The notes under the pieces are model-generated. The model was not told the DNA's origin and did not search any database. It saw only the letters and a list, made by a program, of their open reading frames with translations. A program made the translations under genes and the position numbers. This document shows, in pieces, positions 1 through 64,000 of a stretch of DNA of 64,000 bases. Each line of letters starts with the position of its first letter. Within the stretch, counting starts at the first letter, position 1. Source of the DNA: Clostridia bacterium (GTDB lineage: Bacteria; Bacillota; Clostridia; RUG12999); NCBI GenBank assembly GCA_017396395.1, contig JAFQMF010000018.1, forward strand, positions 25,945 to 89,944. The letters are read 5' to 3'.

Positions 1-18
1 TTAAGGAGGTGGGAGCGT

Positions 19-1302
19 TTGAAATCAGTTGCTTTTTTCACACTTGGTTGCAAGGTAAATCAATATGAAACTGAAAGTATAATTGATAGTTTTGTAAATA
101 AAGGCTATGAAATTAAAGCTTTTGACCAAAAAGCGGATGTTTATGTTGTAAATACCTGTTCGGTAACTGCACTTGCAGACAGAAAGTCCCGTACTGCCCT
201 TAGAAAAGCCAGAAAACAGAATCCTGATGCTACCATAGTGGTATGCGGTTGCTATAGTCAGACCCATCCTGAAGATGTTAAGGAAATTCCTGAGGCAGAT
301 ATAATTTTAGGAAATACAGGCAAAGAAAATATTGTTTCTCTTGTTGAAGAAAAGGAAAACAGATTTTTCGTTACCGATATAATGGAAGAACGAATTTTTG
401 CTGAAAACTCCGTGTCGGGACATTCAGACAAAACAAGAGCCTTTATGAAAATTCAGGACGGCTGTGATAACTACTGTGCTTACTGCATTATTCCCTATGC
501 AAGAGGTCATATCCGAAGCAGGGATATGGAAAGCATTGTCCGTGAAGCAAAAAAATTTGTAAAAAACGGTTATAAAGAAATTGTCCTTACAGGTATTCAT
601 ATTACCTCTTACGGCAAGGAAACAGGGGATAAAAATTTACTTGATGTTCTGAAAATGCTTCATAGCATTGAAGGTATCAGACGCATCCGACTTGGCTCTC
701 TTGAATATAACGATGCATTAATTGACGTGGCAAATCACGCAGATGAGCTTCCTTTGCTGTGCAACCATTTTCATGTATCACTGCAAAGTGGGTGTGATGA
801 AACTTTAAAGAGAATGAGAAGAAGATATACCACAAGTGAGTATTTTGAAGGAATTTCCCTTTTAAGAAAAGCTTTTCCCAATTGTGCCATTACCACAGAT
901 ATTATGGTGGGTTTTCCTGGAGAAACACAGGAAGAATTTGAAAAAAGTCTTGCCTTTGCAAAAAAAGCAGAATTTTCTAAAATGCATATTTTCCCCTACT
1001 CTGTAAGAGAAGGCACAAAGGCTGCAGATATGCCCAATCAGCTTAACAAAGAGGAAAAAAAGAAGCGGGCTTCTTTAATGGAAAACACCGATAGAGAAAA
1101 TGCGGAAAAATTTATGAAAAGCCAGAGGGGTACATTTCAAAGCGTGCTTTTTGAAACAAAAGATGGGGATTATTATATAGGTCATACCACAAATTACCTG
1201 ACTGTAAAAGTAAAAAGCGATATGGACTTGCATAACGAAATTCTGCAAGTGAAAATTACAGGATATTCAAAGGATACTTTAACAGGAGAAATTATATATT
1301 AA
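19..1302 (+). CDS. mtaB: tRNA methylthiotransferase, MtaB-like (radical SAM, MiaB family)
   Basis: 427-aa ORF. N-terminal MTTase domain (FTLGCKVNQYE), radical-SAM CxxxCxxC (CDNYCAYC), TRAM-like C-terminus. TTG start at 19 preceded by AAGGAGG at 3-9. Confidence 0.75.
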   Translation: MKSVAFFTLGCKVNQYETESIIDSFVNKGYEIKAFDQKADVYVVNTCSVTALADRKSRTALRKARKQNPDATIVVCGCYSQTHPEDVKEIPEADIILGNTGKENIVSLVEEKENRFFVTDIMEERIFAENSVSGHSDKTRAFMKIQDGCDNYCAYCIIPYARGHIRSRDMESIVREAKKFVKNGYKEIVLTGIHITSYGKETGDKNLLDVLKMLHSIEGIRRIRLGSLEYNDALIDVANHADELPLLCNHFHVSLQSGCDETLKRMRRRYTTSEYFEGISLLRKAFPNCAITTDIMVGFPGETQEEFEKSLAFAKKAEFSKMHIFPYSVREGTKAADMPNQLNKEEKKKRASLMENTDRENAEKFMKSQRGTFQSVLFETKDGDYYIGHTTNYLTVKVKSDMDLHNEILQVKITGYSKDTLTGEIIY

Positions 1303-1308
1303 AACTTA

Positions 1309-1342
1309 AAGTCAAGGAAAATTCCTTGACTTTTCTTTTTTC
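1309..1342 (+). terminator. intrinsic terminator after mtaB
   Basis: Hairpin AAGTCAAGG-aaaatt-CCTTGACTT followed by a T-rich run. Confidence 0.7.
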
Positions 1343-1414
1343 ACTTACCTCTTTTTACATTTTTTTCCATATTTATGTTGTATAATTAAAGGGTGCTTTA
1401 AAGGAAGTGAGTAA

Positions 1415-2227
1415 ATGATAACTGTTTACATAGATATGCTTTTTATTGTAAATTTCATTATGGATTTTCTTATTATTTCCCTTACAGCTAAAATTTCAGG
1501 CAGCTACTCCCCTGTCCGTAAGCTTTTTGGCAGTCTGGCAGGAGCAATTTACAGCTGCGGAATGTTTTTTATTCCCATTAAACCATTATATTCATTTTTT
1601 TGTATGGTACTCTTTTCCTGTCTTATGGTAAAAATATCACTAAAGGGAAGCTTCCTTAAAAATTTAGGTGTTTTCTGGGGTGTAAGTATCCTTGCAGGAG
1701 GAATTATATTTGCCATATTTTTAAAAGGGGGCGTTTTTATCTCAAACGGAAGTGTATATTTCAGTGCTGGAATAACAAATTTAATTTTAGGTGCATTTCT
1801 ATTATATATATCCGTTAAGATTGTTTGCAAAATTCTTGACCGACTTGCTCTTTCCCGAAAGGAAAATGTTATATTGGAAATTAAAAACGGAGAAAAAACA
1901 GCTACACTTAATGCTCTTTGCGATACAGGGAATATGCTGAGTGAACCTTTTACAGGACTGCCTGTATGCATAATAGCAAGGCATTTTTATGAAACCTTGC
2001 ATACCGATAATGACAAACTTTATATTATCCCTTATAAAACTGTGGATAAGCCACATGGTGTAATGCTGGGAATTTTGCCTGAAATTGTTACCATTACCAC
2101 ACCTGACGGAAAAAGATATTTTCCTGCCTGTATAATCACCTCCACTGATATATCAATAAAAAAGGGTGTTGATGCAATAATAAATCCCCAGATGCTTACA
2201 AACAATAAAGTGTTAAGTAAAGTTTAA
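1415..2227 (+). CDS. spoIIGA: sigma-E processing peptidase SpoIIGA
   Basis: 270 aa. Polytopic membrane N-terminal half; C-terminal half carries an aspartic-protease-like LCDTGN motif. Lies directly upstream of sigE, as in spoIIG operons. Confidence 0.85.
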
Positions 2228-2252
2228 AATCCCGAAAGGAAGCCCAGAAACA

Positions 2253-2981
2253 ATGAAAAAATTTTGTAATTTTAAAGAGTACATAATACTTAAAATTTGC
2301 AGTGCAATAAATATAAAATCCCAAAGTGAGGATGGTATTTTTTATGTGTGCGGAAGTGATGTTCTTCCCCCGCCTTTAGAACCCGAAGAAGAGGCAAAAC
2401 TGATTTTGAAGCTTTCAGATGACAGAGAAGATATAAGACAAATTCTTATTGAGCGAAACCTTCGTCTTGTGGTGTATATAGCACGAAAATTCGAATCCAG
2501 CGGTGTGGGAATTGAAGATTTGGTTTCCATAGGTGCTATTGGTTTGATAAAAGCTATAAACACCTTTAAAGCAGATAAAAATATTAAGCTTGCCACCTAC
2601 GCTTCCAGATGTATTGAAAATGAGATTTTAATGTTTCTTCGTAAAAATACTTTAAGAAAAAATGAGGTTTCTATTGATGAGCCTCTTAATACCGATTGGG
2701 ACGGCAACGAACTTTTACTCTCAGATGTACTGGGAACTGACAGGGATATTATAAGCAAAAATATTGAGGAGGAAACTGACCGTCAGTTATTGTATAGTGC
2801 CATATCAGGTCTTGCAAAAAGAGAGCGTACCATTATGGAGCTTCGTTTCGGACTGGCAGGAAAAACCGAAAAAACGCAAAAAGAGGTAGCAGATATGCTG
2901 GGCATTTCCCAATCCTATATTTCAAGGCTGGAAAAGCGTATTATCTCACGCCTTAAAAAAGAAATAAACAAGCTTATTTGA
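2253..2981 (+). CDS. sigE: sporulation sigma factor SigE (pro-sigma-E)
   Basis: 242 aa. N-terminal pro-sequence, then sigma-70 region 2 ([25 protein letters not shown]) and region 4 HTH ([21 protein letters not shown]). Follows spoIIGA. Confidence 0.9.
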
Positions 2982-3164
2982 AGCTTTTGAGAAAGTTTAA
3001 AAATCAAGAAAAATCTAAGCTTTATTGAGCTTTTTTACTCTTTTAAATGATGTTGACTGTAAATTGAAAGAGAAAAAACCTATACTGCAAAAAAACAGCT
3101 TTCTAAAAAGCGAAAGAAAAAAGCTGATACAAATAAAAAAACCTCAGTTTTTGGCGGAAAAATA

Positions 3165-3193
3165 TTGACAAAATTTAAAAACCGCAGTATAAT
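3165..3193 (+). promoter_or_regulatory. sigma-A type promoter of the T-box operon
   Basis: TTGACA (3165-3170), 17-nt spacer, TATAAT (3188-3193). Confidence 0.7.
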
Positions 3194-3199
3194 AGTAGT

Positions 3200-3497
3200 A
3201 TATAAATGCGAAGACCGAAAACAAGTAGGTTGATTTTGATGCTACAGCAGGACTTTCCTGCTATCAGAGATTTGCCGGTTGGTGCAAGGCAATGGCTATA
3301 TATTTTAACCGAATACATTTCGAGAGCAGTGCACCGAAAAAGCGTTTTGCTTAAAGTAGGATGCAACGGGAGTTCCCGTCACAGAACAAGGGTTTGTTGG
3401 AACCTGCAAAGGTTTGCACCGTGAGATGCAAACGAACTGAGGTGGTACCACGGCATATACGCCGTCCTCTGTTAAAATCAGAGGACGGTTTTTTTAT
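3200..3497 (+). promoter_or_regulatory. T-box riboswitch leader, specifier probably UAC (Tyr)
   Basis: AGTA box 3224-3227; AGAGA bulge 3266-3270; GGTGCAA distal loop 3281-3287; specifier loop GAA-UAC-A 3311-3317; T-box sequence AACGAACTGAGGTGGTACCACGG 3431-3453; terminator GCCGTCCTCTG-ttaaaat-CAGAGGACGG plus T-run 3461-3497. Confidence 0.8.
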
Positions 3498-3528
3498 ATC
3501 CTCCTCCAACAGAAAGGGATTAATAAAA

Positions 3529-5052
3529 ATGGCAGTGAAAATTTTAATGTTGGTAGTTTTCTTTTGTACTATGATTGGGGTAGGCTTTTACTGTAAAAAG
3601 CATACCACTGATGTAAAAGGCTTTGTACTGGGAGGTCGTAATGTAGGTCCCTGGCTTACTGCTTTTGCATATGGTACTTCCTACTTCTCCGCAGTAATTT
3701 TCGTGGGCTACGCAGGTCAGTTTGGCTGGAAGTTTGGTATTGCTTCTACATGGATAGGTCTTGGTAACGCCATTATAGGCTCACTTCTTGCTTGGATAGT
3801 TTTAGGCAGACGCACACGTTTGCAGACTCAGCATCTTCACACATCTACCATGCCAGAATATTTTGGCAAGCGTTTTAACAGCACTGCTCTTAAAATAGTG
3901 GCATCTGGTATTGTGTTTGTATTTTTAATTCCTTATACCGCTTCCCTTTATAACGGTCTTTCACGGCTTTTTGAAATGGCGTTTGACGGCATTTCATATA
4001 ATGTATGTGTAATTGTAATGGCTGTCCTTACAGGAATTTACGTTATTGCAGGGGGATATATGGCAACTGCAATTAATGATTTTATTCAGGGAATTGTTAT
4101 GATTATAGGTATTGTAGCAGTTATTGGTGCAGTACTTTCAGGTCACGGTGGATTTATGGCATCTTTAAAGGAATTATCACAGGTTGAGCACGAAATTCCC
4201 GGTGCATACGCCTCCTTCTTTGGCCCTGACCCCTTTGGGCTTTTATGCGTTGTGATTTTAACTTCTCTTGGCACTTGGGGACTTCCTCAGATGGTACAAA
4301 AATTTTACGCAATAAAAAGCGAAAAGAATATTTCAAAGGGTACTATTATTTCTACAGTATTTGCTATTATTGTAGCAGGTGGCTGTTATTTTCTTGGGGG
4401 CTTCGGAAGAATTTCCGGTGTTGCAGTAGAAGGCGGAAACCCTGTTGGGGGATTTGATACAATTATTCCTCAGATGCTAGGCGGACTTGGAGATGTGCTT
4501 ATTGGTATTGTAATTGTACTTGTACTTTCCGCATCAATGTCCACACTTTCCTCATTAGTACTTACATCAAGTTCAACTTTAACCCTTGATATGATAAGAA
4601 AACACATTATAAAAAATATGTCAGATAAAAAACAGGTTTTTACTATGAGAATTTTTGTTGTAGTATTTATTATAATTTCTGCAGTAATTGCTATTAACAA
4701 AGATAAACTGGGTTATATCGCAGATATGATGGGTATTTCCTGGGGTGCTCTTGCAGGTGCATTTCTTGCTCCCTTCTTATACGGTTTGTACTTTAAATGG
4801 GTAACAAAGCTTGCTGTTTGGGTGAACTTTATTTTCGGTTCAGGACTTATGGTTGCAAATATGCTGTTTAGAAACAATTTCCCAACTGCATTACAGTCAC
4901 CTATTAACTGCGGTGCGGTAGCTTTACTTGCTGGTATGGTAATTGTTCCTTTAGTAAGTCTTATTTCTAAAAAACCTGAAAATGTTGAAGAAATGTTTGT
5001 CTGCTACGAAGAAAAGGTTACCGTTCCTGTTAAAAAGGCACTTGGAGAATAA
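3529..5052 (+). CDS. sodium:solute symporter (SSS) family transporter
   Basis: ATG at 3529 with RBS AGAAAGGGA. 507 aa, polytopic, SSS-like N-terminal region (GGRNVGPWLTAFAYGTSYFSAVIFVGYAG). The 56 upstream codons in the ORF track (from 3361) are the T-box leader. Confidence 0.8.
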   Translation: MAVKILMLVVFFCTMIGVGFYCKKHTTDVKGFVLGGRNVGPWLTAFAYGTSYFSAVIFVGYAGQFGWKFGIASTWIGLGNAIIGSLLAWIVLGRRTRLQTQHLHTSTMPEYFGKRFNSTALKIVASGIVFVFLIPYTASLYNGLSRLFEMAFDGISYNVCVIVMAVLTGIYVIAGGYMATAINDFIQGIVMIIGIVAVIGAVLSGHGGFMASLKELSQVEHEIPGAYASFFGPDPFGLLCVVILTSLGTWGLPQMVQKFYAIKSEKNISKGTIISTVFAIIVAGGCYFLGGFGRISGVAVEGGNPVGGFDTIIPQMLGGLGDVLIGIVIVLVLSASMSTLSSLVLTSSSTLTLDMIRKHIIKNMSDKKQVFTMRIFVVVFIIISAVIAINKDKLGYIADMMGISWGALAGAFLAPFLYGLYFKWVTKLAVWVNFIFGSGLMVANMLFRNNFPTALQSPINCGAVALLAGMVIVPLVSLISKKPENVEEMFVCYEEKVTVPVKKALGE

Positions 5053-5095
5053 ACTTTAAAGTAAGTTTTTAAACTGTGAAAGGCTCTGAATAAAA

Positions 5096-5887
5096 ATGGT
5101 TATAGATTTTCATACTCACTGCTTTCCTGAAAAAATAGCAGAGAGAGCTGTAAATACTTTAAAATATTCCGCAGGGGGACTTATCCCCCGCAACGATGGC
5201 AGTATATCGGGACTTTTAAATAATATGAAAGAAGATGGTGTGGATATTTCGGTGGTAATGAATATTGCCACAAATCCCCGTCAGCAACACTCTGTAAATG
5301 ATTTTGCCCGTGAGCAGAATGAAACTGAAGGCATATTGGCTTTTGGCTCGGTACATCCGGATGCAGAGGATGCTCTTTGCGAACTTGAGCGAATTAAAGA
5401 TATGGGCTTAAAGGGCATTAAACTGCACCCTGAATATCAGGAGTTTTATGCAGATGATGAAAAGCTTATTCCCTTATACAAAAAGGCATCAAGTCTTGGT
5501 CTAATTGTTCTTTTTCATGCAGGATGCGATTTTGGATTCGGCACTCCCTACCATGGTATGCCGGAAAATCTTGTAAAGGCTTTAAAGTACCTTGATACTC
5601 CTGTAGTGGCTGCCCATTGGGGCGGACTTACCTGTCATGAAGAGGTTTTAAAGCATCTGGCGGGACTTCCAATATATTTTGATACCTCATTTTCTCACGG
5701 AATAGTGGCAAAACCAATGATACAGCGAATTGTGGAAAAGCATGGCACAGATAAGCTTCTTTTTGGGTCGGATTCTCCCTGGCACAGGCCATGTGAGGAT
5801 AAGCTTTTAATTGAAAGTCTTGACCTTTCAGACAGTGATAAAGAAAGAATTTATTATAAAAATGCAGTAGAACTTTTAAAAATATAG
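5096..5887 (+). CDS. amidohydrolase-2 / TIM-barrel metal-dependent hydrolase family protein
   Basis: 263 aa. N-terminal IDFHTHCF (HxH metal ligands), internal HPEYQ and HAG.., C-terminal GSDSPW, typical of the Amidohydro_2 fold. Confidence 0.65.
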   Translation: MVIDFHTHCFPEKIAERAVNTLKYSAGGLIPRNDGSISGLLNNMKEDGVDISVVMNIATNPRQQHSVNDFAREQNETEGILAFGSVHPDAEDALCELERIKDMGLKGIKLHPEYQEFYADDEKLIPLYKKASSLGLIVLFHAGCDFGFGTPYHGMPENLVKALKYLDTPVVAAHWGGLTCHEEVLKHLAGLPIYFDTSFSHGIVAKPMIQRIVEKHGTDKLLFGSDSPWHRPCEDKLLIESLDLSDSDKERIYYKNAVELLKI

Positions 5888-5914
5888 AGATTGTAACAGA
5901 AAGGGGTTATAGCT

Positions 5915-7555
5915 ATGATTATAACCGATTTACTTGAGAGAAATGCAAAGGAATATAAGGATGAGGTAGCTTTAATTGAAATTGCTCCTCAGCTTATGGA
6001 GGGTGCAAAGGTAACCTGGAAGGAATATGCACTTATTCAGCCAAATACCACCGAGCCTGTGCGTGAAGAGCTTACTTGGGGCGAATTTGATAAAAAAGCA
6101 AACCGATTTGCAAACCTTCTTTTAAGCCGTGGCATAAAAAAGGGCGATAAGGTTGCAATACTTCTTATGAACTGTCTTGAGTGGCTTCCTATTTATTTTG
6201 GCACATTAAAGGCAGGTGCTTTGGCAGTACCTCTTAATTACAGATATACCGCTCAGGAAATAAAATATTGCGTAGATTTATCCGATTCTGATGTGCTGGT
6301 TTTCGGCCCTGAATTTATAGGCAGAGTGGAAGAAATTTACGACAGAATTCCAAAGGTTAAGCAGGTATTTTATGTGGGAGAAAACTGTCCTACCTTTGCA
6401 GAAAGCTACAATAAGCTTGTAACCTATTGCTCATCTAAAGCTCCTGATATAAAAATTACACAGCAGGACGATGGTGCAATCTATTTTTCCTCAGGCACAA
6501 CAGGCTTTCCAAAAGCAATTTTACACAAGCATTTAAGTCTTATACATTCTGCCAAAACAGAGCAGGCACATCACGGTCAGAACCGTAACGACTGCTTCCT
6601 TTGTATTCCCCCTCTTTATCATACAGGGGCAAAAATGCATTGGTTTGGCTCACTTTATGCAGGTAGTAAGGCGGTGCTTTTAAAGGGCGTTAAGCCTGAA
6701 TGGATACTTCGTGCCGCATCTGAAGAAAAATGTACTATAGTGTGGCTGTTAGTACCCTGGGCACAGGATATTTTAGACAGCATTGACAGAGGGGAAATCA
6801 GTCTTGATGATTATGACCTTTCTAACTGGCGGTTAATGCATATAGGTGCTCAGCCTGTACCCCCCAGTCTTATTTCCCGTTGGAAAAAGCATTTTCCCCT
6901 TCACAGCTATGATACCAACTATGGTCTTAGTGAATCTATCGGACCAGGCTGTGTGCATCTTGGAGTGGAAAATATTCATAAAGTGGGTGCTATCGGCAAG
7001 GCAGGTTACGGCTGGGAAGTTAAAATCTGCAACGAAAATGGCGTAAGTGTGAAAAAAGGAGATGTAGGCGAGCTTGCAGTTAAAGGTCCAGGTGTTATGA
7101 CCTGTTACTATAATGACGAAAAGGCTACAAACGAGGTTCTTCGTGATGGGTGGCTGTTTACAGGAGATATGGCAAGAGAGGACGAGGACGGTTTCATTTT
7201 CCTTGTAGATAGGAAAAAGGACGTTATAATTTCAGGTGGCGAAAACCTGTATCCTGTACAGATTGAGGACTTTTTAAGAGCCTGTCCACATATTAAAGAC
7301 GTTGCTGTTATCGGTCTTCCGGATAGCCGTCTTGGAGAAATTGCGGCAGCTATAATTGAGCTTAAGCCCGAATGTATGAATATTACAGAAGAAGATATTA
7401 CGGAGTTCTGTCACGAGCTTCCTAAATATAAAAGACCACGAAAGATTATTTTTGCTGATGTTCCCAGAAATCCTACAGGCAAGATTGAAAAACCAAAGCT
7501 TCGTGAGATGTACTGCGGACAAAGCCTTGTTGCTCAGCAAAACGAGATAAATTAA
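5915..7555 (+). CDS. AMP-dependent acyl-CoA synthetase/ligase (ANL superfamily)
   Basis: 546 aa. AMP-binding motif SSGTTGFPK, YHTGA, GDMAREDEDGF, C-terminal PRNPTGKIEKPKLR. Confidence 0.8.
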   Translation: MIITDLLERNAKEYKDEVALIEIAPQLMEGAKVTWKEYALIQPNTTEPVREELTWGEFDKKANRFANLLLSRGIKKGDKVAILLMNCLEWLPIYFGTLKAGALAVPLNYRYTAQEIKYCVDLSDSDVLVFGPEFIGRVEEIYDRIPKVKQVFYVGENCPTFAESYNKLVTYCSSKAPDIKITQQDDGAIYFSSGTTGFPKAILHKHLSLIHSAKTEQAHHGQNRNDCFLCIPPLYHTGAKMHWFGSLYAGSKAVLLKGVKPEWILRAASEEKCTIVWLLVPWAQDILDSIDRGEISLDDYDLSNWRLMHIGAQPVPPSLISRWKKHFPLHSYDTNYGLSESIGPGCVHLGVENIHKVGAIGKAGYGWEVKICNENGVSVKKGDVGELAVKGPGVMTCYYNDEKATNEVLRDGWLFTGDMAREDEDGFIFLVDRKKDVIISGGENLYPVQIEDFLRACPHIKDVAVIGLPDSRLGEIAAAIIELKPECMNITEEDITEFCHELPKYKRPRKIIFADVPRNPTGKIEKPKLREMYCGQSLVAQQNEIN

Positions 7556-7569
7556 GGGAGGTATATAAA

Positions 7570-9303
7570 ATGCAAAAGTTGTTACTTGGAAATGCGGCAG
7601 TTGCAAGAGGTGCTTATGAAGCAGGCGTAACTGTTGTATCTTCTTATCCCGGTACTCCCAGTACCGAAATTACTGAAAATATTGTTTCATATCCTGAAAT
7701 ATATGCAGAGTGGGCACCTAATGAAAAGGTTGCTGCTGAGGTTGCTATCGGTGCATCCATTGCAGGAGCAAGAGCAATGTCCTGTATGAAGCATGTAGGT
7801 ATGAATGTTATGGCCGATCCTATGTTTACAGTTAGCTATATTGGGGTAAACGGCGGACTTGTATTCTGTGTTGCAGACGACCCTGGTATGCACTCTTCCC
7901 AGAATGAACAGGATTCAAGACATTATGCACAGGCTTCTAAAATTCCTATGCTTGAACCTTCTGACTCTCAGGAATGCAAGGAGTTTACAAAACTTGCTTA
8001 CTCCCTTTCTGAGGAGTTTGACACTCCCTTTATTATCCGACTTTCTACCAGAGTTTCTCACTCACAGAGTATGGTTAAGCTGCAGGAAAGAGAAAGCTAT
8101 AATTTAAAGGATTACGAAAAAAACATTGGAAAAAATGTTATGATGCCTGCAAATGCAGTTAAGCGTCATATTGAAGTAGAGAAGAGAACTGCAAAGCTTA
8201 TAGAGTATGCAGAAACCTGTCCTTTAAATATCGAAGAAATAAATGAAGGAAAAATCGGTGTTATCACTTCAGGAATTTCCTATATGTATGCAAAAGAAGC
8301 ACTTGGGGACAAGGTAAGTTATTTAAAACTTGGACTTGCATGGCCTATGCCTGAAGAAAAAATTAAGGCTTTTGCAAAGAAATTTGACAAGGTTTATGTA
8401 ATTGAAGAGCTTGACCCTGTAATAGAAAATCATTGTAAGGCTCTTGGTGTTAAAGTAATCGGCAAGGATGTATTTACTCTTCTTGGAGAATATACCCCTG
8501 CTATGATAAAAGAGCAGGTGCTGGGCGAAGGCGTGCCTGAATTTACAGCTTTAGAGGAACAAATCCCTGTTCGTCCACCTGTTATGTGTGCAGGCTGTCC
8601 ACACAGAGGAACATTTTATGTACTTAAAAAATTAGGACTTGTAGTATCAGGAGATATTGGCTGTTATACTCTGGGAGCTGTGGCTCCACTTGCAAGTGTT
8701 GATACTACCATCTGTATGGGTGCATCTGTTTCTGCAGCTCTTGGTATGGCAAAAGCAAGAGGAGATGAGTGGAGTAAAAAGCTTGTTAGCGTTATAGGTG
8801 ATTCCACCTTTATGCACTCAGGTATTACAGGCCTTATTGATATTGTATATAATAAGGGTATAAACACCGTTATAATTCTTGATAACTCCATTACAGGTAT
8901 GACAGGACATCAGGAAAATCCCACCACAGGTAAAACAATTCGCGGTGAAGCTACCAAACAGGTTGATCTGCTTGCTCTTTGCAAAGCAGTGGGTGTAAAC
9001 AGAGTACGTATTGCTGACCCATTTGATGTTAAAACCTTTGAAGCGGTTGTTAAAGAAGAAACACAGGCAGAAGAACCTTCTGTAATTATTGCTCAGCGTC
9101 CGTGTGCTCTTTTAAAGACAGTTAAATATTCCGGTCACTGCACTATTACTGAAAACTGCAAAAAGTGTAAAATGTGTATGAAGCTTGGCTGTCCTGCAAT
9201 ATCTGCTGATGGCGATGGAGTTAAAATTGATTTAAATCAGTGCAACGGCTGCGGACTTTGCGTAAATGTATGTCCCTTTGATGCAATTAAGAAGGAGGAC
9301 TAA
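7570..9303 (+). CDS. iorA: indolepyruvate (arylpyruvate):ferredoxin oxidoreductase alpha subunit
   Basis: 577 aa. N-terminal LLGNAAVARGAYEAGV..SYPGTPSTE, TPP-binding region, C-terminal two 4Fe-4S motifs (CKKCKMCMKLGCP, CNGCGLCVNVCP). Confidence 0.85.
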   Translation: MQKLLLGNAAVARGAYEAGVTVVSSYPGTPSTEITENIVSYPEIYAEWAPNEKVAAEVAIGASIAGARAMSCMKHVGMNVMADPMFTVSYIGVNGGLVFCVADDPGMHSSQNEQDSRHYAQASKIPMLEPSDSQECKEFTKLAYSLSEEFDTPFIIRLSTRVSHSQSMVKLQERESYNLKDYEKNIGKNVMMPANAVKRHIEVEKRTAKLIEYAETCPLNIEEINEGKIGVITSGISYMYAKEALGDKVSYLKLGLAWPMPEEKIKAFAKKFDKVYVIEELDPVIENHCKALGVKVIGKDVFTLLGEYTPAMIKEQVLGEGVPEFTALEEQIPVRPPVMCAGCPHRGTFYVLKKLGLVVSGDIGCYTLGAVAPLASVDTTICMGASVSAALGMAKARGDEWSKKLVSVIGDSTFMHSGITGLIDIVYNKGINTVIILDNSITGMTGHQENPTTGKTIRGEATKQVDLLALCKAVGVNRVRIADPFDVKTFEAVVKEETQAEEPSVIIAQRPCALLKTVKYSGHCTITENCKKCKMCMKLGCPAISADGDGVKIDLNQCNGCGLCVNVCPFDAIKKED

Positions 9304-9307
9304 TTCT

Positions 9308-9874
9308 ATGACTAAAAATATTATGATTGTAGGTGTTGGCGGTCAGGGAACACTTCTTGCCAGCCGAATACTTGGAAACACTGTAATAAATGAAGGTTAT
9401 GATGTGAAAGTTTCCGAAGTTCACGGAATGAGTCAGCGTGGCGGAAGTGTTGTAACCTATGTAAAATATGGCGATAAGGTGTATTCTCCCATTATTGACA
9501 GAGGAGAGGCAGATATTATCCTTGCTTTTGAAAATCTTGAAGCTTACAGAAGCCTTCCTTTTCTTAAAAAGGGCGGAAAAATAATAATCAATAATCAGGA
9601 AATGAATCCTATGCCTGTAATTACTGGTGTGGCAAAATATCCTGAAAATATTACTGACAAAATTGCAGATATGGCAGATGCAACTGTGGTGGATGCAGTT
9701 ACTCTTGCAAAACAGGCAGGCAATATTAAGTCTGTTAATGTTGTTTTAATTGGTGTTATGGCAAAATCTACTGATATTGCATATGAAAAATGGATTAAAA
9801 CAATTAAAGAAACTGTTCCCGAAAAATTTGTTGATGTAAATATTAAGGCATTTGACCTTGGATATAATCTGTAA
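9308..9874 (+). CDS. iorB: indolepyruvate:ferredoxin oxidoreductase beta subunit
   Basis: ATG 9308 behind RBS AAGAAGGAGGA. IMIVGVGGQGTLLASRILG is the gamma-domain signature of 2-oxoacid oxidoreductases. The ORF-track start at 9266 overlaps iorA and is less likely. Confidence 0.85.
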   Translation: MTKNIMIVGVGGQGTLLASRILGNTVINEGYDVKVSEVHGMSQRGGSVVTYVKYGDKVYSPIIDRGEADIILAFENLEAYRSLPFLKKGGKIIINNQEMNPMPVITGVAKYPENITDKIADMADATVVDAVTLAKQAGNIKSVNVVLIGVMAKSTDIAYEKWIKTIKETVPEKFVDVNIKAFDLGYNL

Positions 9875-9892
9875 AAAGTGAGATGATTTTAA

Positions 9893-11203
9893 ATGGAAAG
9901 ATATTATCAGGAAAGCATTGAAACTGCCTCCTATGAGCAGATAAAAAAGTGGCAGAGCGAAAGACTTGTTAAAACAATTAACCATGTTTATGAAAATAAT
10001 AAGTATTACCGCAATCTTATGGATGAAAAAGGAATTACACCCGATGATATTAAAGGCGTTGAGGACTTGCACAAGCTTCCTTTCTTAACAAAGGATGACC
10101 TTAGAAAAGCATATCCCTACGGACTTATGTCCAAGCCTTTGTCTGAATGCGTGCGTATCCAGTCCACCAGTGGAACAACTGGTAAACGAGTTGTTGCTTT
10201 TTATACTCAGCATGATATTGACCTTTGGGAAGAATGCTGTGCCAGAGCTATTGTTGCAGCAGGAGGAACTAAGGACGATGTGTGTCAGGTATGCTATGGA
10301 TACGGGTTGTTTACCGGAGGTCCCGGTCTTAACGGCGGTTCTCACAAGGTTGGCTGTCTTACACTTCCTATGTCCTCAGGAAACACAGATCGTCAGCTTC
10401 AGTTTATGACAGACTTAGAAGCTACTATTCTTTGCTGTACTCCTTCTTACGCTGCATATCTTGCAGAAAGCATTCATGAAGCAGGTATCCGTGACCAGAT
10501 TAAACTTAAAGCGGGTATTTTCGGTGCAGAAGCATGGACAGAAGAAATGCGTCACGATATTGAAGAAAAATTAGGCATTAAAGCTTATGATATTTACGGA
10601 CTTACTGAAATTTGCGGTCCCGGTGTTGCTTTTGAGTGTAGCGCGCAGGCAGGTATGCATATTAACGAGGACCACTTTATTGCAGAAATTATCAACCCCG
10701 AAACAGGTGAGGTATTACCTGAGGGAGAAAAGGGCGAATTAGTATTTACTTGTATTACAAAGGAAGCTTTCCCTGTAATCAGATATAGAACAAAGGATAT
10801 TTGTGTGCTTACCCGTGAAAAATGCTCCTGCGGAAGAACTCTTATTAAAATGGCAAAGCCTATGGGCAGAAGTGACGATATGATGATTATTCGTGGTGTA
10901 AATGTGTTCCCCTCACAAATCGAAGAGGTTCTGCTTAAGGTAAGCGGTGGTGACCTTACTCCCAACTATCAGATTATTGTTGACCGTGTAAATAATACCG
11001 ATACTCTTGATATCAATGTTGAAATGAGCAATAATATTTTCTCAGATGACATTAAAACTATTCAGGCAATTGAAAAGAAAATTGTTGAAAAGCTCAGAAG
11101 TGTTCTTGGTATTGGTGCAAAGGTACATCTTGTTAATCCAAAAACAATTGAACGCAGTGAAGGTAAGGCAAAGCGTGTAATTGATAACAGAAAGCTTGTA
11201 TAA
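9893..11203 (+). CDS. paaK: phenylacetate-CoA ligase family (arylacetate-CoA ligase)
   Basis: 436 aa. LPFLTKDDLR, STSGTTGKRVV and the C-terminal KAKRVIDNR pattern typical of PaaK-type ligases. Adjacent to iorAB. Confidence 0.85.
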   Translation: MERYYQESIETASYEQIKKWQSERLVKTINHVYENNKYYRNLMDEKGITPDDIKGVEDLHKLPFLTKDDLRKAYPYGLMSKPLSECVRIQSTSGTTGKRVVAFYTQHDIDLWEECCARAIVAAGGTKDDVCQVCYGYGLFTGGPGLNGGSHKVGCLTLPMSSGNTDRQLQFMTDLEATILCCTPSYAAYLAESIHEAGIRDQIKLKAGIFGAEAWTEEMRHDIEEKLGIKAYDIYGLTEICGPGVAFECSAQAGMHINEDHFIAEIINPETGEVLPEGEKGELVFTCITKEAFPVIRYRTKDICVLTREKCSCGRTLIKMAKPMGRSDDMMIIRGVNVFPSQIEEVLLKVSGGDLTPNYQIIVDRVNNTDTLDINVEMSNNIFSDDIKTIQAIEKKIVEKLRSVLGIGAKVHLVNPKTIERSEGKAKRVIDNRKLV

Positions 11204-11221
11204 AATAAAGGAGAATATGTT

Positions 11222-11653
11222 ATGTATATTAAACAGTTGTCGGTATTTATTGAAAATAAAGCAGGCAGACTTGCTGAAGCGTTAAAGGTACTTAGTGACA
11301 ATGGAATTGATATCAGCGCTTTATCTATTGCAGACACCTCCGAGTTCGGAATTTTAAGAATGATTGTATCAGACCCGGCTCTTGCAAAAGAGAAGCTTTT
11401 TGAAAGCGGAGTTATTGTTAAAACAACTGAAGTTATGGGTATTGTTTTAGAAGATAAGCCAGGTTCTCTGGCAAATGTTGTGGCACTTTTAGCGGATAAC
11501 GGAATTGTTGTTGAATATGCTTACGCGTTCCTTGGTTGTGACAAGGAAAAAGCTCTTGTGGTAATCAGTGTGGACAATCAGGAGGGTGCTGTAGAAATTC
11601 TTAAAAATTCAGGAGTTACTACCATAAATCCTTCGGATATTTACAGGGTGTAA
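11222..11653 (+). CDS. ACT domain-containing protein
   Basis: 143 aa with two tandem ACT-like halves (LSVFIENKAGRLAE.. and GIVLEDKPGSLANV..). Last gene of the operon. Confidence 0.75.
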   Translation: MYIKQLSVFIENKAGRLAEALKVLSDNGIDISALSIADTSEFGILRMIVSDPALAKEKLFESGVIVKTTEVMGIVLEDKPGSLANVVALLADNGIVVEYAYAFLGCDKEKALVVISVDNQEGAVEILKNSGVTTINPSDIYRV

Positions 11654-11756
11654 AAACAATATAGGTTAAAAAAACGCAGGATTTTGATATTCATTTATAC
11701 TCATTCAATCATCTTTTTTGACATTACATTGGATTTCCCCTTTTCACTCGGTAAAA

Positions 11757-11806
11757 GCCGAATATAACTGCGTAGCAATATAACTTGCCGTAGGCAAATA
11801 TAACAG
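11757..11806. repeat. three imperfect tandem units each containing AATATAAC
   Basis: AATATAAC at 11761-11768, 11777-11784 and 11797-11804; units resemble GC(C)GTAG(G)CAA(A)TATAAC. Confidence 0.5.
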
Positions 11807-11847
11807 AAAAAAAGACATTATTCTTAAAGAATAATGTCTTTTTTTCT
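11806..11847. terminator. bidirectional intrinsic terminator ending the ior/paaK operon
   Basis: A-run, then palindrome AAGACATTATTC..GAATAATGTCTT, then a T-run. Confidence 0.8.
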
Positions 11848-12011
11848 GGGTAAGAATGCATATTTTGATACAAATTGTTCAGCGTGTATAATTGGTTGCA
11901 TAGTGACCTTCATTTAAGAAATGGTGACCATCACCTGGATTTTTGATACTTATTGTATGTAGACTAATTGTATTCAAAAATATATAATATTCATATTAGG
12001 GGGGTGTTTTT

Positions 12012-12221
12012 ATGGACATTGTAAAAGTTTTTGGAAATAACCTTAAAAAATATCGTACAGCTATGGGTATCTCGCAAGAAGCGTTTGCAGATAAATGTGG
12101 TATGCATCGCACCTATATTAGTGCAATCGAATGTTATCGCAGAAGCATCTCTCTTGAAAATATTCAACGTATTGCTGATGCTTTGGAAATTGATACTTAT
12201 AAGTTATTCAAGGAGGATTAA
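12012..12221 (+). CDS. XRE-family HTH controller (C) protein of a restriction-modification system
   Basis: 69 aa. Typical C-protein pattern LKKYR..GISQEAFADKCGMHRTYISAIE....SLENIQRIADAL. Its 3' end contains the RBS (AAGGAGGA) of the nuclease gene, which starts 2 nt after the stop. Confidence 0.8.
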   Translation: MDIVKVFGNNLKKYRTAMGISQEAFADKCGMHRTYISAIECYRRSISLENIQRIADALEIDTYKLFKED

Positions 12222-12223
12222 AA

Positions 12224-12826
12224 ATGAAGGTAACAAAGACGAACTTGTTTTTAAAGTTAGCAAATCCAGACAAAAATGGTATAAGCAGATGGGTAAGCGT
12301 AACGGAGTTTGTGGGAGAATACGCTGAACTTAAATTTGGTAACGGAGCTTCTTGGGCAAGAAAAGAATCAACTCTTGCTAAGAAATACATAATAGAATTT
12401 GACAAATCCATCACTTCTGGCAATGGAATAGACCGTTTAAGACTAAATGGATTTAATGATGGGGATTATTCCCAACACATCCGAGCGGATATTAAGAAAA
12501 CTATCGGAGCACAACGCTGTGTTGTATTAGGCACATCAAAGCCGGAAGTTGATCACAAAAACGGAATGAAAAACGAAGATAGAGTTATGCGTAATGAAGA
12601 TCAAAAACTTTCTGATTTTCAACCATTAAGCAAGGCTGCGAATGATGCAAAACGTCAATATTGTAAAGAGTGCCGCAGAACTGGAATTAGATATGATGCT
12701 AAAAAATTAGGATATCCTATGTCTTATTATGCTGGAGGAGCTAAACATAATATGGAAGAGGATGCCTGTGTGGGATGTTATTGGTACGACCCACTGGAGT
12801 TCAAAAAACATTTAAAGCAAAAATAA
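12224..12826 (+). CDS. putative Type II restriction endonuclease, HNH (beta-beta-alpha-Me) fold with Cys4 zinc site
   Basis: 200 aa. EVDHKNG...N...FQPLSKAANDAKRQ reads as an HNH motif, followed by CKEC ... CVGC. Translationally coupled to the C gene and convergent with two DNA MTases. Confidence 0.6.
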   Translation: MKVTKTNLFLKLANPDKNGISRWVSVTEFVGEYAELKFGNGASWARKESTLAKKYIIEFDKSITSGNGIDRLRLNGFNDGDYSQHIRADIKKTIGAQRCVVLGTSKPEVDHKNGMKNEDRVMRNEDQKLSDFQPLSKAANDAKRQYCKECRRTGIRYDAKKLGYPMSYYAGGAKHNMEEDACVGCYWYDPLEFKKHLKQK

Positions 12827-12830
12827 TGCA

Positions 12831-12861
12831 AAAGGTGAAGTAGAGCGACTACTTCACCTTT
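12831..12861. terminator. bidirectional hairpin between the convergent nuclease and methylase genes
   Basis: AAAGGTGAAGTAG-agcga-CTACTTCACCTTT. The 3' arm overlaps the last codons and stop of the minus-strand MTase. Confidence 0.65.
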
Positions 12862-13634
12862 TTGAATATAAATATGTATTCGTGGTCAAACAAATAGAAA
12901 TCACTTGCTAATGCTCTATAACGCCATATTGCTTCTTGATTTAATTTTCCTTTTGTTCTATCGAAATTTTTAACAAGAATTGCTTTCATCATAAATCCTC
13001 TTTCAAGAAAAAGATTCATACAATGGAAACCCAATGGAACGATTTGGCTGTTGGCATATTTGTCTCCCATAACAACAGCACAATATCTGTTTTTTTCCAA
13101 ATATTGAGTTGTATTATCAATAACTTGCCCGAATGAACTTAAGAATCCTTCTAATGATTCTTCATTAGAGAGGTCTTCCGAATTTTCTGAAAATTTAATT
13201 ATATCCCAATAAGGAGGATGCATAATAGCAAACTGATATTTTTTAATCCCGTATTTCCCTAACAATTCAGGCATATTAATACTTTTACTATTACCCACAA
13301 CAACATTAGTTGAGCATTCAGAATTCTTCTCAAGCATCATTCTCTCGTATGCTTCTTTCGCTATATTTGGTTGTAATTCAATGCCGATAGAATTACGCCC
13401 CATTCGCTGTGCTTCAATAAGGGAAGTTCCGCTCCCCATAAAAGGGTCAAGAATCCAATCACCTTTTTTTGTATATCTTTTATAAAGCTGACGCGGAACT
13501 TGAGGAATGAAGTTTCCGTGATAGTTTGCATTGTGAACCCCTGAATTTTCTCGTTTGAACGACCACAAAGATGTAGTTAAAATGTCGGTGTATTCACGCC
13601 ATTTTTTAGGGTCTAAATCATTATACCAAGCCAT
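12849..13634 (-). CDS. DNA N4-cytosine/N6-adenine methyltransferase (N6_N4_Mtase-like)
   Basis: SAM motif LDPFMGSGTSLIEA preceded by an FP..L..R.I-like block; catalytic-type tetrapeptide HPPY (FAIMHPPYWD). Preferred start is ATG 13634 (RBS AAGGAG, 1 nt after the upstream stop); the ORF-track start is 13661. Confidence 0.7.
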   Translation of the reverse strand: MAWYNDLDPKKWREYTDILTTSLWSFKRENSGVHNANYHGNFIPQVPRQLYKRYTKKGDWILDPFMGSGTSLIEAQRMGRNSIGIELQPNIAKEAYERMMLEKNSECSTNVVVGNSKSINMPELLGKYGIKKYQFAIMHPPYWDIIKFSENSEDLSNEESLEGFLSSFGQVIDNTTQYLEKNRYCAVVMGDKYANSQIVPLGFHCMNLFLERGFMMKAILVKNFDRTKGKLNQEAIWRYRALASDFYLFDHEYIFIFKKVK

Positions 13635-13635
13635 T

Positions 13636-14910
13636 TTATTCTCCTTGTTTATCGTCATCAAGATTCTTGAGACTTTTCATAACAGCCACACCTATTGCCT
13701 TTCCTAAAAGGCAAGGAACTGCATTGCCTATTTGAACTAATTGCCATTTTTTTGTTCCTTGAAAGATAAAATCATCGGGGAATGATTGCAGGGCAGCAAG
13801 TTCTCTCGGAGTAAGTACTCTTGGAAGCTTAGGATGAATATTTACACCACCATGATTTTCCTTTACCGTGCAAGATGGTTTATCCCAAGGTGATTTTTTC
13901 CAAGCATCAGAATAATTTCCGTATAGACTTTGTCCTTCAGGTAAAGCTTTAATTTGTTCAATCATTTTATCTGAGTGTCTTGTGAATATATGATTAATTT
14001 GCTTGTTTTCAGGGATGGACATAAAACGCTTGATTCCTTCACCTAATGTAACATAATTATCAGATGAAAATAATGCTTTAGGATGGTAATTTGTCAAACT
14101 ATGTCTATTTCCTATGAAAATAACCCTTTTTCTAATCTGTGGGACGCCATAATCTGCACTATTAAGAACTGTTACATTAATATCGTAGCCAGCTTCTTTA
14201 TAATCGCTGATAATTTTTGCTTCAACCTTTCCATCAAGCATCGAACGCAATCCTTCGACATTTTCCATTACAACAAAATCCGGCTGAACTTTTTTCACTA
14301 TCTCAAGCATTTCCAAATACAAACTGTTTCTTGGGTCTGTAACAACCCTGTGACCAGCCATACTAAAACCTTGACAAGGGAATCCCCCGACTATTAAATG
14401 AATGTGCTTGTCCTTTATAGATAAATAAAGCTGTTCCTTAACGCTTTCTTCTCTTATGTCTCTTGTTTCTACATTTTCTTCAAAGCCCTTTTTTTCAACG
14501 AAATTATACTTATATGTAGATACAGCTTCAGGCATAATTTCCACACTCCCAACAGGAGTAAAACCAGCCATTGTAAGACCACAACTTAGACCACCTGCAC
14601 CTGCAAATAAGTCTATAAAATTATAACCATTTCTATATTCTTTATTTGACCATCCATCAAATACCCATTTGTCGGAAATATCAATCCAATTTACCTCATC
14701 GTTTTGTTCATCTATAATAGTTTCATTGAATATATTATCCTTTTCAGGGTCAAGATCTGATATTAACCATTTCTCATAGGCTTCTTTTGTAATACGATAT
14801 CTGCTGCCAACTTTGTCCGCCTTTAATTTGCCAGCAGCAATATGTCTTCTAATAGTTTTTTGACTTTGGTTAGACATTTCAGCAACTTCTGCTATTGAAT
14901 AAAACTGCAT
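13636..14910 (-). CDS. DNA (cytosine-5)-methyltransferase with N-terminal excisionase/MerR-like HTH
   Basis: 424 aa. HTH at residues ~4-50 (YSIAEVAEMSNQSQKTIRRHIAAGKL). C5 MTase motifs I FIDLFAGAGGLS, IV GGFPCQGFS, VI ENV, VIII QIRKRVIFIG, X GNAVP. Confidence 0.85.
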   Translation of the reverse strand: MQFYSIAEVAEMSNQSQKTIRRHIAAGKLKADKVGSRYRITKEAYEKWLISDLDPEKDNIFNETIIDEQNDEVNWIDISDKWVFDGWSNKEYRNGYNFIDLFAGAGGLSCGLTMAGFTPVGSVEIMPEAVSTYKYNFVEKKGFEENVETRDIREESVKEQLYLSIKDKHIHLIVGGFPCQGFSMAGHRVVTDPRNSLYLEMLEIVKKVQPDFVVMENVEGLRSMLDGKVEAKIISDYKEAGYDINVTVLNSADYGVPQIRKRVIFIGNRHSLTNYHPKALFSSDNYVTLGEGIKRFMSIPENKQINHIFTRHSDKMIEQIKALPEGQSLYGNYSDAWKKSPWDKPSCTVKENHGGVNIHPKLPRVLTPRELAALQSFPDDFIFQGTKKWQLVQIGNAVPCLLGKAIGVAVMKSLKNLDDDKQGE

Positions 14911-15005
14911 ATTAACCCTCCTACTTAATCCATATGTCCATTATACATGTTTTTTGTCCAAATGTCAATGACTAGGGAGCATTTTATGATTTTTGAAATA
15001 AAAAT

Positions 15006-15043
15006 AAAAGAACGACTATTGTATCACAATAACCGTTCTTTTT
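15006..15043 (-). terminator. terminator downstream of tRNA-Leu
   Basis: Minus strand: GAACGGTTATTG-tgata-CAATAGTCGTTC (two G-U pairs) followed by TTTTATTTTTATTT. Confidence 0.6.
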
Positions 15044-15130
15044 TGGTGCCGGTGGTGGGACTTGAACCCACACGATGTTGCCATCAACGGATTTTGAGTC
15101 CGTCACGTCTGCCAATTCCATCACACCGAC
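15044..15130 (-). tRNA. tRNA-Leu (anticodon CAA), class II with long variable arm, CCA encoded
   Basis: Reverse complement reads GTCGGTG..TGGCAGA..anticodon loop CT-CAA-AA..long variable arm..GGTTCAAGTCCCACCACCGGCACCA. The acceptor stem pairs with one G-U. Confidence 0.85.
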
Positions 15131-15153
15131 TTATATTATACTTACACCCTAAT

Positions 15154-15182
15154 ATTATACTATAAACAAAAAGAAAAATCAA
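15154..15182 (-). promoter_or_regulatory. sigma-A type promoter for tRNA-Leu
   Basis: Minus strand: TTGATT (15182-15177), 17 nt, TATAAT (15159-15154), about 24 nt upstream of the tRNA 5' end. Confidence 0.5.
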
Positions 15183-15303
15183 GTACTTTACGCTAATACT
15201 TTAAAATTTATAGAATTTACATTTGGCATTAGTATAATATGTAAGGTTACTCCTGCCACGCAGGAATTAACCTTGTATTTTGTATAAATAAATTTTATTT
15301 TTC

Positions 15304-16674
15304 TTAGTATTTTTCAGCAATTTCTCTTGCTACAAATACGCCACCTGCAGAAGCATGGGAAAGAGAATGTGTAATACCGCTTCCGTCTCCGATTATATAA
15401 AGACCCTGATATTTTGTTTCTAACTTTTCATCCAGTTCTACTTCCATATTATAGAACTTAACCTCCACTCCGTAAAGCAAAGTGTCATCATTTGCAGTAC
15501 CTGGAGCAATTTTATCAAGAGCATAAATCATTTCGATAATGCCGTCTAAAATTCTCTTGGGTAAAACCAAGCTAAGGTCGCCTGGAGTTGCCTGAAGGGT
15601 GGGAGTAACAAGTCCCTCTTCAATTCGCTTGGAGTTACTTCTTCTGCCACGCACCAAATCGCCAAAACGCTGAACAATTACTCCACCGCCCAGCATATTG
15701 GAAAGTCGTGCTATGCTTTCCCCATAGCCGTTACTATCCTCAAAAGGCTCGGAAAAGTGCTTAGAAACCAAAAGTGCAAAGTTAGTGTTTTCGGTTTTCA
15801 TATCGTTATCTTCATAGCTATGTCCGTTAACAGTAACAATACCATTAGTATTTTCATTTACCACAATGCCGTTAGGATTCATACAAAATGTTCGCACGTT
15901 ATCCTCAAACTTTTCTGTACGATACACGATTTTACTTTCGTAAAGCTCGTCGGTAAGGTGCGAAAATACAACTGCAGGCAGTTCCACTCTCACGCCAATA
16001 TCCACTCTGTTTGACTTGGTGGCAATATTAAGGCTTTTACAAACCTTTTCCATCCATTTACTTCCGCTTCGTCCTACTGAAACAATACAGTTGGTACATT
16101 CATATTCAGCCTTCTGTGTGATTATCTTATATCCGTCCTGTGTAATTTCAATTTCGCTGACAGGAAGATTAAAGAAAAAGTCCACCTGTTTTTCCAGTTT
16201 ATTATACATATTCTGAAGTACAATATAATTTATATCCGTACCCAGATGCCTTACTGAGGCATCCAGAAGGTTAAGCTTGTTTTCTATGCAAATTTTCTTG
16301 AATTTTGTGCCCGCAGTAGAGTAAAGCTTTGTGCCCTCTCCTCCGAACTGCATATTAATATCGTCAACATATTTCATAAGCTCTAAAGCAGTTTTCTTGC
16401 CTATATGCTCATACAATGTGCCACCAAAGCTATTGGTAATATTATATTTTCCGTCAGAAAATGCACCTGCACCTCCAAAACCGCTCATAATAGAACAGGT
16501 TTTGCAACAGATACAGGTTTTTACCTTTTTTCCGTCAATAGGGCATTTTCTCTTATCAAGAGGATTTCCTGCCTCAAATACTGCGATTTTAAGTTCAGGC
16601 TTTTTCAAGCTAAGCTCATATGCAGAAAAAATTCCGCCTGGTCCTGCACCGATTATTATAACGTCGTATTTCAT
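15304..16674 (-). CDS. uncharacterised FAD-dependent dehydrogenase (COG2509-like)
   Basis: 456 aa. N-terminal Rossmann YDVIIIGAGPGGIFSA, an internal Cys-rich CPIDGKKVKTCICCKTC, C-terminal GDGSG. Confidence 0.7.
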   Translation of the reverse strand: MKYDVIIIGAGPGGIFSAYELSLKKPELKIAVFEAGNPLDKRKCPIDGKKVKTCICCKTCSIMSGFGGAGAFSDGKYNITNSFGGTLYEHIGKKTALELMKYVDDINMQFGGEGTKLYSTAGTKFKKICIENKLNLLDASVRHLGTDINYIVLQNMYNKLEKQVDFFFNLPVSEIEITQDGYKIITQKAEYECTNCIVSVGRSGSKWMEKVCKSLNIATKSNRVDIGVRVELPAVVFSHLTDELYESKIVYRTEKFEDNVRTFCMNPNGIVVNENTNGIVTVNGHSYEDNDMKTENTNFALLVSKHFSEPFEDSNGYGESIARLSNMLGGGVIVQRFGDLVRGRRSNSKRIEEGLVTPTLQATPGDLSLVLPKRILDGIIEMIYALDKIAPGTANDDTLLYGVEVKFYNMEVELDEKLETKYQGLYIIGDGSGITHSLSHASAGGVFVAREIAEKY

Positions 16675-17969
16675 TTTATTTTCTCCCTCTTAATAGTTTT
16701 GCCCTTTATTTTTTCCCAATATTCCTTTGCGGTCTGCTCAGTTTTATTAGGTCCGTATTCATAATATACTCTATCCTTTATATTATCCGGAAGATACTGC
16801 TGGGGATAATAGTGATTAGGATAATTATGGGGATAAACATACTCTGTTCCGTTACCAAGTTTTTTCGCACCGCTGTAATGTCCGTCCTTTAAGTGTTTTG
16901 GAATATCTCCCACATCAGTATTTTCCAAATCTGCCAACGCATTACCTATTGCATTTACTCCTGAATTTGATTTAGGAGCAGTAGCAAGAACTATTACCGC
17001 GTGAGCAAGTGGAATTTGTGCCTCAGGAAAACCCAGCTCCTTTGCAGCATCGGTACAAGCCTTTACAATACTTATGGCGGACGGATAGGCAAGCCCTATA
17101 TCCTCTGTTGCAATTACTAAAAGTCTTCGGCAAATGGAAATCAAATCCCCTGCCGCAACTAAGCGGGCAAGATAATGGATTGCTCCGTCAGGGTCGCTTC
17201 CCCGTATGGACTTTTGAAAAGCACTTAAAATATCATAATGGCTGTCCCCGTCTTTATCATACCTCATTTTAGGTCTGCCTGATGCCTCTAAGGCGGTTTC
17301 CATTTGTATATGTATTTCCTTTTCGGTAGTAGATGCAAGAAGACATATTTCCAGCATATTAAGAGCTTTTCTCACATCTCCAAAGCAAGTGTTGGCAATA
17401 TGATAAAGCACACCTTCATCAACCTTTACCTTTAAGTTTTTATAATCCTCTGATACTATTTTTATTGCCCTTTCCAAAGACTTTTCCACTGCCTCTGCAG
17501 ATAAGGGTTTAAACTCAAACACTGTACTTCTGCTTAATATAGCATTATACACATAAAAATATGGATTTTCAGTGGTTGACGCAATAAGAGTTATACTGCC
17601 ATTTTCAATATACTCAAGTAGTGATTGCTGTTGTTTTTTATTAAAATTTTGAATTTCATCAAGGTACAAAAGTACTCCGTTTGCACCTTCAATGCCATCT
17701 ACACTTTTTGCAACCTCTCTTACATCTGCCACAGATGCTGTGGTAGCATTAAGGGAATACAGCTTTTTACCTGCCTTTTTTGCAATTATTCTGGCAACGG
17801 TAGTTTTACCTGTTCCGGAGGGTCCGTAAAATATTAAGTTAGGAATTTTCCCTGCACTAAGCACTTTAGAAAGAAGCTTTCCTTCTCCTAAAATATGCTC
17901 CTGTCCTACAACCTCCGAAAGCTGTGACGGACGTATTCTGTCTGCAAGGGGAGAACCTGAATCATACAT
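16671..17969 (-). CDS. rarA: replication-associated recombination protein A (AAA+ ATPase RarA/MgsA)
   Basis: Walker A GPSGTGKTT, Walker B LYLDEIQ, MgsA C-terminal domain (AFQKSIRGSDPDGAIHYLARL). Preferred start ATG 17969 behind AAAGGAGGG; the ORF track begins at 18002. Confidence 0.85.
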   Translation of the reverse strand: MYDSGSPLADRIRPSQLSEVVGQEHILGEGKLLSKVLSAGKIPNLIFYGPSGTGKTTVARIIAKKAGKKLYSLNATTASVADVREVAKSVDGIEGANGVLLYLDEIQNFNKKQQQSLLEYIENGSITLIASTTENPYFYVYNAILSRSTVFEFKPLSAEAVEKSLERAIKIVSEDYKNLKVKVDEGVLYHIANTCFGDVRKALNMLEICLLASTTEKEIHIQMETALEASGRPKMRYDKDGDSHYDILSAFQKSIRGSDPDGAIHYLARLVAAGDLISICRRLLVIATEDIGLAYPSAISIVKACTDAAKELGFPEAQIPLAHAVIVLATAPKSNSGVNAIGNALADLENTDVGDIPKHLKDGHYSGAKKLGNGTEYVYPHNYPNHYYPQQYLPDNIKDRVYYEYGPNKTEQTAKEYWEKIKGKTIKREKIK

Positions 17970-18003
17970 TTTATAACCCTCCTTTCGGTTTTTAAGTTTC
18001 AAT

Positions 18004-18948
18004 TTATTTTTTTACAAATTCTTCCACTTTAGCTACAACATTTTCAGCTGTAAGTCCGTATTCTTTAAGAAGATGTGCAGGAACACCTGACTTACCAAAT
18101 TTATCTTCAATACCAATTCTCAGCATCTTTGTAGGAGCTTCCTCTGCAAGCACCTCTGCAACGGCACTACCAAGACCGCCTACAATATTATGCTCTTCAG
18201 CCGTTACAACCTTGCCTGTTTTCTTAGCAGAAGCTACTACCATTTCTCTATCAATAGGTTTAATTGTATGTATATCAATAACTTCAGCACTTATGCCCAT
18301 TTTTTCAAGTTCAGCAGAAGCTTCCATACACTCATTCACCATAAGACCTGTTGCAATAATTGTTACATCCTTGCCTTCTTTAAGCTTAATACCCTTGCCT
18401 ATTTCAAAGGGGCATTTATCTTCTTCATAAATTGCAGGAGTTGCAAGTCTGCCAAATCTTAAATATACAGGGCCGTCATACTGTGCTGCTGCAAGTACTG
18501 CCTGTCTTGATTCTTCACCGTCGCAAGGGCTGATTACTACCATACCAGGAATTGCTCTCATAATGGCAATATCTTCAACAGACTGGTGGCTTCCTCCGTC
18601 TTCACCTACAGAAATACCTGCGTGAGTTGCGGCAATTTTTACATTAAGCTTAGGGTAACAAATAGAATTTCTGATTTGCTCAAAGGCTCTGCCTGCTGCA
18701 AAAATCGCAAATGAGGAAGCAAATACTGTTTTTCCGCAGGAAGCAATACCTGCTGCTGTTGCCATCATATTTCCTTCCGCAATACCCATATTTATATGTC
18801 TTTCAGGAAAATTCTTTTTAAAGGTATCTGTTTTTGTGGATTTTGAAAGGTCTGCATCCAGCACCACAATATTTTTATCTTTTTCTCCAAGTTCTGCCAA
18901 CGCAAGACCGTAAGCCTCACGGGTTGCTATTTTTTTAACTTCAGCCAT
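18004..18948 (-). CDS. transketolase, C-terminal (pyrimidine-binding) subunit
   Basis: 314 aa. REAYGLAL..., IAEGNMM, split-transketolase subunit B pattern. Confidence 0.85.
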   Translation of the reverse strand: MAEVKKIATREAYGLALAELGEKDKNIVVLDADLSKSTKTDTFKKNFPERHINMGIAEGNMMATAAGIASCGKTVFASSFAIFAAGRAFEQIRNSICYPKLNVKIAATHAGISVGEDGGSHQSVEDIAIMRAIPGMVVISPCDGEESRQAVLAAAQYDGPVYLRFGRLATPAIYEEDKCPFEIGKGIKLKEGKDVTIIATGLMVNECMEASAELEKMGISAEVIDIHTIKPIDREMVVASAKKTGKVVTAEEHNIVGGLGSAVAEVLAEEAPTKMLRIGIEDKFGKSGVPAHLLKEYGLTAENVVAKVEEFVKK

Positions 18949-18950
18949 TT

Positions 18951-19790
18951 TTACATTTCCTCCAGTTCTTTAATTTTAGCATCAATTTCAGCTATAGCAG
19001 TATTGTACTGTTCCTCGTTTGGAGCATTACCATGCCATCCTGCCTGATTTTCCATGAAGGAAACACCTTTTCCTTTTACACTATTGCAAATTACTGCAGT
19101 TGGTTTATCCTTAACCTGTTTTGCTTTTGCAATAGCATCTTTTATTTCATCAACATTATGACCATCAATTACAAGTACATTCCAGCCAAAAGCTTCAAAC
19201 TTCTTATCTACGGGAGTGGGGTTCATAACCTGACGCACATCTCCGTCTATCTGCAAAAGGTTAAGGTCAATAAATGCTGTAAGGTTGTCCAGCTTATTAT
19301 GAGCCGCAAACATAGCCGCTTCCCATACCTGACCTTCCTCTAACTCTCCGTCACCTAAAACTGTATATACTCTGTAGCTTGCATTATCAAGCTTTGCTGC
19401 TTTAGCCATACCTCCTGCGGCAGAAATACCCTGACCAAGTGAGCCTGTGGACATATCAACCCCAGGTACCTTTTTCATATCAGGATGTCCCTGAAGATAA
19501 CTGTCAATCTGTCTTAAGGTTGTCATATCTTCTACAGGGAAAAATCCTTTATGTGCAAGTGTTGCATAAAGAGCAGGTGCACAATGTCCTTTTGATAAAA
19601 CAAAGCGGTCTCTGTCTGCCTTTTTAGGATTTTTAGCATCTACATTCATTTCGTCAAAATACAAAACAGCCATAATCTCTGCAATAGAAAGAGAACCTCC
19701 TGGATGTCCTGATTTTGCACTGTAGATTCCTGTTAGAGCATCACGTCTTATTTTGTAAGCCATAATGTCAAGTTCTTTTTTTGTACTCAT
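18951..19790 (-). CDS. transketolase, N-terminal (TPP-binding) subunit
   Basis: 279 aa. SGHPGGSLS, LSKGH, GDGELEEG TPP motif. Confidence 0.85.
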   Translation of the reverse strand: MSTKKELDIMAYKIRRDALTGIYSAKSGHPGGSLSIAEIMAVLYFDEMNVDAKNPKKADRDRFVLSKGHCAPALYATLAHKGFFPVEDMTTLRQIDSYLQGHPDMKKVPGVDMSTGSLGQGISAAGGMAKAAKLDNASYRVYTVLGDGELEEGQVWEAAMFAAHNKLDNLTAFIDLNLLQIDGDVRQVMNPTPVDKKFEAFGWNVLVIDGHNVDEIKDAIAKAKQVKDKPTAVICNSVKGKGVSFMENQAGWHGNAPNEEQYNTAIAEIDAKIKELEEM

Positions 19791-19853
19791 TTAATAACTC
19801 CATTCTGTCGCCGTGCATCGACTGATATTTTTTATCCGCACGAAAATGTATAT

Positions 19854-20252
19854 TTATTTTTTATTAAATAATAAACTCATAATTTCCTCTATCCTGTCCT
19901 CACGCTCACTTAAATAAAGATAACCTATTAAAGTTTCCAGACCTGTTGCCCTTTTATAGTCAATTAACTGAGCGTGCTTTGGAACGGTATAGGATTTTGC
20001 ATTTCTTCCTCTTTTGTAAACAGCTGTTTCCTCCTCTGTTAAAAGAGGCTCTAAAATCTCCATAAAATTGCTTTGTGCCTCTGCGGAAACATAAGCGGTG
20101 GCTTCTCTGTGAAGAAGCTTGGAGGAAAGATTTCCCCTGCTTACAAGAAAACTCCGTACATAAAGCTCATATACCCCATCTCCCACATAAGCAAGAGTGA
20201 GTGGGGAATACATTGACGGCTTTTCTTCAAGCTTAAAATTTCTGCCCAGCAT
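19854..20252 (-). CDS. mrnC: mini-ribonuclease 3
   Basis: 132 aa. LAYVGDGVYELYVR RNase III-like signature. Downstream of cysS, as is common in Firmicutes. Confidence 0.8.
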   Translation of the reverse strand: MLGRNFKLEEKPSMYSPLTLAYVGDGVYELYVRSFLVSRGNLSSKLLHREATAYVSAEAQSNFMEILEPLLTEEETAVYKRGRNAKSYTVPKHAQLIDYKRATGLETLIGYLYLSEREDRIEEIMSLLFNKK

Positions 20253-20260
20253 TTTTCCAC

Positions 20261-21667
20261 CTACTTTGTATATATAATCTGTACTCCTGAGGGAGTGTCT
20301 TTAAGCTCTATTCCTTTTTCCTTTAACAAATCCCTTATTCTGTCCGCCTCTGCCCAGTTTTTGTCTTTCCTTGCCTGAGTTCTGGCATCAATTAATTCCT
20401 GAAGACCGCTGTCAATTTCTTCTTTTTCTTCCTTTTGTAAAAGACCAAGCACTCCGCCCAGTTCCTTAAGGAAGTCTTTGCAGGAAACAAGGAGTTCTTT
20501 TGTATATTCTCCGTCGTTTTTAATATTTACATTTATTTCTTTAACTATTTCAAAAAGTACACTTATTGCATCTGCAGTATTTAAGTCGTCCTCCATAGCA
20601 TCAAGGAACTTAGTTTTATATTCCTTCACCTTTGAAAGAATTTCCTGCTCTCCATGCTCAAGCCCTCCGTCACTTGCACTTTCTATCATAAAATCAAGTG
20701 TTTTAATGCAGGTGTAAAGACGTTCCAATGCTGATTTTGCCTGTTCCATAAGCTCATCAGAAAAGTTTATCGGACTGCGGTAATGAGCAGAAAGCATAAA
20801 GAAACGAATTACCTCATAATCATATTTCTTTGAAATATCACGAATTGTAAAGAAATTGCCGAGAGATTTGGACATTTTTTCATTGTTTACATTTATAAAA
20901 CCATTATGAAGCCAGTAGTTTGCAAAAGGCTGTCCGTTTGCAGTTTCGCTTTGTGCAATTTCATTTTCGTGGTGGGGGAAAATCAGGTCCTTACCACCGC
21001 TGTGGATGTCTATTGTTTTGCCAAGATACTTATTTGCCATGGCAGAACATTCAATATGCCAGCCAGGTCTGCCTTCTCCCCAAGGACATTTCCATGCAAT
21101 TTCCCCTTCTTTTTTTGCTTTCCATAAAGCAAAATCCATAGGGTCTTCCTTTTTATCTCCCACATCAATTCTTGCCCCCAGTTTCAAGTCATCAAGAGGC
21201 TGATGGGATAGCTTGCCGTATTCTTTAAACTTTAAGGTACGGAAATAAACATCTCCGTCTGCTTCATAAGCATACCCCTTTTCAATTAAAGTAGAGATAA
21301 GCTCAATTATAGCATCAATATTTTCTGTTGCTCTTGGATGCACAGTTGCCTCTTTAATACCAAGACCCTTAGCATCCACAAAATACTCATTTATAAATTT
21401 TTCCGCAAGCTGACCCACTGTGATACCCTGCTCGTTTGCGTTTTTAATCATTTTATCATCTACATCAGTAAAATTTTGTACAAACTTTACATCGTAGCCT
21501 TTATATTCAAAATATCTTCGGAGAGTATCGAATATTATAAATGGTCTTGCGTTTCCAAGATGAAAAAAGTTATATACTGTAGGTCCGCAGGAGTACATCA
21601 GAACTTCACCCTGATTAATCGGAACGAACTCTTCTTTTTTTCGTGTCATACTGTTATAGAGTTTCAT
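20261..21667 (-). CDS. cysS: cysteine-tRNA ligase
   Basis: 468 aa. HLGNARP (HIGH-type) and KMSKS motifs; CGPTVY N-terminus. Confidence 0.9.
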
Positions 21668-21709
21668 TTTTTAAGCTTCCTTTCTGATTTTATGCCATAT
21701 AATCTGCTT

Positions 21710-22261
21710 TTAAGGTTTAATTACATCTGCATTCTTTACAACATATTCAGTTCCCGAAATAATTGTAACTGCAAGCATTATATACATTAAAATATCCAGT
21801 ACTGTTCCAACATCTGTAGTAACCATAAGGAAGTTATCGTTAATGTAGGGAATAAGTGCAAGAATTATTATAATCATCTGAATTACAGTTTTAATTTTTC
21901 CTGTCATAGCCGCCTGTATTACCCTTCCGTTTGAAGAAGCAATAAGACGAATTCCTGTTACCACCAGCTCACGGATTACCACAACATAAAAAATCCATAC
22001 TGAGGTGTCCCCACGATGCACTAAAAGTGCAAGAGCTGACATTACAAGAAGCTTATCTGCAAGAGGGTCCATAAATTTTCCAAAATCGCTGACTAAATTG
22101 TATTTGCGTGCAAGATACCCGTCAAGGTAATCGGTAAAAGAGGCAAATACAAAAATACCAAGTGCGATATATCCGTAAATATTTCCTCCTATTAACCCAA
22201 AAACTACAAAAAACGGAACTAAAACAAGTCTGAGCAGTGTTAGTTTGTTTGCTATGTTCAT
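21710..22261 (-). CDS. pgsA: CDP-diacylglycerol-glycerol-3-phosphate 3-phosphatidyltransferase
   Basis: 183 aa membrane protein. CDP-alcohol phosphatidyltransferase motif DYLDGYLARK...G...DPLADK. Confidence 0.85.
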   Translation of the reverse strand: MNIANKLTLLRLVLVPFFVVFGLIGGNIYGYIALGIFVFASFTDYLDGYLARKYNLVSDFGKFMDPLADKLLVMSALALLVHRGDTSVWIFYVVVIRELVVTGIRLIASSNGRVIQAAMTGKIKTVIQMIIIILALIPYINDNFLMVTTDVGTVLDILMYIMLAVTIISGTEYVVKNADVIKP

Positions 22262-23598
22262 TTTTCGTCCTCCTCAAAATTATATGGTATTTTTCCTTCC
22301 AAATCGTATTCGCTGGCATCAAGAATAAGCACATTTACATACTCGCCAAGCTTTACATTATCTCCTTCAAAAATAACTTCACCATCAATATCAGGAGCAT
22401 CCCCTTGTGTTCTTCCTGTGTATCTGCCGTCACGAAGCTGTCCTGTACACAAAACCTCTAAGGTTTTTCCTATTTTTTCTTTATTCTTCTCATAAGAAAT
22501 TTCCTGTTGTAATTTCAAAAGAGCATCTGCTCTTTCCTTTCTTATTTCTTCAGGAATAACACCATCCAGCTTCATAGCGGGAGTGCCTTCCTCCAAAGAA
22601 AAGGGGAAAACTCCCACTTTGTCAAATCTCATTTTTTCTATAAACTCTTTAAGCTGATTAAAATCCTCTTCTGTTTCCCCCGAAAAGCCTGTTATAAAGG
22701 TTGTTCGTATGGTAATATCGGGAATTTTACTTCTCAGTTTTTCAACTAAAGTTACAAGCTGCTCTCTAGTTACCTTTCTTCCCATCCGCTTTAGCACCTT
22801 TGACGAAGCGTGTTGCATAGGAATATCAATATATTTACATATTTTTGGGTTAGAGGCAATTTCACAAATCAGTTCATCTGTTACCTTTTCGGGATAGCAG
22901 TATAAAAGCCTTATTTTATGTATTCCCTCAATAAGGGAAAGCTTTTTAAGTAATAAATGCAGGGTAGGCTTTCCAAATAAATCCATACCATAGCTTGTAG
23001 CATCCTGAGCTATAATTATAAGCTCCTTAACCCCTTTTTCTGCAAGTATTTTGGCTTCTTTTAATATATTTTCCTCTGTTCTGCTGCGGAATTTCCCTCT
23101 TAAATAAGGAATGATACAATAGGTGCATCTGTTGTCGCAGCCTTCCGCAATTTTAAGATATGCAAAATAGGACGGGGTTGCCAGGACTCTGGGGAGATTT
23201 TCAGGAATTTCCCCGTTTATATCCCCTGCTATTACAGGCTTTTCATTATTTTCTGCCTTTTCAAGTGCCAGCAAAATATCCTGATAGCTTCCTGTACCCA
23301 CCACTGCATCAGCTTCGGGAATTTCCAAAAGAAGCTCATTTTTATACTGTTCAGCCACACAGCCTGTAACTATCAGCTTTTTTAAATTCCCCTTCTTTTT
23401 GTATTCCGCCATTTCCAGAATTGTATCAACCGATTCCTGTTTGGCAGTTTCTATAAATCCGCAGGTGTTTACAATAATAATTTCCGCCTGCATAGGGTCA
23501 TTTACTATTTCGTATGTGTCCTTTAAAATACCTATCATACTCTCGGTGTCTGTTAAATTTTTAGGACATCCAAGAGATACAAAACCTACTTTTTTCAT
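22258..23598 (-). CDS. rimO: ribosomal protein S12 methylthiotransferase
   Basis: 446 aa. FVSLGCPKNLTDTE, radical-SAM CDNRCTYC, C-terminal TRAM. Confidence 0.85.
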   Translation of the reverse strand: MKKVGFVSLGCPKNLTDTESMIGILKDTYEIVNDPMQAEIIIVNTCGFIETAKQESVDTILEMAEYKKKGNLKKLIVTGCVAEQYKNELLLEIPEADAVVGTGSYQDILLALEKAENNEKPVIAGDINGEIPENLPRVLATPSYFAYLKIAEGCDNRCTYCIIPYLRGKFRSRTEENILKEAKILAEKGVKELIIIAQDATSYGMDLFGKPTLHLLLKKLSLIEGIHKIRLLYCYPEKVTDELICEIASNPKICKYIDIPMQHASSKVLKRMGRKVTREQLVTLVEKLRSKIPDITIRTTFITGFSGETEEDFNQLKEFIEKMRFDKVGVFPFSLEEGTPAMKLDGVIPEEIRKERADALLKLQQEISYEKNKEKIGKTLEVLCTGQLRDGRYTGRTQGDAPDIDGEVIFEGDNVKLGEYVNVLILDASEYDLEGKIPYNFEEDEK

Positions 23599-23612
23599 TT
23601 ACATTTACCCTT

Positions 23613-24086
23613 TTAAAAACTATCTTCTTCTATTACAACTTCCTGTAAAATATCTTCAATCTGTCCGTAGGAATATCCTCTTGACATCATTTTCCTCTGG
23701 AATTTTCCTGCCATTTCAGGAGTAATACTTTCAGCCTTCGGACAGGTCTTTATAAGAAAATATCTTAAATTCTCCATTTCCTGTTCAGGAAGAATTTCCT
23801 CAAGAGCAGTTTCTATTATTTCCTTGGAAACTCCCTTGCTGTACAACATTTGTCTTATTTTCTTTTTTCCGTATTTATTTATATATACGCTGTCTGAAAC
23901 GAAAGCGGAGGCATAGTCTGCATCGTTGATATACCCATACTTTTCCATTTTTTCAATGGCATACTCTACCGCTTCTTTTGAAAATCCCTTTTGCTTTAGC
24001 TTGTTTTCTGCTTGCCTTTTGGTATTTCGCCGTTTCATTAGCTTAAGAGCAGTTTCCTCTGCCTTTTTTAAGATTTCCTCAGTCAT
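23613..24086 (-). CDS. recX: recombination regulator RecX
   Basis: 157 aa of helical repeats. Overlaps the recA stop by 8 nt. Confidence 0.75.
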
Positions 24087-25248
24087 CTAAATCCTCTCCG
24101 AATTTATCCTCTAAGTCAACCTCGTCCTCTATATCCTTTTTAGGCTTTATTACCTTAATATTTACAGGCTTATCATCCTCTTCGGTAAACACCTCAATAT
24201 CCTTTAAATATTCTGGGATGGGAAGCTCCAGCTTTACACGGATCTTGTATTCAATTTCATTTAAAATTTCAGGATGCTCCTCTAAAAACAGCTTTGCATT
24301 ATCCCTTCCCTGACCAATTTTTTCATCATTATATGAATACCATGCTCCGCCCTTTTTAACAATATCATATTCAGTAGCAAGGTCTAATACTTCTCCTGAG
24401 TGAGAAATGCCTTTACCATACATAATATCAAAATAACATTCTTTAAAGGGGGGTGCCATTTTGTTTTTAACAACCTTAACTCTTGTGTGGTTACCCAGAA
24501 TTTCTGAGCCGGATTTAATTGTTTCCTGTTTTCTGATTTCAAGACGGATAGAGGAATAAAACTTAAGTGCCTGACCTCCTGTGGTGGTTTCAGGATTGCC
24601 GTACATTACCCCTATTTTAAGTCTTAACTGGTTTATAAACAATATTGTAGTATTTGTTTTATTTGCTACACCTGTAAGCTTTCTCAGTGCCTGAGACATA
24701 AGTCTTGCCTGAGCACCTACATGGGCATCACCCATTTCTCCCTCAATTTCTGTTTTGGGTACAAGTGCTGCAACAGAGTCAATTACAATAATATCAATAG
24801 CGCCGCTTCGTGCAAGAGTTTCTGCAATCTGAAGTGCGTCTTCGCCTGTATCAGGCTGTGAAACTATAAGTTTGTCAACATTTACACCAAGTGCCTGTGC
24901 ATAAACAGGGTCAAGTGCGTGCTCTGCATCAATAAATGCAACCTCGCCTCCCTGTTTTTGTGCCTCTGCAATTATATGAAGAGAAAGGGTAGTTTTACCT
25001 GATGATTCAGGGCCATACAGCTCTACAACTCTTCCTCTGGGTACTCCGCCGATACCTACTGCCAAATCAAGGCATAAAGAACCTGTGGGAATAACCTCAA
25101 CATCCGCTTTGGTTTTATCTCCCATACGCATAATTGTACCTTTGCCAAACTGCTTTTCCAGCTGGGCAAAAACCGTTTGGAGAGCCTCCGCCTTCTGGTC
25201 GTCATCAAGCTCTACAGCAAGAGTCGTTTTTTTATTTTCCTTTTTCAT
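24079..25248 (-). CDS. recA: recombinase RecA
   Basis: 389 aa. Walker [17 protein letters not shown], loops L1/L2. Long acidic C-terminal tail. Confidence 0.95.
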
Positions 25249-25280
25249 TTGTATTCCCCCTTATTTATATCAGTAATATT

Positions 25281-25808
25281 TTATGGTTTTATAATTTCTG
25301 CAGCTTTTAAAAGTGCCATATTTACTGTACCTTCACGAACAGCTTTTCTGTCTCCTGTAAAATAAAACTCATATACTATTATCTTTTCCTTATAGCAAAG
25401 TCCAATAAACACCAGTCCTACAGGCTTTTCCTTAGTTCCTCCTGTGGGCCCTGCAATACCTGTAACGCTGATACCAAGCTGAGCATTACCTGCTTTTGCT
25501 GCCCCTTTTGCCATTTCATAAGCGGTATCGGCACTTACCGCCCCGAATGTATCAAGGGTTTCTTTTTTTACTCCCAGCAATTCTTCTTTAGCAGAATTTG
25601 CATAGGTAACATACCCTCTGTCAAATACATCTGAGGCACCGCTTACACTTGTAATACTTCCTGCTATAAGCCCCCCTGTACAGGACTCTGCAGTTGAAAC
25701 CTTTTCCCCTTTTTCCTTCAAAAGGTTTACAATAGCCTTGGCATTTCTTTCTGTATCATATATATTATTTTTGCTATCTTCATATATAATAAAATCAGCT
25801 TTTTTCAT
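25281..25808 (-). CDS. CinA C-terminal domain protein (nicotinamide-nucleotide amidohydrolase PncC-like)
   Basis: TAESCTGGL and GISVTGIAGP motifs. Preferred ATG 25808 (RBS AAGGA); the ORF-track start at 25841 overlaps ispA. Confidence 0.8.
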   Translation of the reverse strand: MKKADFIIYEDSKNNIYDTERNAKAIVNLLKEKGEKVSTAESCTGGLIAGSITSVSGASDVFDRGYVTYANSAKEELLGVKKETLDTFGAVSADTAYEMAKGAAKAGNAQLGISVTGIAGPTGGTKEKPVGLVFIGLCYKEKIIVYEFYFTGDRKAVREGTVNMALLKAAEIIKP

Positions 25809-25822
25809 ACAAGTTAATCCTT

Positions 25823-26707
25823 TTAAAATTTTCGATTGCACATTTCAAAGGCAAGCTGGGATAAAAATTCTCCTTCATTTCCCATATCCTTTACCAAATC
25901 ACTTGCATCTTTGCTTAATTTTTCAGCAAAATCTTTTGAGCCTTCCAGTCCCATAAAGGTAATAAAGGTGTTTTTCTTATTTTTCTCATCACTTAAAACT
26001 GGTTTTCCAAGAAGCTTTTCGTCCCCTTCAACATCTAAAATATCGTCAATTACCTGAAAGGCAAGCCCAATTTTTTCAGCGTATGCATTAAGGGCAGGGA
26101 TTTTTTCCTTATCTCCTCCCATAGCAGTATATCCGCCCAGTAAAGACCCTGTAATAAGTGCCCCTGTTTTAAGCTTATGCAAATACAAAAGCTTTTCGTA
26201 GGTAATTTCCTTATTTTCTGATTCTAAATCCACCATTTGTCCGCCTATCATACCATCTGCACCTGAGGCACTTGAAATAATTTTCATAGCTTCAATTGTA
26301 TCTTTTGGTGACGACAAGGATTTATAAAGCATCAGTTCAAATGCACTATTTAAAAGTGCATCTCCTGCAAGTATTGCTGTAGCCTCGTCAAATTTTTTAT
26401 GACAGGTAGGCTGACCCCTTCTCATATCGTCATTGTCCATAGCAGGCAGGTCATCATGAATAAGTGAATATGCGTGAATCATTTCCATAGCACAGGCAAA
26501 GGGCAATACCTTCTCAATACTGCCTCCCGCCATAAGTCCGCCTGTAAGGGCAAGCACACCACGAAGACGCTTTCCTCCATTTAAAAGGCTGTATCTCATA
26601 GCTTTGTAAACCTTTTGCTGATAGTTGGTTTTAACTTCCAAATAATGCTCCAGCATATTTTCTATTTGATTTTTTCTTTCCTGATATTCCTTTTTATAGT
26701 CAATCAT
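25823..26707 (-). CDS. ispA: (2E,6E)-farnesyl diphosphate synthase / geranyltranstransferase
   Basis: 294 aa. First Asp-rich motif IHDDLPAMDNDD, second VIDDILD. Confidence 0.85.
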   Translation of the reverse strand: MIDYKKEYQERKNQIENMLEHYLEVKTNYQQKVYKAMRYSLLNGGKRLRGVLALTGGLMAGGSIEKVLPFACAMEMIHAYSLIHDDLPAMDNDDMRRGQPTCHKKFDEATAILAGDALLNSAFELMLYKSLSSPKDTIEAMKIISSASGADGMIGGQMVDLESENKEITYEKLLYLHKLKTGALITGSLLGGYTAMGGDKEKIPALNAYAEKIGLAFQVIDDILDVEGDEKLLGKPVLSDEKNKKNTFITFMGLEGSKDFAEKLSKDASDLVKDMGNEGEFLSQLAFEMCNRKF

Positions 26708-26908
26708 TTACTCATTTCCGCCTTTTTCCACCAGCTTTATTTGCTGTTCCGCTTCCTCCAGCATTTTGTTGCACTTTTCGGTAAGAGCAACTCCTTCTTT
26801 AAAAAGCTGTAAAGATTCTTCCAGCTTTGCCTCTTTGCTTTCCAGTTTGTTTACTATATTTTCAAGGCTTTCCATAGCCTGTTCAAAGCTCATTTTCTTT
26901 TCAGTCAT
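26708..26908 (-). CDS. xseB: exodeoxyribonuclease VII small subunit
   Basis: 66 aa. SFEQAMESLENIV..LE pattern. Overlaps the xseA stop. Confidence 0.85.
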   Translation of the reverse strand: MTEKKMSFEQAMESLENIVNKLESKEAKLEESLQLFKEGVALTEKCNKMLEEAEQQIKLVEKGGNE

Positions 26909-28103
26909 TTTGCTTCACCTCTGTAATCTCAGCTGTTGCTTCTCCGTCAACCAGCACCAACCTGATATTATCCCCTTTTTTAATATCTTTTATCTTTTTA
27001 ACTGCCTTTTCTTCTTTGAAAACAGGAAGATATCCTTTTTCCATATTTTTCAGCGGGCTTTTCCCTTCTAATTTTGCAACCTTCAGTAAAAATTCTGACT
27101 TTTTATATTTGATTATATTTTCTTCCAGAGAATAAATTTTACTGAATAGCTCATCACATTTAAGGTGCTTATCCTTTATATAATCCTTAAGTCTTGAAAG
27201 AGTTTTTTCTGCACCATAACCTTTTAGCCTAAGCTTTTCCTTTTCAATTCTCTCTTTTAAAAGGCTGGTTATTTTATTTTCATAATAATTAAGATTTCCC
27301 ATTATTTCATTTATGGGAGTTGCTGCCAATTCCGCTGCCGCAGAAGGGGTAGGAGCTCTTAAATCTGCCACAAAATCGCATATTGTAAAATCTGTTTCGT
27401 GGCCCACTGCAGAAATTACAGGAATATCACTTGCAAAAACTGCTCTTGCTACTCTCTCCTGGTTAAACGCCCATAAATCCTCAATGCTTCCGCCGCCTCT
27501 GCCTATAATAATTACATCTACGGGACATTTTTCGTTAAAATAGGAAAGTCCATTTACTAAATCCTCAGGAGCATCCTCTCCCTGTACAAGAGAAGGATAA
27601 ATTATAACCTCCCCTATAGGATACCGCCGTGATAAAATATTTATAATATCCTGCACTGCCGCCCCTGTGCCCGAAGTAATTACTCCAATTTTTTCAGGAA
27701 ACTTAAGGATAGGCTTTTTAAATTCTTCTGCAAAAAGCCCTTCCTTTTCCAGCTTTTCTTTCAGCTGAGTATATGCAGTATATAAATCTCCCACTCCTTC
27801 AGCCGTCATCTCCCTGATGTAAGCCTGATAGCTTCCGCTTGCCTCATAGACACCAATACGGCATTTTACCAGAACCTTCATTCCGTCCTCAGGAATAATT
27901 TTAAGCTTTAGAGCATCTCCCTTAAACATTACCCCCCTGATAGAGGAATTTTCATCTTTTAATGTAAGATATAAATGCCCTGAGTAGTGAGCTTTAAAGT
28001 TTGAAATTTCCCCTTTAAGCCATACATCTGTCAGAAAAGGGTCAGATTCTATTATATTCTTTAAGTATTTATTTATCTGCGAGATGGTGAAATATTCACT
28101 CAT
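26901..28103 (-). CDS. xseA: exodeoxyribonuclease VII large subunit
   Basis: 400 aa. N-terminal OB fold (VWLKGEISNFK.HYSGHLYLTLKD), catalytic core GRGGGS.EDL, coiled-coil C-terminus. Confidence 0.9.
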   Translation of the reverse strand: MSEYFTISQINKYLKNIIESDPFLTDVWLKGEISNFKAHYSGHLYLTLKDENSSIRGVMFKGDALKLKIIPEDGMKVLVKCRIGVYEASGSYQAYIREMTAEGVGDLYTAYTQLKEKLEKEGLFAEEFKKPILKFPEKIGVITSGTGAAVQDIINILSRRYPIGEVIIYPSLVQGEDAPEDLVNGLSYFNEKCPVDVIIIGRGGGSIEDLWAFNQERVARAVFASDIPVISAVGHETDFTICDFVADLRAPTPSAAAELAATPINEIMGNLNYYENKITSLLKERIEKEKLRLKGYGAEKTLSRLKDYIKDKHLKCDELFSKIYSLEENIIKYKKSEFLLKVAKLEGKSPLKNMEKGYLPVFKEEKAVKKIKDIKKGDNIRLVLVDGEATAEITEVKQND

Positions 28104-29029
28104 TATCTTAATTTATCTCCTATCAGTGCCACTCCGCAGGCATTATCTGTAGAGTAGGCAGGATTTGAAAACAATACTTTATAATCGCATTTTACACTAT
28201 GAAAGTAATCTCTTATTGTTTTGCTTGCACTGACTCCTCCGCCCATAATAACAATGTTAAAAGAAGCTTCTCTATTAATTTCATCTAACGCCTTTTTAAG
28301 AGATTTTCCCACAGCTAATAATATTCCTTTAGCTATATCCTCTTTCTTTTCCCCAAGAGAAATTTTTTGCAATCCCTGAGCTTCTGCTCCGCTTAAATGA
28401 AAATTACTGCCCTTCATAGTTACAGGGAAGCTTATGGGATTTTTACTTTTCAAAGCTAATGTGTCCAGTTCTTTTCCGCAGGGAAACCCAAGTCCCATAG
28501 CTACACCAATTCTGTCTATCAGTTGTCCTGCGTGTAAATCAAGACTTTCTCCTGCAAGAGAAAAACAAAAGCCTTCTTTAGTTCTTTTTGTATGTAAAAG
28601 CTCCGTTGTTCCTCCTGAAATATGAACACTTATAAACTCCGTATCCTCTACCTTTTCACCACAGCTTTCAAGAGCCGCCATAATATGACCTTCCTGATGT
28701 GAGGTTTTGTAAAGGGGAACATTTAATGCCGTTGCTACACTTGAAGCTACCGTCAGCCCTGCCATAAACACAGGCATATATGAATTTTCCTCAGGTCGAG
28801 GAGATGCACTTACTGCAACTGCGGAAATATCTTTTAAAGGGTGTGACTGCCCTAACTTTTCAAGAAGAACAGGCAGGGATTTTATATGCATAAACACTCC
28901 GTCGCTCTGACGCAGCCCTCTTTCCCCTTTTTCAACTGTTAAGGGCATACGTTCGTCCGCTATAATATTCCCGTCCTTCACAATTGCAACAGAGGTAGTA
29001 TAACAGCTGGTATCTATACCCAGTATCAC
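28103..29029 (-). CDS. Kae1/TsaD (glycoprotease, ASKHA) family protein, short paralog
   Basis: 308 aa. ILGIDTSCYTTSVAIV and HQEGH metal-site-like motif. Shorter than canonical TsaD. Confidence 0.6.
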   Translation of the reverse strand: MILGIDTSCYTTSVAIVKDGNIIADERMPLTVEKGERGLRQSDGVFMHIKSLPVLLEKLGQSHPLKDISAVAVSASPRPEENSYMPVFMAGLTVASSVATALNVPLYKTSHQEGHIMAALESCGEKVEDTEFISVHISGGTTELLHTKRTKEGFCFSLAGESLDLHAGQLIDRIGVAMGLGFPCGKELDTLALKSKNPISFPVTMKGSNFHLSGAEAQGLQKISLGEKKEDIAKGILLAVGKSLKKALDEINREASFNIVIMGGGVSASKTIRDYFHSVKCDYKVLFSNPAYSTDNACGVALIGDKLR

Positions 29030-29478
29030 TTCTTTTCCTCCAATGCCTTTTGTACACTTCCAAGTATTCCATTGGCATAAGCACCTGCCTGGGGAGAATC
29101 GTAGGTTTTAACAATTTCCACAATTTCGTTTATGGTAACTCCTGCAGGAATATCATCCATATAAAGCATTTCGCAAAGAGCAAGTCTGATACAAGCAAGA
29201 CATACTTTGGAAAGTCTGTCTTTTTTCCATCCCTTTGCATTTTTTTCTAAAATTTCATCAATGGCATCAAGATTGTTTTTAACTCCCTGAAATGCATTTT
29301 GTATATATTCCTTATCACAATCTTTAAATTGCATTTTCACAAGATTTTCAATCTGCTCAAACTTTTCCTCACAGCCGTACTGCCACTCAAAAATATATTT
29401 AAAGGCAACGTCCCTTGCAAGGCGTCTGTTAAATTTCAACTCTCCGCTTTCTGTATATAACTCAATTATATTTTCCAT
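29026..29478 (-). CDS. nusB: transcription antitermination factor NusB
   Basis: 150 aa. RRLARDVAFKYIF..., typical NusB helical fold pattern. Confidence 0.85.
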   Translation of the reverse strand: MENIIELYTESGELKFNRRLARDVAFKYIFEWQYGCEEKFEQIENLVKMQFKDCDKEYIQNAFQGVKNNLDAIDEILEKNAKGWKKDRLSKVCLACIRLALCEMLYMDDIPAGVTINEIVEIVKTYDSPQAGAYANGILGSVQKALEEKK

Positions 29479-29493
29479 AAATGTAACTCCTAT

Positions 29494-29553
29494 AAATAAA
29501 AAAGGGCATTGCAGACTTATCTTTTAAATTTTCAAAGTGTAGTTGCAATGCCC
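29494..29553 (-). terminator. terminator after the asp23-family gene
   Basis: GGGCATTGCA ... TGCAATGCCC stem (29504-29553) followed on the minus strand by TTTTTTATTTAT. Confidence 0.6.
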
Positions 29554-29587
29554 GCTAAATTTTATGGCTGATTTTTAAAGAACAATT

Positions 29588-30019
29588 TTACTTTTCCTCG
29601 GTAACATCAATATCGATTATTTCTGCCGGAGTTTCCTGTGCCACAGCAACAGACTGGGTATCCTCAGTAAAATCAATTCCTTCAACACTTACGTTTACCT
29701 TTTCCACAGTAAGTCCTGCAACCGATTCAATAATTAATTTAACATTTTCCTGAACTCTCCATGCAACCTCAGGGATTTTTACTCCGTATTTAACCTTAAC
29801 ATGAAGTGTAACTGTAGCAAGTCCGTCCTTCATTTCAACATCAATACCTTTAGAGCTGTCTCTTTTTCCCAGAACGGCAGCGGTAATATTACCAACAATT
29901 CCCCCTGTCATGCCTGCAATTCCCTCAATTTCTTTTGCAGCCTTTGCCGCTAAAGTTGCTATAACTTCATCTGAAATTTTAATATCGCCGGTATAATCAT
30001 TTTCGTAATTTTTATCCAT
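29588..30019 (-). CDS. Asp23/Gls24 family envelope stress protein
   Basis: 143 aa. ISDEVIATLAAKAAKEIEGI.., Asp23 family pattern. Confidence 0.8.
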   Translation of the reverse strand: MDKNYENDYTGDIKISDEVIATLAAKAAKEIEGIAGMTGGIVGNITAAVLGKRDSSKGIDVEMKDGLATVTLHVKVKYGVKIPEVAWRVQENVKLIIESVAGLTVEKVNVSVEGIDFTEDTQSVAVAQETPAEIIDIDVTEEK

Positions 30020-30344
30020 ACTGAAAAACCTCCGTTTCAGAATATTTTAAATTTAAAAAGCCCTGCAGCTTAACTATATATATTATATCACTGTTTTTAT
30101 AAAAAATCAATAGTTTTGCCTATTATTTATTCTTATTATTACAGCCATATTACTTTTTATCATTCCTGATTTTTCTATTGCTTTTTAGGGAAATCTGTGG
30201 TATAATGATAATGCTTTTACACTAATTTTCTACTATACAAATTATCAGTGTTTTTGTTACATAAATCAATACTTGTTTTTACACTTTTTTGAATATGAAA
30301 TTTTTGCTTTTTTAAAAAATAAGCTGTAAAATTTCATAGAAAGG

Positions 30345-33300
30345 ATGGGGATAATTATGAAAAAAAGACTTCTTTCCACACTTTTGGTAATCAGTATGCT
30401 GTTTTCAGCTTTAACTGTTATGGCGGACACTGAGGCTACCGCTTCTGGCGCTGTTACTGCCACAGCTTCTGATGCTCAGCCTGAGACTGAAACTTCTGAA
30501 GTAATTCCGGCACCCTTCCCTGATGTTCCTTCAGATAACGCTAATGTTAAGGCTATAGCCTACGCAAAGGATTCAGGCCTTATGGTGGGCTATACTGATG
30601 GTAACTTTTTACCCTGGAGAAATGTTACAAGGGCTGAATTTATAAAAATCCTTATTGAAAAGGATGGAGGGGTAGCAAATATTCCCGACAATGTTTTAAC
30701 AGGATTTTATGATGTAGATACTTCACCCAGACACTGGGCTTACAAGTATATATACGCAGGAGTACAAAAGGGATATCTTCTTGGTATGGGAGACGGCTCT
30801 TTTGCACCTGAGAATACTATTACATATGAACAGGCAATGAAAATTTTTGTTTGCTATACAGGCAGAGAAATTGCCGCACAGGCAAAGGTTTCTCCCTTTA
30901 TACCCCTTTGGCCTACTGCATATGTGCTTACAGGTGAGCAGTTAGGACTTAGCTCTGGTGTAAACCTTAGTGTAGGAAGCCCTGTTGACAGAAGCTTTAC
31001 AGCACAGTTTTTCTATAACCTTAATGAGGTGTTTAAACCAGGTAATAACGTAGTTCCCATAGTTCCAAGCGGAGGCGGAGGGGACTTTAGCGGAGGCGGA
31101 GGAGATGACAACACTGAATACCAGCGTGCTTATGGTGTTGTTGTTGCTGTTCCGGGAATTTGTATTGATACTGATTGTGACTCTATTTTGGAAGACCTTC
31201 CTTATATCTACATAAAAACTACTGATACAGAAGGAAACACAAGCTATCTTAAGCTTCGTGCACCTTCATCAGGAAGCACAAACCCTTATAAAAAATATCT
31301 TGGCTATAATGTAACCGCAAAGTATTTTGAAAACGGCAAGTACGACGCTCTTCATAATCCTATTTTGGAAATAGCACAGGACGGATTAAAAGCTGACGAA
31401 AATAAAGTTATTACATTAGCTGATAAGGATATTGTGCGGTCAGAAACAACCGAAGACTGTATTGTTTACAAAGCAGAAAACAAAAAGAAGGAAATTGAAC
31501 TTCCTGCAAATCTTGATGACCTTGCTGTAGTGTATAACGGTGTGCCTCTTAATCAGGACCATAAGCCTGCAGACTATACAAGCGGTGACCCTTATGTAAC
31601 TCTTGCCGACCTTATCCCTGAAAGAGGAACTATGACCTATATTAACAGAGATTCAGGTCCTATTGAGGTTGCAATAATTGAGTCTTATGATATTATTATG
31701 AACAAAAACGGTTATTCCTCTGCAGGAGAAATAATAGATAAGCACTCTAATAAAAGATATGTTGCAGACCAGGACAAGCTTGTTACATATTTAAATACTC
31801 TTTATGCAGGCAGCAGAACCTTTACTGGAAATGATGTAAAGGTGGAAATTTACAACAAGAAAAATCCTGATAGTCTTATTGCATATTCTTCTCTTAATAG
31901 AGATGATATTTTAACAGTTTATTCATCCAAAGATAAAACACACCTTAAGGTTATTGTAAGCAGAGATATATTAGGTAATTCGGGCGGTGTAAAGGTTACA
32001 GGCGGTTATGCTAGTGACAACACTGTGCGTCTTGCAGGTGTAGAATATGAAATGAGTTATTATTTACAGGTTGTTGCCGACTATGAAAATATTATAAATT
32101 TCACAGAATTTTTCCCACAGGGAGAAAAGATAACAGCTCATCTTGATTCTTTTGGTAAAATTGCTTATGTTAAGGTAAATGAGCCTACCTATATTTACGG
32201 ATATTTGTATGATATTGATTATGAACAAGGTTCTTCTGCTGACAGGTCTTGGTTCAATATGTACATCATCACAAAAACAAACATAAATAATACCGACCAG
32301 CAGACCCATGTGTTTACTCCCTTATCAGGCAAGCTTAGAATAGGAGGTACCAGTTACAATTACTCTCTTTATGATGAGCTTGAAGCTTTAATTAAAGCAA
32401 ATGCAACTGCCATAAATGAAGGTAAGTCATCCACTATAACAAAAAATGCAACCTATGCTCAGCCTGTTAGAATCGAGCTGGCAGACGGCGATACAAGTAA
32501 AATCAAATCAATGGTGCTTATTCCTCCTGCTGAAAAGTTTACAACGGTATCCAGCAAGGGCGGAGCATCAAGAAAACTTGTTTTCCCCTCCGGTACAAGC
32601 TATACTATACCCTCTACAGCTACAATATTCAGCGTGCCGGATGACAGAGCAGATTTTGAAAGCTACTCTATTGCAACAACTATAACCCAGCATAAGATTT
32701 ACAACGCTGAGCTTTACAAGGAAACAACATCTACCGGCTCTGTGCTTAATAATTGTGTTGTTTTGTATGACGAGGGACTTAACGCAATGCCTACTGTTTC
32801 CTCTTCTCTTTGCGTAGTAAAGAACATTACTGAAATCAGAAATGACGATTTTGATACGGAATGTTTAATTGAAACCTATACTCCTACCTCCTCTACAAGC
32901 GGTGCTCTTGTTAACTATGTAATCAAAGGTACTATAGATACCCTTGTTGCAGTAAATACTTCCGAAAGAGTTGAAGTAGGCGATGTTATTACCTTTGGTA
33001 AAGAATCCAATTACAAGGAAACCACCGTTGATGGAGTTAAAGCGTACAGATATATTAAGAATATTCATCATGTGCTTGATATAAGTGACAGAGAAAATTA
33101 TGGCTTTAATCAGGGAAGAAACGAAAGCGGTGATGTAACCAATTCAAATTCTTCTTATTACTGGTATCGTTTCGGACAGATTACCCAAATTGATAAGGTT
33201 AATAATATTGTCGTAATGGACGCTGACCAGGAACAGCCTATTGAATTTACAGACTTTGGAAGCTTTATTAAAAACGCTAAGCCTATATTTGCTTATGATG

Positions 33301-34424
33301 ATGTAGATAAAGACGAATTGGGAGTAGCTCAATATTCGCACATTAAAACCACTAATGAGCCACCCCTTAACGAGCCTGCTAATTTTACTTTTACTGATGG
33401 TGCGCGGGAAGGCGATTTGATGTTCTTATTTACCAAAACTACCAGTAAAACTGTTTATCTGGCTTATGTAATTCCAAATGTAGTTATTGATAAATATTAT
33501 CCTGCAGATGCAAGCAGTGCAACATATTCTGATATTACCTTTAATGTTACACCCGCTGATGCAACTGTTACTCTTGATGGAATTTCCAGACAGGCAGAGG
33601 GTGGTACTGTAACCTTTGAAAATATTCAAAGCGGAATACATTACTATTCTGTCTCTGCTGAAGGCTACAAATCTGAGTCAGATATACGAATCAGGGTAAG
33701 AAAAGATGAACCCACTATTTCATATACAGTAAATCTTGACCGTGATGTGGTGGATGTGAGATTTAAAGTGAAACCAGGTAATGCAACTGTTACTCTTGGC
33801 AGTCAGTCCAAAACAGGTAACGGTGGAGCAAATGACAGAAAAAATATTGTTTTCTCAGGTATTGAGGTGGGTCAGACACTTACCTATACCATTACTGCAT
33901 CCGGATATTATGAACAATCAGGTTCTATTGTTACCTCCACCAATATGGATGATATAGAAATTACTTTATCTGTTATTAAATCTGATATTACATTTACTGT
34001 TCCTGAAGGGGCATCAGTTGAGTTTAATAATACAACCTTAGTAGCTGATTCAAGCGGTCAGGTTGTGTTTGAGCGTGTGACTTACGGCGAACATAGTTAT
34101 ACTGTAACACATCCTGATTATCTTGATGCCACAGGCAGCGTAATTGTTGGAGAAGACGACCAGACTGTTCCTGTTTCTATGACCAGAGTTTATACTTTAA
34201 CCGTTAATGTAACAGGAGATGGATCTTTCCCCATTGAGGTTTTTACAGTTAACCTTGGAAACGGAAACATTTCTCTGGAAGGAACATCAGGTAATATAAC
34301 AGGTCTTCAGGCAGGAGATTACAGCTATATCATTTATGCTGAAGGTTATGAAAATGCTGTTGGAAATATTACTATCAGCGATGATGACCAGCTTAACATT
34401 ACCCTTGCATTAATATCAGAATAA
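30345..34424 (+). CDS. large secreted cell-wall protein with N-terminal SLH domains and four C-terminal PEGA-like repeats
   Basis: 1359 aa. Signal peptide (KKRLLSTLLVISMLFSALTVMA; the second ATG at 30357 may be the true start). SLH modules about 30513-31030, Gly-rich linker GGGGDFSGGGGDD, roughly 800 aa unassigned, then four ~70-aa repeats. Confidence 0.8.
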   Translation: MGIIMKKRLLSTLLVISMLFSALTVMADTEATASGAVTATASDAQPETETSEVIPAPFPDVPSDNANVKAIAYAKDSGLMVGYTDGNFLPWRNVTRAEFIKILIEKDGGVANIPDNVLTGFYDVDTSPRHWAYKYIYAGVQKGYLLGMGDGSFAPENTITYEQAMKIFVCYTGREIAAQAKVSPFIPLWPTAYVLTGEQLGLSSGVNLSVGSPVDRSFTAQFFYNLNEVFKPGNNVVPIVPSGGGGDFSGGGGDDNTEYQRAYGVVVAVPGICIDTDCDSILEDLPYIYIKTTDTEGNTSYLKLRAPSSGSTNPYKKYLGYNVTAKYFENGKYDALHNPILEIAQDGLKADENKVITLADKDIVRSETTEDCIVYKAENKKKEIELPANLDDLAVVYNGVPLNQDHKPADYTSGDPYVTLADLIPERGTMTYINRDSGPIEVAIIESYDIIMNKNGYSSAGEIIDKHSNKRYVADQDKLVTYLNTLYAGSRTFTGNDVKVEIYNKKNPDSLIAYSSLNRDDILTVYSSKDKTHLKVIVSRDILGNSGGVKVTGGYASDNTVRLAGVEYEMSYYLQVVADYENIINFTEFFPQGEKITAHLDSFGKIAYVKVNEPTYIYGYLYDIDYEQGSSADRSWFNMYIITKTNINNTDQQTHVFTPLSGKLRIGGTSYNYSLYDELEALIKANATAINEGKSSTITKNATYAQPVRIELADGDTSKIKSMVLIPPAEKFTTVSSKGGASRKLVFPSGTSYTIPSTATIFSVPDDRADFESYSIATTITQHKIYNAELYKETTSTGSVLNNCVVLYDEGLNAMPTVSSSLCVVKNITEIRNDDFDTECLIETYTPTSSTSGALVNYVIKGTIDTLVAVNTSERVEVGDVITFGKESNYKETTVDGVKAYRYIKNIHHVLDISDRENYGFNQGRNESGDVTNSNSSYYWYRFGQITQIDKVNNIVVMDADQEQPIEFTDFGSFIKNAKPIFAYDDVDKDELGVAQYSHIKTTNEPPLNEPANFTFTDGAREGDLMFLFTKTTSKTVYLAYVIPNVVIDKYYPADASSATYSDITFNVTPADATVTLDGISRQAEGGTVTFENIQSGIHYYSVSAEGYKSESDIRIRVRKDEPTISYTVNLDRDVVDVRFKVKPGNATVTLGSQSKTGNGGANDRKNIVFSGIEVGQTLTYTITASGYYEQSGSIVTSTNMDDIEITLSVIKSDITFTVPEGASVEFNNTTLVADSSGQVVFERVTYGEHSYTVTHPDYLDATGSVIVGEDDQTVPVSMTRVYTLTVNVTGDGSFPIEVFTVNLGNGNISLEGTSGNITGLQAGDYSYIIYAEGYENAVGNITISDDDQLNITLALISE
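33525..34400 (+). repeat. four tandem ~70-aa Ig/PEGA-like modules (protein-level repeat)
   Basis: ITFNVTPADATVTLDG.., VRFKVKPGNATVTLG.., ITFTVPEGASVEFNN.., LTVNVTGDG..; each ends in a Y.Y...A.GY... block. Confidence 0.65.
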
Positions 34425-34436
34425 TTTAAAACTACA

Positions 34437-34465
34437 GGGCATACAATTTTATATATTGTATGCCC
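34437..34465 (+). terminator. hairpin after the SLH protein gene
   Basis: GGGCATACAA-ttttatata-TTGTATGCCC. The downstream T-run is weak. Confidence 0.5.
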
Positions 34466-34491
34466 AAGTTTAAAAAAAGAAGGCGAAATAA

Positions 34492-35397
34492 ATGACTAAA
34501 GACGACGTTTTAAACAAGGTTATAAAAGAAATGACAGCAGTGTCAGGAAGTGAGCCACTTTTCACATCAAGGTTTAACAAAAAGATGCCCTCCAAGGATG
34601 CAATTATAAAAATAATTGACCAGATTAGAAAAATTATTTTCCCTGGATATTTTGACGATGCCTGCATTAAAAATGATGAATACTGTCTTGGCTACAGCAT
34701 ATCAAATGTATATGAACAGCTTTATACTCAGGTAAGAGCCGCTATGTACTATACGGGAAGCTTTAAAAACCCTGACACCTGTGCTGAGAAGGTATGTAAC
34801 AGCTTTTTTGAAAACCTTCCCAAGGTTCAGCAACTTCTTTTAAAGGATATTAAAGCAGGCTTTGATGGCGACCCTGCTGCAAAAAGTATGGAGGAAATTA
34901 TTTATTCCTATCCTGGACTTCTTGCAATTTATGTATATAGAATTGCTCATATTCTTTATACTTCAAATGTTCCGCTTATTCCAAGAATTATGACGGAATA
35001 TGCTCACAGCCTTACAGGAATTGATATTAACTCAGGTGCAGAAATTGGCGAATATTTCTTTATTGACCACGGTACAGGTGTTGTAATCGGGGAAACAACA
35101 CATATCGGAAATAATGTTAAGCTGTATCAGGGAGTTACACTTGGTGCTCTTTCTACCCGAAGCGGTCAACAGCTTGCAGGAGTTAAAAGACATCCTACAA
35201 TATGCGATAATGTAACTATTTACGCAGGCTCTACCATTTTAGGAGGAGAAACTGTAATCGGTGAAAATACCATTATTGGCGGTAACTGTTTTATTACAGC
35301 GTCCGTCCCTGAAAACTCCAAGGTAAGCAACAAGCCCTCTGAGCTTATTGTAAAACCAAGAAAAATGCCAAAAACTCCTAAAGATTGGGAAATATAG
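34492..35397 (+). CDS. cysE: serine O-acetyltransferase (long form)
   Basis: 301 aa. Left-handed beta-helix hexapeptide repeats (GAEIGEYFFIDHGTGVVIGETTHIGNNVKLYQGVTLG). Confidence 0.8.
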   Translation: MTKDDVLNKVIKEMTAVSGSEPLFTSRFNKKMPSKDAIIKIIDQIRKIIFPGYFDDACIKNDEYCLGYSISNVYEQLYTQVRAAMYYTGSFKNPDTCAEKVCNSFFENLPKVQQLLLKDIKAGFDGDPAAKSMEEIIYSYPGLLAIYVYRIAHILYTSNVPLIPRIMTEYAHSLTGIDINSGAEIGEYFFIDHGTGVVIGETTHIGNNVKLYQGVTLGALSTRSGQQLAGVKRHPTICDNVTIYAGSTILGGETVIGENTIIGGNCFITASVPENSKVSNKPSELIVKPRKMPKTPKDWEI

Positions 35398-35426
35398 TTG
35401 ACAAAAATATTTTTTTGTAGTAAAAT
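35398..35426 (+). promoter_or_regulatory. sigma-A type promoter of the thiT leader
   Basis: TTGACA (35398-35403), 17 nt, TAAAAT (35421-35426). Confidence 0.55.
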
Positions 35427-35447
35427 AAATAATAGAAAACTGAATAA

Positions 35448-35608
35448 GACCACAGGGGAGCTATATGCTGAGAGGAAACCTTAAGGTTTCGACCCTTAAC
35501 CTGATTTGGATAATGCCAACGTAGGGATGTAGTTAAAAATCTTTTAAAATAAATAAAAATGATTTATTTATACCGAAAGACCCTATTTTGTGCGTCTTTC
35601 GGTTTTTT
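35448..35608 (+). promoter_or_regulatory. TPP (THI-box) riboswitch with terminator expression platform
   Basis: CACAGGGGAGC..CTGAGAG..ACCCTTAACCTGATTTGGATAATGCCAACGTAGGGA, then terminator CCGAAAGAC-N12-GTCTTTCGG plus TTTTTT (35573-35608). Confidence 0.9.
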
Positions 35609-35633
35609 ATTTATTTTGGAAGGAGTGTTATTT

Positions 35634-36305
35634 ATGAACACACAAAAAAACACAAAAAAACTCGTTGTAACAGCAGGACTTATTGCACTTGGTACTATAC
35701 TTTCCCTGCTAAAGCTGTTTGAAATGCCCTTTGGCGGTACCATAACCGTTGCCTCTATGGTACCTATACTGCTGGTAGGCTATATTTACGGAATTAAATG
35801 GGGACTTTTTTCTTCCCTTGTGTATAGCCTTTTACAGCTTGTATGCGGAATAGCTACAGGAATAGTTTCCAGAATGTTTCTCCCTGGGGATGAACAAATG
35901 GTATTATGGCAGGCAATCTCCATATGCATTTTTGATTATATTCTTGCATATGTAGCATTGGGTTTTGGGGGAATTTTCAAAGAAAAGCTTCAAAAACCTG
36001 TTTTAGAGCTTGTACTGGGAATAATTTTTTCAACCTTCCTTTGCTGGCTGATGCATACAATTTCAGGCTATATTTTCTACGGTGCATGGGCAGAGTGGTT
36101 TTTTTCTGCAGAGGATGGGCTTAGTGTTATTCCTGCCTTTAAAGGCTTTTGCAAAATGGTTATGAATAATTTTGAAGGGAAATCTCTTGCACTTTTGTAT
36201 TCTGGCATATATAACGGAATATATATGCTTGGAGAAACAATTATTTCGGTGGCTATTGCACCTATTGTTTATATCCGTCTGAAAAAGCAAAATCTTGCTG
36301 ATTAA
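35634..36305 (+). CDS. thiT: thiamine ECF transporter S component ThiT
   Basis: ATG 35634 behind GGAAGGAG. 223-aa polytopic protein directly behind the TPP riboswitch. The ORF-track start at 35559 lies inside the riboswitch terminator. Confidence 0.8.
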   Translation: MNTQKNTKKLVVTAGLIALGTILSLLKLFEMPFGGTITVASMVPILLVGYIYGIKWGLFSSLVYSLLQLVCGIATGIVSRMFLPGDEQMVLWQAISICIFDYILAYVALGFGGIFKEKLQKPVLELVLGIIFSTFLCWLMHTISGYIFYGAWAEWFFSAEDGLSVIPAFKGFCKMVMNNFEGKSLALLYSGIYNGIYMLGETIISVAIAPIVYIRLKKQNLAD

Positions 36306-36359
36306 AAAAAGACTAATTTCCCAGCTGGGGTATGCTGAAAATATATGTAAAAACAAAAC

Positions 36360-36396
36360 GGGAAGGGTGCACAACAGACCCTTCCCATTTTTATTT
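36360..36396. terminator. bidirectional terminator between thiT and the cmk-like gene
   Basis: GGGAAGGGT-gcacaacag-ACCCTTCCC followed by ATTTTTATTT. Confidence 0.75.
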
Positions 36397-36397
36397 A

Positions 36398-37006
36398 TTA
36401 TTTACTCTTAGCTATCATTTCCAGCACATCCACGCAACCTTCAATGCCTAGCTTTCCGCTGTCGAGGCAGATATTATAGTTTCCTACTGTTCCCCATTTT
36501 TTGCCCGTGTAAAAATTATAGTAGTTTGCTCGTTTTTTATCTGACCTTAAAATAAATTCTTTAATATTTTTAGACTCAATTTTATATTCTTCCTGTGCCC
36601 TTTTAATTCTGTCCTCAACATTACTGAAAATAAATGCATTTATAACATCAGGATTTTCTCTAAGCACATAATCAGCACATCTTCCTACAATTACACAGCT
36701 TTCCTTTTTTGCTATATCTTCAATTATTTCAGATTGTAATGCATAAATTTTATCATTTATAGAAAGCTCTCCATAGTTTACCATTCGGCTGGAGGTAGCA
36801 TACATACCGATAACCATTGAATATAAAAGGCTGTTTGCCGCTTCCTCATCTACTTTTTCAAAAAGCTCAGGCGAAGCTCCGCTTTTTTTAGCAGCAATGG
36901 TAATCAGCTCTTTGTCGTAATAGTTTATTCCAAGCCTTTTAGCCAGTTTTTGAGCAATTATTCTTCCACCGCTGCCAAACTGTCTGCCTATTGTAATAAT
37001 CTGCAT
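36398..37006 (-). CDS. cytidylate kinase-like family protein
   Basis: 202 aa. IITIGRQFGSGGRIIAQKLAKRLG N-terminus, typical of the cytidylate-kinase-like 2 family. Confidence 0.65.
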   Translation of the reverse strand: MQIITIGRQFGSGGRIIAQKLAKRLGINYYDKELITIAAKKSGASPELFEKVDEEAANSLLYSMVIGMYATSSRMVNYGELSINDKIYALQSEIIEDIAKKESCVIVGRCADYVLRENPDVINAFIFSNVEDRIKRAQEEYKIESKNIKEFILRSDKKRANYYNFYTGKKWGTVGNYNICLDSGKLGIEGCVDVLEMIAKSK

Positions 37007-37026
37007 ATCTTCCTGCCTTTCAAAAG

Positions 37027-39015
37027 TTATTCTTTATTTGACGCTATAATCTTTTCTGCAATATTGGCGGGTGCCTGTTCATATCTTTCAAAATCAAAGG
37101 TAAATTCACCCTGTGCTCTTGAAATAGCACGCAGGTCAATAGCATATGAATGCATTTGGGCAACAGGCACTTCTGCAGTAATTTTGCCCGGCTCCATACC
37201 TATTACTCTACCTCTTCTTTTAGTAATATCCCCCATAATATCTCCTGTGTATTCATCAGGGATAGAAACCTCAAGATGTCCTATAGGCTCTAAAATTACA
37301 GGTCCTGCATTAACAAGTTCTTTAAAGGCAATATGAGCCGCCATTTTAAAGGACATTTCAGAAGAGTCAACATCATGGTATGAACCATCTTTTAATATTG
37401 CTTTGATACCAACTACTCTGTAGCCTGCCTGAAGTCCTGTTTCCATCATTTCTTTAAGACCCTTTTCAACTGCAGGGTGGAAGCTCTTGGGTACGCTTCC
37501 GCCAAAAATCTGTTCTTCAAATACAAGTCCTTCGCTGTCTGCAGGTTCAAAATCAATAACAACATGACCATACTGACCGTGACCGCCTGACTGCTTTTTA
37601 TGTTTTCCTTCTGCGGTAATTTTACGGGTAATAGTTTCTCTGTAGGAAACCTTAGGCTCAACAGTTGTAACTTCTGTTCCCATTCCTTTAAGGCGGGAAA
37701 TAATAACATCAAGCTGTTGGTCACCCATACCTGCAATTACAGACTGGTGAGTTTCAGAATTTATATATGACTTAAAGGTCATATCTTCTTCCGCAAGCTT
37801 TGCAAGACCGCTGCTGATTTTCTCTTCGTCCCCTCTTGCCTTTGGAACAACCGCAAGAAGATAGTTAGGAACAGGGAACTGTAAAACAGGTAAAATATCC
37901 TTGTTCTTTTCAGTGCAAAGAGTATCCCCCGTACCTGTAACATCAAGCTTAGCTGTAGCACAAATATCTCCTGCTGCTGCAAAAGGTATTTCTGATTTAT
38001 CTTTTCCGCAAAGTACAATAAGCTGACCGATTTTTTCAGTTTCTTCTTTGTTTGCGTTATATACAGTTGTATTAGCCTTTAAAATGCCTGAATGTATTTT
38101 CATAATTGTAAGCTTGCCAACATAGGGGTCAACAACGGTTTTAAGCACCTGAGCTTTAAAGGGAGCATTTTCGTCACCTCTGGCTGCAGGCATATATTCA
38201 AGCAAAAGATTAAGAAGTGTTTTAATACCAACATTTAAAAGTGCACTGCCACAAGCAATAGGAATAAGAGTTTTTGCCTCAATTGCCTTTGCAATACCCA
38301 TCTTCATATCCTCTTTTGTAAAAGGACTGTCTGAGAAAAACTTTTCAAGAAGTGTTTCGTCAGCTTCAGCAATAGCTTCACAAAGCTCTGCCTTAGTATT
38401 CTGAAGTCCTGCATACATATCCTCAGGAACAGGAATTTCAGTATTTTTGCCGTCAGGGCCGTATTTGTAGGCTACACTATTTGCAACATCAATATATCCT
38501 ATAAGATTTCCGTTTTCACGAATTGGAATCATAACAGGTACGGCAGCACCGCCAAATCTCTCTTTAAGCTCTGCCACTACCTTATCAAAATCAGCATTTT
38601 CATGGTCCATTTTATTTACAAAAAACATAAGAGGAAGATTTTTTTCCTGTGCTTTTTTTACTGCAACTGCACCGCTTGCACCAATACCCGATTTACCGCT
38701 GATTACAACAAGACCGCTGTCACCAAGCTCCATTGAACTAATTCTGTCAGCAATAAAATCATAATATCCAGGAGCATCTATTAAGTTAACTTTATGGTTA
38801 TTATATTCAAAAGAGGCGATGGATAAACGGACGGACATTTTTCTTTTTATTTCTTCTGCATCAAAGTCGCAGATAGTGTTGCCCTCATCAACCTTACCCA
38901 GTCTGGATGAAATACCTGTATTATAAATCAGTGCTTCAGCAAGAGAAGTCTTTCCCGACTTATTCTTACCTATCAAACAAATATTTCTGATTTCATTTTT
39001 TTCAAAAGTTCTCAT
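37027..39015 (-). CDS. elongation factor G family GTPase (EF-G paralog)
   Basis: 662 aa. G1 GKNKSGKT, G3 DAPGYYDF, G4 NKMD; domains II-V recognisable (e.g. GDQQLDV, HDVDSSEMSFK). Confidence 0.8.
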   Translation of the reverse strand: MRTFEKNEIRNICLIGKNKSGKTSLAEALIYNTGISSRLGKVDEGNTICDFDAEEIKRKMSVRLSIASFEYNNHKVNLIDAPGYYDFIADRISSMELGDSGLVVISGKSGIGASGAVAVKKAQEKNLPLMFFVNKMDHENADFDKVVAELKERFGGAAVPVMIPIRENGNLIGYIDVANSVAYKYGPDGKNTEIPVPEDMYAGLQNTKAELCEAIAEADETLLEKFFSDSPFTKEDMKMGIAKAIEAKTLIPIACGSALLNVGIKTLLNLLLEYMPAARGDENAPFKAQVLKTVVDPYVGKLTIMKIHSGILKANTTVYNANKEETEKIGQLIVLCGKDKSEIPFAAAGDICATAKLDVTGTGDTLCTEKNKDILPVLQFPVPNYLLAVVPKARGDEEKISSGLAKLAEEDMTFKSYINSETHQSVIAGMGDQQLDVIISRLKGMGTEVTTVEPKVSYRETITRKITAEGKHKKQSGGHGQYGHVVIDFEPADSEGLVFEEQIFGGSVPKSFHPAVEKGLKEMMETGLQAGYRVVGIKAILKDGSYHDVDSSEMSFKMAAHIAFKELVNAGPVILEPIGHLEVSIPDEYTGDIMGDITKRRGRVIGMEPGKITAEVPVAQMHSYAIDLRAISRAQGEFTFDFERYEQAPANIAEKIIASNKE

Positions 39016-39204
39016 AAATGGGTTCCTCCTAAAATTTCAAGATAGTTTCTCCATACTTCCATTATACATATTATACATATTTTTGTCAATTCCTTTTATA
39101 AATTTTTACATATTGCACAAAACATATAGGTTTTTTTGTTAAATATATCTTTTATGTTTTAAATAATAGTTATTTTATGTATGTTAAGATTTTTTAAAAA
39201 AGTC

Positions 39205-39233
39205 TTGAAAAACTTTTAAATGTATTGTATAAT
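39205..39233 (+). promoter_or_regulatory. sigma-A type promoter upstream of the lipoprotein gene
   Basis: TTGAAA (39205-39210), 17 nt, TATAAT (39228-39233). Confidence 0.55.
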
Positions 39234-39341
39234 ATAATATATGTAGTCGTATATGAGAATAGCAATTTTGTTTTTGCAGATAATATAGCTACTCTATTTT
39301 GAATTAACTATTGTTTTTCCGAAAGGAAGGGAATTTCAGGC

Positions 39342-39857
39342 ATGAAAAAAACAATTCCGATACTTGCGGTTATTGTAGCATTTATATTAGGTTTATGCTC
39401 CTGCAACGATGCTGACGGAGGAAAAACTGGTCTTAGAGATATAACATGGGGTATGACCAGGACTGAGGTGCGTAAAGCAGAATCAGCTGAGCTTGTTGGG
39501 TATGACGACGCATTTCTTCGATTTTACGATACAGACAAAAGCCAGCCGATTGTTGAAATAGGCGTGAATACAAATAACGCTGTGGATTTGCTGTACTACT
39601 TTGACAGTAAAGATAAGCTGTTTAAAATTGAATATAAATTTTCAAGCACTAAAATCAATGAGGATTACTACAAGCTTTTAAAATCTCTTATGATTGACAA
39701 ATATGGCAAGCCCTATAAAGAGGATGCAGCAGATGAAAATAACGAGTACAACAAGGTTACTTCCTGGAAAAAAGGCAAAAGCGATATAACCCTCATCTAT
39801 TATAATCCTGATGGCTCACTTAAAACTTTTTATGTAACCTTTTTACCTAATAACTAA
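39342..39857 (+). CDS. hypothetical lipoprotein
   Basis: 171 aa. Signal peptide with lipobox ILGLCSC. No recognisable catalytic motifs. Confidence 0.6.
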   Translation: MKKTIPILAVIVAFILGLCSCNDADGGKTGLRDITWGMTRTEVRKAESAELVGYDDAFLRFYDTDKSQPIVEIGVNTNNAVDLLYYFDSKDKLFKIEYKFSSTKINEDYYKLLKSLMIDKYGKPYKEDAADENNEYNKVTSWKKGKSDITLIYYNPDGSLKTFYVTFLPNN

Positions 39858-39867
39858 AATCGCATAA

Positions 39868-39906
39868 TAAAAACAGGCATTTGCTTTTTGCAAATGCCTG
39901 TTTTTA
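39868..39906. terminator. bidirectional terminator (lipoprotein gene / lysC)
   Basis: AAAACAGGCATTTGC-ttttt-GCAAATGCCTGTTTTT. Confidence 0.8.
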
Positions 39907-39919
39907 TTATTAATACCAA

Positions 39920-41233
39920 CTATTTTACAAATTCGCTGTATATAGCATTGATTGCATCCTGATAATCATGCTCATCCACACCGATTATAATATTTCTTTC
40001 ACTTGAACCCTGGTCAATCATTTTAATATTAATATCCTTGCTGGCAATAGATGTAAACAATCTGCAGGCAGTTCCTTTTGCTTTTTCCATACTTCTGCCT
40101 ACAACAGCAACAAGAGCAATACCTTCTTCAACTGTTACACGGTCAGCATTTACAACCTTTGCAATTTCAGCAACCATTTCATATTTAGTATTTCTAAGCT
40201 CATCTGTACTGATTACAACAGACATAGTATCAATGCCTGAAGGTAAATGCTCAAAGCAAACATTATGATTTTCAAGTACCTCAAGAACCTTTCTGCCAAA
40301 GCCAATTTCTGCATTCATCATATCTTTTTCAATATTTATGATAGAAAATCCCTTTTTGCCTGCAATACCTGTTATAATATTAGGCGCAGAAATACTTGTT
40401 GCCGGCACAATCATAGTTCCCGGGTCAGAAGGCGCATTGGTATTCTTAATATTTATAGGAATATTCGCTACCTTAACAGGAAAAATTGCATCCTCGTGCA
40501 TAACGCTTGCTCCCATATAAGAAAGCTCACGGAGCTCACCATATGTAATAACCTCAATGGTTTTGGGGTTTTTAACTATTCTGGGGTCTGCCATCAGCAT
40601 ACCTGAAACATCTGTCCAGTTTTCATATATGTCAGCATGAATTGCTCTTGCCACTATAGAACCGGTAATATCCGAGCCTCCCCTTGAGAAGGTTTTTATT
40701 GTTCCTTCATTGGTGCACCCATAAAAGCCTGGAAATACTGCTCTTTGATGTTCTAAAAGTATATCCGAAAGAACTTTGTTAGTCTTTTCAGTATCTAAGC
40801 TTCCGTCCTCCTTAAAGAAAATACAGCTTTCTGCGTCAATAAAATCATATCCAAGATAATTTGCCATAATAATAGCATTTAAGTATTCACCACGGCTGGC
40901 AACATAATCACGGCTGGCACGATGTATAATTCCTGCTCGTATGGTTTCAAGCTCTTCTTCAAGTGACAGGTCAAGGTCAAGGTCCTTTATAATGCCGTTA
41001 TATCTTTCTACAATTTTATCAAAAACTTCACTGATATCTTTTTTTGCAATAGCAAGCTCAAAGCATTTGTATAAAAGGTCAGTAACCTTTATATCATCAT
41101 CGCTTCTTTTACCGGGTGCAGAAGCCACAACATATCTTCTTGATTCCTCAGCGGTAACAATTTCCTTAACTTTTTTAAACTGATTTGCGTCAGCAAGTGA
41201 GCTTCCGCCAAATTTTACAACTTTTATTTCCAC
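39920..41233 (-). CDS. lysC: aspartate kinase
   Basis: 437 aa, GTG start. VVKFGGSSLA amino-acid-kinase motif, C-terminal ACT pair. Confidence 0.85.
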   Translation of the reverse strand: MEIKVVKFGGSSLADANQFKKVKEIVTAEESRRYVVASAPGKRSDDDIKVTDLLYKCFELAIAKKDISEVFDKIVERYNGIIKDLDLDLSLEEELETIRAGIIHRASRDYVASRGEYLNAIIMANYLGYDFIDAESCIFFKEDGSLDTEKTNKVLSDILLEHQRAVFPGFYGCTNEGTIKTFSRGGSDITGSIVARAIHADIYENWTDVSGMLMADPRIVKNPKTIEVITYGELRELSYMGASVMHEDAIFPVKVANIPINIKNTNAPSDPGTMIVPATSISAPNIITGIAGKKGFSIINIEKDMMNAEIGFGRKVLEVLENHNVCFEHLPSGIDTMSVVISTDELRNTKYEMVAEIAKVVNADRVTVEEGIALVAVVGRSMEKAKGTACRLFTSIASKDINIKMIDQGSSERNIIIGVDEHDYQDAINAIYSEFVK

Positions 41234-41323
41234 AGTAATTCCCCACTTTTAAAAAATTATATAACTTTATATATCATATCATCTAAAGGTTTTTTTGTCA
41301 ATAATCAACTCTGTATTATCTGC

Positions 41324-41352
41324 AAAAAGGCATACAAAGAGTATGCCTTTTT
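41324..41352. terminator. terminator after pfkA
   Basis: AAAAAGGCATAC-aaaga-GTATGCCTTTTT. Confidence 0.75.
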
Positions 41353-41356
41353 ATTG

Positions 41357-42547
41357 TTACTTATCACCGAATGAAATTCCCATTGTTCTTGCAAGCTCAA
41401 CAATTTCCCCGTTTACATCAACAGGTCTGAAGTTACTGCCCATATCGTCTGTAGGAATAACTTCCTCCAAAGGAACAGTTGTAAGATGTGCTCCTTTAAG
41501 AGCAACCATTTCGCCTCTTTTTCCTTCCATAAGAGCCTCAACAGCTTTTTTGCCGTATCTTGAGCAAAGAATTCTATCATATGCTGTGGGAGTACCGCCT
41601 CTTTGAATGTGTCCAAGAACTGTACAGCGGGCTTCCACATCCATAATTGTTTCACTTATTGCATATCCGTTTTCATCTCTGTTATTATTTAAAATTTCCT
41701 GAACAGCATTTGCAATAGATTCACCTGCACCTTTAAGCTTGAAGCCGTCAGGAGAAAGGTCGGTTGCAACACCTGCTTTTTCTCCTGAAGGAGTAGAAAT
41801 ACCTTCAGCAACAACAATAAGTGCGTACTGTCTTTGTGCTTTTAAAGCATCCTTTACTTTTTCTGCAACAATATTAATATCATAATCAATTTCAGGAATT
41901 AAAATAACATCCGCAGCAGATGCAATACCTGTATGAAGTGCAATATGTCCAGCATCTCTTCCCATAACTTCAAGCACCATTGCTCTGTGATGGGACATTC
42001 CTGTTGTATTTATACATTTTACAGCTTCAACGCTACGGCTGATAGCAGTGTCAAAACCAAATGTTCTGTCTGTTGAGTTAAGGTCATTGTCAATAGTCTT
42101 TGGAACGCCGATAACAGGTACGCCAAGTCTTGCAAAATCTCTGCCTGATGTAAGAGTTCCGTCGCCTCCGATAATAATAAGAGCATCAATACCCATTCTA
42201 TTAAGGTTTTCAACAGCTACTCCTGATAAATTATCATAAATAGGTTTTCCGTCTTCCCCTTTAATAATTCCGTTTTTATCACGGCGTGGATATTTAAATA
42301 AATTATCCTTGTTTGAGTTATAAAGAATTGTACCTCCGCGAGCAATAATATTACCTACCTCAGAAGCATCAAGAGGAACTACCTGACTTTCTCCAAGAAA
42401 AAGTCCTCTATAACCATTTTTAATACCTACAACTTCCAGATTATATTTTGAAACGGCAGTTTTAACAGCTGCAGCAATTACAGCATTAAGTCCAGGGCAA
42501 TCTCCCCCGCCTGTTAAAATACCAATCTTTTTTATTTCTTTTTCCAT
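41357..42547 (-). CDS. pfkA: 6-phosphofructokinase (long form, ATP-type GGDG motif)
   Basis: 396 aa. GILTGGGDCPGLNA, IIIGGDGT, PKTIDNDL. Confidence 0.85.
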   Translation of the reverse strand: MEKEIKKIGILTGGGDCPGLNAVIAAAVKTAVSKYNLEVVGIKNGYRGLFLGESQVVPLDASEVGNIIARGGTILYNSNKDNLFKYPRRDKNGIIKGEDGKPIYDNLSGVAVENLNRMGIDALIIIGGDGTLTSGRDFARLGVPVIGVPKTIDNDLNSTDRTFGFDTAISRSVEAVKCINTTGMSHHRAMVLEVMGRDAGHIALHTGIASAADVILIPEIDYDINIVAEKVKDALKAQRQYALIVVAEGISTPSGEKAGVATDLSPDGFKLKGAGESIANAVQEILNNNRDENGYAISETIMDVEARCTVLGHIQRGGTPTAYDRILCSRYGKKAVEALMEGKRGEMVALKGAHLTTVPLEEVIPTDDMGSNFRPVDVNGEIVELARTMGISFGDK

Positions 42548-42746
42548 TTTCCGCTCTCTCCTTTTTGCGTATGTAAGGGTAATTATTATAACAAAAAGTC
42601 ATATAAAACCACAATTTTTCGCATTATAACATCACTTCTATATTTTACTACATTTTTACAATATTTGCAACATAAAATTTTATTTTTGTCTTAATTCTAT
42701 AAATTGGCCATTTTAATCATTTATTTTTTATAAAAAGTGTATAAAA

Positions 42747-42791
42747 AAGACATATATACTCCTTCTTATATTTGCGGAATATATATGTCTT
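42747..42791 (-). terminator. terminator after the MATE transporter gene
   Basis: 12-bp stem AAGACATATATA/TATATATGTCTT; on the minus strand it is followed by TTTTTT. Confidence 0.6.
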
Positions 42792-42810
42792 AAACCATAC
42801 TTATTATATG

Positions 42811-44169
42811 CTATTTTTCTGGGCTTTTAAGGAGTTTATTAACGGATATCATCATAGCAGTAAAGCAAGCTGTTCCCCCTACAAAATTTGAAACTGCCTC
42901 TGCAAGAAATACACCATTTTCTCCTAAATTCCACACATATGGTAAAATCAGGGTAAGAGGGATTACTATAATAACCTTCCGAAGAAGAGAGAAGAAAATT
43001 GCGTGCTTTGAATATCCCATCCCCACAAATACTGCCTGTCCTGCCACCTGAAGGGACATCATAAACATTCCAAAGAAAAAGGTATGAAGTGCAGGTACTC
43101 CTTTTGCAATAAGCTCAGGGTTAGAATTGAAAATCCTTATAAAGCTTTCCGGGAAGAAGAATAAAAGTGCCCAGGCAATTATCATATATATTACGCTGAA
43201 TATTGTTACAAAGCGGATTGCCTGTGATATCCGATTATATTTTCTTGCTCCAAGATTAAATCCAATTACCGGCTGTACCGCTTGGGTAAAGCCAGAGGTA
43301 GGAAGAATTACAACATCTCTTATGGAATTAATCACCGTCATAATTCCCACATACACATCCCCCCCTGTAGCTTTAAGGGTAGAGTTTGCTGTTATCTGTA
43401 CAAGTCCTGTAGATGCAGACATTATAAATCCCGCCGCTCCAAGACCTGTGATTTTTTTAAGCAGTGCTATTTCAATTTTCAGATTTTCTTTTCTGATTTT
43501 CAAAAGAGTTTTTTTGCTAAATAAAAAACCCATTACAAGTACTGCTGATATTATCTGGGAAATTACTGTGGCAACTGCCGCACCTTTTACTCCCATATTT
43601 AGAGTATATATAAAAACAGGGTCAAGAATAATATTAACAACTGCACCCGAAACTGTGGCAGCCATTGCAATTTTAGTGTATCCCTGACAATTTATAAAGC
43701 CACTCATACCTGTCCCTATCATAAAAAAGGGTGTTCCCATCAGATAAATGGAAAAATATCCGTAAGCATAGCTGTATGTATCATTGCTTGCACCAAAAAG
43801 ATACAAAAAAGGTTTCATAAAAATGTAAAAAACAAGCATAAGAAGTATTGAGGTATAAATAAGCATAGCAAAAGTATTCCCCATTATTTTCTCAGCTCTT
43901 TTCTCATTGCCTTTTCCTCTTTCAATAGAGCAAAGGGGAGCTCCCCCCGTACCAAAAAGGTTTGTAAAAGCACCGATTATGAGAATAATAGGGAAAACTA
44001 TACCCATTCCCGTAAGGGCAGTCTGACCAATGTTTTCCATATGCCCTATATATATTCTGTCCACAACATTATAAAGAACCTGAACAAGCTGTGCCAGAAT
44101 AAGCGGAATGGCAAGTCTTATTATTATACCATTTACATTTCCTTTTGAAAAATCACTCTTGCTTTCCAT
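42811..44169 (-). CDS. MATE family efflux transporter
   Basis: 452 aa, 12-TM-like profile. N-terminal PLILAQLVQVLYNVVDRIYIG, typical of MATE. Confidence 0.85.
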   Translation of the reverse strand: MESKSDFSKGNVNGIIIRLAIPLILAQLVQVLYNVVDRIYIGHMENIGQTALTGMGIVFPIILIIGAFTNLFGTGGAPLCSIERGKGNEKRAEKIMGNTFAMLIYTSILLMLVFYIFMKPFLYLFGASNDTYSYAYGYFSIYLMGTPFFMIGTGMSGFINCQGYTKIAMAATVSGAVVNIILDPVFIYTLNMGVKGAAVATVISQIISAVLVMGFLFSKKTLLKIRKENLKIEIALLKKITGLGAAGFIMSASTGLVQITANSTLKATGGDVYVGIMTVINSIRDVVILPTSGFTQAVQPVIGFNLGARKYNRISQAIRFVTIFSVIYMIIAWALLFFFPESFIRIFNSNPELIAKGVPALHTFFFGMFMMSLQVAGQAVFVGMGYSKHAIFFSLLRKVIIVIPLTLILPYVWNLGENGVFLAEAVSNFVGGTACFTAMMISVNKLLKSPEK

Positions 44170-44185
44170 CTTTAAGCTTAACCTT

Positions 44186-45235
44186 CTATTCCTGTATCAT
44201 TTGTACAAGTGCTGAGGCAATTTCACTTTCCCGCACTTTTTTTATAATTTCTCCTTTTTTAAAAAGAAGTCCTTCACCTTTTCCGCAGGCTACCCCATAG
44301 TCTGCCTCTCTTGCCTCTCCGGGACCGTTAACGGCACAGCCCATAACTGCAACCGTAATATTTTTTTTACAGCCTTTAAGAGCATCTTCCACCTTTGTTA
44401 CAACCGAAACAAGGTCAACATTAGTTCTTCCGCAGGTGGGACAAGAAATAATATTTACTCCTTCTTCAGTTAGCTCAAGACTTTTTAAAATCTGCTTTCC
44501 TACACGTACCTCCTCAACAGGGTCGCCTGTTAAAGATACTCTTATTGTGTTGCCTATGCCCATTGACAGTATGCTTCCGATACCAACTGATGATTTGATA
44601 CTGCCACTCCAAGCCGTACCTGCTTCTGTAACACCCACATGAAGGGGAAGATCACTTACATTTGCAAATTTTTTATATACATCAATGGTAGAAACAACAT
44701 TTGATGTTTTAAGTGAAACGGCTATATCATTAAAGTTTACAGCATACAGCATATTAATATGTGTAAAAGCACTTTCTAAAACTGCGTCAGTAGTGGGCCC
44801 GCCGTATTTTGCAATAAGGTCTTTTCCAACAGAGCCGGAGTTTACTCCTATTCTTATAGGAACTCCTCTTTCCTTTGCAACTTCCGCAACTGCTCGCACT
44901 CTGTCCTCTCCTCCAATATTTCCGGGGTTAAGACGGATTTTATCTGCACCGTTTTTTATACATTCTATTGCAATACGATAGTCGAAATGAATATCAGCAA
45001 CGAGAGGAATTGTGATTTGCTTTTTAATTTCTTTAATTGCAGCTGCAGACTCCATATCAGGTGCAGTAACTCTTATTATATCGCATCCTGCCTCAGTAAG
45101 TCTTTTTATCTGTTCTACTGTTGCCCTTACATCAGCGGTTTTAGTGTTGGTCATACTCTGCACAGTCACAGGTGCATCTCCGCCAATTAACACACCGCCC
45201 ACATTTATGCTTTTAGTATTATTTCTGTAATTCAT
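44186..45235 (-). CDS. ispG: 4-hydroxy-3-methylbut-2-en-1-yl diphosphate synthase
   Basis: 349 aa. VTVQSMTNT, IRLNPGN, C-terminal cysteines CPTCGR..GCAVNGPGE. Confidence 0.9.
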   Translation of the reverse strand: MNYRNNTKSINVGGVLIGGDAPVTVQSMTNTKTADVRATVEQIKRLTEAGCDIIRVTAPDMESAAAIKEIKKQITIPLVADIHFDYRIAIECIKNGADKIRLNPGNIGGEDRVRAVAEVAKERGVPIRIGVNSGSVGKDLIAKYGGPTTDAVLESAFTHINMLYAVNFNDIAVSLKTSNVVSTIDVYKKFANVSDLPLHVGVTEAGTAWSGSIKSSVGIGSILSMGIGNTIRVSLTGDPVEEVRVGKQILKSLELTEEGVNIISCPTCGRTNVDLVSVVTKVEDALKGCKKNITVAVMGCAVNGPGEAREADYGVACGKGEGLLFKKGEIIKKVRESEIASALVQMIQE

Positions 45236-45277
45236 AAGTTTACTTCCAATACTTAGTATTTTTTTAATACTTTTGTT

Positions 45278-46459
45278 TTATCCTTTTATTCCCTTTGTTC
45301 CCTTGGTACCTCCGTGAAGTTCCAAAAGGTTTGTATCAAAAGAGAAGGTAAGATTGGATTTTTCCCTTGCTCTTTTAAGTGCAATTTGTACCAGCTCCTC
45401 CATAAGACCCTCAAAGGTAAGTCCCGTTTTTTCCCAAAGATAGAAGGATAAGGAGCCTGGAATTGTATTAATTTCATTTACATAAATTTTATTTGTTTCT
45501 CCGTCAATCATACAGTCGATTCTGGAAACTCCCGCGCAGCCAAGTACCTTAAAGGTATCCAGACAATATCCCTGAATTTCCTTTGTATTTTCTTCCGAAA
45601 GGTCTGCAGGAATAATTCTCTGAGTACTTGCCATACCCTTTGATGCACCCTTTGCACCCTCTTTATATTTTTTGTCATAGGACAAAAAGCCATCAGCAGA
45701 AACGGGCTCTTCGCAAACAGATGCTCTTGCATTTGTAAAATCTCCCAGAACACTGCAGTTGATTTCCCTGATTTGGGAAATGGCGTGCTCTACAAGTATT
45801 TTTTCTGCATATGAGCAAGCGTTGTCAATAGCAATCACAAGACTGTCTTTATCCTTTGCTATTTCAATGCCGATACTTGAACCAAGATTGGCAGGTTTTA
45901 CAATTACAGGATAGGAAAGAGTTTCAATCTCCTGTAGAATTTTTTCTTTATCTTCAAACCAGCTTCTGCTGTAAAAACATTTACAGGGCAGTACAGGTAT
46001 GCCGTGAGATACGAGCACATCCTTCATGGCAACCTTATCCATACCAAGAGCAGATGAAGTTACATCGCATCCTGTGTAGGGTATGTTCAGCGTTTCCAGC
46101 CAGCCCTGAATACTGCCATCCTCCACGTTTGTTCCGTGAACAACAGGAATCGCAACATCCATTTTCACAGGCTTTTCTTTTCTAAAGAGGGGTTTTTTAA
46201 TTTTTTCCATTATAACGCCATTACCATCGTTATATACCACAACCCTGTAACATTCCTCCAGAAGCTTACTCATATTCTTATAATTTTTAATATCAAAAAG
46301 TGCCTCTCCTGAGTACATTACTCCCTGTTTTGTAATATAAAGAGGTATAACATTATATTTTTCTTTGTTTAGGGCGTGCATTGCCTGGTTTGCAGAAATT
46401 ACTGCCACCTCATGTTCAGTTGAACGTCCGCCGAATATTACACAAGCATTTATTTTCAT
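45278..46459 (-). CDS. ddl: D-alanine-D-alanine ligase (long form)
   Basis: 393 aa. FGGRSTEHEVAVISA, HGTNVEDGSIQGWLE, ATP-grasp core, NEINTIPGS. Confidence 0.8.
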   Translation of the reverse strand: MKINACVIFGGRSTEHEVAVISANQAMHALNKEKYNVIPLYITKQGVMYSGEALFDIKNYKNMSKLLEECYRVVVYNDGNGVIMEKIKKPLFRKEKPVKMDVAIPVVHGTNVEDGSIQGWLETLNIPYTGCDVTSSALGMDKVAMKDVLVSHGIPVLPCKCFYSRSWFEDKEKILQEIETLSYPVIVKPANLGSSIGIEIAKDKDSLVIAIDNACSYAEKILVEHAISQIREINCSVLGDFTNARASVCEEPVSADGFLSYDKKYKEGAKGASKGMASTQRIIPADLSEENTKEIQGYCLDTFKVLGCAGVSRIDCMIDGETNKIYVNEINTIPGSLSFYLWEKTGLTFEGLMEELVQIALKRAREKSNLTFSFDTNLLELHGGTKGTKGIKG

Positions 46460-46470
46460 GATAATCTCCC

Positions 46471-48105
46471 CTATATCAGTTTTTCATTATATAAATCAGG
46501 CAAATCGTTTTCAAAAAGCACTGTGCTTCCCTGCTTTGCTATTGAGTTCATAACACTAAGTGCCTCTTTTAAATCAGCCGTTACAAAAAGCCTGTCTGAA
46601 TCAAAATTAATCTCCTTAAGGCCTTCTGCTATGGGCTTTGTCTGTTTTTCTCCCACTAAAATTATATAGTCACAGTTTCCCTCACAGCTTATGGCGAATT
46701 CCCGATTTAATTCTGCTTCCTTTTCTCCCGCTTCAATAATTCCAGGAGTAATGAGTATTCTTCCTCCCTGAGGAAAACTTCCCAGTACACTTACTGCGGA
46801 TTTTGCACCTTCTATGTTTGAATTAAAGGCATCATCAATAACAGTAACTCCGTTTGGCTTGGGACGAAGCTCTAATCTGTGGGGAATCGCTTCCAGTCTT
46901 TTAACAGGATATACCGCTTCCTCTGCTGTCATTCCAAGTGCCTCTGCCGCAGCAACAGCACCTATAATATTCAATATATTATGTCTGCCCAGCAGTCGGC
47001 TTTCAAAATCTACCCTTTTGCCTCCTGTAGTGCAAAGGGTGAATTTTACTCCATCTGGGCCGTAGGAAATATTTTCTGCCCAGTAGTCAGAACCTGATAC
47101 AAAATCTACTGAATATCCAACAGAACCTGCAGGTGCCTCCTGCCTTATATATTCATTTTCCATATTAAGTATAGCGTGAGATTTATCTGCTACCGCACCT
47201 ATTAAATCAAACTTTGTATCTATAATATTTCTCAAGGTTTTAAAGCTTTCAAGATGTTGAGGGCCTATAGAGGTCAAAAGTCCGTAGGAAGGATTTACAA
47301 GATCGCACAGCTCCTTAATATCCTTGCGGTATTTTGCACCCATTTCACATACAAAAATTTCGTGAGTGGGTTTTAAACTGCCACGAACTGTTTTTATAAC
47401 ACCCATAGGAGTATTATAGCTTTCAGGTGTCATAAGAGTATTAAACTTTTCCGAAAGGATTTTAGTAAGTATATACTTTGACGAGGTTTTGCCGTAGCTT
47501 CCTGTAATACCTATAATTTTAAGATTTTCCATCTGGGATAAAATGTTTTTTGCGTCGTTATAATAATATCTGTTAATAATAAGCTCTATAGGGCGAACAA
47601 TAATATTTGCCAGTGCTACAAAAATAAAGTTAAATATTGTAATTAACATAAGAGTATATGCAAAGGGATAGACAGTAATAAACTTAACTGATGCATACCC
47701 TGAAACTGCAAGAAGAGCCGCCGCCAGAATAATGCAGGCGGTTATAAGTCTTTTTACTCTGGGAGTATAAACAAGCGGTTTTTTTGCGTTTTTCCCCGAA
47801 TGTTTTTTAAAAGGAACTACTCCGAAAAAAGTAAAAATCATTACTGCTCCGCAGTTTATGCTTGCATAAAATGTATTGTCAAAATATCTTGTGGTAACAA
47901 AGAAAAACACAAGGGTAACAGCCATAGCAGCAAGCTCGCAAAAGCTTAAATTTCTTGTAATGTTTTCATCACACCACTTTAAAAAATCTCCTGAACGATA
48001 ACTGCTTTGCTGTAGCATATGTATGCTGTACCGAGTTTTTCTGCAAAAAGCAAAAATCGAAAACAGCACACCGATAATATAAAAAACCCATATTAAATAT
48101 ATCAC
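46471..48105 (-). CDS. Mur ligase family protein (MurF-like) with polytopic N-terminal membrane domain
   Basis: 544 aa. Residues 1 to ~170 form 4-5 hydrophobic helices. Then Mur ligase P-loop GITGSYGKTSS, central and C-terminal domains (DDAFNSN). Start overlaps the stop of the upstream hydrolase gene. Confidence 0.7.
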   Translation of the reverse strand: MIYLIWVFYIIGVLFSIFAFCRKTRYSIHMLQQSSYRSGDFLKWCDENITRNLSFCELAAMAVTLVFFFVTTRYFDNTFYASINCGAVMIFTFFGVVPFKKHSGKNAKKPLVYTPRVKRLITACIILAAALLAVSGYASVKFITVYPFAYTLMLITIFNFIFVALANIIVRPIELIINRYYYNDAKNILSQMENLKIIGITGSYGKTSSKYILTKILSEKFNTLMTPESYNTPMGVIKTVRGSLKPTHEIFVCEMGAKYRKDIKELCDLVNPSYGLLTSIGPQHLESFKTLRNIIDTKFDLIGAVADKSHAILNMENEYIRQEAPAGSVGYSVDFVSGSDYWAENISYGPDGVKFTLCTTGGKRVDFESRLLGRHNILNIIGAVAAAEALGMTAEEAVYPVKRLEAIPHRLELRPKPNGVTVIDDAFNSNIEGAKSAVSVLGSFPQGGRILITPGIIEAGEKEAELNREFAISCEGNCDYIILVGEKQTKPIAEGLKEINFDSDRLFVTADLKEALSVMNSIAKQGSTVLFENDLPDLYNEKLI

Positions 48106-48869
48106 TTGCTTTCCTCCATTTCTTTTTCACAAAAGCTTCTTATAATATTTCCAAACCATCCGCTTTGCTCTAAAAACGCAAAATGTCCGCTTCCTTCCAT
48201 AACTACCAGTCCTGCATCAGGAATAAGCTTTTCCATTGTCTGTCCGTCTGAAAGAGGGGTTGCATCATCCTTATCGCCCCATATCAAAAGGCAAGGTACT
48301 GAAATGTCAGGCATTAAATATTTTAAATCCTCATTAATTGCCCTTACCATTACGCGACGCATTTTTTCGCTTGCTCCCGCATAATCCTCCGAGCCAAGCT
48401 TTCTTTTCATCTTTTCAATGTTTTTATTTCCTAAAAGCTTCATAATTTTTTTGGATAATTTATATGTATAAACCTTAAAATAATAATCTATTCCCCGCTT
48501 TGGAACTATTCCCGCACAGCCGGTAAGTATCATTTTATTTATATCCAGCATTTTTTTACCCGCCAAAATAAGAGCAATTCTTCCCCCAAAGGAATGAGCA
48601 AGAATTACAGGATTATCAATATCCAGCAAAAGGGCAAAATCCTTTATAAGCTCTGCGTAGGAATAAATATCCCAGTTATCCTCAACAGGTTCATCTGACT
48701 GTCCAAAACCAGGCAAATCAATATTATACACCTTCATTTTACCAAGAAAGGCATCCTGAGCAGACTTCATTACATCAGAAGACGCACCCCATCCGTGAAG
48801 AATTATTACATTTTTCCCTTCACCACTTACCTGATAGTGAATATTCAATCCCTTAATATTTATCTTCAA
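48102..48869 (-). CDS. alpha/beta hydrolase
   Basis: 255 aa. HGWG oxyanion region, nucleophile elbow AHSFGG, C-terminal GSGHF. Confidence 0.75.
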   Translation of the reverse strand: MKINIKGLNIHYQVSGEGKNVIILHGWGASSDVMKSAQDAFLGKMKVYNIDLPGFGQSDEPVEDNWDIYSYAELIKDFALLLDIDNPVILAHSFGGRIALILAGKKMLDINKMILTGCAGIVPKRGIDYYFKVYTYKLSKKIMKLLGNKNIEKMKRKLGSEDYAGASEKMRRVMVRAINEDLKYLMPDISVPCLLIWGDKDDATPLSDGQTMEKLIPDAGLVVMEGSGHFAFLEQSGWFGNIIRSFCEKEMEESK

Positions 48870-49030
48870 AGGCTATACCTCCTGCCATTCTACTATAATA
48901 TATATTATACTCTAATATTTATACAAATTTCAATAGTAATTGAAGATTTTTTTACATAATCTATATACTTTTTTTAAAAAATATGATAATATATAATTAA
49001 ATCAGGCAAAAAGGCAGGTGAGCTTACCTC

Positions 49031-49996
49031 TTGAACGAAAAGCTTATAGAAATGCTCCGTCCCATAACCAAAGAGGAGCAGAAAATTTTAAAGGAAAAAT
49101 CCATACAAAAAAATATTTATACTACCACAAAGGAATTTACCATTGACAGCAAAAAAATGCTGGCTGAGGGTAAGCTTATCAGCATACGTCCTCATACAAG
49201 ATTTACCTCTTTTCCAAGACACAAGCACAATTATATTGAAATAATTTATATGTGCTGTGGACAAACTACTCATATTATTAACGGAGAACGGGAAATTCTT
49301 CTTTGCAAAGGGGATTTACTGTTTTTAAATCAGCATTGTTATCACCAAATTAAGCCTGCAGGAGAAAATGATATTGCTATAAATTTTGTGGTTATGCCTG
49401 AATTTTTTGATGTGGCATTTGATATGATGCATCAGGAAAATGCCATTTCCGATTTTATTATAAGCTCTCTTAAAACCGAAGAAAAAAATCCTTTGTATCT
49501 CCACTTTAAAGTGGCAGATATCCCTGCAGTGGAAAATCTGGTGGAAAATCTGGTATGGGGTATTTTCGCAGAGGAGGAGAACGACCTGCATATTATGCAG
49601 CTTACTATGGGTCTTTTGTTTGTACAGCTTCTTAAATATACCGATACCTTAGAGGATAGCTCAGGAGGCAGAGATAAAAGAATAATAGCTATGAAGGCAG
49701 TAAAATATGTGGAGGAAAATTACAAAGAAGCAAATCTTTCTTTTCTTGCACAAACTCTGGGACTTTCTGTTTCCTCTCTAAGTAAAATCATTAAAGTAAA
49801 TACCGGATTTACCTTTAAAGAGCTTCTGCAAAATAAAAGATTGTCCCGTTCGGCGGCACTCCTTAGCGAAAATAGTCTGTCTGTTACGGATATTATTTTT
49901 GCGGTTGGATATGATAACACCAGTTATTTTCATAGGATTTTCAAAGAAAAATACAAAATGAGTCCTTTAGAATATCGAAAACAATTTGGAAAATAA
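49031..49996 (+). CDS. AraC family transcriptional regulator (cupin sensor plus HTH)
   Basis: 321 aa, TTG start. N-terminal cupin-like HKHNYIEIIY; C-terminal AraC HTH (VTDIIFAVGYDNTSYFHRIFKEKYKMSPLEYR). Confidence 0.85.
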   Translation: MNEKLIEMLRPITKEEQKILKEKSIQKNIYTTTKEFTIDSKKMLAEGKLISIRPHTRFTSFPRHKHNYIEIIYMCCGQTTHIINGEREILLCKGDLLFLNQHCYHQIKPAGENDIAINFVVMPEFFDVAFDMMHQENAISDFIISSLKTEEKNPLYLHFKVADIPAVENLVENLVWGIFAEEENDLHIMQLTMGLLFVQLLKYTDTLEDSSGGRDKRIIAMKAVKYVEENYKEANLSFLAQTLGLSVSSLSKIIKVNTGFTFKELLQNKRLSRSAALLSENSLSVTDIIFAVGYDNTSYFHRIFKEKYKMSPLEYRKQFGK

Positions 49997-50098
49997 GGAC
50001 GTAAAAATATGAAGAAAAGTCCTTGATTTTTTTATTAAAAGGTTGTATAATGAAGGCATAATGAGAAAAATAATTTTACAGAAAGGCGGAATATAAAA

Positions 50099-51358
50099 AT
50101 GTACGATGTAAAAAAAGGCTACGAAGTAGCAAAAGAATTTTACGCTCAATACGGCATTGATGTGGACAAGATGATTGAAATTTGTGACAAAACTCCTATT
50201 TCCATTCACTGCTGGCAGGGAGATGACGTTGGCGGTTTTGAAAAGAAGGAAGGCGGTCTTACAGGCGGTATCCAGACTACCGGTAACTATCCCGGCAAAG
50301 CAAGAACTGCTGATGAGCTTAGAGCTGACCTTGAATTTGCTATGAAGTATATTCCCGGTGAAAAGAAGGTTAACATTCATGCTAACTATCAGGAGGCTGA
50401 TACTTTTGTTGACCGTAATGAAATTGAACCCAAGCATTTTGAAAAATGGGCAGACTGGGCTGTAGAACAGGGCATTGGCCTTGATTTTAACCCCACATAT
50501 TTTTCACATCCAAAAAGTGAAAATGGTACTCTTTCTGCACTTGATGAAAATGTTAGAAAATTCTGGATTGAACACGGTATTCGCTCCAGAAAAATAGGTG
50601 AATATTTCTACAAAAAAACAGGTAAAGTGTGTGTAATTAACCACTGGACTCCCGACGGCGATAAAGAATTCCCAATTGATACTATCGGACCAAGACTTCG
50701 TCTTAAAGATAGCTACGACCAGATTTTTGAAGCTACAAAAGATGTTGAAGGTGTTATGGACGGTATTGAATCCAAAGTGTTTGGTATCGGTGCAGAAAGC
50801 TTTACTGCAGGCTCTCACGAATTTTGTATGGGTTATGTAATGAGCAAAAACTGTGACCATATCATTCTTACACTTGATACAGGTCATTATCATCCCACAG
50901 AAACTGTTTCTGCAAAGCTTGCCTCTGTATATACATTTTCTGACCACGTTCTTCTTCATGTATCAAGACCTGTTCGTTGGGACTCTGACCACGTTGTAAA
51001 CTTTGATGATGAAACAAGAGCTATTATGGAAGAGCTTGTTCGTCTTGGAAAGCTTCAGGACACATATATTGCAACTGACTTCTTTGATGCTTCAATCAAC
51101 AGAGTTGTTGCTTGGGTAACCGGTCTTAGAAACACCAGAAAAGCTATTCTTGCTGCACTTTTACAGCCAGTTGATGCTATGAAAAAGTTAGAAGCTGACG
51201 GAGATGTTAGTGGCAGACTTGCTGTTTCTCAGGAATTTAAGGCTGCTCCCTTCAGTCTTGTTTGGGATTATTACTGCCAGCAGAAGGATGCAGGCGTTGG
51301 ACTTGAATGGCTTGAAGATGTAAGAACATACGAAAAGGATATTCAGTCTAAGAGATAA
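50099..51358 (+). CDS. rhaA: L-rhamnose isomerase
   Basis: 419 aa. ISIHCWQGDDVGGFE and DTGHYHPTE motifs typical of RhaA. Confidence 0.85.
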   Translation: MYDVKKGYEVAKEFYAQYGIDVDKMIEICDKTPISIHCWQGDDVGGFEKKEGGLTGGIQTTGNYPGKARTADELRADLEFAMKYIPGEKKVNIHANYQEADTFVDRNEIEPKHFEKWADWAVEQGIGLDFNPTYFSHPKSENGTLSALDENVRKFWIEHGIRSRKIGEYFYKKTGKVCVINHWTPDGDKEFPIDTIGPRLRLKDSYDQIFEATKDVEGVMDGIESKVFGIGAESFTAGSHEFCMGYVMSKNCDHIILTLDTGHYHPTETVSAKLASVYTFSDHVLLHVSRPVRWDSDHVVNFDDETRAIMEELVRLGKLQDTYIATDFFDASINRVVAWVTGLRNTRKAILAALLQPVDAMKKLEADGDVSGRLAVSQEFKAAPFSLVWDYYCQQKDAGVGLEWLEDVRTYEKDIQSKR

Positions 51359-51383
51359 TTTTTAAAATATTAGTATATTCTCC

Positions 51384-51425
51384 AAGAGAAGAGTTGATTT
51401 TAAATCAACTCTTCTCTTTTGTTTT
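51384..51425 (+). terminator. intrinsic terminator after rhaA
   Basis: AAGAGAAGAGTTGATT-ttaa-AATCAACTCTTCTCTT plus a T-run. Confidence 0.85.
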
Positions 51426-51466
51426 GTGTAATGCAAGAACTTTTTTATAAATGCTTATTTGAATAG

Positions 51467-51501
51467 AAAAAACAAGGCAAAGAAATCTTTGCCTTGTTTT
51501 T
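51467..51501 (-). terminator. terminator after the acyl-CoA synthetase gene
   Basis: AAAAAACAAGGCAAAG-aaat-CTTTGCCTTGTTTTT (palindromic, works on either strand). Confidence 0.8.
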
Positions 51502-51522
51502 GTATAACAGAATATTAAATCT

Positions 51523-53220
51523 TTAATCCTTGTTTTTTGCTTTTTCCATATCCGCTTTTCTTATTTCCGTACGGCGGATTTTACCGCTGAAGGTTTTAGG
51601 AAGAGAATCAACAAACTCAATAATTCTTGGGTATTTATAAGGAGCAGTATTCTTTTTTACATAAGTCTGAAGCTCTTTTATAAGCTCCTCACTGCCTTCA
51701 TACCCTTTTTGAAGAACAATTGTTGCTTTTACATTAAATCCTCGAACAGGGTCAGGCACTCCAGTTACAGCAACCTCTAAAACTGAGGGATGCTCCATAA
51801 GCACGCTTTCAATTTCAAAGGGTCCTATACGATAGCCTGAAGATTTAATAACATCATCATTTCTTCCTACATAATGGAAAATACCCTCTTCATCACGATA
51901 TGCAGTATCTCCAGTATGATAAAATCCGTGGTGAATTGCCTTTTTAGTATCAGCATCACTGAAATTGTATCCCGTCAGTACTCCGCAAGGGTGGGTTTGT
52001 TTGCTTTCATATCTTATACAAATTTCCCCTGTTGTACCTCTGGGACAGTGATTTCCTTTTTCATCTATTACATGAACATCAAGTCCCGGAACAGGAAGTC
52101 CCATAGCACCCGGAACAGGCTTGCTCCAAGGGTAAAGGGTTGCAAGACAAACAGGTGTTTCGCTCTGACCGAAGCCTTCGTAAATCTCCAGTCCTGTTGC
52201 CTCTTTCCATTTATTAAAAATTTCAGGATTAAGTGCTTCTCCCGCTGTACAGCAGTGCTTAATGGAAGAAAGGTCATACTTACTTACATCATTTTGTAAA
52301 ATAAATCTGTACATTGTAGGTGGTACACAGAAGGTAGTAATTTTATATTTTTCCAGTTTGGATAAAATATCTGCTCCGTCAAACTTTTCAAAGTCATAAA
52401 CAAAAAGTGCAGTTTCTCCAAACCACTGTCCGTAAAATTTTCCCCACATACATTTCATCCAGCCTGAGTCGGAAATGGTAAAATGCAACCCTCCGTCAAT
52501 AACTCTGTGCCAGAAAACGCCTGTCATAATATGACCAAGAGGATATGTAAAATCGTGAGAAATAATTTTAGGATATCCTGTTGTACCTGAAGAAAAGGCA
52601 ATCATACTGGTATCTGTTGCTTTAGTGGCATCTTCCCCTACAGGTCTTTGCCAGTCATCAGAAAACTTTGAATATTCCTCCTCAAAATCTATCCAGCCTT
52701 CACACTTTTTGCCTTTTGTTACCATTTTAAGTGTAACTGTCTCGTATTTTCCTTCTGCTTCATCAAAATACTCTGTACACTGTCCGTCACCTGTAATAAT
52801 TACACATTTTACCTTAGCGGCGTTACAGCGATACTCATAATCCTTTGCTTTAAGCATATTTGTGGCAGGAATTACAACTGCCCCTATTTTATGAAGAGCT
52901 AAGGTGATAAACCAGAAAAGATAGCTTCTTTTAAGTACAAGAAGAACCCCGTCACCCTTTTTAATTCCTTTACTTTTCAGATAATTTGCCACCCTGCTGG
53001 ACTCCAGCATAAAATCACGGAAGGTAAACCGCTTTTCCTCTCCCTGGTCAGAAACCCAGAGCATAGCAAGCTTATCGGGCTTAGTAGTGCCAAGCTCGTC
53101 AATTACATCATAGGCAAAGTTAAAGTCCTGCCCATATATTAACTTGTAATTTTCCTGAGCATCCTTAAGTGATGTAAAATCATCCCGATGCTTCCCGATA
53201 TATTTTTCGTAAATAGGCAT
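51523..53220 (-). CDS. AMP-forming acyl-CoA synthetase (medium/short-chain type)
   Basis: 565 aa. AMP-binding motif SSGTTGYPK, YHTGDTAYRDEEG, C-terminal SGKIRR. Confidence 0.8.
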   Translation of the reverse strand: MPIYEKYIGKHRDDFTSLKDAQENYKLIYGQDFNFAYDVIDELGTTKPDKLAMLWVSDQGEEKRFTFRDFMLESSRVANYLKSKGIKKGDGVLLVLKRSYLFWFITLALHKIGAVVIPATNMLKAKDYEYRCNAAKVKCVIITGDGQCTEYFDEAEGKYETVTLKMVTKGKKCEGWIDFEEEYSKFSDDWQRPVGEDATKATDTSMIAFSSGTTGYPKIISHDFTYPLGHIMTGVFWHRVIDGGLHFTISDSGWMKCMWGKFYGQWFGETALFVYDFEKFDGADILSKLEKYKITTFCVPPTMYRFILQNDVSKYDLSSIKHCCTAGEALNPEIFNKWKEATGLEIYEGFGQSETPVCLATLYPWSKPVPGAMGLPVPGLDVHVIDEKGNHCPRGTTGEICIRYESKQTHPCGVLTGYNFSDADTKKAIHHGFYHTGDTAYRDEEGIFHYVGRNDDVIKSSGYRIGPFEIESVLMEHPSVLEVAVTGVPDPVRGFNVKATIVLQKGYEGSEELIKELQTYVKKNTAPYKYPRIIEFVDSLPKTFSGKIRRTEIRKADMEKAKNKD

Positions 53221-53251
53221 TGTACTGTCGTCCTTTTGTTTTTTTAGTTTT

Positions 53252-53806
53252 TTACGGTTTTATAACTACCGCAATAAATTTGGTGGGCTTATCACCAATT
53301 GCAATTTCTGCGTGAGGAAGGCTGGAATCAAAATACACACTGTCTCCTGCCTCCAGCACATAGGAAATATCTCCTATAAAAAACTGCATTTTCCCTGAAA
53401 CAACATAATCAAACTCCTGTCCTTTATGAGTATTCATAACAGGAGGCTCATCTGTAGGGTCAACTGTAACCATAAAAGGCTCAGCCATTTTATTGCGGAA
53501 GGTAAAGGCAAGGTGCTTATAGTTATATCTTGAATTTCTTTTTACTCTATAACCTTCACCTTTTTTTACTACACTGCACATTGAAAGTGTAGGGGAATCG
53601 CCTGACATAAGGTCAAGAACATCCACCCCGAAAATATCTGCCAGCTTGCATAGAAAGGAAATAGAAAAGTCCTTTTTTCCCTCTTCATATTCTTCATATT
53701 CTTCAGTTGATATTTCCATTTGATTTGCTACTTCCTCCAGTGATAAATCGCATATATCACGAAGAGAAGCAATTCTCATTGCAATATCCTTTAACTGATC
53801 TGCCAT
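53252..53806 (-). CDS. XRE-family HTH plus cupin domain transcriptional regulator
   Basis: Preferred ATG 53806 (RBS GGAG 7 nt upstream); the ORF track starts at 53848. N-terminal HTH (LSLEEVANQMEIS), C-terminal cupin (GDSVYFDSSLPH). Confidence 0.75.
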   Translation of the reverse strand: MADQLKDIAMRIASLRDICDLSLEEVANQMEISTEEYEEYEEGKKDFSISFLCKLADIFGVDVLDLMSGDSPTLSMCSVVKKGEGYRVKRNSRYNYKHLAFTFRNKMAEPFMVTVDPTDEPPVMNTHKGQEFDYVVSGKMQFFIGDISYVLEAGDSVYFDSSLPHAEIAIGDKPTKFIAVVIKP

Positions 53807-54002
53807 AAAAATCTCCATTCCGCCGCCTTGCATCGGCATAACTCGCAATTAAATTTATCTCTTATCTGCAAGGCAAAGTAATGATAAGAGATTTTAAATT
53901 ACATCGCCGTATCGCACTTTGAGTGCATAAATTTCGGCGGTGTTGTTTAATCCGCCGAAGGCTGGGTGTAAAAGGAGCTTTTACACTGTCACCTGTAAAA
54001 AA

Positions 54003-54533
54003 TCAGTAGTTATATCCAAGTTCAAGAGCACGAAGGTTAGGCTCTAAAAGATGCTGTTTCTTTGCAGGAACAAGCTTTTTCATTGTAGCCTCTAAATTTT
54101 CGTGTGGGCAAAGATTTGCTTTTTTAATGGCATGGCCTAAAATAATCATATTTGCAAGTCCTGCAAGATTTTCCTCTGAAGCAAGCTTAGTTGCAGGAAT
54201 GTAAAATGCATTAACATCTTCTCTTTCAACTTTACGGGAAATAAGAGAGCTATCTACAATTATAATACCGCCTGAAACTGTTTCATTTTCATATTTATCA
54301 AGAGAAGGTGCGTTCATTGCAATTAAAACATCAGGATTTGAAACGATAGGTGAGCCTACTTTAGTATCACTTAGTATAATACTGCAGTTAGCTGTACCAC
54401 CACGCATTTCAGGACCATAGGAAGGAAGCCAGCTAAGCTCTTTACCTTCTAAAAGACCTTCATATGCAAGGAATTTGCCTGAGAAGAGAATACCCTGTCC
54501 TCCAAAGCCTGCTATTAAAATCTGTGTTGTCAT
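54003..54533 (-). CDS. 2-oxoacid:ferredoxin oxidoreductase gamma subunit
   Basis: 176 aa. ILIAGFGGQGILFSGKFLA signature. Confidence 0.85.
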   Translation of the reverse strand: MTTQILIAGFGGQGILFSGKFLAYEGLLEGKELSWLPSYGPEMRGGTANCSIILSDTKVGSPIVSNPDVLIAMNAPSLDKYENETVSGGIIIVDSSLISRKVEREDVNAFYIPATKLASEENLAGLANMIILGHAIKKANLCPHENLEATMKKLVPAKKQHLLEPNLRALELGYNY

Positions 54534-55285
54534 TTTGCTTCTCCCTCCTCTTTGTACTTATCTTTATAAACTCCTAAGGGATAATATGGAATCATATTTT
54601 CTTCCAGCCAGCCAAGTGCCTTTGAAGGCTCTAAGCCCCAGTTTGTGGGACAAGTTGAAACAACCTCAACAAGGGAAAAGCCTTTTCCCTCTACCTGATT
54701 TTTGAATGCCTTTAAAATTGCCTTTTTAGCATTCTTAACATTTTTTACATTGTTTACAGCAACTCTTTCAAGGTATGTTGCACCATCAAGCTGTGAAAGC
54801 ATTTCACAAACCTTTACAGGATAACCTACCTTCTCAACATCACGTCCATAAGGAGAAGTCTGTGTAATCTGACCTGGTAATGTTGTGGGAGCCATCTGTC
54901 CGCCTGTCATACCGTAAATTGCATTATTTACGAAAATAACAGTAATGTTTTCTCCTCTTGCAGCAGAGTGAACTGTTTCAGCTGTTCCTATAGCTGCAAG
55001 GTCTCCGTCACCCTGATAAGTAAATACGATATTGTTAGGATCAGAGCGTTTTACGCCTGTAGCAACTGCAGGAGCACGTCCGTGAGCTGCCTGTACCATA
55101 TCAACATCAAAATAATTATATGCCATAACTGAGCAACCAACTGATGCAACACCGATTGTTCTGCCCTGAATACCCAGCTCGTCAATAGCTTCAGCAACAA
55201 GACGGTGGATTATACCATGTGTACAACCTGGGCAATAGTGCAAAGTAGCATCTGTAAGTGCTTTTGGTTTTTCAAAAACTATCAT
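54530..55285 (-). CDS. 2-oxoacid:ferredoxin oxidoreductase beta (TPP-binding) subunit
   Basis: 251 aa. CPGCTHG, GDGD...NN TPP motif (QGDGDLAAIG..FVNNAIYGMTGGQ). Confidence 0.85.
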   Translation of the reverse strand: MIVFEKPKALTDATLHYCPGCTHGIIHRLVAEAIDELGIQGRTIGVASVGCSVMAYNYFDVDMVQAAHGRAPAVATGVKRSDPNNIVFTYQGDGDLAAIGTAETVHSAARGENITVIFVNNAIYGMTGGQMAPTTLPGQITQTSPYGRDVEKVGYPVKVCEMLSQLDGATYLERVAVNNVKNVKNAKKAILKAFKNQVEGKGFSLVEVVSTCPTNWGLEPSKALGWLEENMIPYYPLGVYKDKYKEEGEAK

Positions 55286-56355
55286 TATTTTGCACCTCCA
55301 ACCTTTGTAGCTTCCATAATTTTGTTAAGTACATCCTCAGTAGTGGGAATCATACCGCCCACTCTGTTACAAAGAAGAACAGGCTTTGCACATCTTGTTG
55401 CAAGCTCAATATCTTCTACCATCTGTCCCATTGAAAGTTCAACGCTGACAAATGCATTAACTTTTTCAGAGGCTTTCAAAAGAGCCTTTTTGGGGAAGGG
55501 CCAAAGAGTGATAGGTCTTATCATACCCACCTTAATACCCTGTGCTCTTGCCTGGTCAATTGCATTTTGTGATACTCTTGATGCTACGCCGAAAGCTACA
55601 ATACAAATTTCAGCATCCTCCATCATATATTCGTCATACATAGCTTCTGTTTCTTCAATAGCTTTGTATTTTTCGTATCTTTCAAAGTTCTTAACCTCAA
55701 GCTCTTCAGGTTTTAAATAAAGAGAGTTTACAATATTGGGCTTTCTCTTAAGCTCTGTACCTGTAAGTGCCCAGGGTTTGTCGTACTGTTTGATTTCTCC
55801 CATATCAAGAGAAACAGGTTCCATCATCTGTCCCATAGTACCATCAGACAAAATCATAGCTGTCATTCTGTACTTTTCAGCAAGGTCAAAGCCTTTAAAT
55901 ACAAGACTTACCATTTCCTGAACAGAGTTGGGAGCAAGCACAAGCATATGGAAATCTCCATGTCCTGCACCTCTTGTTGCATGGAAATAATCAGACTGTG
56001 AAGGCTGAATACCACCAAGACCAGGTCCGCCTCTTTGTACGTTTACAATTAAAGCAGGGAGGTCACAGCCTGCAAGATAAGAAAGACCTTCACTCTTTAA
56101 GGATATACCTGGACTGGAGCTGGAGGTCATAACTCTTTTACCTGTAGCTGCAACACCGATAACCATATTAATAGCTGCAATTTCACTTTCCGCCTGAAGA
56201 AATACACCGCCATCAATTTTAGGCATTCTTTTGGACATATATGCGGCAACCTCAGTCTGAGGTGTGATAGGATAACCGAAATAATGACGGCAGCCTGCCA
56301 TAATAGCCGCTTCAGCAAGGGCTTCGTTGCCCTTCATTAAAACTTTATCAGACAT
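55285..56355 (-). CDS. 2-oxoacid:ferredoxin oxidoreductase alpha subunit
   Basis: 356 aa. MKGNEALAEAAIMAGC..YPITPQTE signature. Confidence 0.85.
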   Translation of the reverse strand: MSDKVLMKGNEALAEAAIMAGCRHYFGYPITPQTEVAAYMSKRMPKIDGGVFLQAESEIAAINMVIGVAATGKRVMTSSSSPGISLKSEGLSYLAGCDLPALIVNVQRGGPGLGGIQPSQSDYFHATRGAGHGDFHMLVLAPNSVQEMVSLVFKGFDLAEKYRMTAMILSDGTMGQMMEPVSLDMGEIKQYDKPWALTGTELKRKPNIVNSLYLKPEELEVKNFERYEKYKAIEETEAMYDEYMMEDAEICIVAFGVASRVSQNAIDQARAQGIKVGMIRPITLWPFPKKALLKASEKVNAFVSVELSMGQMVEDIELATRCAKPVLLCNRVGGMIPTTEDVLNKIMEATKVGGAK

Positions 56356-56377
56356 AATCTAATCACTTTCCTTTTTA

Positions 56378-56584
56378 TTATTTTTCAACAGTTATTGCAC
56401 AGTCTGGACACATTGTAGCACAAAACGCACAGCCTATACACTTGTCAGCATCTGTCACTCCTGCAGGATGATACCCCTTTGAGTTAAGGTTTTCCTCAGA
56501 AAGAGCAATAATGCCTTTGGGACAAGCACCTACGCACAGTCCGCAACCTTTACAAACTTCAGTGCTTATGGTTACTTTTGCCAT
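56378..56584 (-). CDS. 2-oxoacid:ferredoxin oxidoreductase delta subunit (2x[4Fe-4S] ferredoxin)
   Basis: [12 protein letters not shown] and [12 protein letters not shown]. Preferred ATG 56584 (RBS AAAGGAAG); the ORF track starts at 56611. Confidence 0.8.
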
Positions 56585-56618
56585 ATTCACACTTCCTTTC
56601 ATATATACCATTAATTTT

Positions 56619-57311
56619 TTACTTAAATGATTGCCTTACATACAGGGTCATACCAAAAATATTTTCTGCTTTGCCTTTTAAGCTTTCTGCAAGGCTTTTT
56701 TCCGCCCCTGTAAATTTTATTGGAAGTCCGCTTAACGCAGATACCTTTTCCGCATAGGAAAAAGATGAAATAATATGATTTTCCTTTGTTAGTACCCCTA
56801 TGTTGGAATTGTTTACAATAGCTGTAAACTTAAGTCCACAGGCAGTTTCGATTTCCTTCATTATTTCTATAGCTGCCTGGGGTGTTTCTGTTAAAGGACG
56901 ATATTTGTTAATTACAAATAACATTTCGTAATCATTTTCCTGTGCGATTTTTTCCGCAAACCTTCCAAGTGCAAGTGCACCTCTGTCATCTCCTCCCACG
57001 TCAATTACTCCCAGCATATCTTTATTATCCAATAGGGCATATGTTTCAGGAGGAATTGCAGGAAGATCTACATTGGAATTTGCAAACTCAGATGAGATAA
57101 GACGGATACTGTTATCCTTTAAAATTTCCATACTGTCCTTAGAACGGAAATAAGGGTTTACAATATCAATATCCCCAATAGATATTTCCTTTTCCGGATA
57201 CTTATTACGAAGGTAAAGAGAATAATTTACCGCAACATTTGTTTTACCGCTTCCGTAATGTCCCGCAAAAATTGTAATTCTTTTATTATCCATTAGATTG
57301 TAAGTGTCCAA
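56619..57311 (-). CDS. uncharacterised P-loop NTPase
   Basis: 230 aa. Walker [10 protein letters not shown] near the N-terminus, Walker-B-like VIDVGGDD. Overlaps the ilvE stop by 19 nt. Confidence 0.6.
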
Positions 57312-58354
57312 CCGAAGGTATCTTCAATAGTACCATTTTGAAGACCTGTAATTGTATCATACAGCTTCTGGCTTACAGGACCAATGTCTCCGCTGTTGAT
57401 AGTCATAACATCATCTTTATAACGAAGCTTTCCTACAGGGGAAATAACTGCTGCGGTACCTGTACCAAATACTTCTTCAAGAGCACCTGACTTCTGTGCT
57501 TCAATAAGCTCTTCAACGGAAATCTTTCTTTCCTCAACAGGCATACCCCAGCTTTTGCAAAGCTGAATTACAGAGTTTCTTGTAATACCGGGAAGAATAC
57601 TTCCGCTAAGCTCAGGAGTTACAATAACTCCGTTGATTTTAAAGAAGATGTTCATAGCACCAACTTCTTCAATGTACTTTCTTTCAACACCATCAAGCCA
57701 AAGCACCTGAGAATATCCGTCATCATGTGCCTTTACCTGAGCAATAAGGCTGGCAGCATAGTTACCGCCTGTTTTTGCAAAGCCCATACCACCCTTAACG
57801 GCTCTTACATAATCATCTTCAATCCAGATACCTACTGGAGCAAGTCCGCTTGCATAGTAAGCTCCTGAAGGAGAAAGAATAATAATAAATTTATAAGTCT
57901 TGGAAGGTGCAACACCTAAAAAGTCGTCAGTTGCAATAATAAAGGGTCTTATGTATAAAGATGTACCTGGTTCATTTGGAATCCAATCTCTATCCACATC
58001 AACGATAGCTTTTACAGCTTCCACAAAATACTCCTCAGGAAGATTTGGAATACAAAGTCTTTCGTTTGTTGCATTTGTTCTTTTTGCGTTCATATCGGGG
58101 CGGAAAAGTCTTGCACTGCCGTTTTCACCTCGATAAGCCTTAAGACCCTCAAACATTTCCTGTCCGTAGTGGAAAACCATACATGCAGGAGAAAGTTCAA
58201 TGTTTGCAAAAGGTACAATTCTTGCATCGTGCCAACCTTTTCCCTCAGTATAATCCATAACAAACATATGGTCTGTAAAAATTTTGCCAAAGCCTAAGTT
58301 TTTAAAATCCGGTTTTGCTTTTGGAGTAGTTGTTTTTTCAATTCTGATGTTCAT
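57293..58354 (-). CDS. ilvE: branched-chain amino acid aminotransferase
   Basis: 353 aa, class IV aminotransferase pattern (FEGLKAYR, GG.GFAKTGGNYAAS, GITR.S). Confidence 0.85.
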   Translation of the reverse strand: MNIRIEKTTTPKAKPDFKNLGFGKIFTDHMFVMDYTEGKGWHDARIVPFANIELSPACMVFHYGQEMFEGLKAYRGENGSARLFRPDMNAKRTNATNERLCIPNLPEEYFVEAVKAIVDVDRDWIPNEPGTSLYIRPFIIATDDFLGVAPSKTYKFIIILSPSGAYYASGLAPVGIWIEDDYVRAVKGGMGFAKTGGNYAASLIAQVKAHDDGYSQVLWLDGVERKYIEEVGAMNIFFKINGVIVTPELSGSILPGITRNSVIQLCKSWGMPVEERKISVEELIEAQKSGALEEVFGTGTAAVISPVGKLRYKDDVMTINSGDIGPVSQKLYDTITGLQNGTIEDTFGWTLTI

Positions 58355-58390
58355 ATTTTATTCCTCCTAATTAAACTTTAAAATATAAAA

Positions 58391-58422
58391 GGCTTATAAC
58401 CCTGCTCTGTGGGTTATAAGCC
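58391..58422 (-). terminator. leader terminator (attenuator) directly upstream of ilvE
   Basis: Minus strand: GGCTTATAACCC-acagagca-GGGTTATAAGCC followed by TTTTATATTTT, about 35 nt before the ilvE start. Confidence 0.8.
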
Positions 58423-58500
58423 ATAAAATAAACCAAGCTTATCTGCATTTTTCTTGTTTCAGAAAAAATGGCATTAACGCACAGTGCTATTCATTTTCCC

Positions 58501-58569
58501 TTAAAGTAGGTTAACGAATACCACTATGACGGCTACAACTATAAAGTTCACAGAAAGCAAACTACGCAT
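58501..58569 (-). CDS. putative 22-aa Leu/Ile/Val-rich leader peptide (MRSLLSVNFIVVAVIVVFVNLL)
   Basis: My own translation of the minus strand. ATG 58569 lies 8 nt after AAGGAG; stop TAA at 58503-58501. 13 of 22 codons are Leu/Ile/Val. Lies between the promoter and the terminator. Confidence 0.55.
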   Translation of the reverse strand: MRSLLSVNFIVVAVIVVFVNLL

Positions 58570-58600
58570 AGGTTTTTCTCCTTATATAATCATCCTTTGT

Positions 58601-58629
58601 ATTATACCACTTTCCAATATGATTGTCAA
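58601..58629 (-). promoter_or_regulatory. consensus sigma-A promoter of the ilvE leader
   Basis: Minus strand: TTGACA (58629-58624), 17 nt, TATAAT (58606-58601). Confidence 0.75.
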
Positions 58630-58991
58630 GCTATTTTTCGACTTTTTTAACTTACCAAAAGTCCGTTTCTTCACATTTTAATTATCAATTTGAAATTTAC
58701 AATTTATTAATATATAGTTCATTATTATTTCATAACTGCCTGCTATAATTTAAAATGTAAGGAAGAAAAACCAATACCTTACAAACATTTTTGCAGTGCG
58801 ACGCCTTTTAAAAAGACGCGATACTAATAGATTTTTTCATATCATACTCCCAAAAGAAAACAGCGTAGGACTACTCCCCCTTCGCTGTTTTCGCCTTTTA
58901 TTAAAATATATTTTTAAAATTGTAGATATTATAAAAAACCCTGCATATAATAAATATTGCAGGAATTTTTATAAAGGCAGGTGAAATACTT

Positions 58992-59138
58992 TTGAATATT
59001 GAACATAAAAAAGAAAATCCGCCTAAAGACAAAGAAATGTTAAGTTATAATTATCAGGAAAGTTTTGAACATATAAAAGGGGATTTGGAGGATTTTATTT
59101 TCTCTTTTTTTGATAGCAAAAAGCATTCGGAAAAATGA
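58992..59138 (+). CDS. possible 48-aa small protein (TTG start)
   Basis: TTG 58992 lies 9 nt after AGGCAGGTGA; in-frame to TGA 59136-59138; a terminator follows immediately. No homology recognised. Confidence 0.25.
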   Translation: MNIEHKKENPPKDKEMLSYNYQESFEHIKGDLEDFIFSFFDSKKHSEK

Positions 59139-59170
59139 AAAACCGATGTGAGTGTAACACATCGGTTTTT
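59138..59170. terminator. bidirectional terminator (small ORF / SGNH hydrolase gene)
   Basis: AAAAACCGATGTG-agtgtaa-CACATCGGTTTTT. Confidence 0.8.
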
Positions 59171-59174
59171 GTTT

Positions 59175-60182
59175 TTACTTTTCTAACATTTTACGAAGCA
59201 CTGGCTCTATTTTATTTGCCATTCTGTAATGACCAAGGTCGTTGGGATGAATTGTATCAGAAGTGCAAAGCTGTCTGTCTGTTTCTCCAAACAGCTCACG
59301 GCCTGGAATAAAGTAAATATTTTTATCCCCTCTGTCAACAGAATTTTTATATGTGGTATATACTACCTCTTCTCTTTTATCTGCATCGTCAATATAGTCA
59401 TAATCCACTGCACTCATAAGTAACATGGGAATATCAGGGTGAGCATCTCTTATAACTCTGAAGAAAGGCTCGTGGCTTTCCTTTAAAAGCTGTGCAGTGT
59501 TTGCATTATGGTCATATTCCATTACAAATGCAGAAAAATCAAGACTTGCAATATACTCTGCAACATCAAGCTGACCTCTTGCACTGCCTGCAAGACCAAA
59601 GTTTATAAAGTTCATATTTAATTTTTCAGAAAGCATAGAAACAAAGCAGTTGGAAACTCTGCAGGCAGAACCTGCTTCTGTAATTGAGGACCCGTAGAAA
59701 AGTACGGGCTTTTCGTATTTATAGGGAGTAGGTTCTTCCACCTGTGCATCATCATCAATGTCCACTACAACATTTTCTACAATTTCATTTCGGGGAATAA
59801 AGATTGTTACATCCTGCATTTCTCCGCTTAATTTAAAGGTCTGCTGAAATTCCTTCTGCTCGTATCCGTTAGGATATACAAGTCCCAAAAACTTCATCTG
59901 ACCGGGTGCACCCACAAAAATGTCTGCAGACTGAACTGTGTAAATAGAAAGTCCTATATCAACACTGAGGGTTTCAAGCTTAATATGTACGGTAAGATTT
60001 TTTGAATTTGTTTTAAATCTTATTCTTCCGCCACCGCATCTTCCGCCTATAATTTTATATAATTTGTATTTTTCTCTTAAGTATCCAGGCATTTTACAAA
60101 GGCTTCCGTCCTTTTCAAACATTGGCACTCCATATACTTTTAAAGGTTTATCTTTATAGCTGTATGATTTCATTTCAGACAC
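59175..60182 (-). CDS. SGNH/GDSL hydrolase family protein with N-terminal beta-rich domain
   Basis: 335 aa. Block I FYGSSIT (Ser nucleophile), block V DTIHPN. Confidence 0.7.
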   Translation of the reverse strand: MSEMKSYSYKDKPLKVYGVPMFEKDGSLCKMPGYLREKYKLYKIIGGRCGGGRIRFKTNSKNLTVHIKLETLSVDIGLSIYTVQSADIFVGAPGQMKFLGLVYPNGYEQKEFQQTFKLSGEMQDVTIFIPRNEIVENVVVDIDDDAQVEEPTPYKYEKPVLFYGSSITEAGSACRVSNCFVSMLSEKLNMNFINFGLAGSARGQLDVAEYIASLDFSAFVMEYDHNANTAQLLKESHEPFFRVIRDAHPDIPMLLMSAVDYDYIDDADKREEVVYTTYKNSVDRGDKNIYFIPGRELFGETDRQLCTSDTIHPNDLGHYRMANKIEPVLRKMLEK

Positions 60183-60480
60183 CTTCCTCTTATATAAATT
60201 CTTACACTATTATACCCCTTTTGACAGTGAAAGTCAAGGTATTAAGAGTATTTTGTAAAACTTCTTTTATTTTATCGGTTTTTTAAAAATAGATAATAAA
60301 AACGCCTTGTTTTCCTGTCGTGATTTAAGGGAATTTTGGGTACTGTTTTTATGGAAATCGTCTGTGAATTATGGTATAATAAAAAGTGTAAAAACACAAC
60401 ATATTGTGGTTTTATTTTTTGTCGATATTTATATATTGATTTATTTTACATTAATTACCATTCACCTTGGAGGAAAAATT

Positions 60481-60768
60481 ATGACCAGTAAACTTACTAC
60501 AAGCCTTATATTTGAAAAGGAAGGGTTTCGTCTTGATTATTATATTTTAACAACAGAAACTAAAATTGAGGAAAAAGCATTAAATACCTATGGAGTTAAA
60601 ATAATTCAATCTCCTTTAAACGCCTTTTCTTCCATTCCCTATATGTGCAGTCATATGACGGATATTTTCTGCACCCTTAACGAAGCGGAGGAGTTTTGTA
60701 AATTTTTAGCAGAGGGAGAAGTGGAGCCTGTTCATTTTTTTGATATACTTGATGAATATATAGCTTAA
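60481..60768 (+). CDS. hypothetical protein
   Basis: ATG 60481 behind GGAGGAAAAATT; 95 aa. The ORF-track start at 60307 runs through a promoter-like TGGTATAAT at about 60371. Confidence 0.5.
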   Translation: MTSKLTTSLIFEKEGFRLDYYILTTETKIEEKALNTYGVKIIQSPLNAFSSIPYMCSHMTDIFCTLNEAEEFCKFLAEGEVEPVHFFDILDEYIA

Positions 60769-60895
60769 ATTCCTCTGATACATACCACATTTAAGAAAAT
60801 TTATTTACAACTTTTAAAGAATTAAAAATATGTTATTGACTTTTTTCAGCCTCAGTGATAAAATTTATAAAAATAAAATATTTGAGGTGTAAAAA

Positions 60896-61375
60896 ATGAG
60901 AAAAATAATTTCTGTTACTTTAGCAATACTAATGGCTTTATCAAGTCTGATGTTATCCTCCTGCGAAACGAAAGAAAGCGGGAAATCAGAAACCTTTTCT
61001 ATTAAAATAAGCTGTGAAACAGTTCTTGAAAATAAGGATAAACTACCTGAGGAAAAAAGAGAGCTAGTCCCTGAAAATGGCATTTTTTATGAAAATGACC
61101 ATCTGGAATTTTCGCAGGGCCAGACACTTTACCAGGTTTTAAAAACATTAATGCAAAAAGAGAAGATTCATATTGATTTTAATACCTCTAACTCCTTTGG
61201 AAGTGTGTATGTAAGGGGAATTGGAAACATTTATGAGCTGGATTGCGGTAATCTTTCAGGATGGTTTATGAAAATAAACGGGGAATTTCCAAACGAAGAC
61301 TGCGGGAGCTATAAGGTTAAGCAGGGTGATATAGTAGAATTTTTATATACCTGCAATATGGGAGAGGACCTGTAA
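60896..61375 (+). CDS. DUF4430-like lipoprotein
   Basis: 159 aa. Lipobox MLSSC. C-terminal GW.....G......C..YK.K.GD...F..T pattern, typical of DUF4430 (transcobalamin-like fold). Confidence 0.6.
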   Translation: MRKIISVTLAILMALSSLMLSSCETKESGKSETFSIKISCETVLENKDKLPEEKRELVPENGIFYENDHLEFSQGQTLYQVLKTLMQKEKIHIDFNTSNSFGSVYVRGIGNIYELDCGNLSGWFMKINGEFPNEDCGSYKVKQGDIVEFLYTCNMGEDL

Positions 61376-61475
61376 CTGCTAAAGGAACTTTATAGTAAGT
61401 TTTACTCCCTTTTAAAATTGTTATATAGTCAGCCTATATTGAATCATACCACTATTGCGTGATTTTTGTTATGCA

Positions 61476-61508
61476 AAAAGCCCTGTCCAAGTTTTGGACA
61501 GGGCTTTT
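61476..61508. terminator. bidirectional terminator
   Basis: AAAAGCCCTGTCCAA-gtt-TTGGACAGGGCTTTT. Confidence 0.85.
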
Positions 61509-61522
61509 AATATTTGCCTCTC

Positions 61523-61801
61523 TTATGCGTTTTCTTTATGCTTTGCAAAGCATTCGCTACAATACACAGGCTTGTCGTTTCTGGGTTCAAAAGGTACCTG
61601 AGCTTCTGCACCGCATTCGTCACAGATAACAGTGTACATCTTTCTTTCTCCCTTTAAACTGTTTTTGCGTGCAATTCTGCAGTCCTTACAACGAGTAGGT
61701 TCATTCTGGAAACCTTTCTCTGCGTAAAATTCCTGTTCACCAGCTGTGAATACGAATTCATTACCGCAATCCTTACACACTAATGTTTTGTCTTCGAACA
61801 T
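61523..61801 (-). CDS. zinc-ribbon protein with four CxxC pairs (CxxC-x17-CxxC type)
   Basis: 92 aa. CKDC..x17..CKDC and CDEC..x17..CSEC. Confidence 0.65.
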   Translation of the reverse strand: MFEDKTLVCKDCGNEFVFTAGEQEFYAEKGFQNEPTRCKDCRIARKNSLKGERKMYTVICDECGAEAQVPFEPRNDKPVYCSECFAKHKENA

Positions 61802-61926
61802 TTTTCTCCCTCACTTTTTGTTTTTTCCCAAAAGCCCTAACGACTAACCTGTTTAAATAGTTCTTCCTTAAAGGTTTTCGAGGTTTATATATCAACATAA
61901 AAATGTTTGATATCCCAGCAATTTTT

Positions 61927-62574
61927 CTAATACATCAATTCATTATAATACTTTTCCAGCTTTTTCTTAATACGCTGAAGTGCGTTATCAATTGATTTTA
62001 CAGGCTTTCCCGTTTTCTCCGAAATTTCCATATAGGTACATCCGCCAAGATAAAACTCCAGTACTTTCTTTTCATATTTGCTGAGAGTTTTCATTATTTT
62101 TTCGTCCATACCTCTGTAGCTTTCTTCAATTAAAACACGCTCCTCAGGATTGTCTGAGGAATCACTCTCAATAATGTCAATAACAGTACGGCTTTCGCCA
62201 TTTTCGTTATTGTCATAAACAGGGCAACTGAAGGAAATATAAGTATTAAGAGGAAGATGTTTTTGCCGTGTTGCGGATTTTATTGCAGTTATAATTTGTC
62301 TGTTGATGCATATTTCGGCAAACCCCTTAAAAGAGGCTTCCCGTTCACACTTGTAGTCCCTGATTGCCTTAACAAGGCCAATCATACCCTCCTGTATAAT
62401 GTCCTCTCTGTCCGCACCTACTAAAAAGTAGCCTCTAGCCTTAGAAAGAACAATGCATTTATACTTAGTCACCAAAAACTCAAATGCACATTCATCTGTT
62501 TTTGCCAATTCAACCAGCTCATCATCTGCTTTGTCAAGGTATTGTTTAAAATAAGGGGTATCTGTTTCTGTCAT
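61927..62574 (-). CDS. sigH: sporulation sigma factor SigH
   Basis: 215 aa. DREDIIQEGMIGLVKAIRDY.. region 2 and a C-terminal HTH (YMEISEKTGKPVKSIDNALQRIKKKL), typical of sigma-H. Confidence 0.8.
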   Translation of the reverse strand: MTETDTPYFKQYLDKADDELVELAKTDECAFEFLVTKYKCIVLSKARGYFLVGADREDIIQEGMIGLVKAIRDYKCEREASFKGFAEICINRQIITAIKSATRQKHLPLNTYISFSCPVYDNNENGESRTVIDIIESDSSDNPEERVLIEESYRGMDEKIMKTLSKYEKKVLEFYLGGCTYMEISEKTGKPVKSIDNALQRIKKKLEKYYNELMY

Positions 62575-62830
62575 TTATTTCTCCTTGTAAGCCTATCATT
62601 TTTACTATGGTAGATTCTTCAAATACCTGTAAATTTTTAAATAAAACAAGCCGTCAAATAACATATGCATTTTATGATATGTGTATATTATATAATAATT
62701 TTTATATTTTGTCAAGTACTTTTTGTAATATTTCACAAAAATACAAATTTCTGCAAATTTTTTTATCTTTACAAGAGAGCATATTTATGGTAGAATATAG
62801 TTAACTATTAAATAGAGGCAGGATTAATTT

Positions 62831-64000
62831 ATGTCAGACAGACAGAAAAATATACGAAACTTTTGTATAATTGCACATATTGACCATGGAAAATCTACTT
62901 TGGCAGACAGGCTTCTGGAGCACACCGGTATTGTATCACAAAGGGATATGGAGCAACAGCTTCTTGATAATATGGAGCTGGAAAGAGAAAGAGGTATCAC
63001 CATTAAAGCCCGTGCAGTAAAGCTTGATTATAAAGCAAGTGACGGTTGTGAATACACTCTTAATCTTATTGATACTCCGGGGCATGTGGATTTTAACTAT
63101 GAGGTATCCCGAAGTCTTGCAGCCTGTGAAGGTGCTGTGCTTGTTGTGGATGCGGCACAGGGTATTGAGGCTCAAACTCTTGCAAACACCTATCTTGCAG
63201 TTGAGCACGATTTGGAGCTTGTGCCTGTTATAAATAAAATTGACCTTCCCAGTGCAAGGCCCGACTTTGTGAAAAATGAAATTGAGGATGAAATTGGTAT
63301 TCCTGCTCAGGATGCACCTCTTATTTCTGCTAAAAATGATATAAATATTGATGCTGTACTGGAACAGATTGTACAGCTTGTTCCACCCCCTTCGGGAGAT
63401 GAAAATGCTCCTTTAAAGGCTCTTATTTTCGACTCGGTATATGACAGCTATCGTGGTGTAATTGTGTATGTGCGTTTAAAAGAAGGCAGCGTAAAGGCAG
63501 GGGACAGAGTGCGTATGATGGCTCACGGCTCTGAATTTGATGTAGTAGAGGTTGGATATATGCGTCCTCTTGGTCTTGAGCCTTGTAAAGAGCTGAAATC
63601 AGGAGAGGTTGGATACATTACTGCAAGTATTAAAAATGTTTCTGAAACCTCTGTGGGCGATACTGTAACAAATGCACACAATCCCACATCTGAGCCTCTT
63701 TCAGGATACAGAAAAGCTGTTCCTATGGTGTTTTCAGGGATATATCCCGCAGACGGTGCAAAATATCCCGATTTGCGTGATGCACTTGAAAAATTACAGC
63801 TTAATGATGCCTCCTTGTCCTTTGACCCTGAAACCTCAGTTGCTTTAGGGTTTGGTTTTCGTTGCGGTTTTCTGGGACTTTTGCATATGGAAATTATTCA
63901 GGAGCGTTTAGAGCGTGAATATAATCTTGACCTTGTTACAACAGCTCCCAGCGTTATCTATAAAATAGGTCTTACTAACGGCACCGAAATTACTCTTGAT
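62831..64000 (+). CDS. lepA: elongation factor 4 (LepA), 5' partial at window end
   Basis: Absent from the ORF track because it has no stop in the window. My translation from ATG 62831 gives [30 protein letters not shown]..., later DTPGHVDF and NKIDLP. The frame stays open to 64000. Confidence 0.9.

Follow-up and report, generated by a model that had tools for sequence, protein, structure and literature searches.

Production of phenylacetate, 4-hydroxyphenylacetate and indoleacetate, acids linked to host disease, is routinely ascribed to the IorAB and PaaK genes of gut microbiomes. In a 64,000-nucleotide window of a Clostridia genome, the window being the whole stretch of DNA analysed, genes of this kind lie behind a T-box leader with a tyrosine codon, raising the question of whether they release aryl acids or consume them. 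Taking two claims jointly, we consider it likely that the leader attenuates transcription as a T-box riboswitch that recognises tRNA-Tyr specifically, with tRNA-dependent read-through predicted from its sequence, and that the operon behind it encodes a tRNA-Tyr-gated aryl-acid salvage route, whose substrates and IOR direction we infer from the T-box and the gene set.

The T-box leader and its specifier codon

The leader comprises the following elements, starting with a promoter that is the top-scoring site of a promoter scan within 2900–13000.

3165–3193 (+): sigma-70-type promoter, TTGACA-17 nt-TATAAT, 12 of 12 consensus matches
3202–3472 (+): T-box leader (Stem I, Stem II/IIA-B region, Stem III, antiterminator), full-length RF00230 match
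3314–3316 (+): specifier codon UAC (Tyr) from the cmscan alignment, preceded by GAA at 3311–3313
3443–3446 (+): UGGU of the antiterminator bulge, complementary in sequence to the tRNA-Tyr ACCA 3' end
3461–3496 (+): leader terminator, 11-pair stem and T-run, from the terminator scan

The initial annotation had claimed a complete T-box leader and proposed a cmscan check against RF00230. This search matched 3202–3472 of the plus strand to model positions 1–219 with 108.5 bits (gathering score 93, E 4.8e-23), and all motifs named for the leader were located in its sequence: AGUA at 3224–3227, AGAGA at 3266–3270, GGUGCAA at 3281–3287, GAA-UAC-A at 3311–3317 and the T-box sequence at 3439–3453. According to the cmscan alignment and the terminator scan, the terminator stem (3461–3489) and the antiterminator overlap, the 5' arm of the former serving as the 3' strand of the latter. 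The T-run comes after the stem, and the two structures are mutually exclusive, as in T-boxes generally. Stem I contains an extra hairpin of approximately 20 nt that is missing from 16 relatives.

The earlier reading of the specifier as UAC (Tyr) is upheld by the Rfam structural alignment, by conservation next to a covarying helix and by the tRNA-Tyr of the same genome. As is characteristic of T-boxes, the S-turn (AGUA/GAA) and the codon are followed by a purine, A3317, and then by the closing helix, in which UUUCG at 3318–3322 pairs with CGAAA at 3216–3220. AAUAC is invariant in 17 of 17 orthologous leaders. Across these 17 leaders the helix next to it shows 95% pairing with compensatory changes in all five pairs, and pairing falls to 43–46% when its partners are shifted by one column. 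The tRNA-Tyr possesses the anticodon GUA and the discriminator A73 followed by CCA; codon and anticodon match, and the UGGN bulge is complementary to the NCCA end. The tRNA-Phe likewise carries A73 and the codon alone therefore distinguishes Tyr from Phe. As internal controls, the other two T-boxes of the genome were read correctly, the one upstream of thrS as ACC and the one upstream of a TrpB-like gene as UGG. With a genome total of three T-boxes, tyrS consequently has none that was detectable.

Gene content of the operon

Seven plus-strand genes follow the leader, in the order given here.

3529–5052 (+): sodium:solute symporter, SSF family, 507 aa (PF00474, E 3.9e-56)
5096–5887 (+): Amidohydro_2 TIM-barrel metal enzyme, 263 aa (PF04909)
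5915–7555 (+): ANL-superfamily acyl-CoA ligase, 546 aa (PF00501 and PF13193)
7570–9303 (+): IorA, indolepyruvate:ferredoxin oxidoreductase alpha subunit with TPP and 4Fe-4S domains (TIGR03336)
9308–9874 (+): IorB, beta subunit (NF005325)
9893–11203 (+): PaaK-like phenylacetate-CoA ligase, 436 aa (TIGR02155; PF14535, E 7.5e-33)
11222–11653 (+): ACT-domain-pair protein, 143 aa (PF19571, E 4e-30)
11804–11848 (no strand assigned): palindromic hairpin with A-run and T-run arms and a 20-pair stem, from the terminator scan

Domain assignments and coordinates agree with the gene content and short gaps first proposed, the gaps measuring 43, 27, 14, 4, 18 and 18 nt; the symporter start was set to 3529, correcting the 3361 of the ORF-finder. 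No terminator-like site was found in any intergenic gap of the operon by the terminator scan. The first strong hairpin is the one at 11804–11848, in line with the earlier claim that no hairpin with a T-run precedes 11806–11847, and likely represents the end of the operon. Weak promoter-like sites with 9 of 12 matches each are present in two gaps (5891–5919 and 9878–9907), where transcription may also start internally. Co-transcription of all seven genes is predicted.

Both IOR subunits score above NCBIfam equivalog cut-offs, with 735.7 bits against 650.9 for IorA, the sole IorA of the genome, and 292.9 bits against 230 for IorB. The adjacent ligase reaches 510.8 bits in TIGR02155, below the cut-off of 646.3, and is therefore named PaaK-like; PF14535, the PaaK-type C-terminal domain, is present. 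The ACT protein always adjoins PaaK (90 loci) and is probably an amino-acid-binding regulator. A model of the PaaK-ACT complex scored 0.36 with a best control of 0.00, contact agreement between runs of at least 83% and a partner pLDDT of at least 83. Of 80 solved complexes, 58 attain the mark used for such models, as do 2 of 110 mismatches, and at scores of 0.60 or below only 7 of the 80 solved complexes passed together with both mismatches; at this score the model weakly suggests a contact between the two proteins. Both ligases are AMP-forming by family, and AMP-forming ligases favour activation, not ATP gain.

The ANL ligase is highly conserved, with relatives at 72–85% identity in at least 80 species, including isolates of Ruminococcus flavefaciens and R. 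albus (74–77% identical). Its top solved homologue is FadD13 (254.5 bits), its best solved relatives include feruloyl-CoA and 4-coumarate-CoA ligases, and no characterised close relative was found. In many loci the symporter and ANL ligase genes occur as a pair. The top NCBIfam match of the symporter is PutP with 205.6 bits against a cut-off of 515.5, and curated cut-offs reject the symporter as an ortholog of PutP, PanF or ActP.

The protein encoded at 5096–5887 belongs to Amidohydro_2 (PF04909, 92.9 bits, gathering score 26.4). Its AF2 model has a mean pLDDT of 96.8; the top folds are the uncharacterised 3irs (Z 25.5) and 3cjp (Z 23.8), and the model matches Amidohydro_2 structures at Z 21–25. 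Residues H6, H8, K109, H111, H141, H174 and D226 are invariant, and H6, H8, H141, H174 and D226 supply the HxH, His, His, Asp metal ligands of the family. The gene adjoins aryl-acid clusters in several gene orders, most homologues sit in unrelated contexts, and it is missing from most Tyr T-box operons.

T-box types and the proposed direction of the pathway

T-box types partition between the two ligases across related loci. The comparative set comprised 160 species-representative loci. UAC is the codon of all 18 T-boxes immediately upstream of the ANL ligase or its symporter, while those immediately upstream of PaaK-ACT carry UUC (Phe) in 39 of 40 cases and UGC in one. Among the UUC readings 38 were made by script and one by eye. 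Of the leaders of this comparative set, 13 were checked with Rfam, all scoring at or above the gathering score. Because of this partition the ANL ligase, left without a step in the initial annotation, probably serves the tyrosine branch as a 4-hydroxyphenylacetate-CoA ligase. The minimal Tyr T-box operon is SSF-ANL-IorAB, in which ANL replaces PaaK. Relatives of the PaaK-like ligase at 71–76% identity bear Phe T-boxes, suggesting that it serves the phenylalanine branch. The Phe T-box operon PaaK-ACT-pheA-aroB-aroC has no terminator in its ACT-pheA gap, and the same gene order occurs in loci L205 and L191. The biosynthetic reading put forward at the outset thus gains support from the Phe T-box that PaaK-ACT has of its own in relatives and from pheA-aroB-aroC co-operons in at least two genomes. 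Among ANL-bearing loci the majority, about 62 of 80, have no T-box, and T-boxes are missing from all Lachnospiraceae and Ruminococcus copies checked.

Under the proposed mechanism, uncharged tRNA-Tyr that has accumulated would pair through its GUA anticodon with the specifier UAC and through its free ACCA end with the UGGU of the antiterminator bulge, preventing terminator formation and allowing transcription of the seven-gene operon. The SSF symporter may then take up aromatic monocarboxylates, with 4-hydroxyphenylacetate converted to its CoA ester by the ANL ligase and phenylacetate by the PaaK-like ligase. IorAB, using reduced ferredoxin and CO2, would reductively carboxylate both aryl-acetyl-CoA esters to 4-hydroxyphenylpyruvate or phenylpyruvate, a direction drawn from regulation only, and a housekeeping aminotransferase would complete the synthesis of Tyr or Phe. 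The ACT protein would probably exert amino-acid feedback on PaaK. Seven class I/II aminotransferase matches in the genome make the last step available. The genome also encodes what looks like a full aro operon for de novo synthesis (DAHP synthase, tyrA, aroB, aroA, aroC, pheA, aroE/K) and the salvage route would thus be auxiliary and dispensable for prototrophy.

The T-box could instead serve the symporter only, for import of tyrosine, with the ligase, IOR and PaaK genes forming a separate oxidative fermentation module expressed via read-through or internal promoters. The position of the symporter as first gene, PutP, an amino-acid carrier, as its nearest curated family albeit below cut-off, the many T-box-controlled transporters that import their cognate amino acid, the weak promoter-like sites and the usual catabolic annotation of IOR would all fit. 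We nevertheless judge this very unlikely, given that in seven cases a Tyr T-box immediately precedes the ANL ligase without an intervening symporter, that no gap contains a terminator, that PaaK-ACT follows a separate Phe T-box in 39 loci and is joined to pheA-aroB-aroC, and that AMP-forming ligases would yield no ATP. Even less credible, and in our view highly improbable, is oxidative operation during starvation, in which aromatic 2-oxoacids would yield aryl-acetyl-CoA for energy or redox balance while the ligases run in reverse or act on other substrates. The first descriptions of IOR were of an oxidative enzyme, and iorAB is taken as an arylacetate source in gut studies. Tyrosine breakdown at a time of uncharged tRNA-Tyr would, however, be senseless as regulation, and synthesis is indicated both by the Tyr/ANL versus Phe/PaaK split and by the co-operon with pheA-aroB-aroC.

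Salvage of a different acid is unlikely. The ANL substrate could be 3-(4-hydroxyphenyl)propionate, 4-hydroxyphenyllactate, p-coumarate or 4-hydroxybenzoate, with the Amidohydro_2 enzyme helping to convert the CoA ester into an IOR substrate; the solved relatives of the ligase, the aromatic-acid hydratases and decarboxylases within the Amidohydro_2 fold family and the recurrence of this gene beside such clusters in several orders speak for it. IOR chemistry, however, requires an aryl-acetyl-CoA, most Tyr T-box operons, the minimal unit among them, do without Amidohydro_2, and its homologues mostly occur in the unrelated contexts noted above.

A wider proposal, which we advance tentatively, we rate somewhat below an even chance. 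Gut and rumen Clostridia may possess a modular, tRNA-charging-gated salvage network that reverses amino-acid fermentation, with a Tyr T-box controlling ANL as the 4-hydroxyphenylacetate-CoA ligase, a Phe T-box controlling PaaK-ACT and one shared IOR carboxylase. Trp, where a T-box precedes a stand-alone TrpB-like enzyme, could follow the same scheme, as perhaps could Ile, where a T-box precedes an HTH-cupin-ligase fusion; Amidohydro_2 could represent a novel enzyme of the pathway. Control of the starvation type, exerted by Tyr and Phe T-boxes, suggests that the IorAB and PaaK genes of many Oscillospirales consume the acids they are usually credited with making and use them for amino acids, in which case the metagenomic abundance of these genes would be read differently. 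The proposal also names candidate genes for rumen aryl-acid reductive carboxylation, seen since the 1960s, and makes a specific prediction, open to test, of the substrate of an unnamed CoA ligase that is very abundant.

Comparison with known systems

The leader resembles the class I Tyr T-box (RF00230) of the Bacillus subtilis tyrS type in its full Stem I with GA motif, the S-turn of AGUA/GAA, a purine after UAC, the distal AGAGA and GGUGCAA motifs, a UGGN bulge fitting the tRNA discriminator and terminator/antiterminator competition. In contrast, it governs a ligase/IOR operon, neither tyrS nor a shikimate-pathway operon, and carries the extra Stem I hairpin. Allison reportedly described phenylalanine synthesis from phenylacetate in rumen bacteria, a physiology sharing the proposed chemistry and habitat, the genes for which have to our knowledge never been assigned; it differs in that the Ruminococcus ANL copies checked lack a T-box and stand alone. 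Rumen cultures are likewise described as making Phe from phenylacetate in one account (PMC7356843).

In Methanococcus maripaludis, according to work cited in a later paper, aryl acids are built into aromatic amino acids by way of IOR (Porat et al., cited in PMC4162585). As presented there, exogenous aryl acids are activated and IOR-carboxylated to arylpyruvates, in addition to the de novo pathway; a de novo aro operon likewise accompanies the route proposed here. The operon differs in its bacterial host, tRNA-charging gate and two dedicated ligase lineages, its function being read from regulation only. We found no paper in the literature describing a link between a Tyr T-box and IOR, and the T-box surveys PMC2494555 and PMC3766115 make no mention of indolepyruvate or phenylacetate genes. 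In the Bacillus cereus group T-boxes are found on a tyrosine biosynthesis operon and on phenylalanine-4-hydroxylase (PMC2494555), which similarly places a T-box on an alternative tyrosine supply, whereas the chemistry there is hydroxylation or the shikimate route.

Leader architecture and tyrosine specificity

The operon is preceded by a complete T-box leader. The leader scores 108.5 bits against the Rfam T-box model (gathering 93), and all motifs listed in the initial annotation are found where it had placed them. The 3' strand of the antiterminator is at the same time the 5' arm of the leader terminator. Seven same-strand genes follow, as first described, with gaps of 43, 27, 14, 4, 18 and 18 nt from symporter through ACT gene. 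A terminator scan found no terminator-like sites in these six gaps, and the first strong hairpin downstream of the leader lies at 11804-11848.

Features of the T-box operon (window positions, strand, description)
3165-3193, +, promoter TTGACA-17-TATAAT, perfect consensus
3202-3472, +, T-box leader, whole Rfam model covered
3461-3496, +, leader terminator, 11-pair stem and T-run
3529-5052, +, sodium:solute symporter (SSF)
5096-5887, +, Amidohydro_2 protein
5915-7555, +, ANL-superfamily acyl-CoA ligase
7570-9303, +, IorA of indolepyruvate:ferredoxin oxidoreductase (IOR), exceeding the equivalog cut-off
9308-9874, +, IorB, exceeding the cut-off
9893-11203, +, PaaK-like ligase, under the TIGR02155 cut-off, with a PaaK-type C-terminal domain
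11222-11653, +, ACT-pair protein

The specifier loop reads GAA-UAC-A, with UUUCG, the pairing partner of CGAAA (3216-3220), directly after it. In a Stem I alignment of the window leader with 16 orthologous leaders from other species, AAUAC is unchanged, the helix directly 3' of the specifier is paired in 95% of cells with compensatory changes in all five pairs, and sliding the helix partners by one column lowers overall pairing from 85% to 43-46%. Invariance, covariation and loss of pairing on sliding fix the register of the alignment, and the specifier is therefore UAC, the tyrosine codon originally proposed. The tRNA-Tyr of the genome carries the matching anticodon GUA and ends in A73-CCA, which fits the UGGU bulge; since tRNA-Phe also possesses A73, tyrosine and phenylalanine are distinguished by the codon only. 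As an internal control, the specifiers of the remaining two T-boxes of the genome are ACC for the one preceding thrS and UGG for the one preceding a TrpB-like gene. Both the T-box identity of the leader and its tyrosine specificity are secure. Stem I of the window leader also carries an additional hairpin of ca. 20 nt (AGCAGG...CCUGCU, 3243-3263) that separates the upper helix from the AGAGA motif and is missing in all 16 aligned orthologous leaders.

Distribution of Tyr and Phe T-boxes

The ANL ligase is unusually conserved, with relatives of 72-85% identity in 80 or more species, among them isolates of Ruminococcus flavefaciens and R. albus. For comparison, 80 loci containing the ANL ligase and 80 containing PaaK were retrieved. 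T-boxes that immediately precede the ANL ligase or its symporter read UAC in 18 of 18 cases; those immediately preceding PaaK-ACT (n = 40) read UUC, the phenylalanine codon, in 38 cases by script and one by eye. The remaining PaaK-ACT T-box (locus L192, 6093-6343) reads UGC, a cysteine codon, in contrast to UUC in the 39 others. The deviating codon may result from a recent point mutation or from misassembly. This locus has a second T-box in divergent orientation at 5717-5959. All 13 orthologous leaders submitted to Rfam were confirmed.

Tyr T-box operons span the ANL ligase only, ANL-SSF, SSF-ANL-IorAB or all seven genes. Their constant member is the ANL ligase, which occupies the place of PaaK in the minimal form. 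The Phe T-box sits between iorB and paaK in eight clusters by our count, and one genome possesses a Phe T-box operon of the order PaaK-ACT-pheA-aroB-aroC with no terminator in between, a gene order also present in loci L205 and L191. In the window, PaaK-ACT follows IorB after 18 nt and has no leader of its own, so the phenylalanine branch would be slaved to the tyrosine signal. Loci L186 (4666-4913) and L206 (ca. 4903) show a Tyr T-box before a second SSF symporter that is more distant (41% identical to that of the window). Directly after this symporter come a Phe T-box and PaaK-ACT, resulting in tandem T-boxes of different tuning.

Among 10 IOR-cluster loci, Lachnospiraceae copies included, no T-box reaches the gathering score except in the Oscillospirales loci L004 and L006. 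No T-box at this score was found in 8 further ANL loci either, including both Ruminococcus loci, where no related genes neighbor the ligase. Two T-box regulon surveys (PMC2494555, PMC3766115) make no mention of indolepyruvate or phenylacetate genes, and our literature search found no paper linking T-boxes with indolepyruvate, phenylacetate or ferredoxin oxidoreductase.

Operon proteins and neighboring elements

The ACT protein adjoins PaaK in 90 loci. A PaaK-ACT complex model with at least 83% contact agreement between runs and a partner pLDDT of at least 83 scored 0.36 (best control 0.00). The mark it reached was passed by 58 of 80 solved complexes and 2 of 110 mismatches; of the passing cases that scored 0.60 or below, 7 were among the 80 solved complexes and the other two were these mismatches. 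The model lends weak support to a possible contact between the two proteins.

The Amidohydro_2 gene repeatedly adjoins IOR clusters in several gene orders, while most homologues are found in unrelated contexts; the neighbors of ten homologues outside IOR clusters share no common theme. AlphaFold prediction reached a pLDDT of 50 from the single sequence and 96.8 from a 29-sequence alignment. A sequence search against solved structures returned remote matches only. The top structural matches of the model are the uncharacterised TIM-barrel proteins 3irs (Z 25.5) and 3cjp (Z 23.8), followed by aromatic-acid decarboxylases, LigJ, LigI and TatD-type enzymes. A close structural cluster in the ESM Atlas (TM 0.96 by query) is made up of 423-aa proteins in which the Amidohydro_2 fold is fused to a YbaK-type aminoacyl-tRNA editing domain. 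This fusion raised the idea of a TatD-like D-Tyr-tRNA deacylase of DTD3 type. The genome contains a canonical dtd gene and nothing else favors this role, which we rejected and keep as a lead only.

Further elements of interest lie in the window and in related loci. Directly beyond the operon terminator, an IceA-family (PF05315) nuclease-like ORF (12224-12826, +) adjoins tRNA-Leu (15044-15130) and belongs to a restriction-modification cassette. A TPP riboswitch is located at 35444-35545 (+; 65 bits, gathering 54.3). A second ligase and oxidoreductase module (51523-56355, -) encodes VorB (524 bits, cut-off 399) together with 2-oxoacid:ferredoxin oxidoreductase subunits beta and gamma, a branched-chain acyl-CoA synthetase resembling MbcS (432 bits, under the cut-off) and an unknown 198-aa ORF. 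It looks like a branched-chain counterpart of the aryl-acid module; an Rfam scan of the region before it detected neither a T-box nor any other Rfam element. At locus L175 (206-453), a T-box of 88 bits, slightly under gathering, precedes a 766-aa HTH-cupin-ANL ligase fusion, and the same motif occurs in L180, L181 and L184. Its specifier, read by eye only, is AUC-A (Ile), with a UGGU bulge, and the fusion may be a T-box-gated 2-methylbutyrate ligase.

A candidate aryl-acid salvage route

The distribution of T-boxes suggests that the operon rebuilds aryl-acetic acids into tyrosine and phenylalanine. Poorly charged tRNA-Tyr would open the leader, the SSF symporter would import an aromatic acid, and the ANL and PaaK-like ligases would yield 4-hydroxyphenylacetyl-CoA and phenylacetyl-CoA, respectively. 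IorAB could then reductively carboxylate both CoA esters to arylpyruvates, leaving a final aminotransferase step; seven aminotransferase matches are present in the genome. We infer the substrates, the direction of flux and co-transcription of the seven genes. The salvage or biosynthetic role put forward in the initial annotation is, as a putative function, well supported by comparative T-box regulation.

The Clostridia host is spore-forming, with spoIIGA-sigE directly upstream. Its 1.28 Mb assembly (92.6% complete) contains single copies of IorA, PaaK and ACT. Contig 7 carries a de novo aro operon that encodes DAHP synthase, tyrA, aroB, aroA, aroC, pheA and aroE/K. This rules out salvage as the sole path to tyrosine, and the T-box operon would therefore represent an auxiliary route.

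On contig 14, the gene of a stand-alone TrpB-like PLP enzyme (674 bits to NF009057) lies behind a Trp T-box (L003, 1501-1758; 78 bits, under gathering) whose specifier is UGG and whose bulge is UGGC. No indole-3-glycerol-phosphate synthase gene was found in the assembly, which suggests indole salvage instead of a full trp pathway. This arrangement is consistent with T-boxes being habitually set on precursor-salvage steps. The aryl-acid pathway itself has physiological precedent in rumen bacteria, where phenylalanine is formed from phenylacetate (PMC7356843), and, via IOR, genetic precedent in M. maripaludis (Porat et al., as cited in PMC4162585).

Follow-up and report, generated by a model that had tools for sequence, protein, structure and literature searches.

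The window analysed here is a stretch of 64,000 nucleotides with a G+C content of 37%. Its minus strand carries a cluster of eight genes, of which ilvE is the first.

57293–58368, minus strand: ilvE, branched-chain aminotransferase, ribosome-binding site (RBS) included (RBS AGGAGG at 58368–58363, ATG at 58354)
51523–57293, minus strand: remainder of the operon after ilvE, comprising the seven genes below
56619–57293, minus strand: ParA/MinD-like P-loop protein
56378–56611, minus strand: 2x[4Fe-4S] ferredoxin
55285–56355, minus strand: 2-oxoacid:ferredoxin oxidoreductase (VOR), alpha subunit
54530–55285, minus strand: VOR, beta subunit
54003–54533, minus strand: VOR, gamma subunit
53252–53848, minus strand: HTH-cupin protein
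51523–53220, minus strand: AMP-forming acyl-CoA synthetase

The IlvE assignment is based on an Aminotran_4 domain (E = 2e-31). The same eight genes cluster in dozens of related genomes, and in the window they are predicted to form a single transcript. Upstream of ilvE, positions 58380–58629 hold the following elements.

58601–58629, minus strand: sigma-70 promoter (-35 TTGACA at 58629–58624, 17-nt spacer, -10 TATAAT at 58606–58601)
58578–58583, minus strand: Shine-Dalgarno (SD) sequence AAGGAG of the leader, 8 nt 5' of the ATG at 58569
58501–58569, minus strand: leader ORF, 22 codons and a stop codon, MRSLLSVNFIVVAVIVVFVNLL
58513–58542, minus strand: regulatory codon run, codons 10–19, I V V A V I V V F V
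58380–58422, minus strand: intrinsic terminator, stem GGCUUAUAACCC / GGGUUAUAAGCC at 58422–58391, U-tract at 58390–58380

The initial annotation had described a consensus promoter, an SD with an ATG, a 22-codon ORF with 13 branched-chain amino acid (BCAA) codons and a terminator before ilvE. All of them are found where it placed them, on the minus strand. The order (promoter, SD and ATG, 22-codon ORF, terminator, ilvE) and the spacing of the elements fit the anatomy of an attenuator. The promoter is extended by a TG at 58609–58608, is the sole 12/12 match within 53000–61000, and is kept in the homologous leaders described below; transcription would start at about 58594. Ile, Leu, and Val account for 13 of the 22 leader codons, compared with 23.5% of the codons across 34 window genes. 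AUA serves for both Ile codons, and two rare codons occur, GUC (codon 14) inside the run and CUA (codon 21) immediately 3' of it. The stop codon (58503–58501) is located 18 nt 5' of the antiterminator strand (see below) and 78 nt from the terminator. The terminator stem has 12 bp, including six G-C pairs, and an 8-nt loop, and is followed by TTTTATATTTT; its computed energy is -20.3 kcal/mol. The gap between the U-tract and the ATG of ilvE, the first gene behind the terminator, is 26 nt.

Promoter-like and terminator-like matches are common in DNA of 37% G+C (34 and 7, where 25 and 5.6 are expected), which raises the question of whether an ORF, a hairpin, and a promoter-like site have come together by chance in AT-rich intergenic DNA. 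The whole-leader fold, however, reaches a z-score of -5.2, no fewer than seven other distinct sequences, taken from independent assemblies, share the arrangement, and a scan for such leaders is specific to the heads of this operon. We therefore regard a chance combination as extremely improbable.

The leader matches no curated Rfam leader family. The covariance models of Rfam release 15 give no leader family match over 58380–58594. Weak matches to Leu_leader (RF00512; 19.2 bits, threshold 50) and Thr_leader (RF00506) are located elsewhere, at 58930–59028, and the matches across the terminator are below threshold (caiA, 25.9 versus 55.5; BTnc049, 20.2 versus 81.9). No T-box (RF00230; at least 93 bits) is found in 57800–59400 even at E ≤ 10, and T-box motifs (a UGGUACCGCG-like sequence, a Stem I with a specifier loop) are absent from the leader; the same search method does find a T-box at 3202–3472 of the window, and others in relatives. 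At 22 amino acids, the element escapes ORF cut-offs as well as Rfam.

The transcript of the leader can adopt alternative helices, formed by the following strands.

58513–58531, minus strand: segment 1, CGUCAUAGUGGUAUUCGUU, codons 13–19, 5' strand of the 1:2 helix (anti-antiterminator)
58478–58495, minus strand: segment 2a, AAUGAAUAGCACUGUGCG, 3' strand of the 1:2 helix, within the most conserved block of the leader
58467–58485, minus strand: segment 2b, ACUGUGCGUUAAUGCCAUU, 5' strand of the antiterminator, overlapping segment 2a by 8 nt
58444–58473, minus strand: spacer hairpin, UGC...UUUUUCU/AGAAAAA...GCA, inside the antiterminator loop, variable among relatives and not conserved
58406–58425, minus strand: segment 3, UAUGGCUUAUAACCCACAGA, 3' strand of the antiterminator, spanning the 5' arm of the terminator and the first bases of its loop

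In the predicted fold, the 1:2 helix has 17 bp (58531–58513 with 58495–58478) and covers CACUGUGCG. The 2:3 antiterminator pairing (58485–58467 with 58425–58406) has a computed energy of -16.3 kcal/mol and occupies the terminator 5' arm; the antiterminator and the terminator are thus mutually exclusive in the computed structures. The alternative stems named in the initial annotation are not these conserved ones. Its ATAAGC/GCTTAT stem (58442–58436 with 58422–58416) does occur in one predicted fold, but it falls within the variable spacer and is not retained in homologs, and its TTTTTC/GAAAAA stem, proposed as a competitor, is a local hairpin (TTTTTCT/AGAAAAA) in the same non-conserved spacer. 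RNAalifold also pairs the antiterminator strand with the -10 region; this pairing was dropped, since the expected transcript does not include the -10 region.

The effect of a ribosome on this balance was modelled by masking its footprint and calculating constrained partition functions. The free energy of the antiterminator state exceeds that of the terminator state by 13–15 kcal/mol without a ribosome or with the A site at codons 2–6. The difference drops to 3.8–6.8 kcal/mol with the A site at codons 12–20, and is back up to 9.3 kcal/mol with the A site at codon 22. Masking codons 12–20 therefore shifts the modelled balance by 6–9 kcal/mol, whereas masking earlier codons does not shift it. Folding with the leader codons masked, which had been suggested as a check for exclusive structures, thus gives the expected dependence in the window, and one homologous leader (L164) behaves likewise. 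The terminator is the minimum-free-energy structure even under a stalled ribosome, indicating that the switch would have to be kinetic, as in classical attenuators. In addition, a terminating ribosome, 18 nt before the antiterminator strand, would leave that strand unmasked, so the model needs prompt release of the ribosome and refolding of the 1:2 helix.

Outside the window, homologous leaders head this operon in seven or more distinct sequences, which come from independent assemblies. They were obtained solely by exact-protein look-ups of the closest IlvE proteins (L162, L163, and L164) and ParA-like proteins (L172–L178 and L181), and these loci have the same gene order as the window. The relatives are labelled Acutalibacteraceae, Oscillospiraceae, and Ruminococcus. 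Searches of the first 160 related loci with the window leader by blastn and nhmmer returned no homolog, just promoter and RBS fragments; scans for IlvE found nothing closer than 85% identity in GTDB and nothing closer than 81% in metagenomes. Look-ups of P0005, P0006, P0022, and P0075 led to loci without the leader, and the contig reached through P0124 begins at ilvE.

The aligned leader peptides (MRSLLSVNFIVVAVIVVFVNLL; MMTGFPSHNIIISVVVLFVSLI; MRFIFSFNIIVYVVVLFICLF; MFAIASLNVIALAVVIFVNLII, among others) bear on two checks raised in the initial annotation, the conservation of the ORF and that of its codon run. The ORF is conserved in the homologs: an SD (AAGGAG or GGGAG) is present in all of them, and the start codon and the reading frame are retained, indels being in-frame. 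The Ile/Val/Leu run is retained in all homologs while the N-terminus of the peptide drifts; positions S6, N8, and F18 are conserved. The best-conserved part of the leader is the non-coding block 3' of the stop codon, the conservation of which exceeds that of the peptide, and the core of the 1:2 helix, GUGnUAUUyRU, is retained in every homolog.

In a hand-made condensed alignment, built with the structure in mind, 98.5% of the alignment cells of the antiterminator are paired, compared with 26–44% when the partner strand is slid; on the same alignment, the terminator is 98.5% paired, with three pairs changed on both sides (matched by 0 of 500 shuffles), and the 1:2 core is 98.3% paired, with one G-C to A-U change. 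One position of the terminator loop covaries with segment 2b in the L164 group, where a U-A pair of the antiterminator is replaced by C-G, a compensatory change. Covariation in the 2:3 and 1:2 helices is not significant against shuffles (167/500 and 26/500) and reflects one or two evolutionary events.

The footprint profile of L164 dips as in the window (from +3.1 to -6.3 kcal/mol); those of L162 and L163 are flat. In all three, the conserved 1:2 core adjoins the 2:3 helix without overlapping it, and when the folded RNA is cut off before segment 4, the 1:2 and 2:3 helices can occur side by side. The terminator and the antiterminator are conserved as alternatives in the homologs, but strict exclusivity of 1:2 and 2:3 is not claimed for L162–L164. 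In the L164 group, the ORF spans segment 2, as it does in most members of a second leader family (family B, below), indicating that details of the mechanism vary among members.

Orthologous operons carry other sensors of the same amino acids. Twenty-one gene-strand T-boxes head them, seven each with the specifiers CUC (Leu), AUC (Ile), and GUA (Val). L028 and L072 have the gene order of the window with an Ile T-box in the place of the leader, and L050, L011, and others likewise have T-boxes with BCAA specifiers. In L013, an Ile T-box precedes a cupin gene and an acyl-CoA synthetase gene, followed by a Val T-box with a second such pair. The occurrence of Leu, Ile, and Val specifiers at orthologs indicates that the operon is wired to uncharged BCAA tRNAs.

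Family B comprises Ile/Leu-rich leaders at L037, L044, L047, L052, L053, L058, and L060, with peptides such as MSTSAFFTAYILLLIAIIILAITKQSKNSAICRV and a common block GAAUAGCGCUAUUUGUCGUG. As in the window family (family A), the head of this operon family carries a short Ile/Leu-rich ORF, which pairs with a conserved downstream block (GCUAUU...AAUAGC), and then a terminator. Indels are in-frame and leave the SD, the ATG, and the reading frame intact, and several members fold with 1:2, 2:3, and 3:4 behaviour. Family B differs in its antiterminator and terminator sequences (UUUGUCGUG with CUGCGGCAA), in that the ORF usually crosses segment 2, and in that it is mostly located 5' of a leuA-like gene rather than ilvE. 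The members of family B are probably distant homologs of the window family.

Leaders were also sought in about 1.5 Mb of related loci by scanning for an SD, an ATG, an ORF of 12–45 amino acids rich in Ile, Leu, and Val, and a terminator within 220 nt. Matches on the gene strand are found almost exclusively at the heads of this operon; the opposite strands, taken as a control, give five weak matches in 1.51 Mb. Two earlier scans for Ile/Leu/Val-rich ORFs were crude and returned mostly noise; the requirement for a terminator brought the specificity.

These comparisons bear on two further explanations. In the first, the conserved block GAAUAGCACUGUGCGUUAUGCC and the terminator act as a switch that needs no translation: a protein, such as an RNA-binding regulator that responds to BCAA, or a ligand would bind there, and the ORF would be dispensable. 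The block is indeed conserved beyond the needs of simple pairing and is partly common to family B, and the non-exclusive 1:2 and 2:3 helices in the thermodynamic folds of three homologs leave room for another factor. However, all members of both families keep the SD, the ATG, and the frame via in-frame indels, the codons opposite the block always encode Ile, Val, Leu, or Phe, only the Ile/Val codons give the footprint effect in the window, and no Rfam family matches. We consider a switch of this kind improbable.

In the second, the promoter and the terminator serve the ORF itself, whose product is a stable small hydrophobic peptide of the membrane or resembles a type I toxin; the position of the ORF before ilvE would be incidental or would allow basal read-through only. 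Twenty-two mostly hydrophobic residues are enough for a membrane span, the conserved S6, N8, and F18 would fit a functional peptide, and a strong terminator would stop most transcripts after the ORF. However, between the terminator and ilvE there is only a weak 9/12 promoter-like site that overlaps the RBS. Moreover, the first third of the peptide lacks conservation, whereas the best-conserved part is a non-coding block that pairs with both the ORF and the terminator; family B, with a different but Ile/Leu-rich peptide, heads the same operon; relatives carry T-boxes in the same position; and no antisense or toxin-antitoxin RNA family of Rfam matches at the leader locus. A membrane or toxin-like peptide is thus quite improbable.

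The anatomy, the conservation, the alternative pairings, the dependence of the footprint effect on Ile/Val codons, and the T-box equivalents lead us to conclude, with good confidence, that the element is a ribosome-mediated (leader-peptide) transcription attenuator that senses BCAA before the ilvE-VOR operon. The initial annotation had proposed such an attenuator, and the conserved leaders, predicted pairings, modelled footprints, and T-boxes of orthologs speak for it. We infer translation of the leader, stalling, the kinetic choice of structure, and the direction of the pathway.

In the proposed mechanism, RNA polymerase would initiate at the consensus promoter and a ribosome would load onto the 22-codon leader. 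With charged tRNAs for Ile, Val, and Leu available, the ribosome would reach the stop codon and depart. Segment 1 would then pair with segment 2, sequestering CACUGUGCG of the antiterminator strand, the terminator with its U-tract would form, and the transcript would end 26 nt 5' of the ilvE start codon. Upon shortage of Ile or Val (less so of Leu), the ribosome would stall at codons 10–19 and cover segment 1. The freed segment 2b would pair with the terminator 5' arm and loop (segment 3) once these are transcribed, and the terminator would be blocked. The polymerase would then read through ilvE, the ParA-like gene, and the genes for ferredoxin, VOR alpha, beta, and gamma, the cupin-HTH protein, and the acyl-CoA synthetase.

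The operon is assigned to BCAA synthesis by its gene content and by the specifiers of the T-boxes. Most likely, the acyl-CoA synthetase activates isobutyrate, 2-methylbutyrate, and isovalerate, VOR reductively carboxylates the acyl-CoAs, and IlvE converts the keto acids so formed into Val, Ile, and Leu by transamination. Induction upon starvation for Val, Ile, and Leu would be logical for an operon that makes them, and an ilvE-VOR-acyl-CoA synthetase operon induced by a shortage of charged BCAA tRNAs is most simply anabolic. Catabolic use of ilvE-VOR, as in Stickland-type or branched-chain fatty acid-producing metabolism, is disfavoured by the control through T-boxes, by the presence of AMP-forming acyl-CoA synthetases in the same operons, and by the leuA-like first gene in relatives. 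A literature search for T-box or leader control of VOR-ilvE operons returned no report. The anabolic direction bears on the cross-feeding of branched-chain fatty acids in rumen and gut.

Leader-peptide attenuation is textbook knowledge in Proteobacteria; for Firmicutes the documentation is sparse, and for Clostridia there are only predictions. The type of mechanism is well known, but this leader family in gut Clostridia appears to be undescribed; it adds a conserved Ile/Val leader family in uncultured gut Oscillospirales. Because the family sits where relatives have T-boxes, the same operon allows a natural comparison of two sensors of tRNA charging. A broader reading, to which we give an even chance, is that a gut and rumen Oscillospirales operon making BCAA from branched short-chain fatty acids (acyl-CoA synthetase, VOR, IlvE) has repeatedly swapped its sensors, among Leu, Ile, and Val T-boxes and two related leader-peptide families, and that within one leader family the design has switched between a stop codon before segment 2 and a ribosome that passes through it. 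If so, specifier codons and leader composition would label the substrate specificity of paralogous acyl-CoA synthetases, as in L013, and the classical need of rumen bacteria for branched-chain volatile fatty acids would become open to genetic study.

The enterobacterial leaders ilvL (of ilvGMEDA) and ivbL (of ilvBN) are attenuators with a leader ORF of BCAA codons and multivalent control (cited in PMC5794164). Like the window leader, they have an ORF packed with Ile, Val, and Leu codons, a segment 1 within the ORF, alternative helices (1:2, 2:3, and 3:4), and, ahead of the first structural gene, an intrinsic terminator; starvation would induce the operon. Unlike them, the window leader has 22 rather than 32 codons, has its stop codon 18 nt before the antiterminator strand, occurs in gut Clostridia, and controls ilvE, VOR, and acyl-CoA synthetase genes rather than the acetolactate pathway; it has no sequence or covariance-model similarity to them (no Rfam leader family match). 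The T-boxes of orthologous operons share the position of the window leader, its input (a shortage of charged BCAA tRNA), and its output (terminator versus antiterminator), but they bind uncharged tRNA directly and need no translation.

Within Firmicutes, predictions of His-leader attenuators exist for Peptostreptococcaceae, Lutispora, and Erysipelotrichales (PMC9413887), and one of a hisS/hisZ leader peptide for bacilli (PMC2965389). The initial annotation called the mechanism rarely documented in Clostridia; this is a fair description, to be qualified by the predicted His leaders of Peptostreptococcaceae and Lutispora (PMC9413887) and by the experimentally supported peptide of S. aureus described next (PMC5794164). 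Like the window leader, the His leaders are leader-peptide attenuators that replace T-boxes or repressors and are known from comparative genomics only; they differ in amino acid, lineage, and sequence (PMC9413887, PMC2965389).

Another relevant system is the BCAA-rich attenuator peptide of Staphylococcus aureus ilvD, which has genetic and experimental support (PMC5794164). Both are Firmicutes leaders with an SD and a BCAA-rich peptide, of 26 amino acids in S. aureus, and the terminator follows the stop codon by 52 nt there (PMC5794164) and by 78 nt in the window. The S. aureus peptide is Leu/Ile-rich and Leu-responsive, its proposed antiterminator sequesters the poly-U tract instead of the terminator 5' arm, and it works with CodY on a canonical ilv-leu operon (PMC5794164). 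The ilvD attenuator stands where Bacillus subtilis has a T-box (PMC5794164), as the window leader does relative to L028 and L072.

Upstream of ilvE, the minus strand carries every element of the layout proposed in the initial annotation:

TTGACA at 58629-58624, 17-nt spacer, TG-n-TATAAT at 58609-58601, minus strand, leader promoter (motif match)
58583-58578, minus strand, leader SD sequence AAGGAG, 8 nt 5' of the ATG at 58569
58569-58501, minus strand, leader ORF of 22 codons, peptide MRSLLSVNFIVVAVIVVFVNLL
58422-58391, minus strand, intrinsic terminator, a 12-bp hairpin with six G-C pairs, then TTTTATATTTT
58368-58363 and 58354, minus strand, ilvE RBS and ATG, directly after the terminator

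The promoter is the sole 12/12 match with an extended -10 in 53000-61000. Ile, Leu and Val account for 13 of the 22 codons of the ORF, and the terminator hairpin lies 78 nt 3' of the stop codon. The 215-nt leader folds strongly (-64.2 kcal/mol; z = -5.2 against shuffled versions). Rfam reported no family over the element at its threshold, even with a search at E <= 10, placing it outside all curated leader families and the T-box family. Farther upstream, a 13-bp bidirectional terminator-like hairpin (AAAAACCGATGTG...CACATCGGTTTTT; 59138-59170, both strands) follows a GDSL-lipase gene and accounts for several weak matches to Rfam sRNA families; the leader promoter is separated from it by ~500 nt of AT-rich, non-coding sequence.

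The leader is predicted to form the classical set of 1:2 (anti-antiterminator), 2:3 (antiterminator) and 3:4 (terminator) helices. In the minimum-free-energy fold, codons 13-19 (58531-58513, CGUCAUAGUGGUAUUCGUU) pair with 58495-58478 (AAUGAAUAGCACUGUGCG) over 17 bp, with the leader stop codon within the loop of this 1:2 helix. With the terminator 3' arm omitted or the ORF masked, the predicted partner of 58485-58467 (ACUGUGCGUUAAUGCCAUU) is 58425-58406 (UAUGGCUUAUAACCCACAGA), a segment 3 that spans the entire 5' arm of the terminator and the first bases of its loop. The 3:4 helix is the terminator itself. To compute the switch, we used constrained partition functions in which the terminator or the antiterminator was enforced and a 29-nt ribosome footprint was masked, and expressed the balance, by A-site position, as G(antiterminator) minus G(terminator). 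The balance is 13-15 kcal/mol with the ribosome absent or its A site on codons 2-6, 3.8-6.8 kcal/mol with the A site on codons 12-20 (minimum at codon 14), and 9.3 kcal/mol on codon 22. The footprint-sensitive stretch corresponds to the run IVVAVIVVFV (codons 10-19); masking of leader codons, a check proposed in the initial annotation, thus shifts the balance between terminator and antiterminator. Since the terminator is the thermodynamic optimum under every ribosome position computed, the choice would need to be kinetic, as in classical systems, with 2:3 forming before segment 4 is synthesised. The antiterminator strand GUUAAUGCCAUUUU (58467-58479, minus strand) is also complementary to the extended -10 region AAAGUGGUAUAAU (58601-58613) over ~13 pairs including G-U, a complementarity retained in four homologs (RNAalifold). 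Transcripts are not expected to include the -10 region, so the match probably reflects chance between two blocks that are each conserved.

The 160 loci initially retrieved with IlvE contained no homolog of the leader at the DNA level. Homologs were obtained by exact-protein look-ups of the nearest IlvE proteins (87, 86 and 85% identity; loci L162, L163 and L164) and of the nearest ParA-like proteins (loci L172-L178 and L181), and each of these loci has a homologous leader and the gene order of the window (alignments A2 and A3). The peptides are MMTGFPSHNIIISVVVLFVSLI in L162, MRFIFSFNIIVYVVVLFICLF in L163, MFAIASLNVIALAVVIFVNLIIKVVTDTTASYALL in L164, MLAIASINVIALAVVIFVSLIIKVVTNTTASYALL in L172 and MLFSASLNIIAYAAVIFVSLLVKVVTDTTASYALL in L181. 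SD, start codon and frame are retained, with one in-frame extra codon each in the window (AUA) and L162 (AUG). Conservation had been expected in the codon run rather than in the peptide sequence, and the aligned ilvE upstream regions agree: the Ile/Val/Leu/Phe run is retained, with Ile, Val and Leu interchanging, and the N-terminal third is variable. A rival reading, in which the peptide itself has a membrane function, has a very small chance of being correct.

Conservation in the leader is highest in a non-coding block, AATAGCACTGTGCGTTATGCCATTT, matching segments 2a and 2b, and RNAalifold finds the 1:2 core and the terminator. In a gapless alignment of the paired strands that we condensed by hand (A4) with knowledge of the structure, which biases its counts towards that structure, 98.5% of cells are paired in the terminator 3:4 (three two-sided changes; 0/500 shuffles reach the observed value), 98.5% in the antiterminator 2:3 (26-44% with the partner slid; one two-sided change, U-A to C-G; 26/500) and 98.3% in the 1:2 core (one two-sided change, G-C to A-U; 167/500), with few independent covariation events behind these counts. 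The changed 3' base of 2:3 sits in the terminator loop and hence supports 2:3 specifically. As judged from these alignments, the terminator helix is well supported; the changes in 1:2 and 2:3 agree with those helices but lack statistical strength.

In L162, L163 and L164, the conserved 1:2 core (GUGnUAUUyRU with AyRrAUAsCAC, s = G or C) adjoins the antiterminator strand without overlap, and in folds ending before segment 4 the 1:2 and 2:3 helices co-exist. Compared with these three, only the window has a 1:2 helix covering CACUGUGCG, because of its extra AUA codon. In all four leaders, masking of the Ile/Val codons still favours the antiterminator more than the unmasked state does, but the footprint profiles of L162 and L163 are flat. 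A second rival reading, in which the conserved block is a switch that works independently of translation, is unlikely. In the L164 group, the ORF has 35 codons, crosses segment 2 because a 2-nt insertion shifts the stop codon, and ends just past that segment. The long-ORF form occurs in several independent assemblies and is thus not a sequencing error. Here, an unstalled ribosome would physically block the antiterminator, which in the model is a simpler two-state switch; L164 gives the cleanest computed one (+3.1 to -6.3 kcal/mol). Two designs thus occur in the family: either the stop codon precedes segment 2 or the ribosome reads through that segment.

A scan of all loci for an SD, an ATG, an Ile/Leu/Val-rich ORF of 12-45 aa and a terminator 20-220 nt downstream matched, beyond the window's family, one leader before ilvE (L037) and four before a leuA-like gene (L044, L047, L058 and L060), the position at which L011 carries a Leu T-box. 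L052 and L053 were added by motif search. The leaders of this second family, which head operons of the same family as the window's and mostly precede a leuA-like gene, are:

L037:6782-6895
L044:2822-2893
L047:2909-3013
L052:~2897-3001
L053:~2632-2736
L058:2905-3009
L060:2522-2632

Example peptides are MSTSAFFTAYILLLIAIIILAITKQSKNSAICRV and MASAVNFGIICIGFIIAIIIAIAVIINSNSDSAICRA. The common block GAATAGCGCTATTTGTCGTG resembles GAATAGCACTGTGCGTTATG of the window's family and pairs with ORF codons (CGCUAUU with AAUAGCG). In L047, L053 and L058, the fold without a ribosome has a long 1:2 structure, and placing a ribosome on the Ile/Leu run yields a 10-12-bp antiterminator, CUAUUUGUCGUG:UGCGGCAAGUGG. 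The control scan of the opposite strand gave five weak matches in 1.51 Mb, none at an operon head.

T-box motifs on the gene strand number 24 in relatives, and seven T-box representatives score 99-132 bits against RF00230 (the one in L037 is on the opposite strand). Twenty-one of the 24 head an orthologous operon with a readable specifier, which from the alignment is CUC (Leu), AUC (Ile) or GUA (Val) in seven cases each; those of L035 and L067 are likewise at the operon head, at a contig edge with the specifier not readable, and that of L112 is downstream of ilvE.

Control elements and gene orders of orthologous operons. P, ParA-like protein; Fd, ferredoxin; VOR, 2-oxoacid:ferredoxin oxidoreductase; ACS, acyl-CoA synthetase.
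T-box Leu: leuA-like, AP_endonuc_2::ACS, ilvE, P, Fd, VOR, cupin, ACS (L010, L011, L017, L020, L024, L027, L031)
T-box Val or Ile: cupin, ACS, P, Fd, VOR, ilvE (L050, L051, L061, L065 and others)
T-box Ile: ilvE, P, Fd, VOR, then cupin, ACS in L028; contig stops after VOR in L072
Leader peptide: order as in L028/L072, ilvE, P, Fd, VOR, cupin, ACS (window's family, L037)

T-boxes activate genes upon uncharged cognate tRNA, so the operon would be wired for induction by BCAA shortage, as the leader model predicts. Because the window has a T-box elsewhere (3202-3472), the leader is a replacement and not a sign of T-box absence from the organism. That T-box (plus strand, 108.5 bits) precedes a sodium:solute symporter gene (PF00474; 3529-5052, plus strand); its specifier, read by eye, is UAC (Tyr; ...CCGAA UAC A UUUCGAGAGC), which makes the symporter a candidate tyrosine transporter. 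A TPP riboswitch (35444-35545, plus strand) lies directly 5' of a ThiT/YuaJ-type thiamine transporter gene (35559-36305, plus strand).

In L013, tandem modules precede ilvE (7001), T-box Ile (AUC)-cupin-ACS at 1937 and T-box Val (GUA)-cupin-ACS at 4573, and the specifiers may label the substrate specificity of the paralogous synthetases, 2-methylbutyrate versus isobutyrate. Another relative (L165:900-1160) has the window's gene order without the leader; AATCGACAAA repeats and a CodY-box-like AATTTTTGAAAATC flank its promoter, suggestive of regulation by a protein.

The operon downstream of the window leader comprises:

57293-58354, minus strand, IlvE (Aminotran_4)
56619-57293, minus strand, ParA/MinD-like P-loop protein
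56378-56611, minus strand, 2x[4Fe-4S] ferredoxin
55285-56355, minus strand, VOR alpha
54530-55285, minus strand, VOR beta
54003-54533, minus strand, VOR gamma
53252-53848, minus strand, HTH-cupin protein
51523-53220, minus strand, AMP-forming acyl-CoA synthetase

These eight genes are clustered in dozens of related loci (tblastn map with the eight window proteins as queries), in genomes from gut and rumen samples that carry the GTDB labels Acutalibacteraceae, Oscillospiraceae, Ruminococcus or only Clostridia. The operon probably serves BCAA synthesis from branched acids: the synthetase would convert the acid to acyl-CoA, VOR with reduced ferredoxin and CO2 would convert acyl-CoA to the 2-keto acid, and IlvE would yield Val, Ile or Leu. 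Rumen anaerobes classically make BCAA by reductively carboxylating branched-chain acids. In Methanobrevibacter ruminantium, this reaction on 2-methylbutyrate has been invoked for isoleucine synthesis (PMC2812497). The anabolic direction is favoured over a Stickland-type catabolic one by three observations: control by T-boxes and leaders, synthetases encoded within the operon and, in relatives, a leuA-like gene in first position. Within an incomplete coverage of the literature, we found no description of T-box or leader control of such an ilvE-VOR-synthetase operon.

The P-loop protein (ParA/MinD/NUBPL-like) is always encoded between ilvE and the ferredoxin gene, is fused to a 4Fe-4S ferredoxin in one relative (P0137), and may deliver Fe-S clusters to VOR. 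In L001-L009, L011:2980-6967 and L058:3036-6972, a LeuA-like synthase (HMGL-like and LeuA_dimer) precedes the ilvE-VOR cluster, as does a fusion protein of 819-840 aa in which a xylose-isomerase-like TIM barrel (AP_endonuc_2) is joined to an AMP-binding acyl-CoA synthetase.

At the level of sequence, the window element has the features of a leader-peptide attenuator; it is a real feature, and the initial reading as a BCAA attenuator is probably right. With its homologs it constitutes a small new family, the attenuation mechanism itself being already known. The mechanism is not surprising in itself, and the system is useful for its lineage, its non-canonical operon, its T-box equivalents side by side and its two leader designs. 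Leader peptides in place of T-boxes have been noted in Firmicutes (PMC2965389), and some Clostridia have predicted His leaders (PMC9413887). In its mode of action, the window element would resemble the ilvL and ivbL attenuators of enterobacteria and the attenuator peptide of S. aureus ilvD (PMC5794164).
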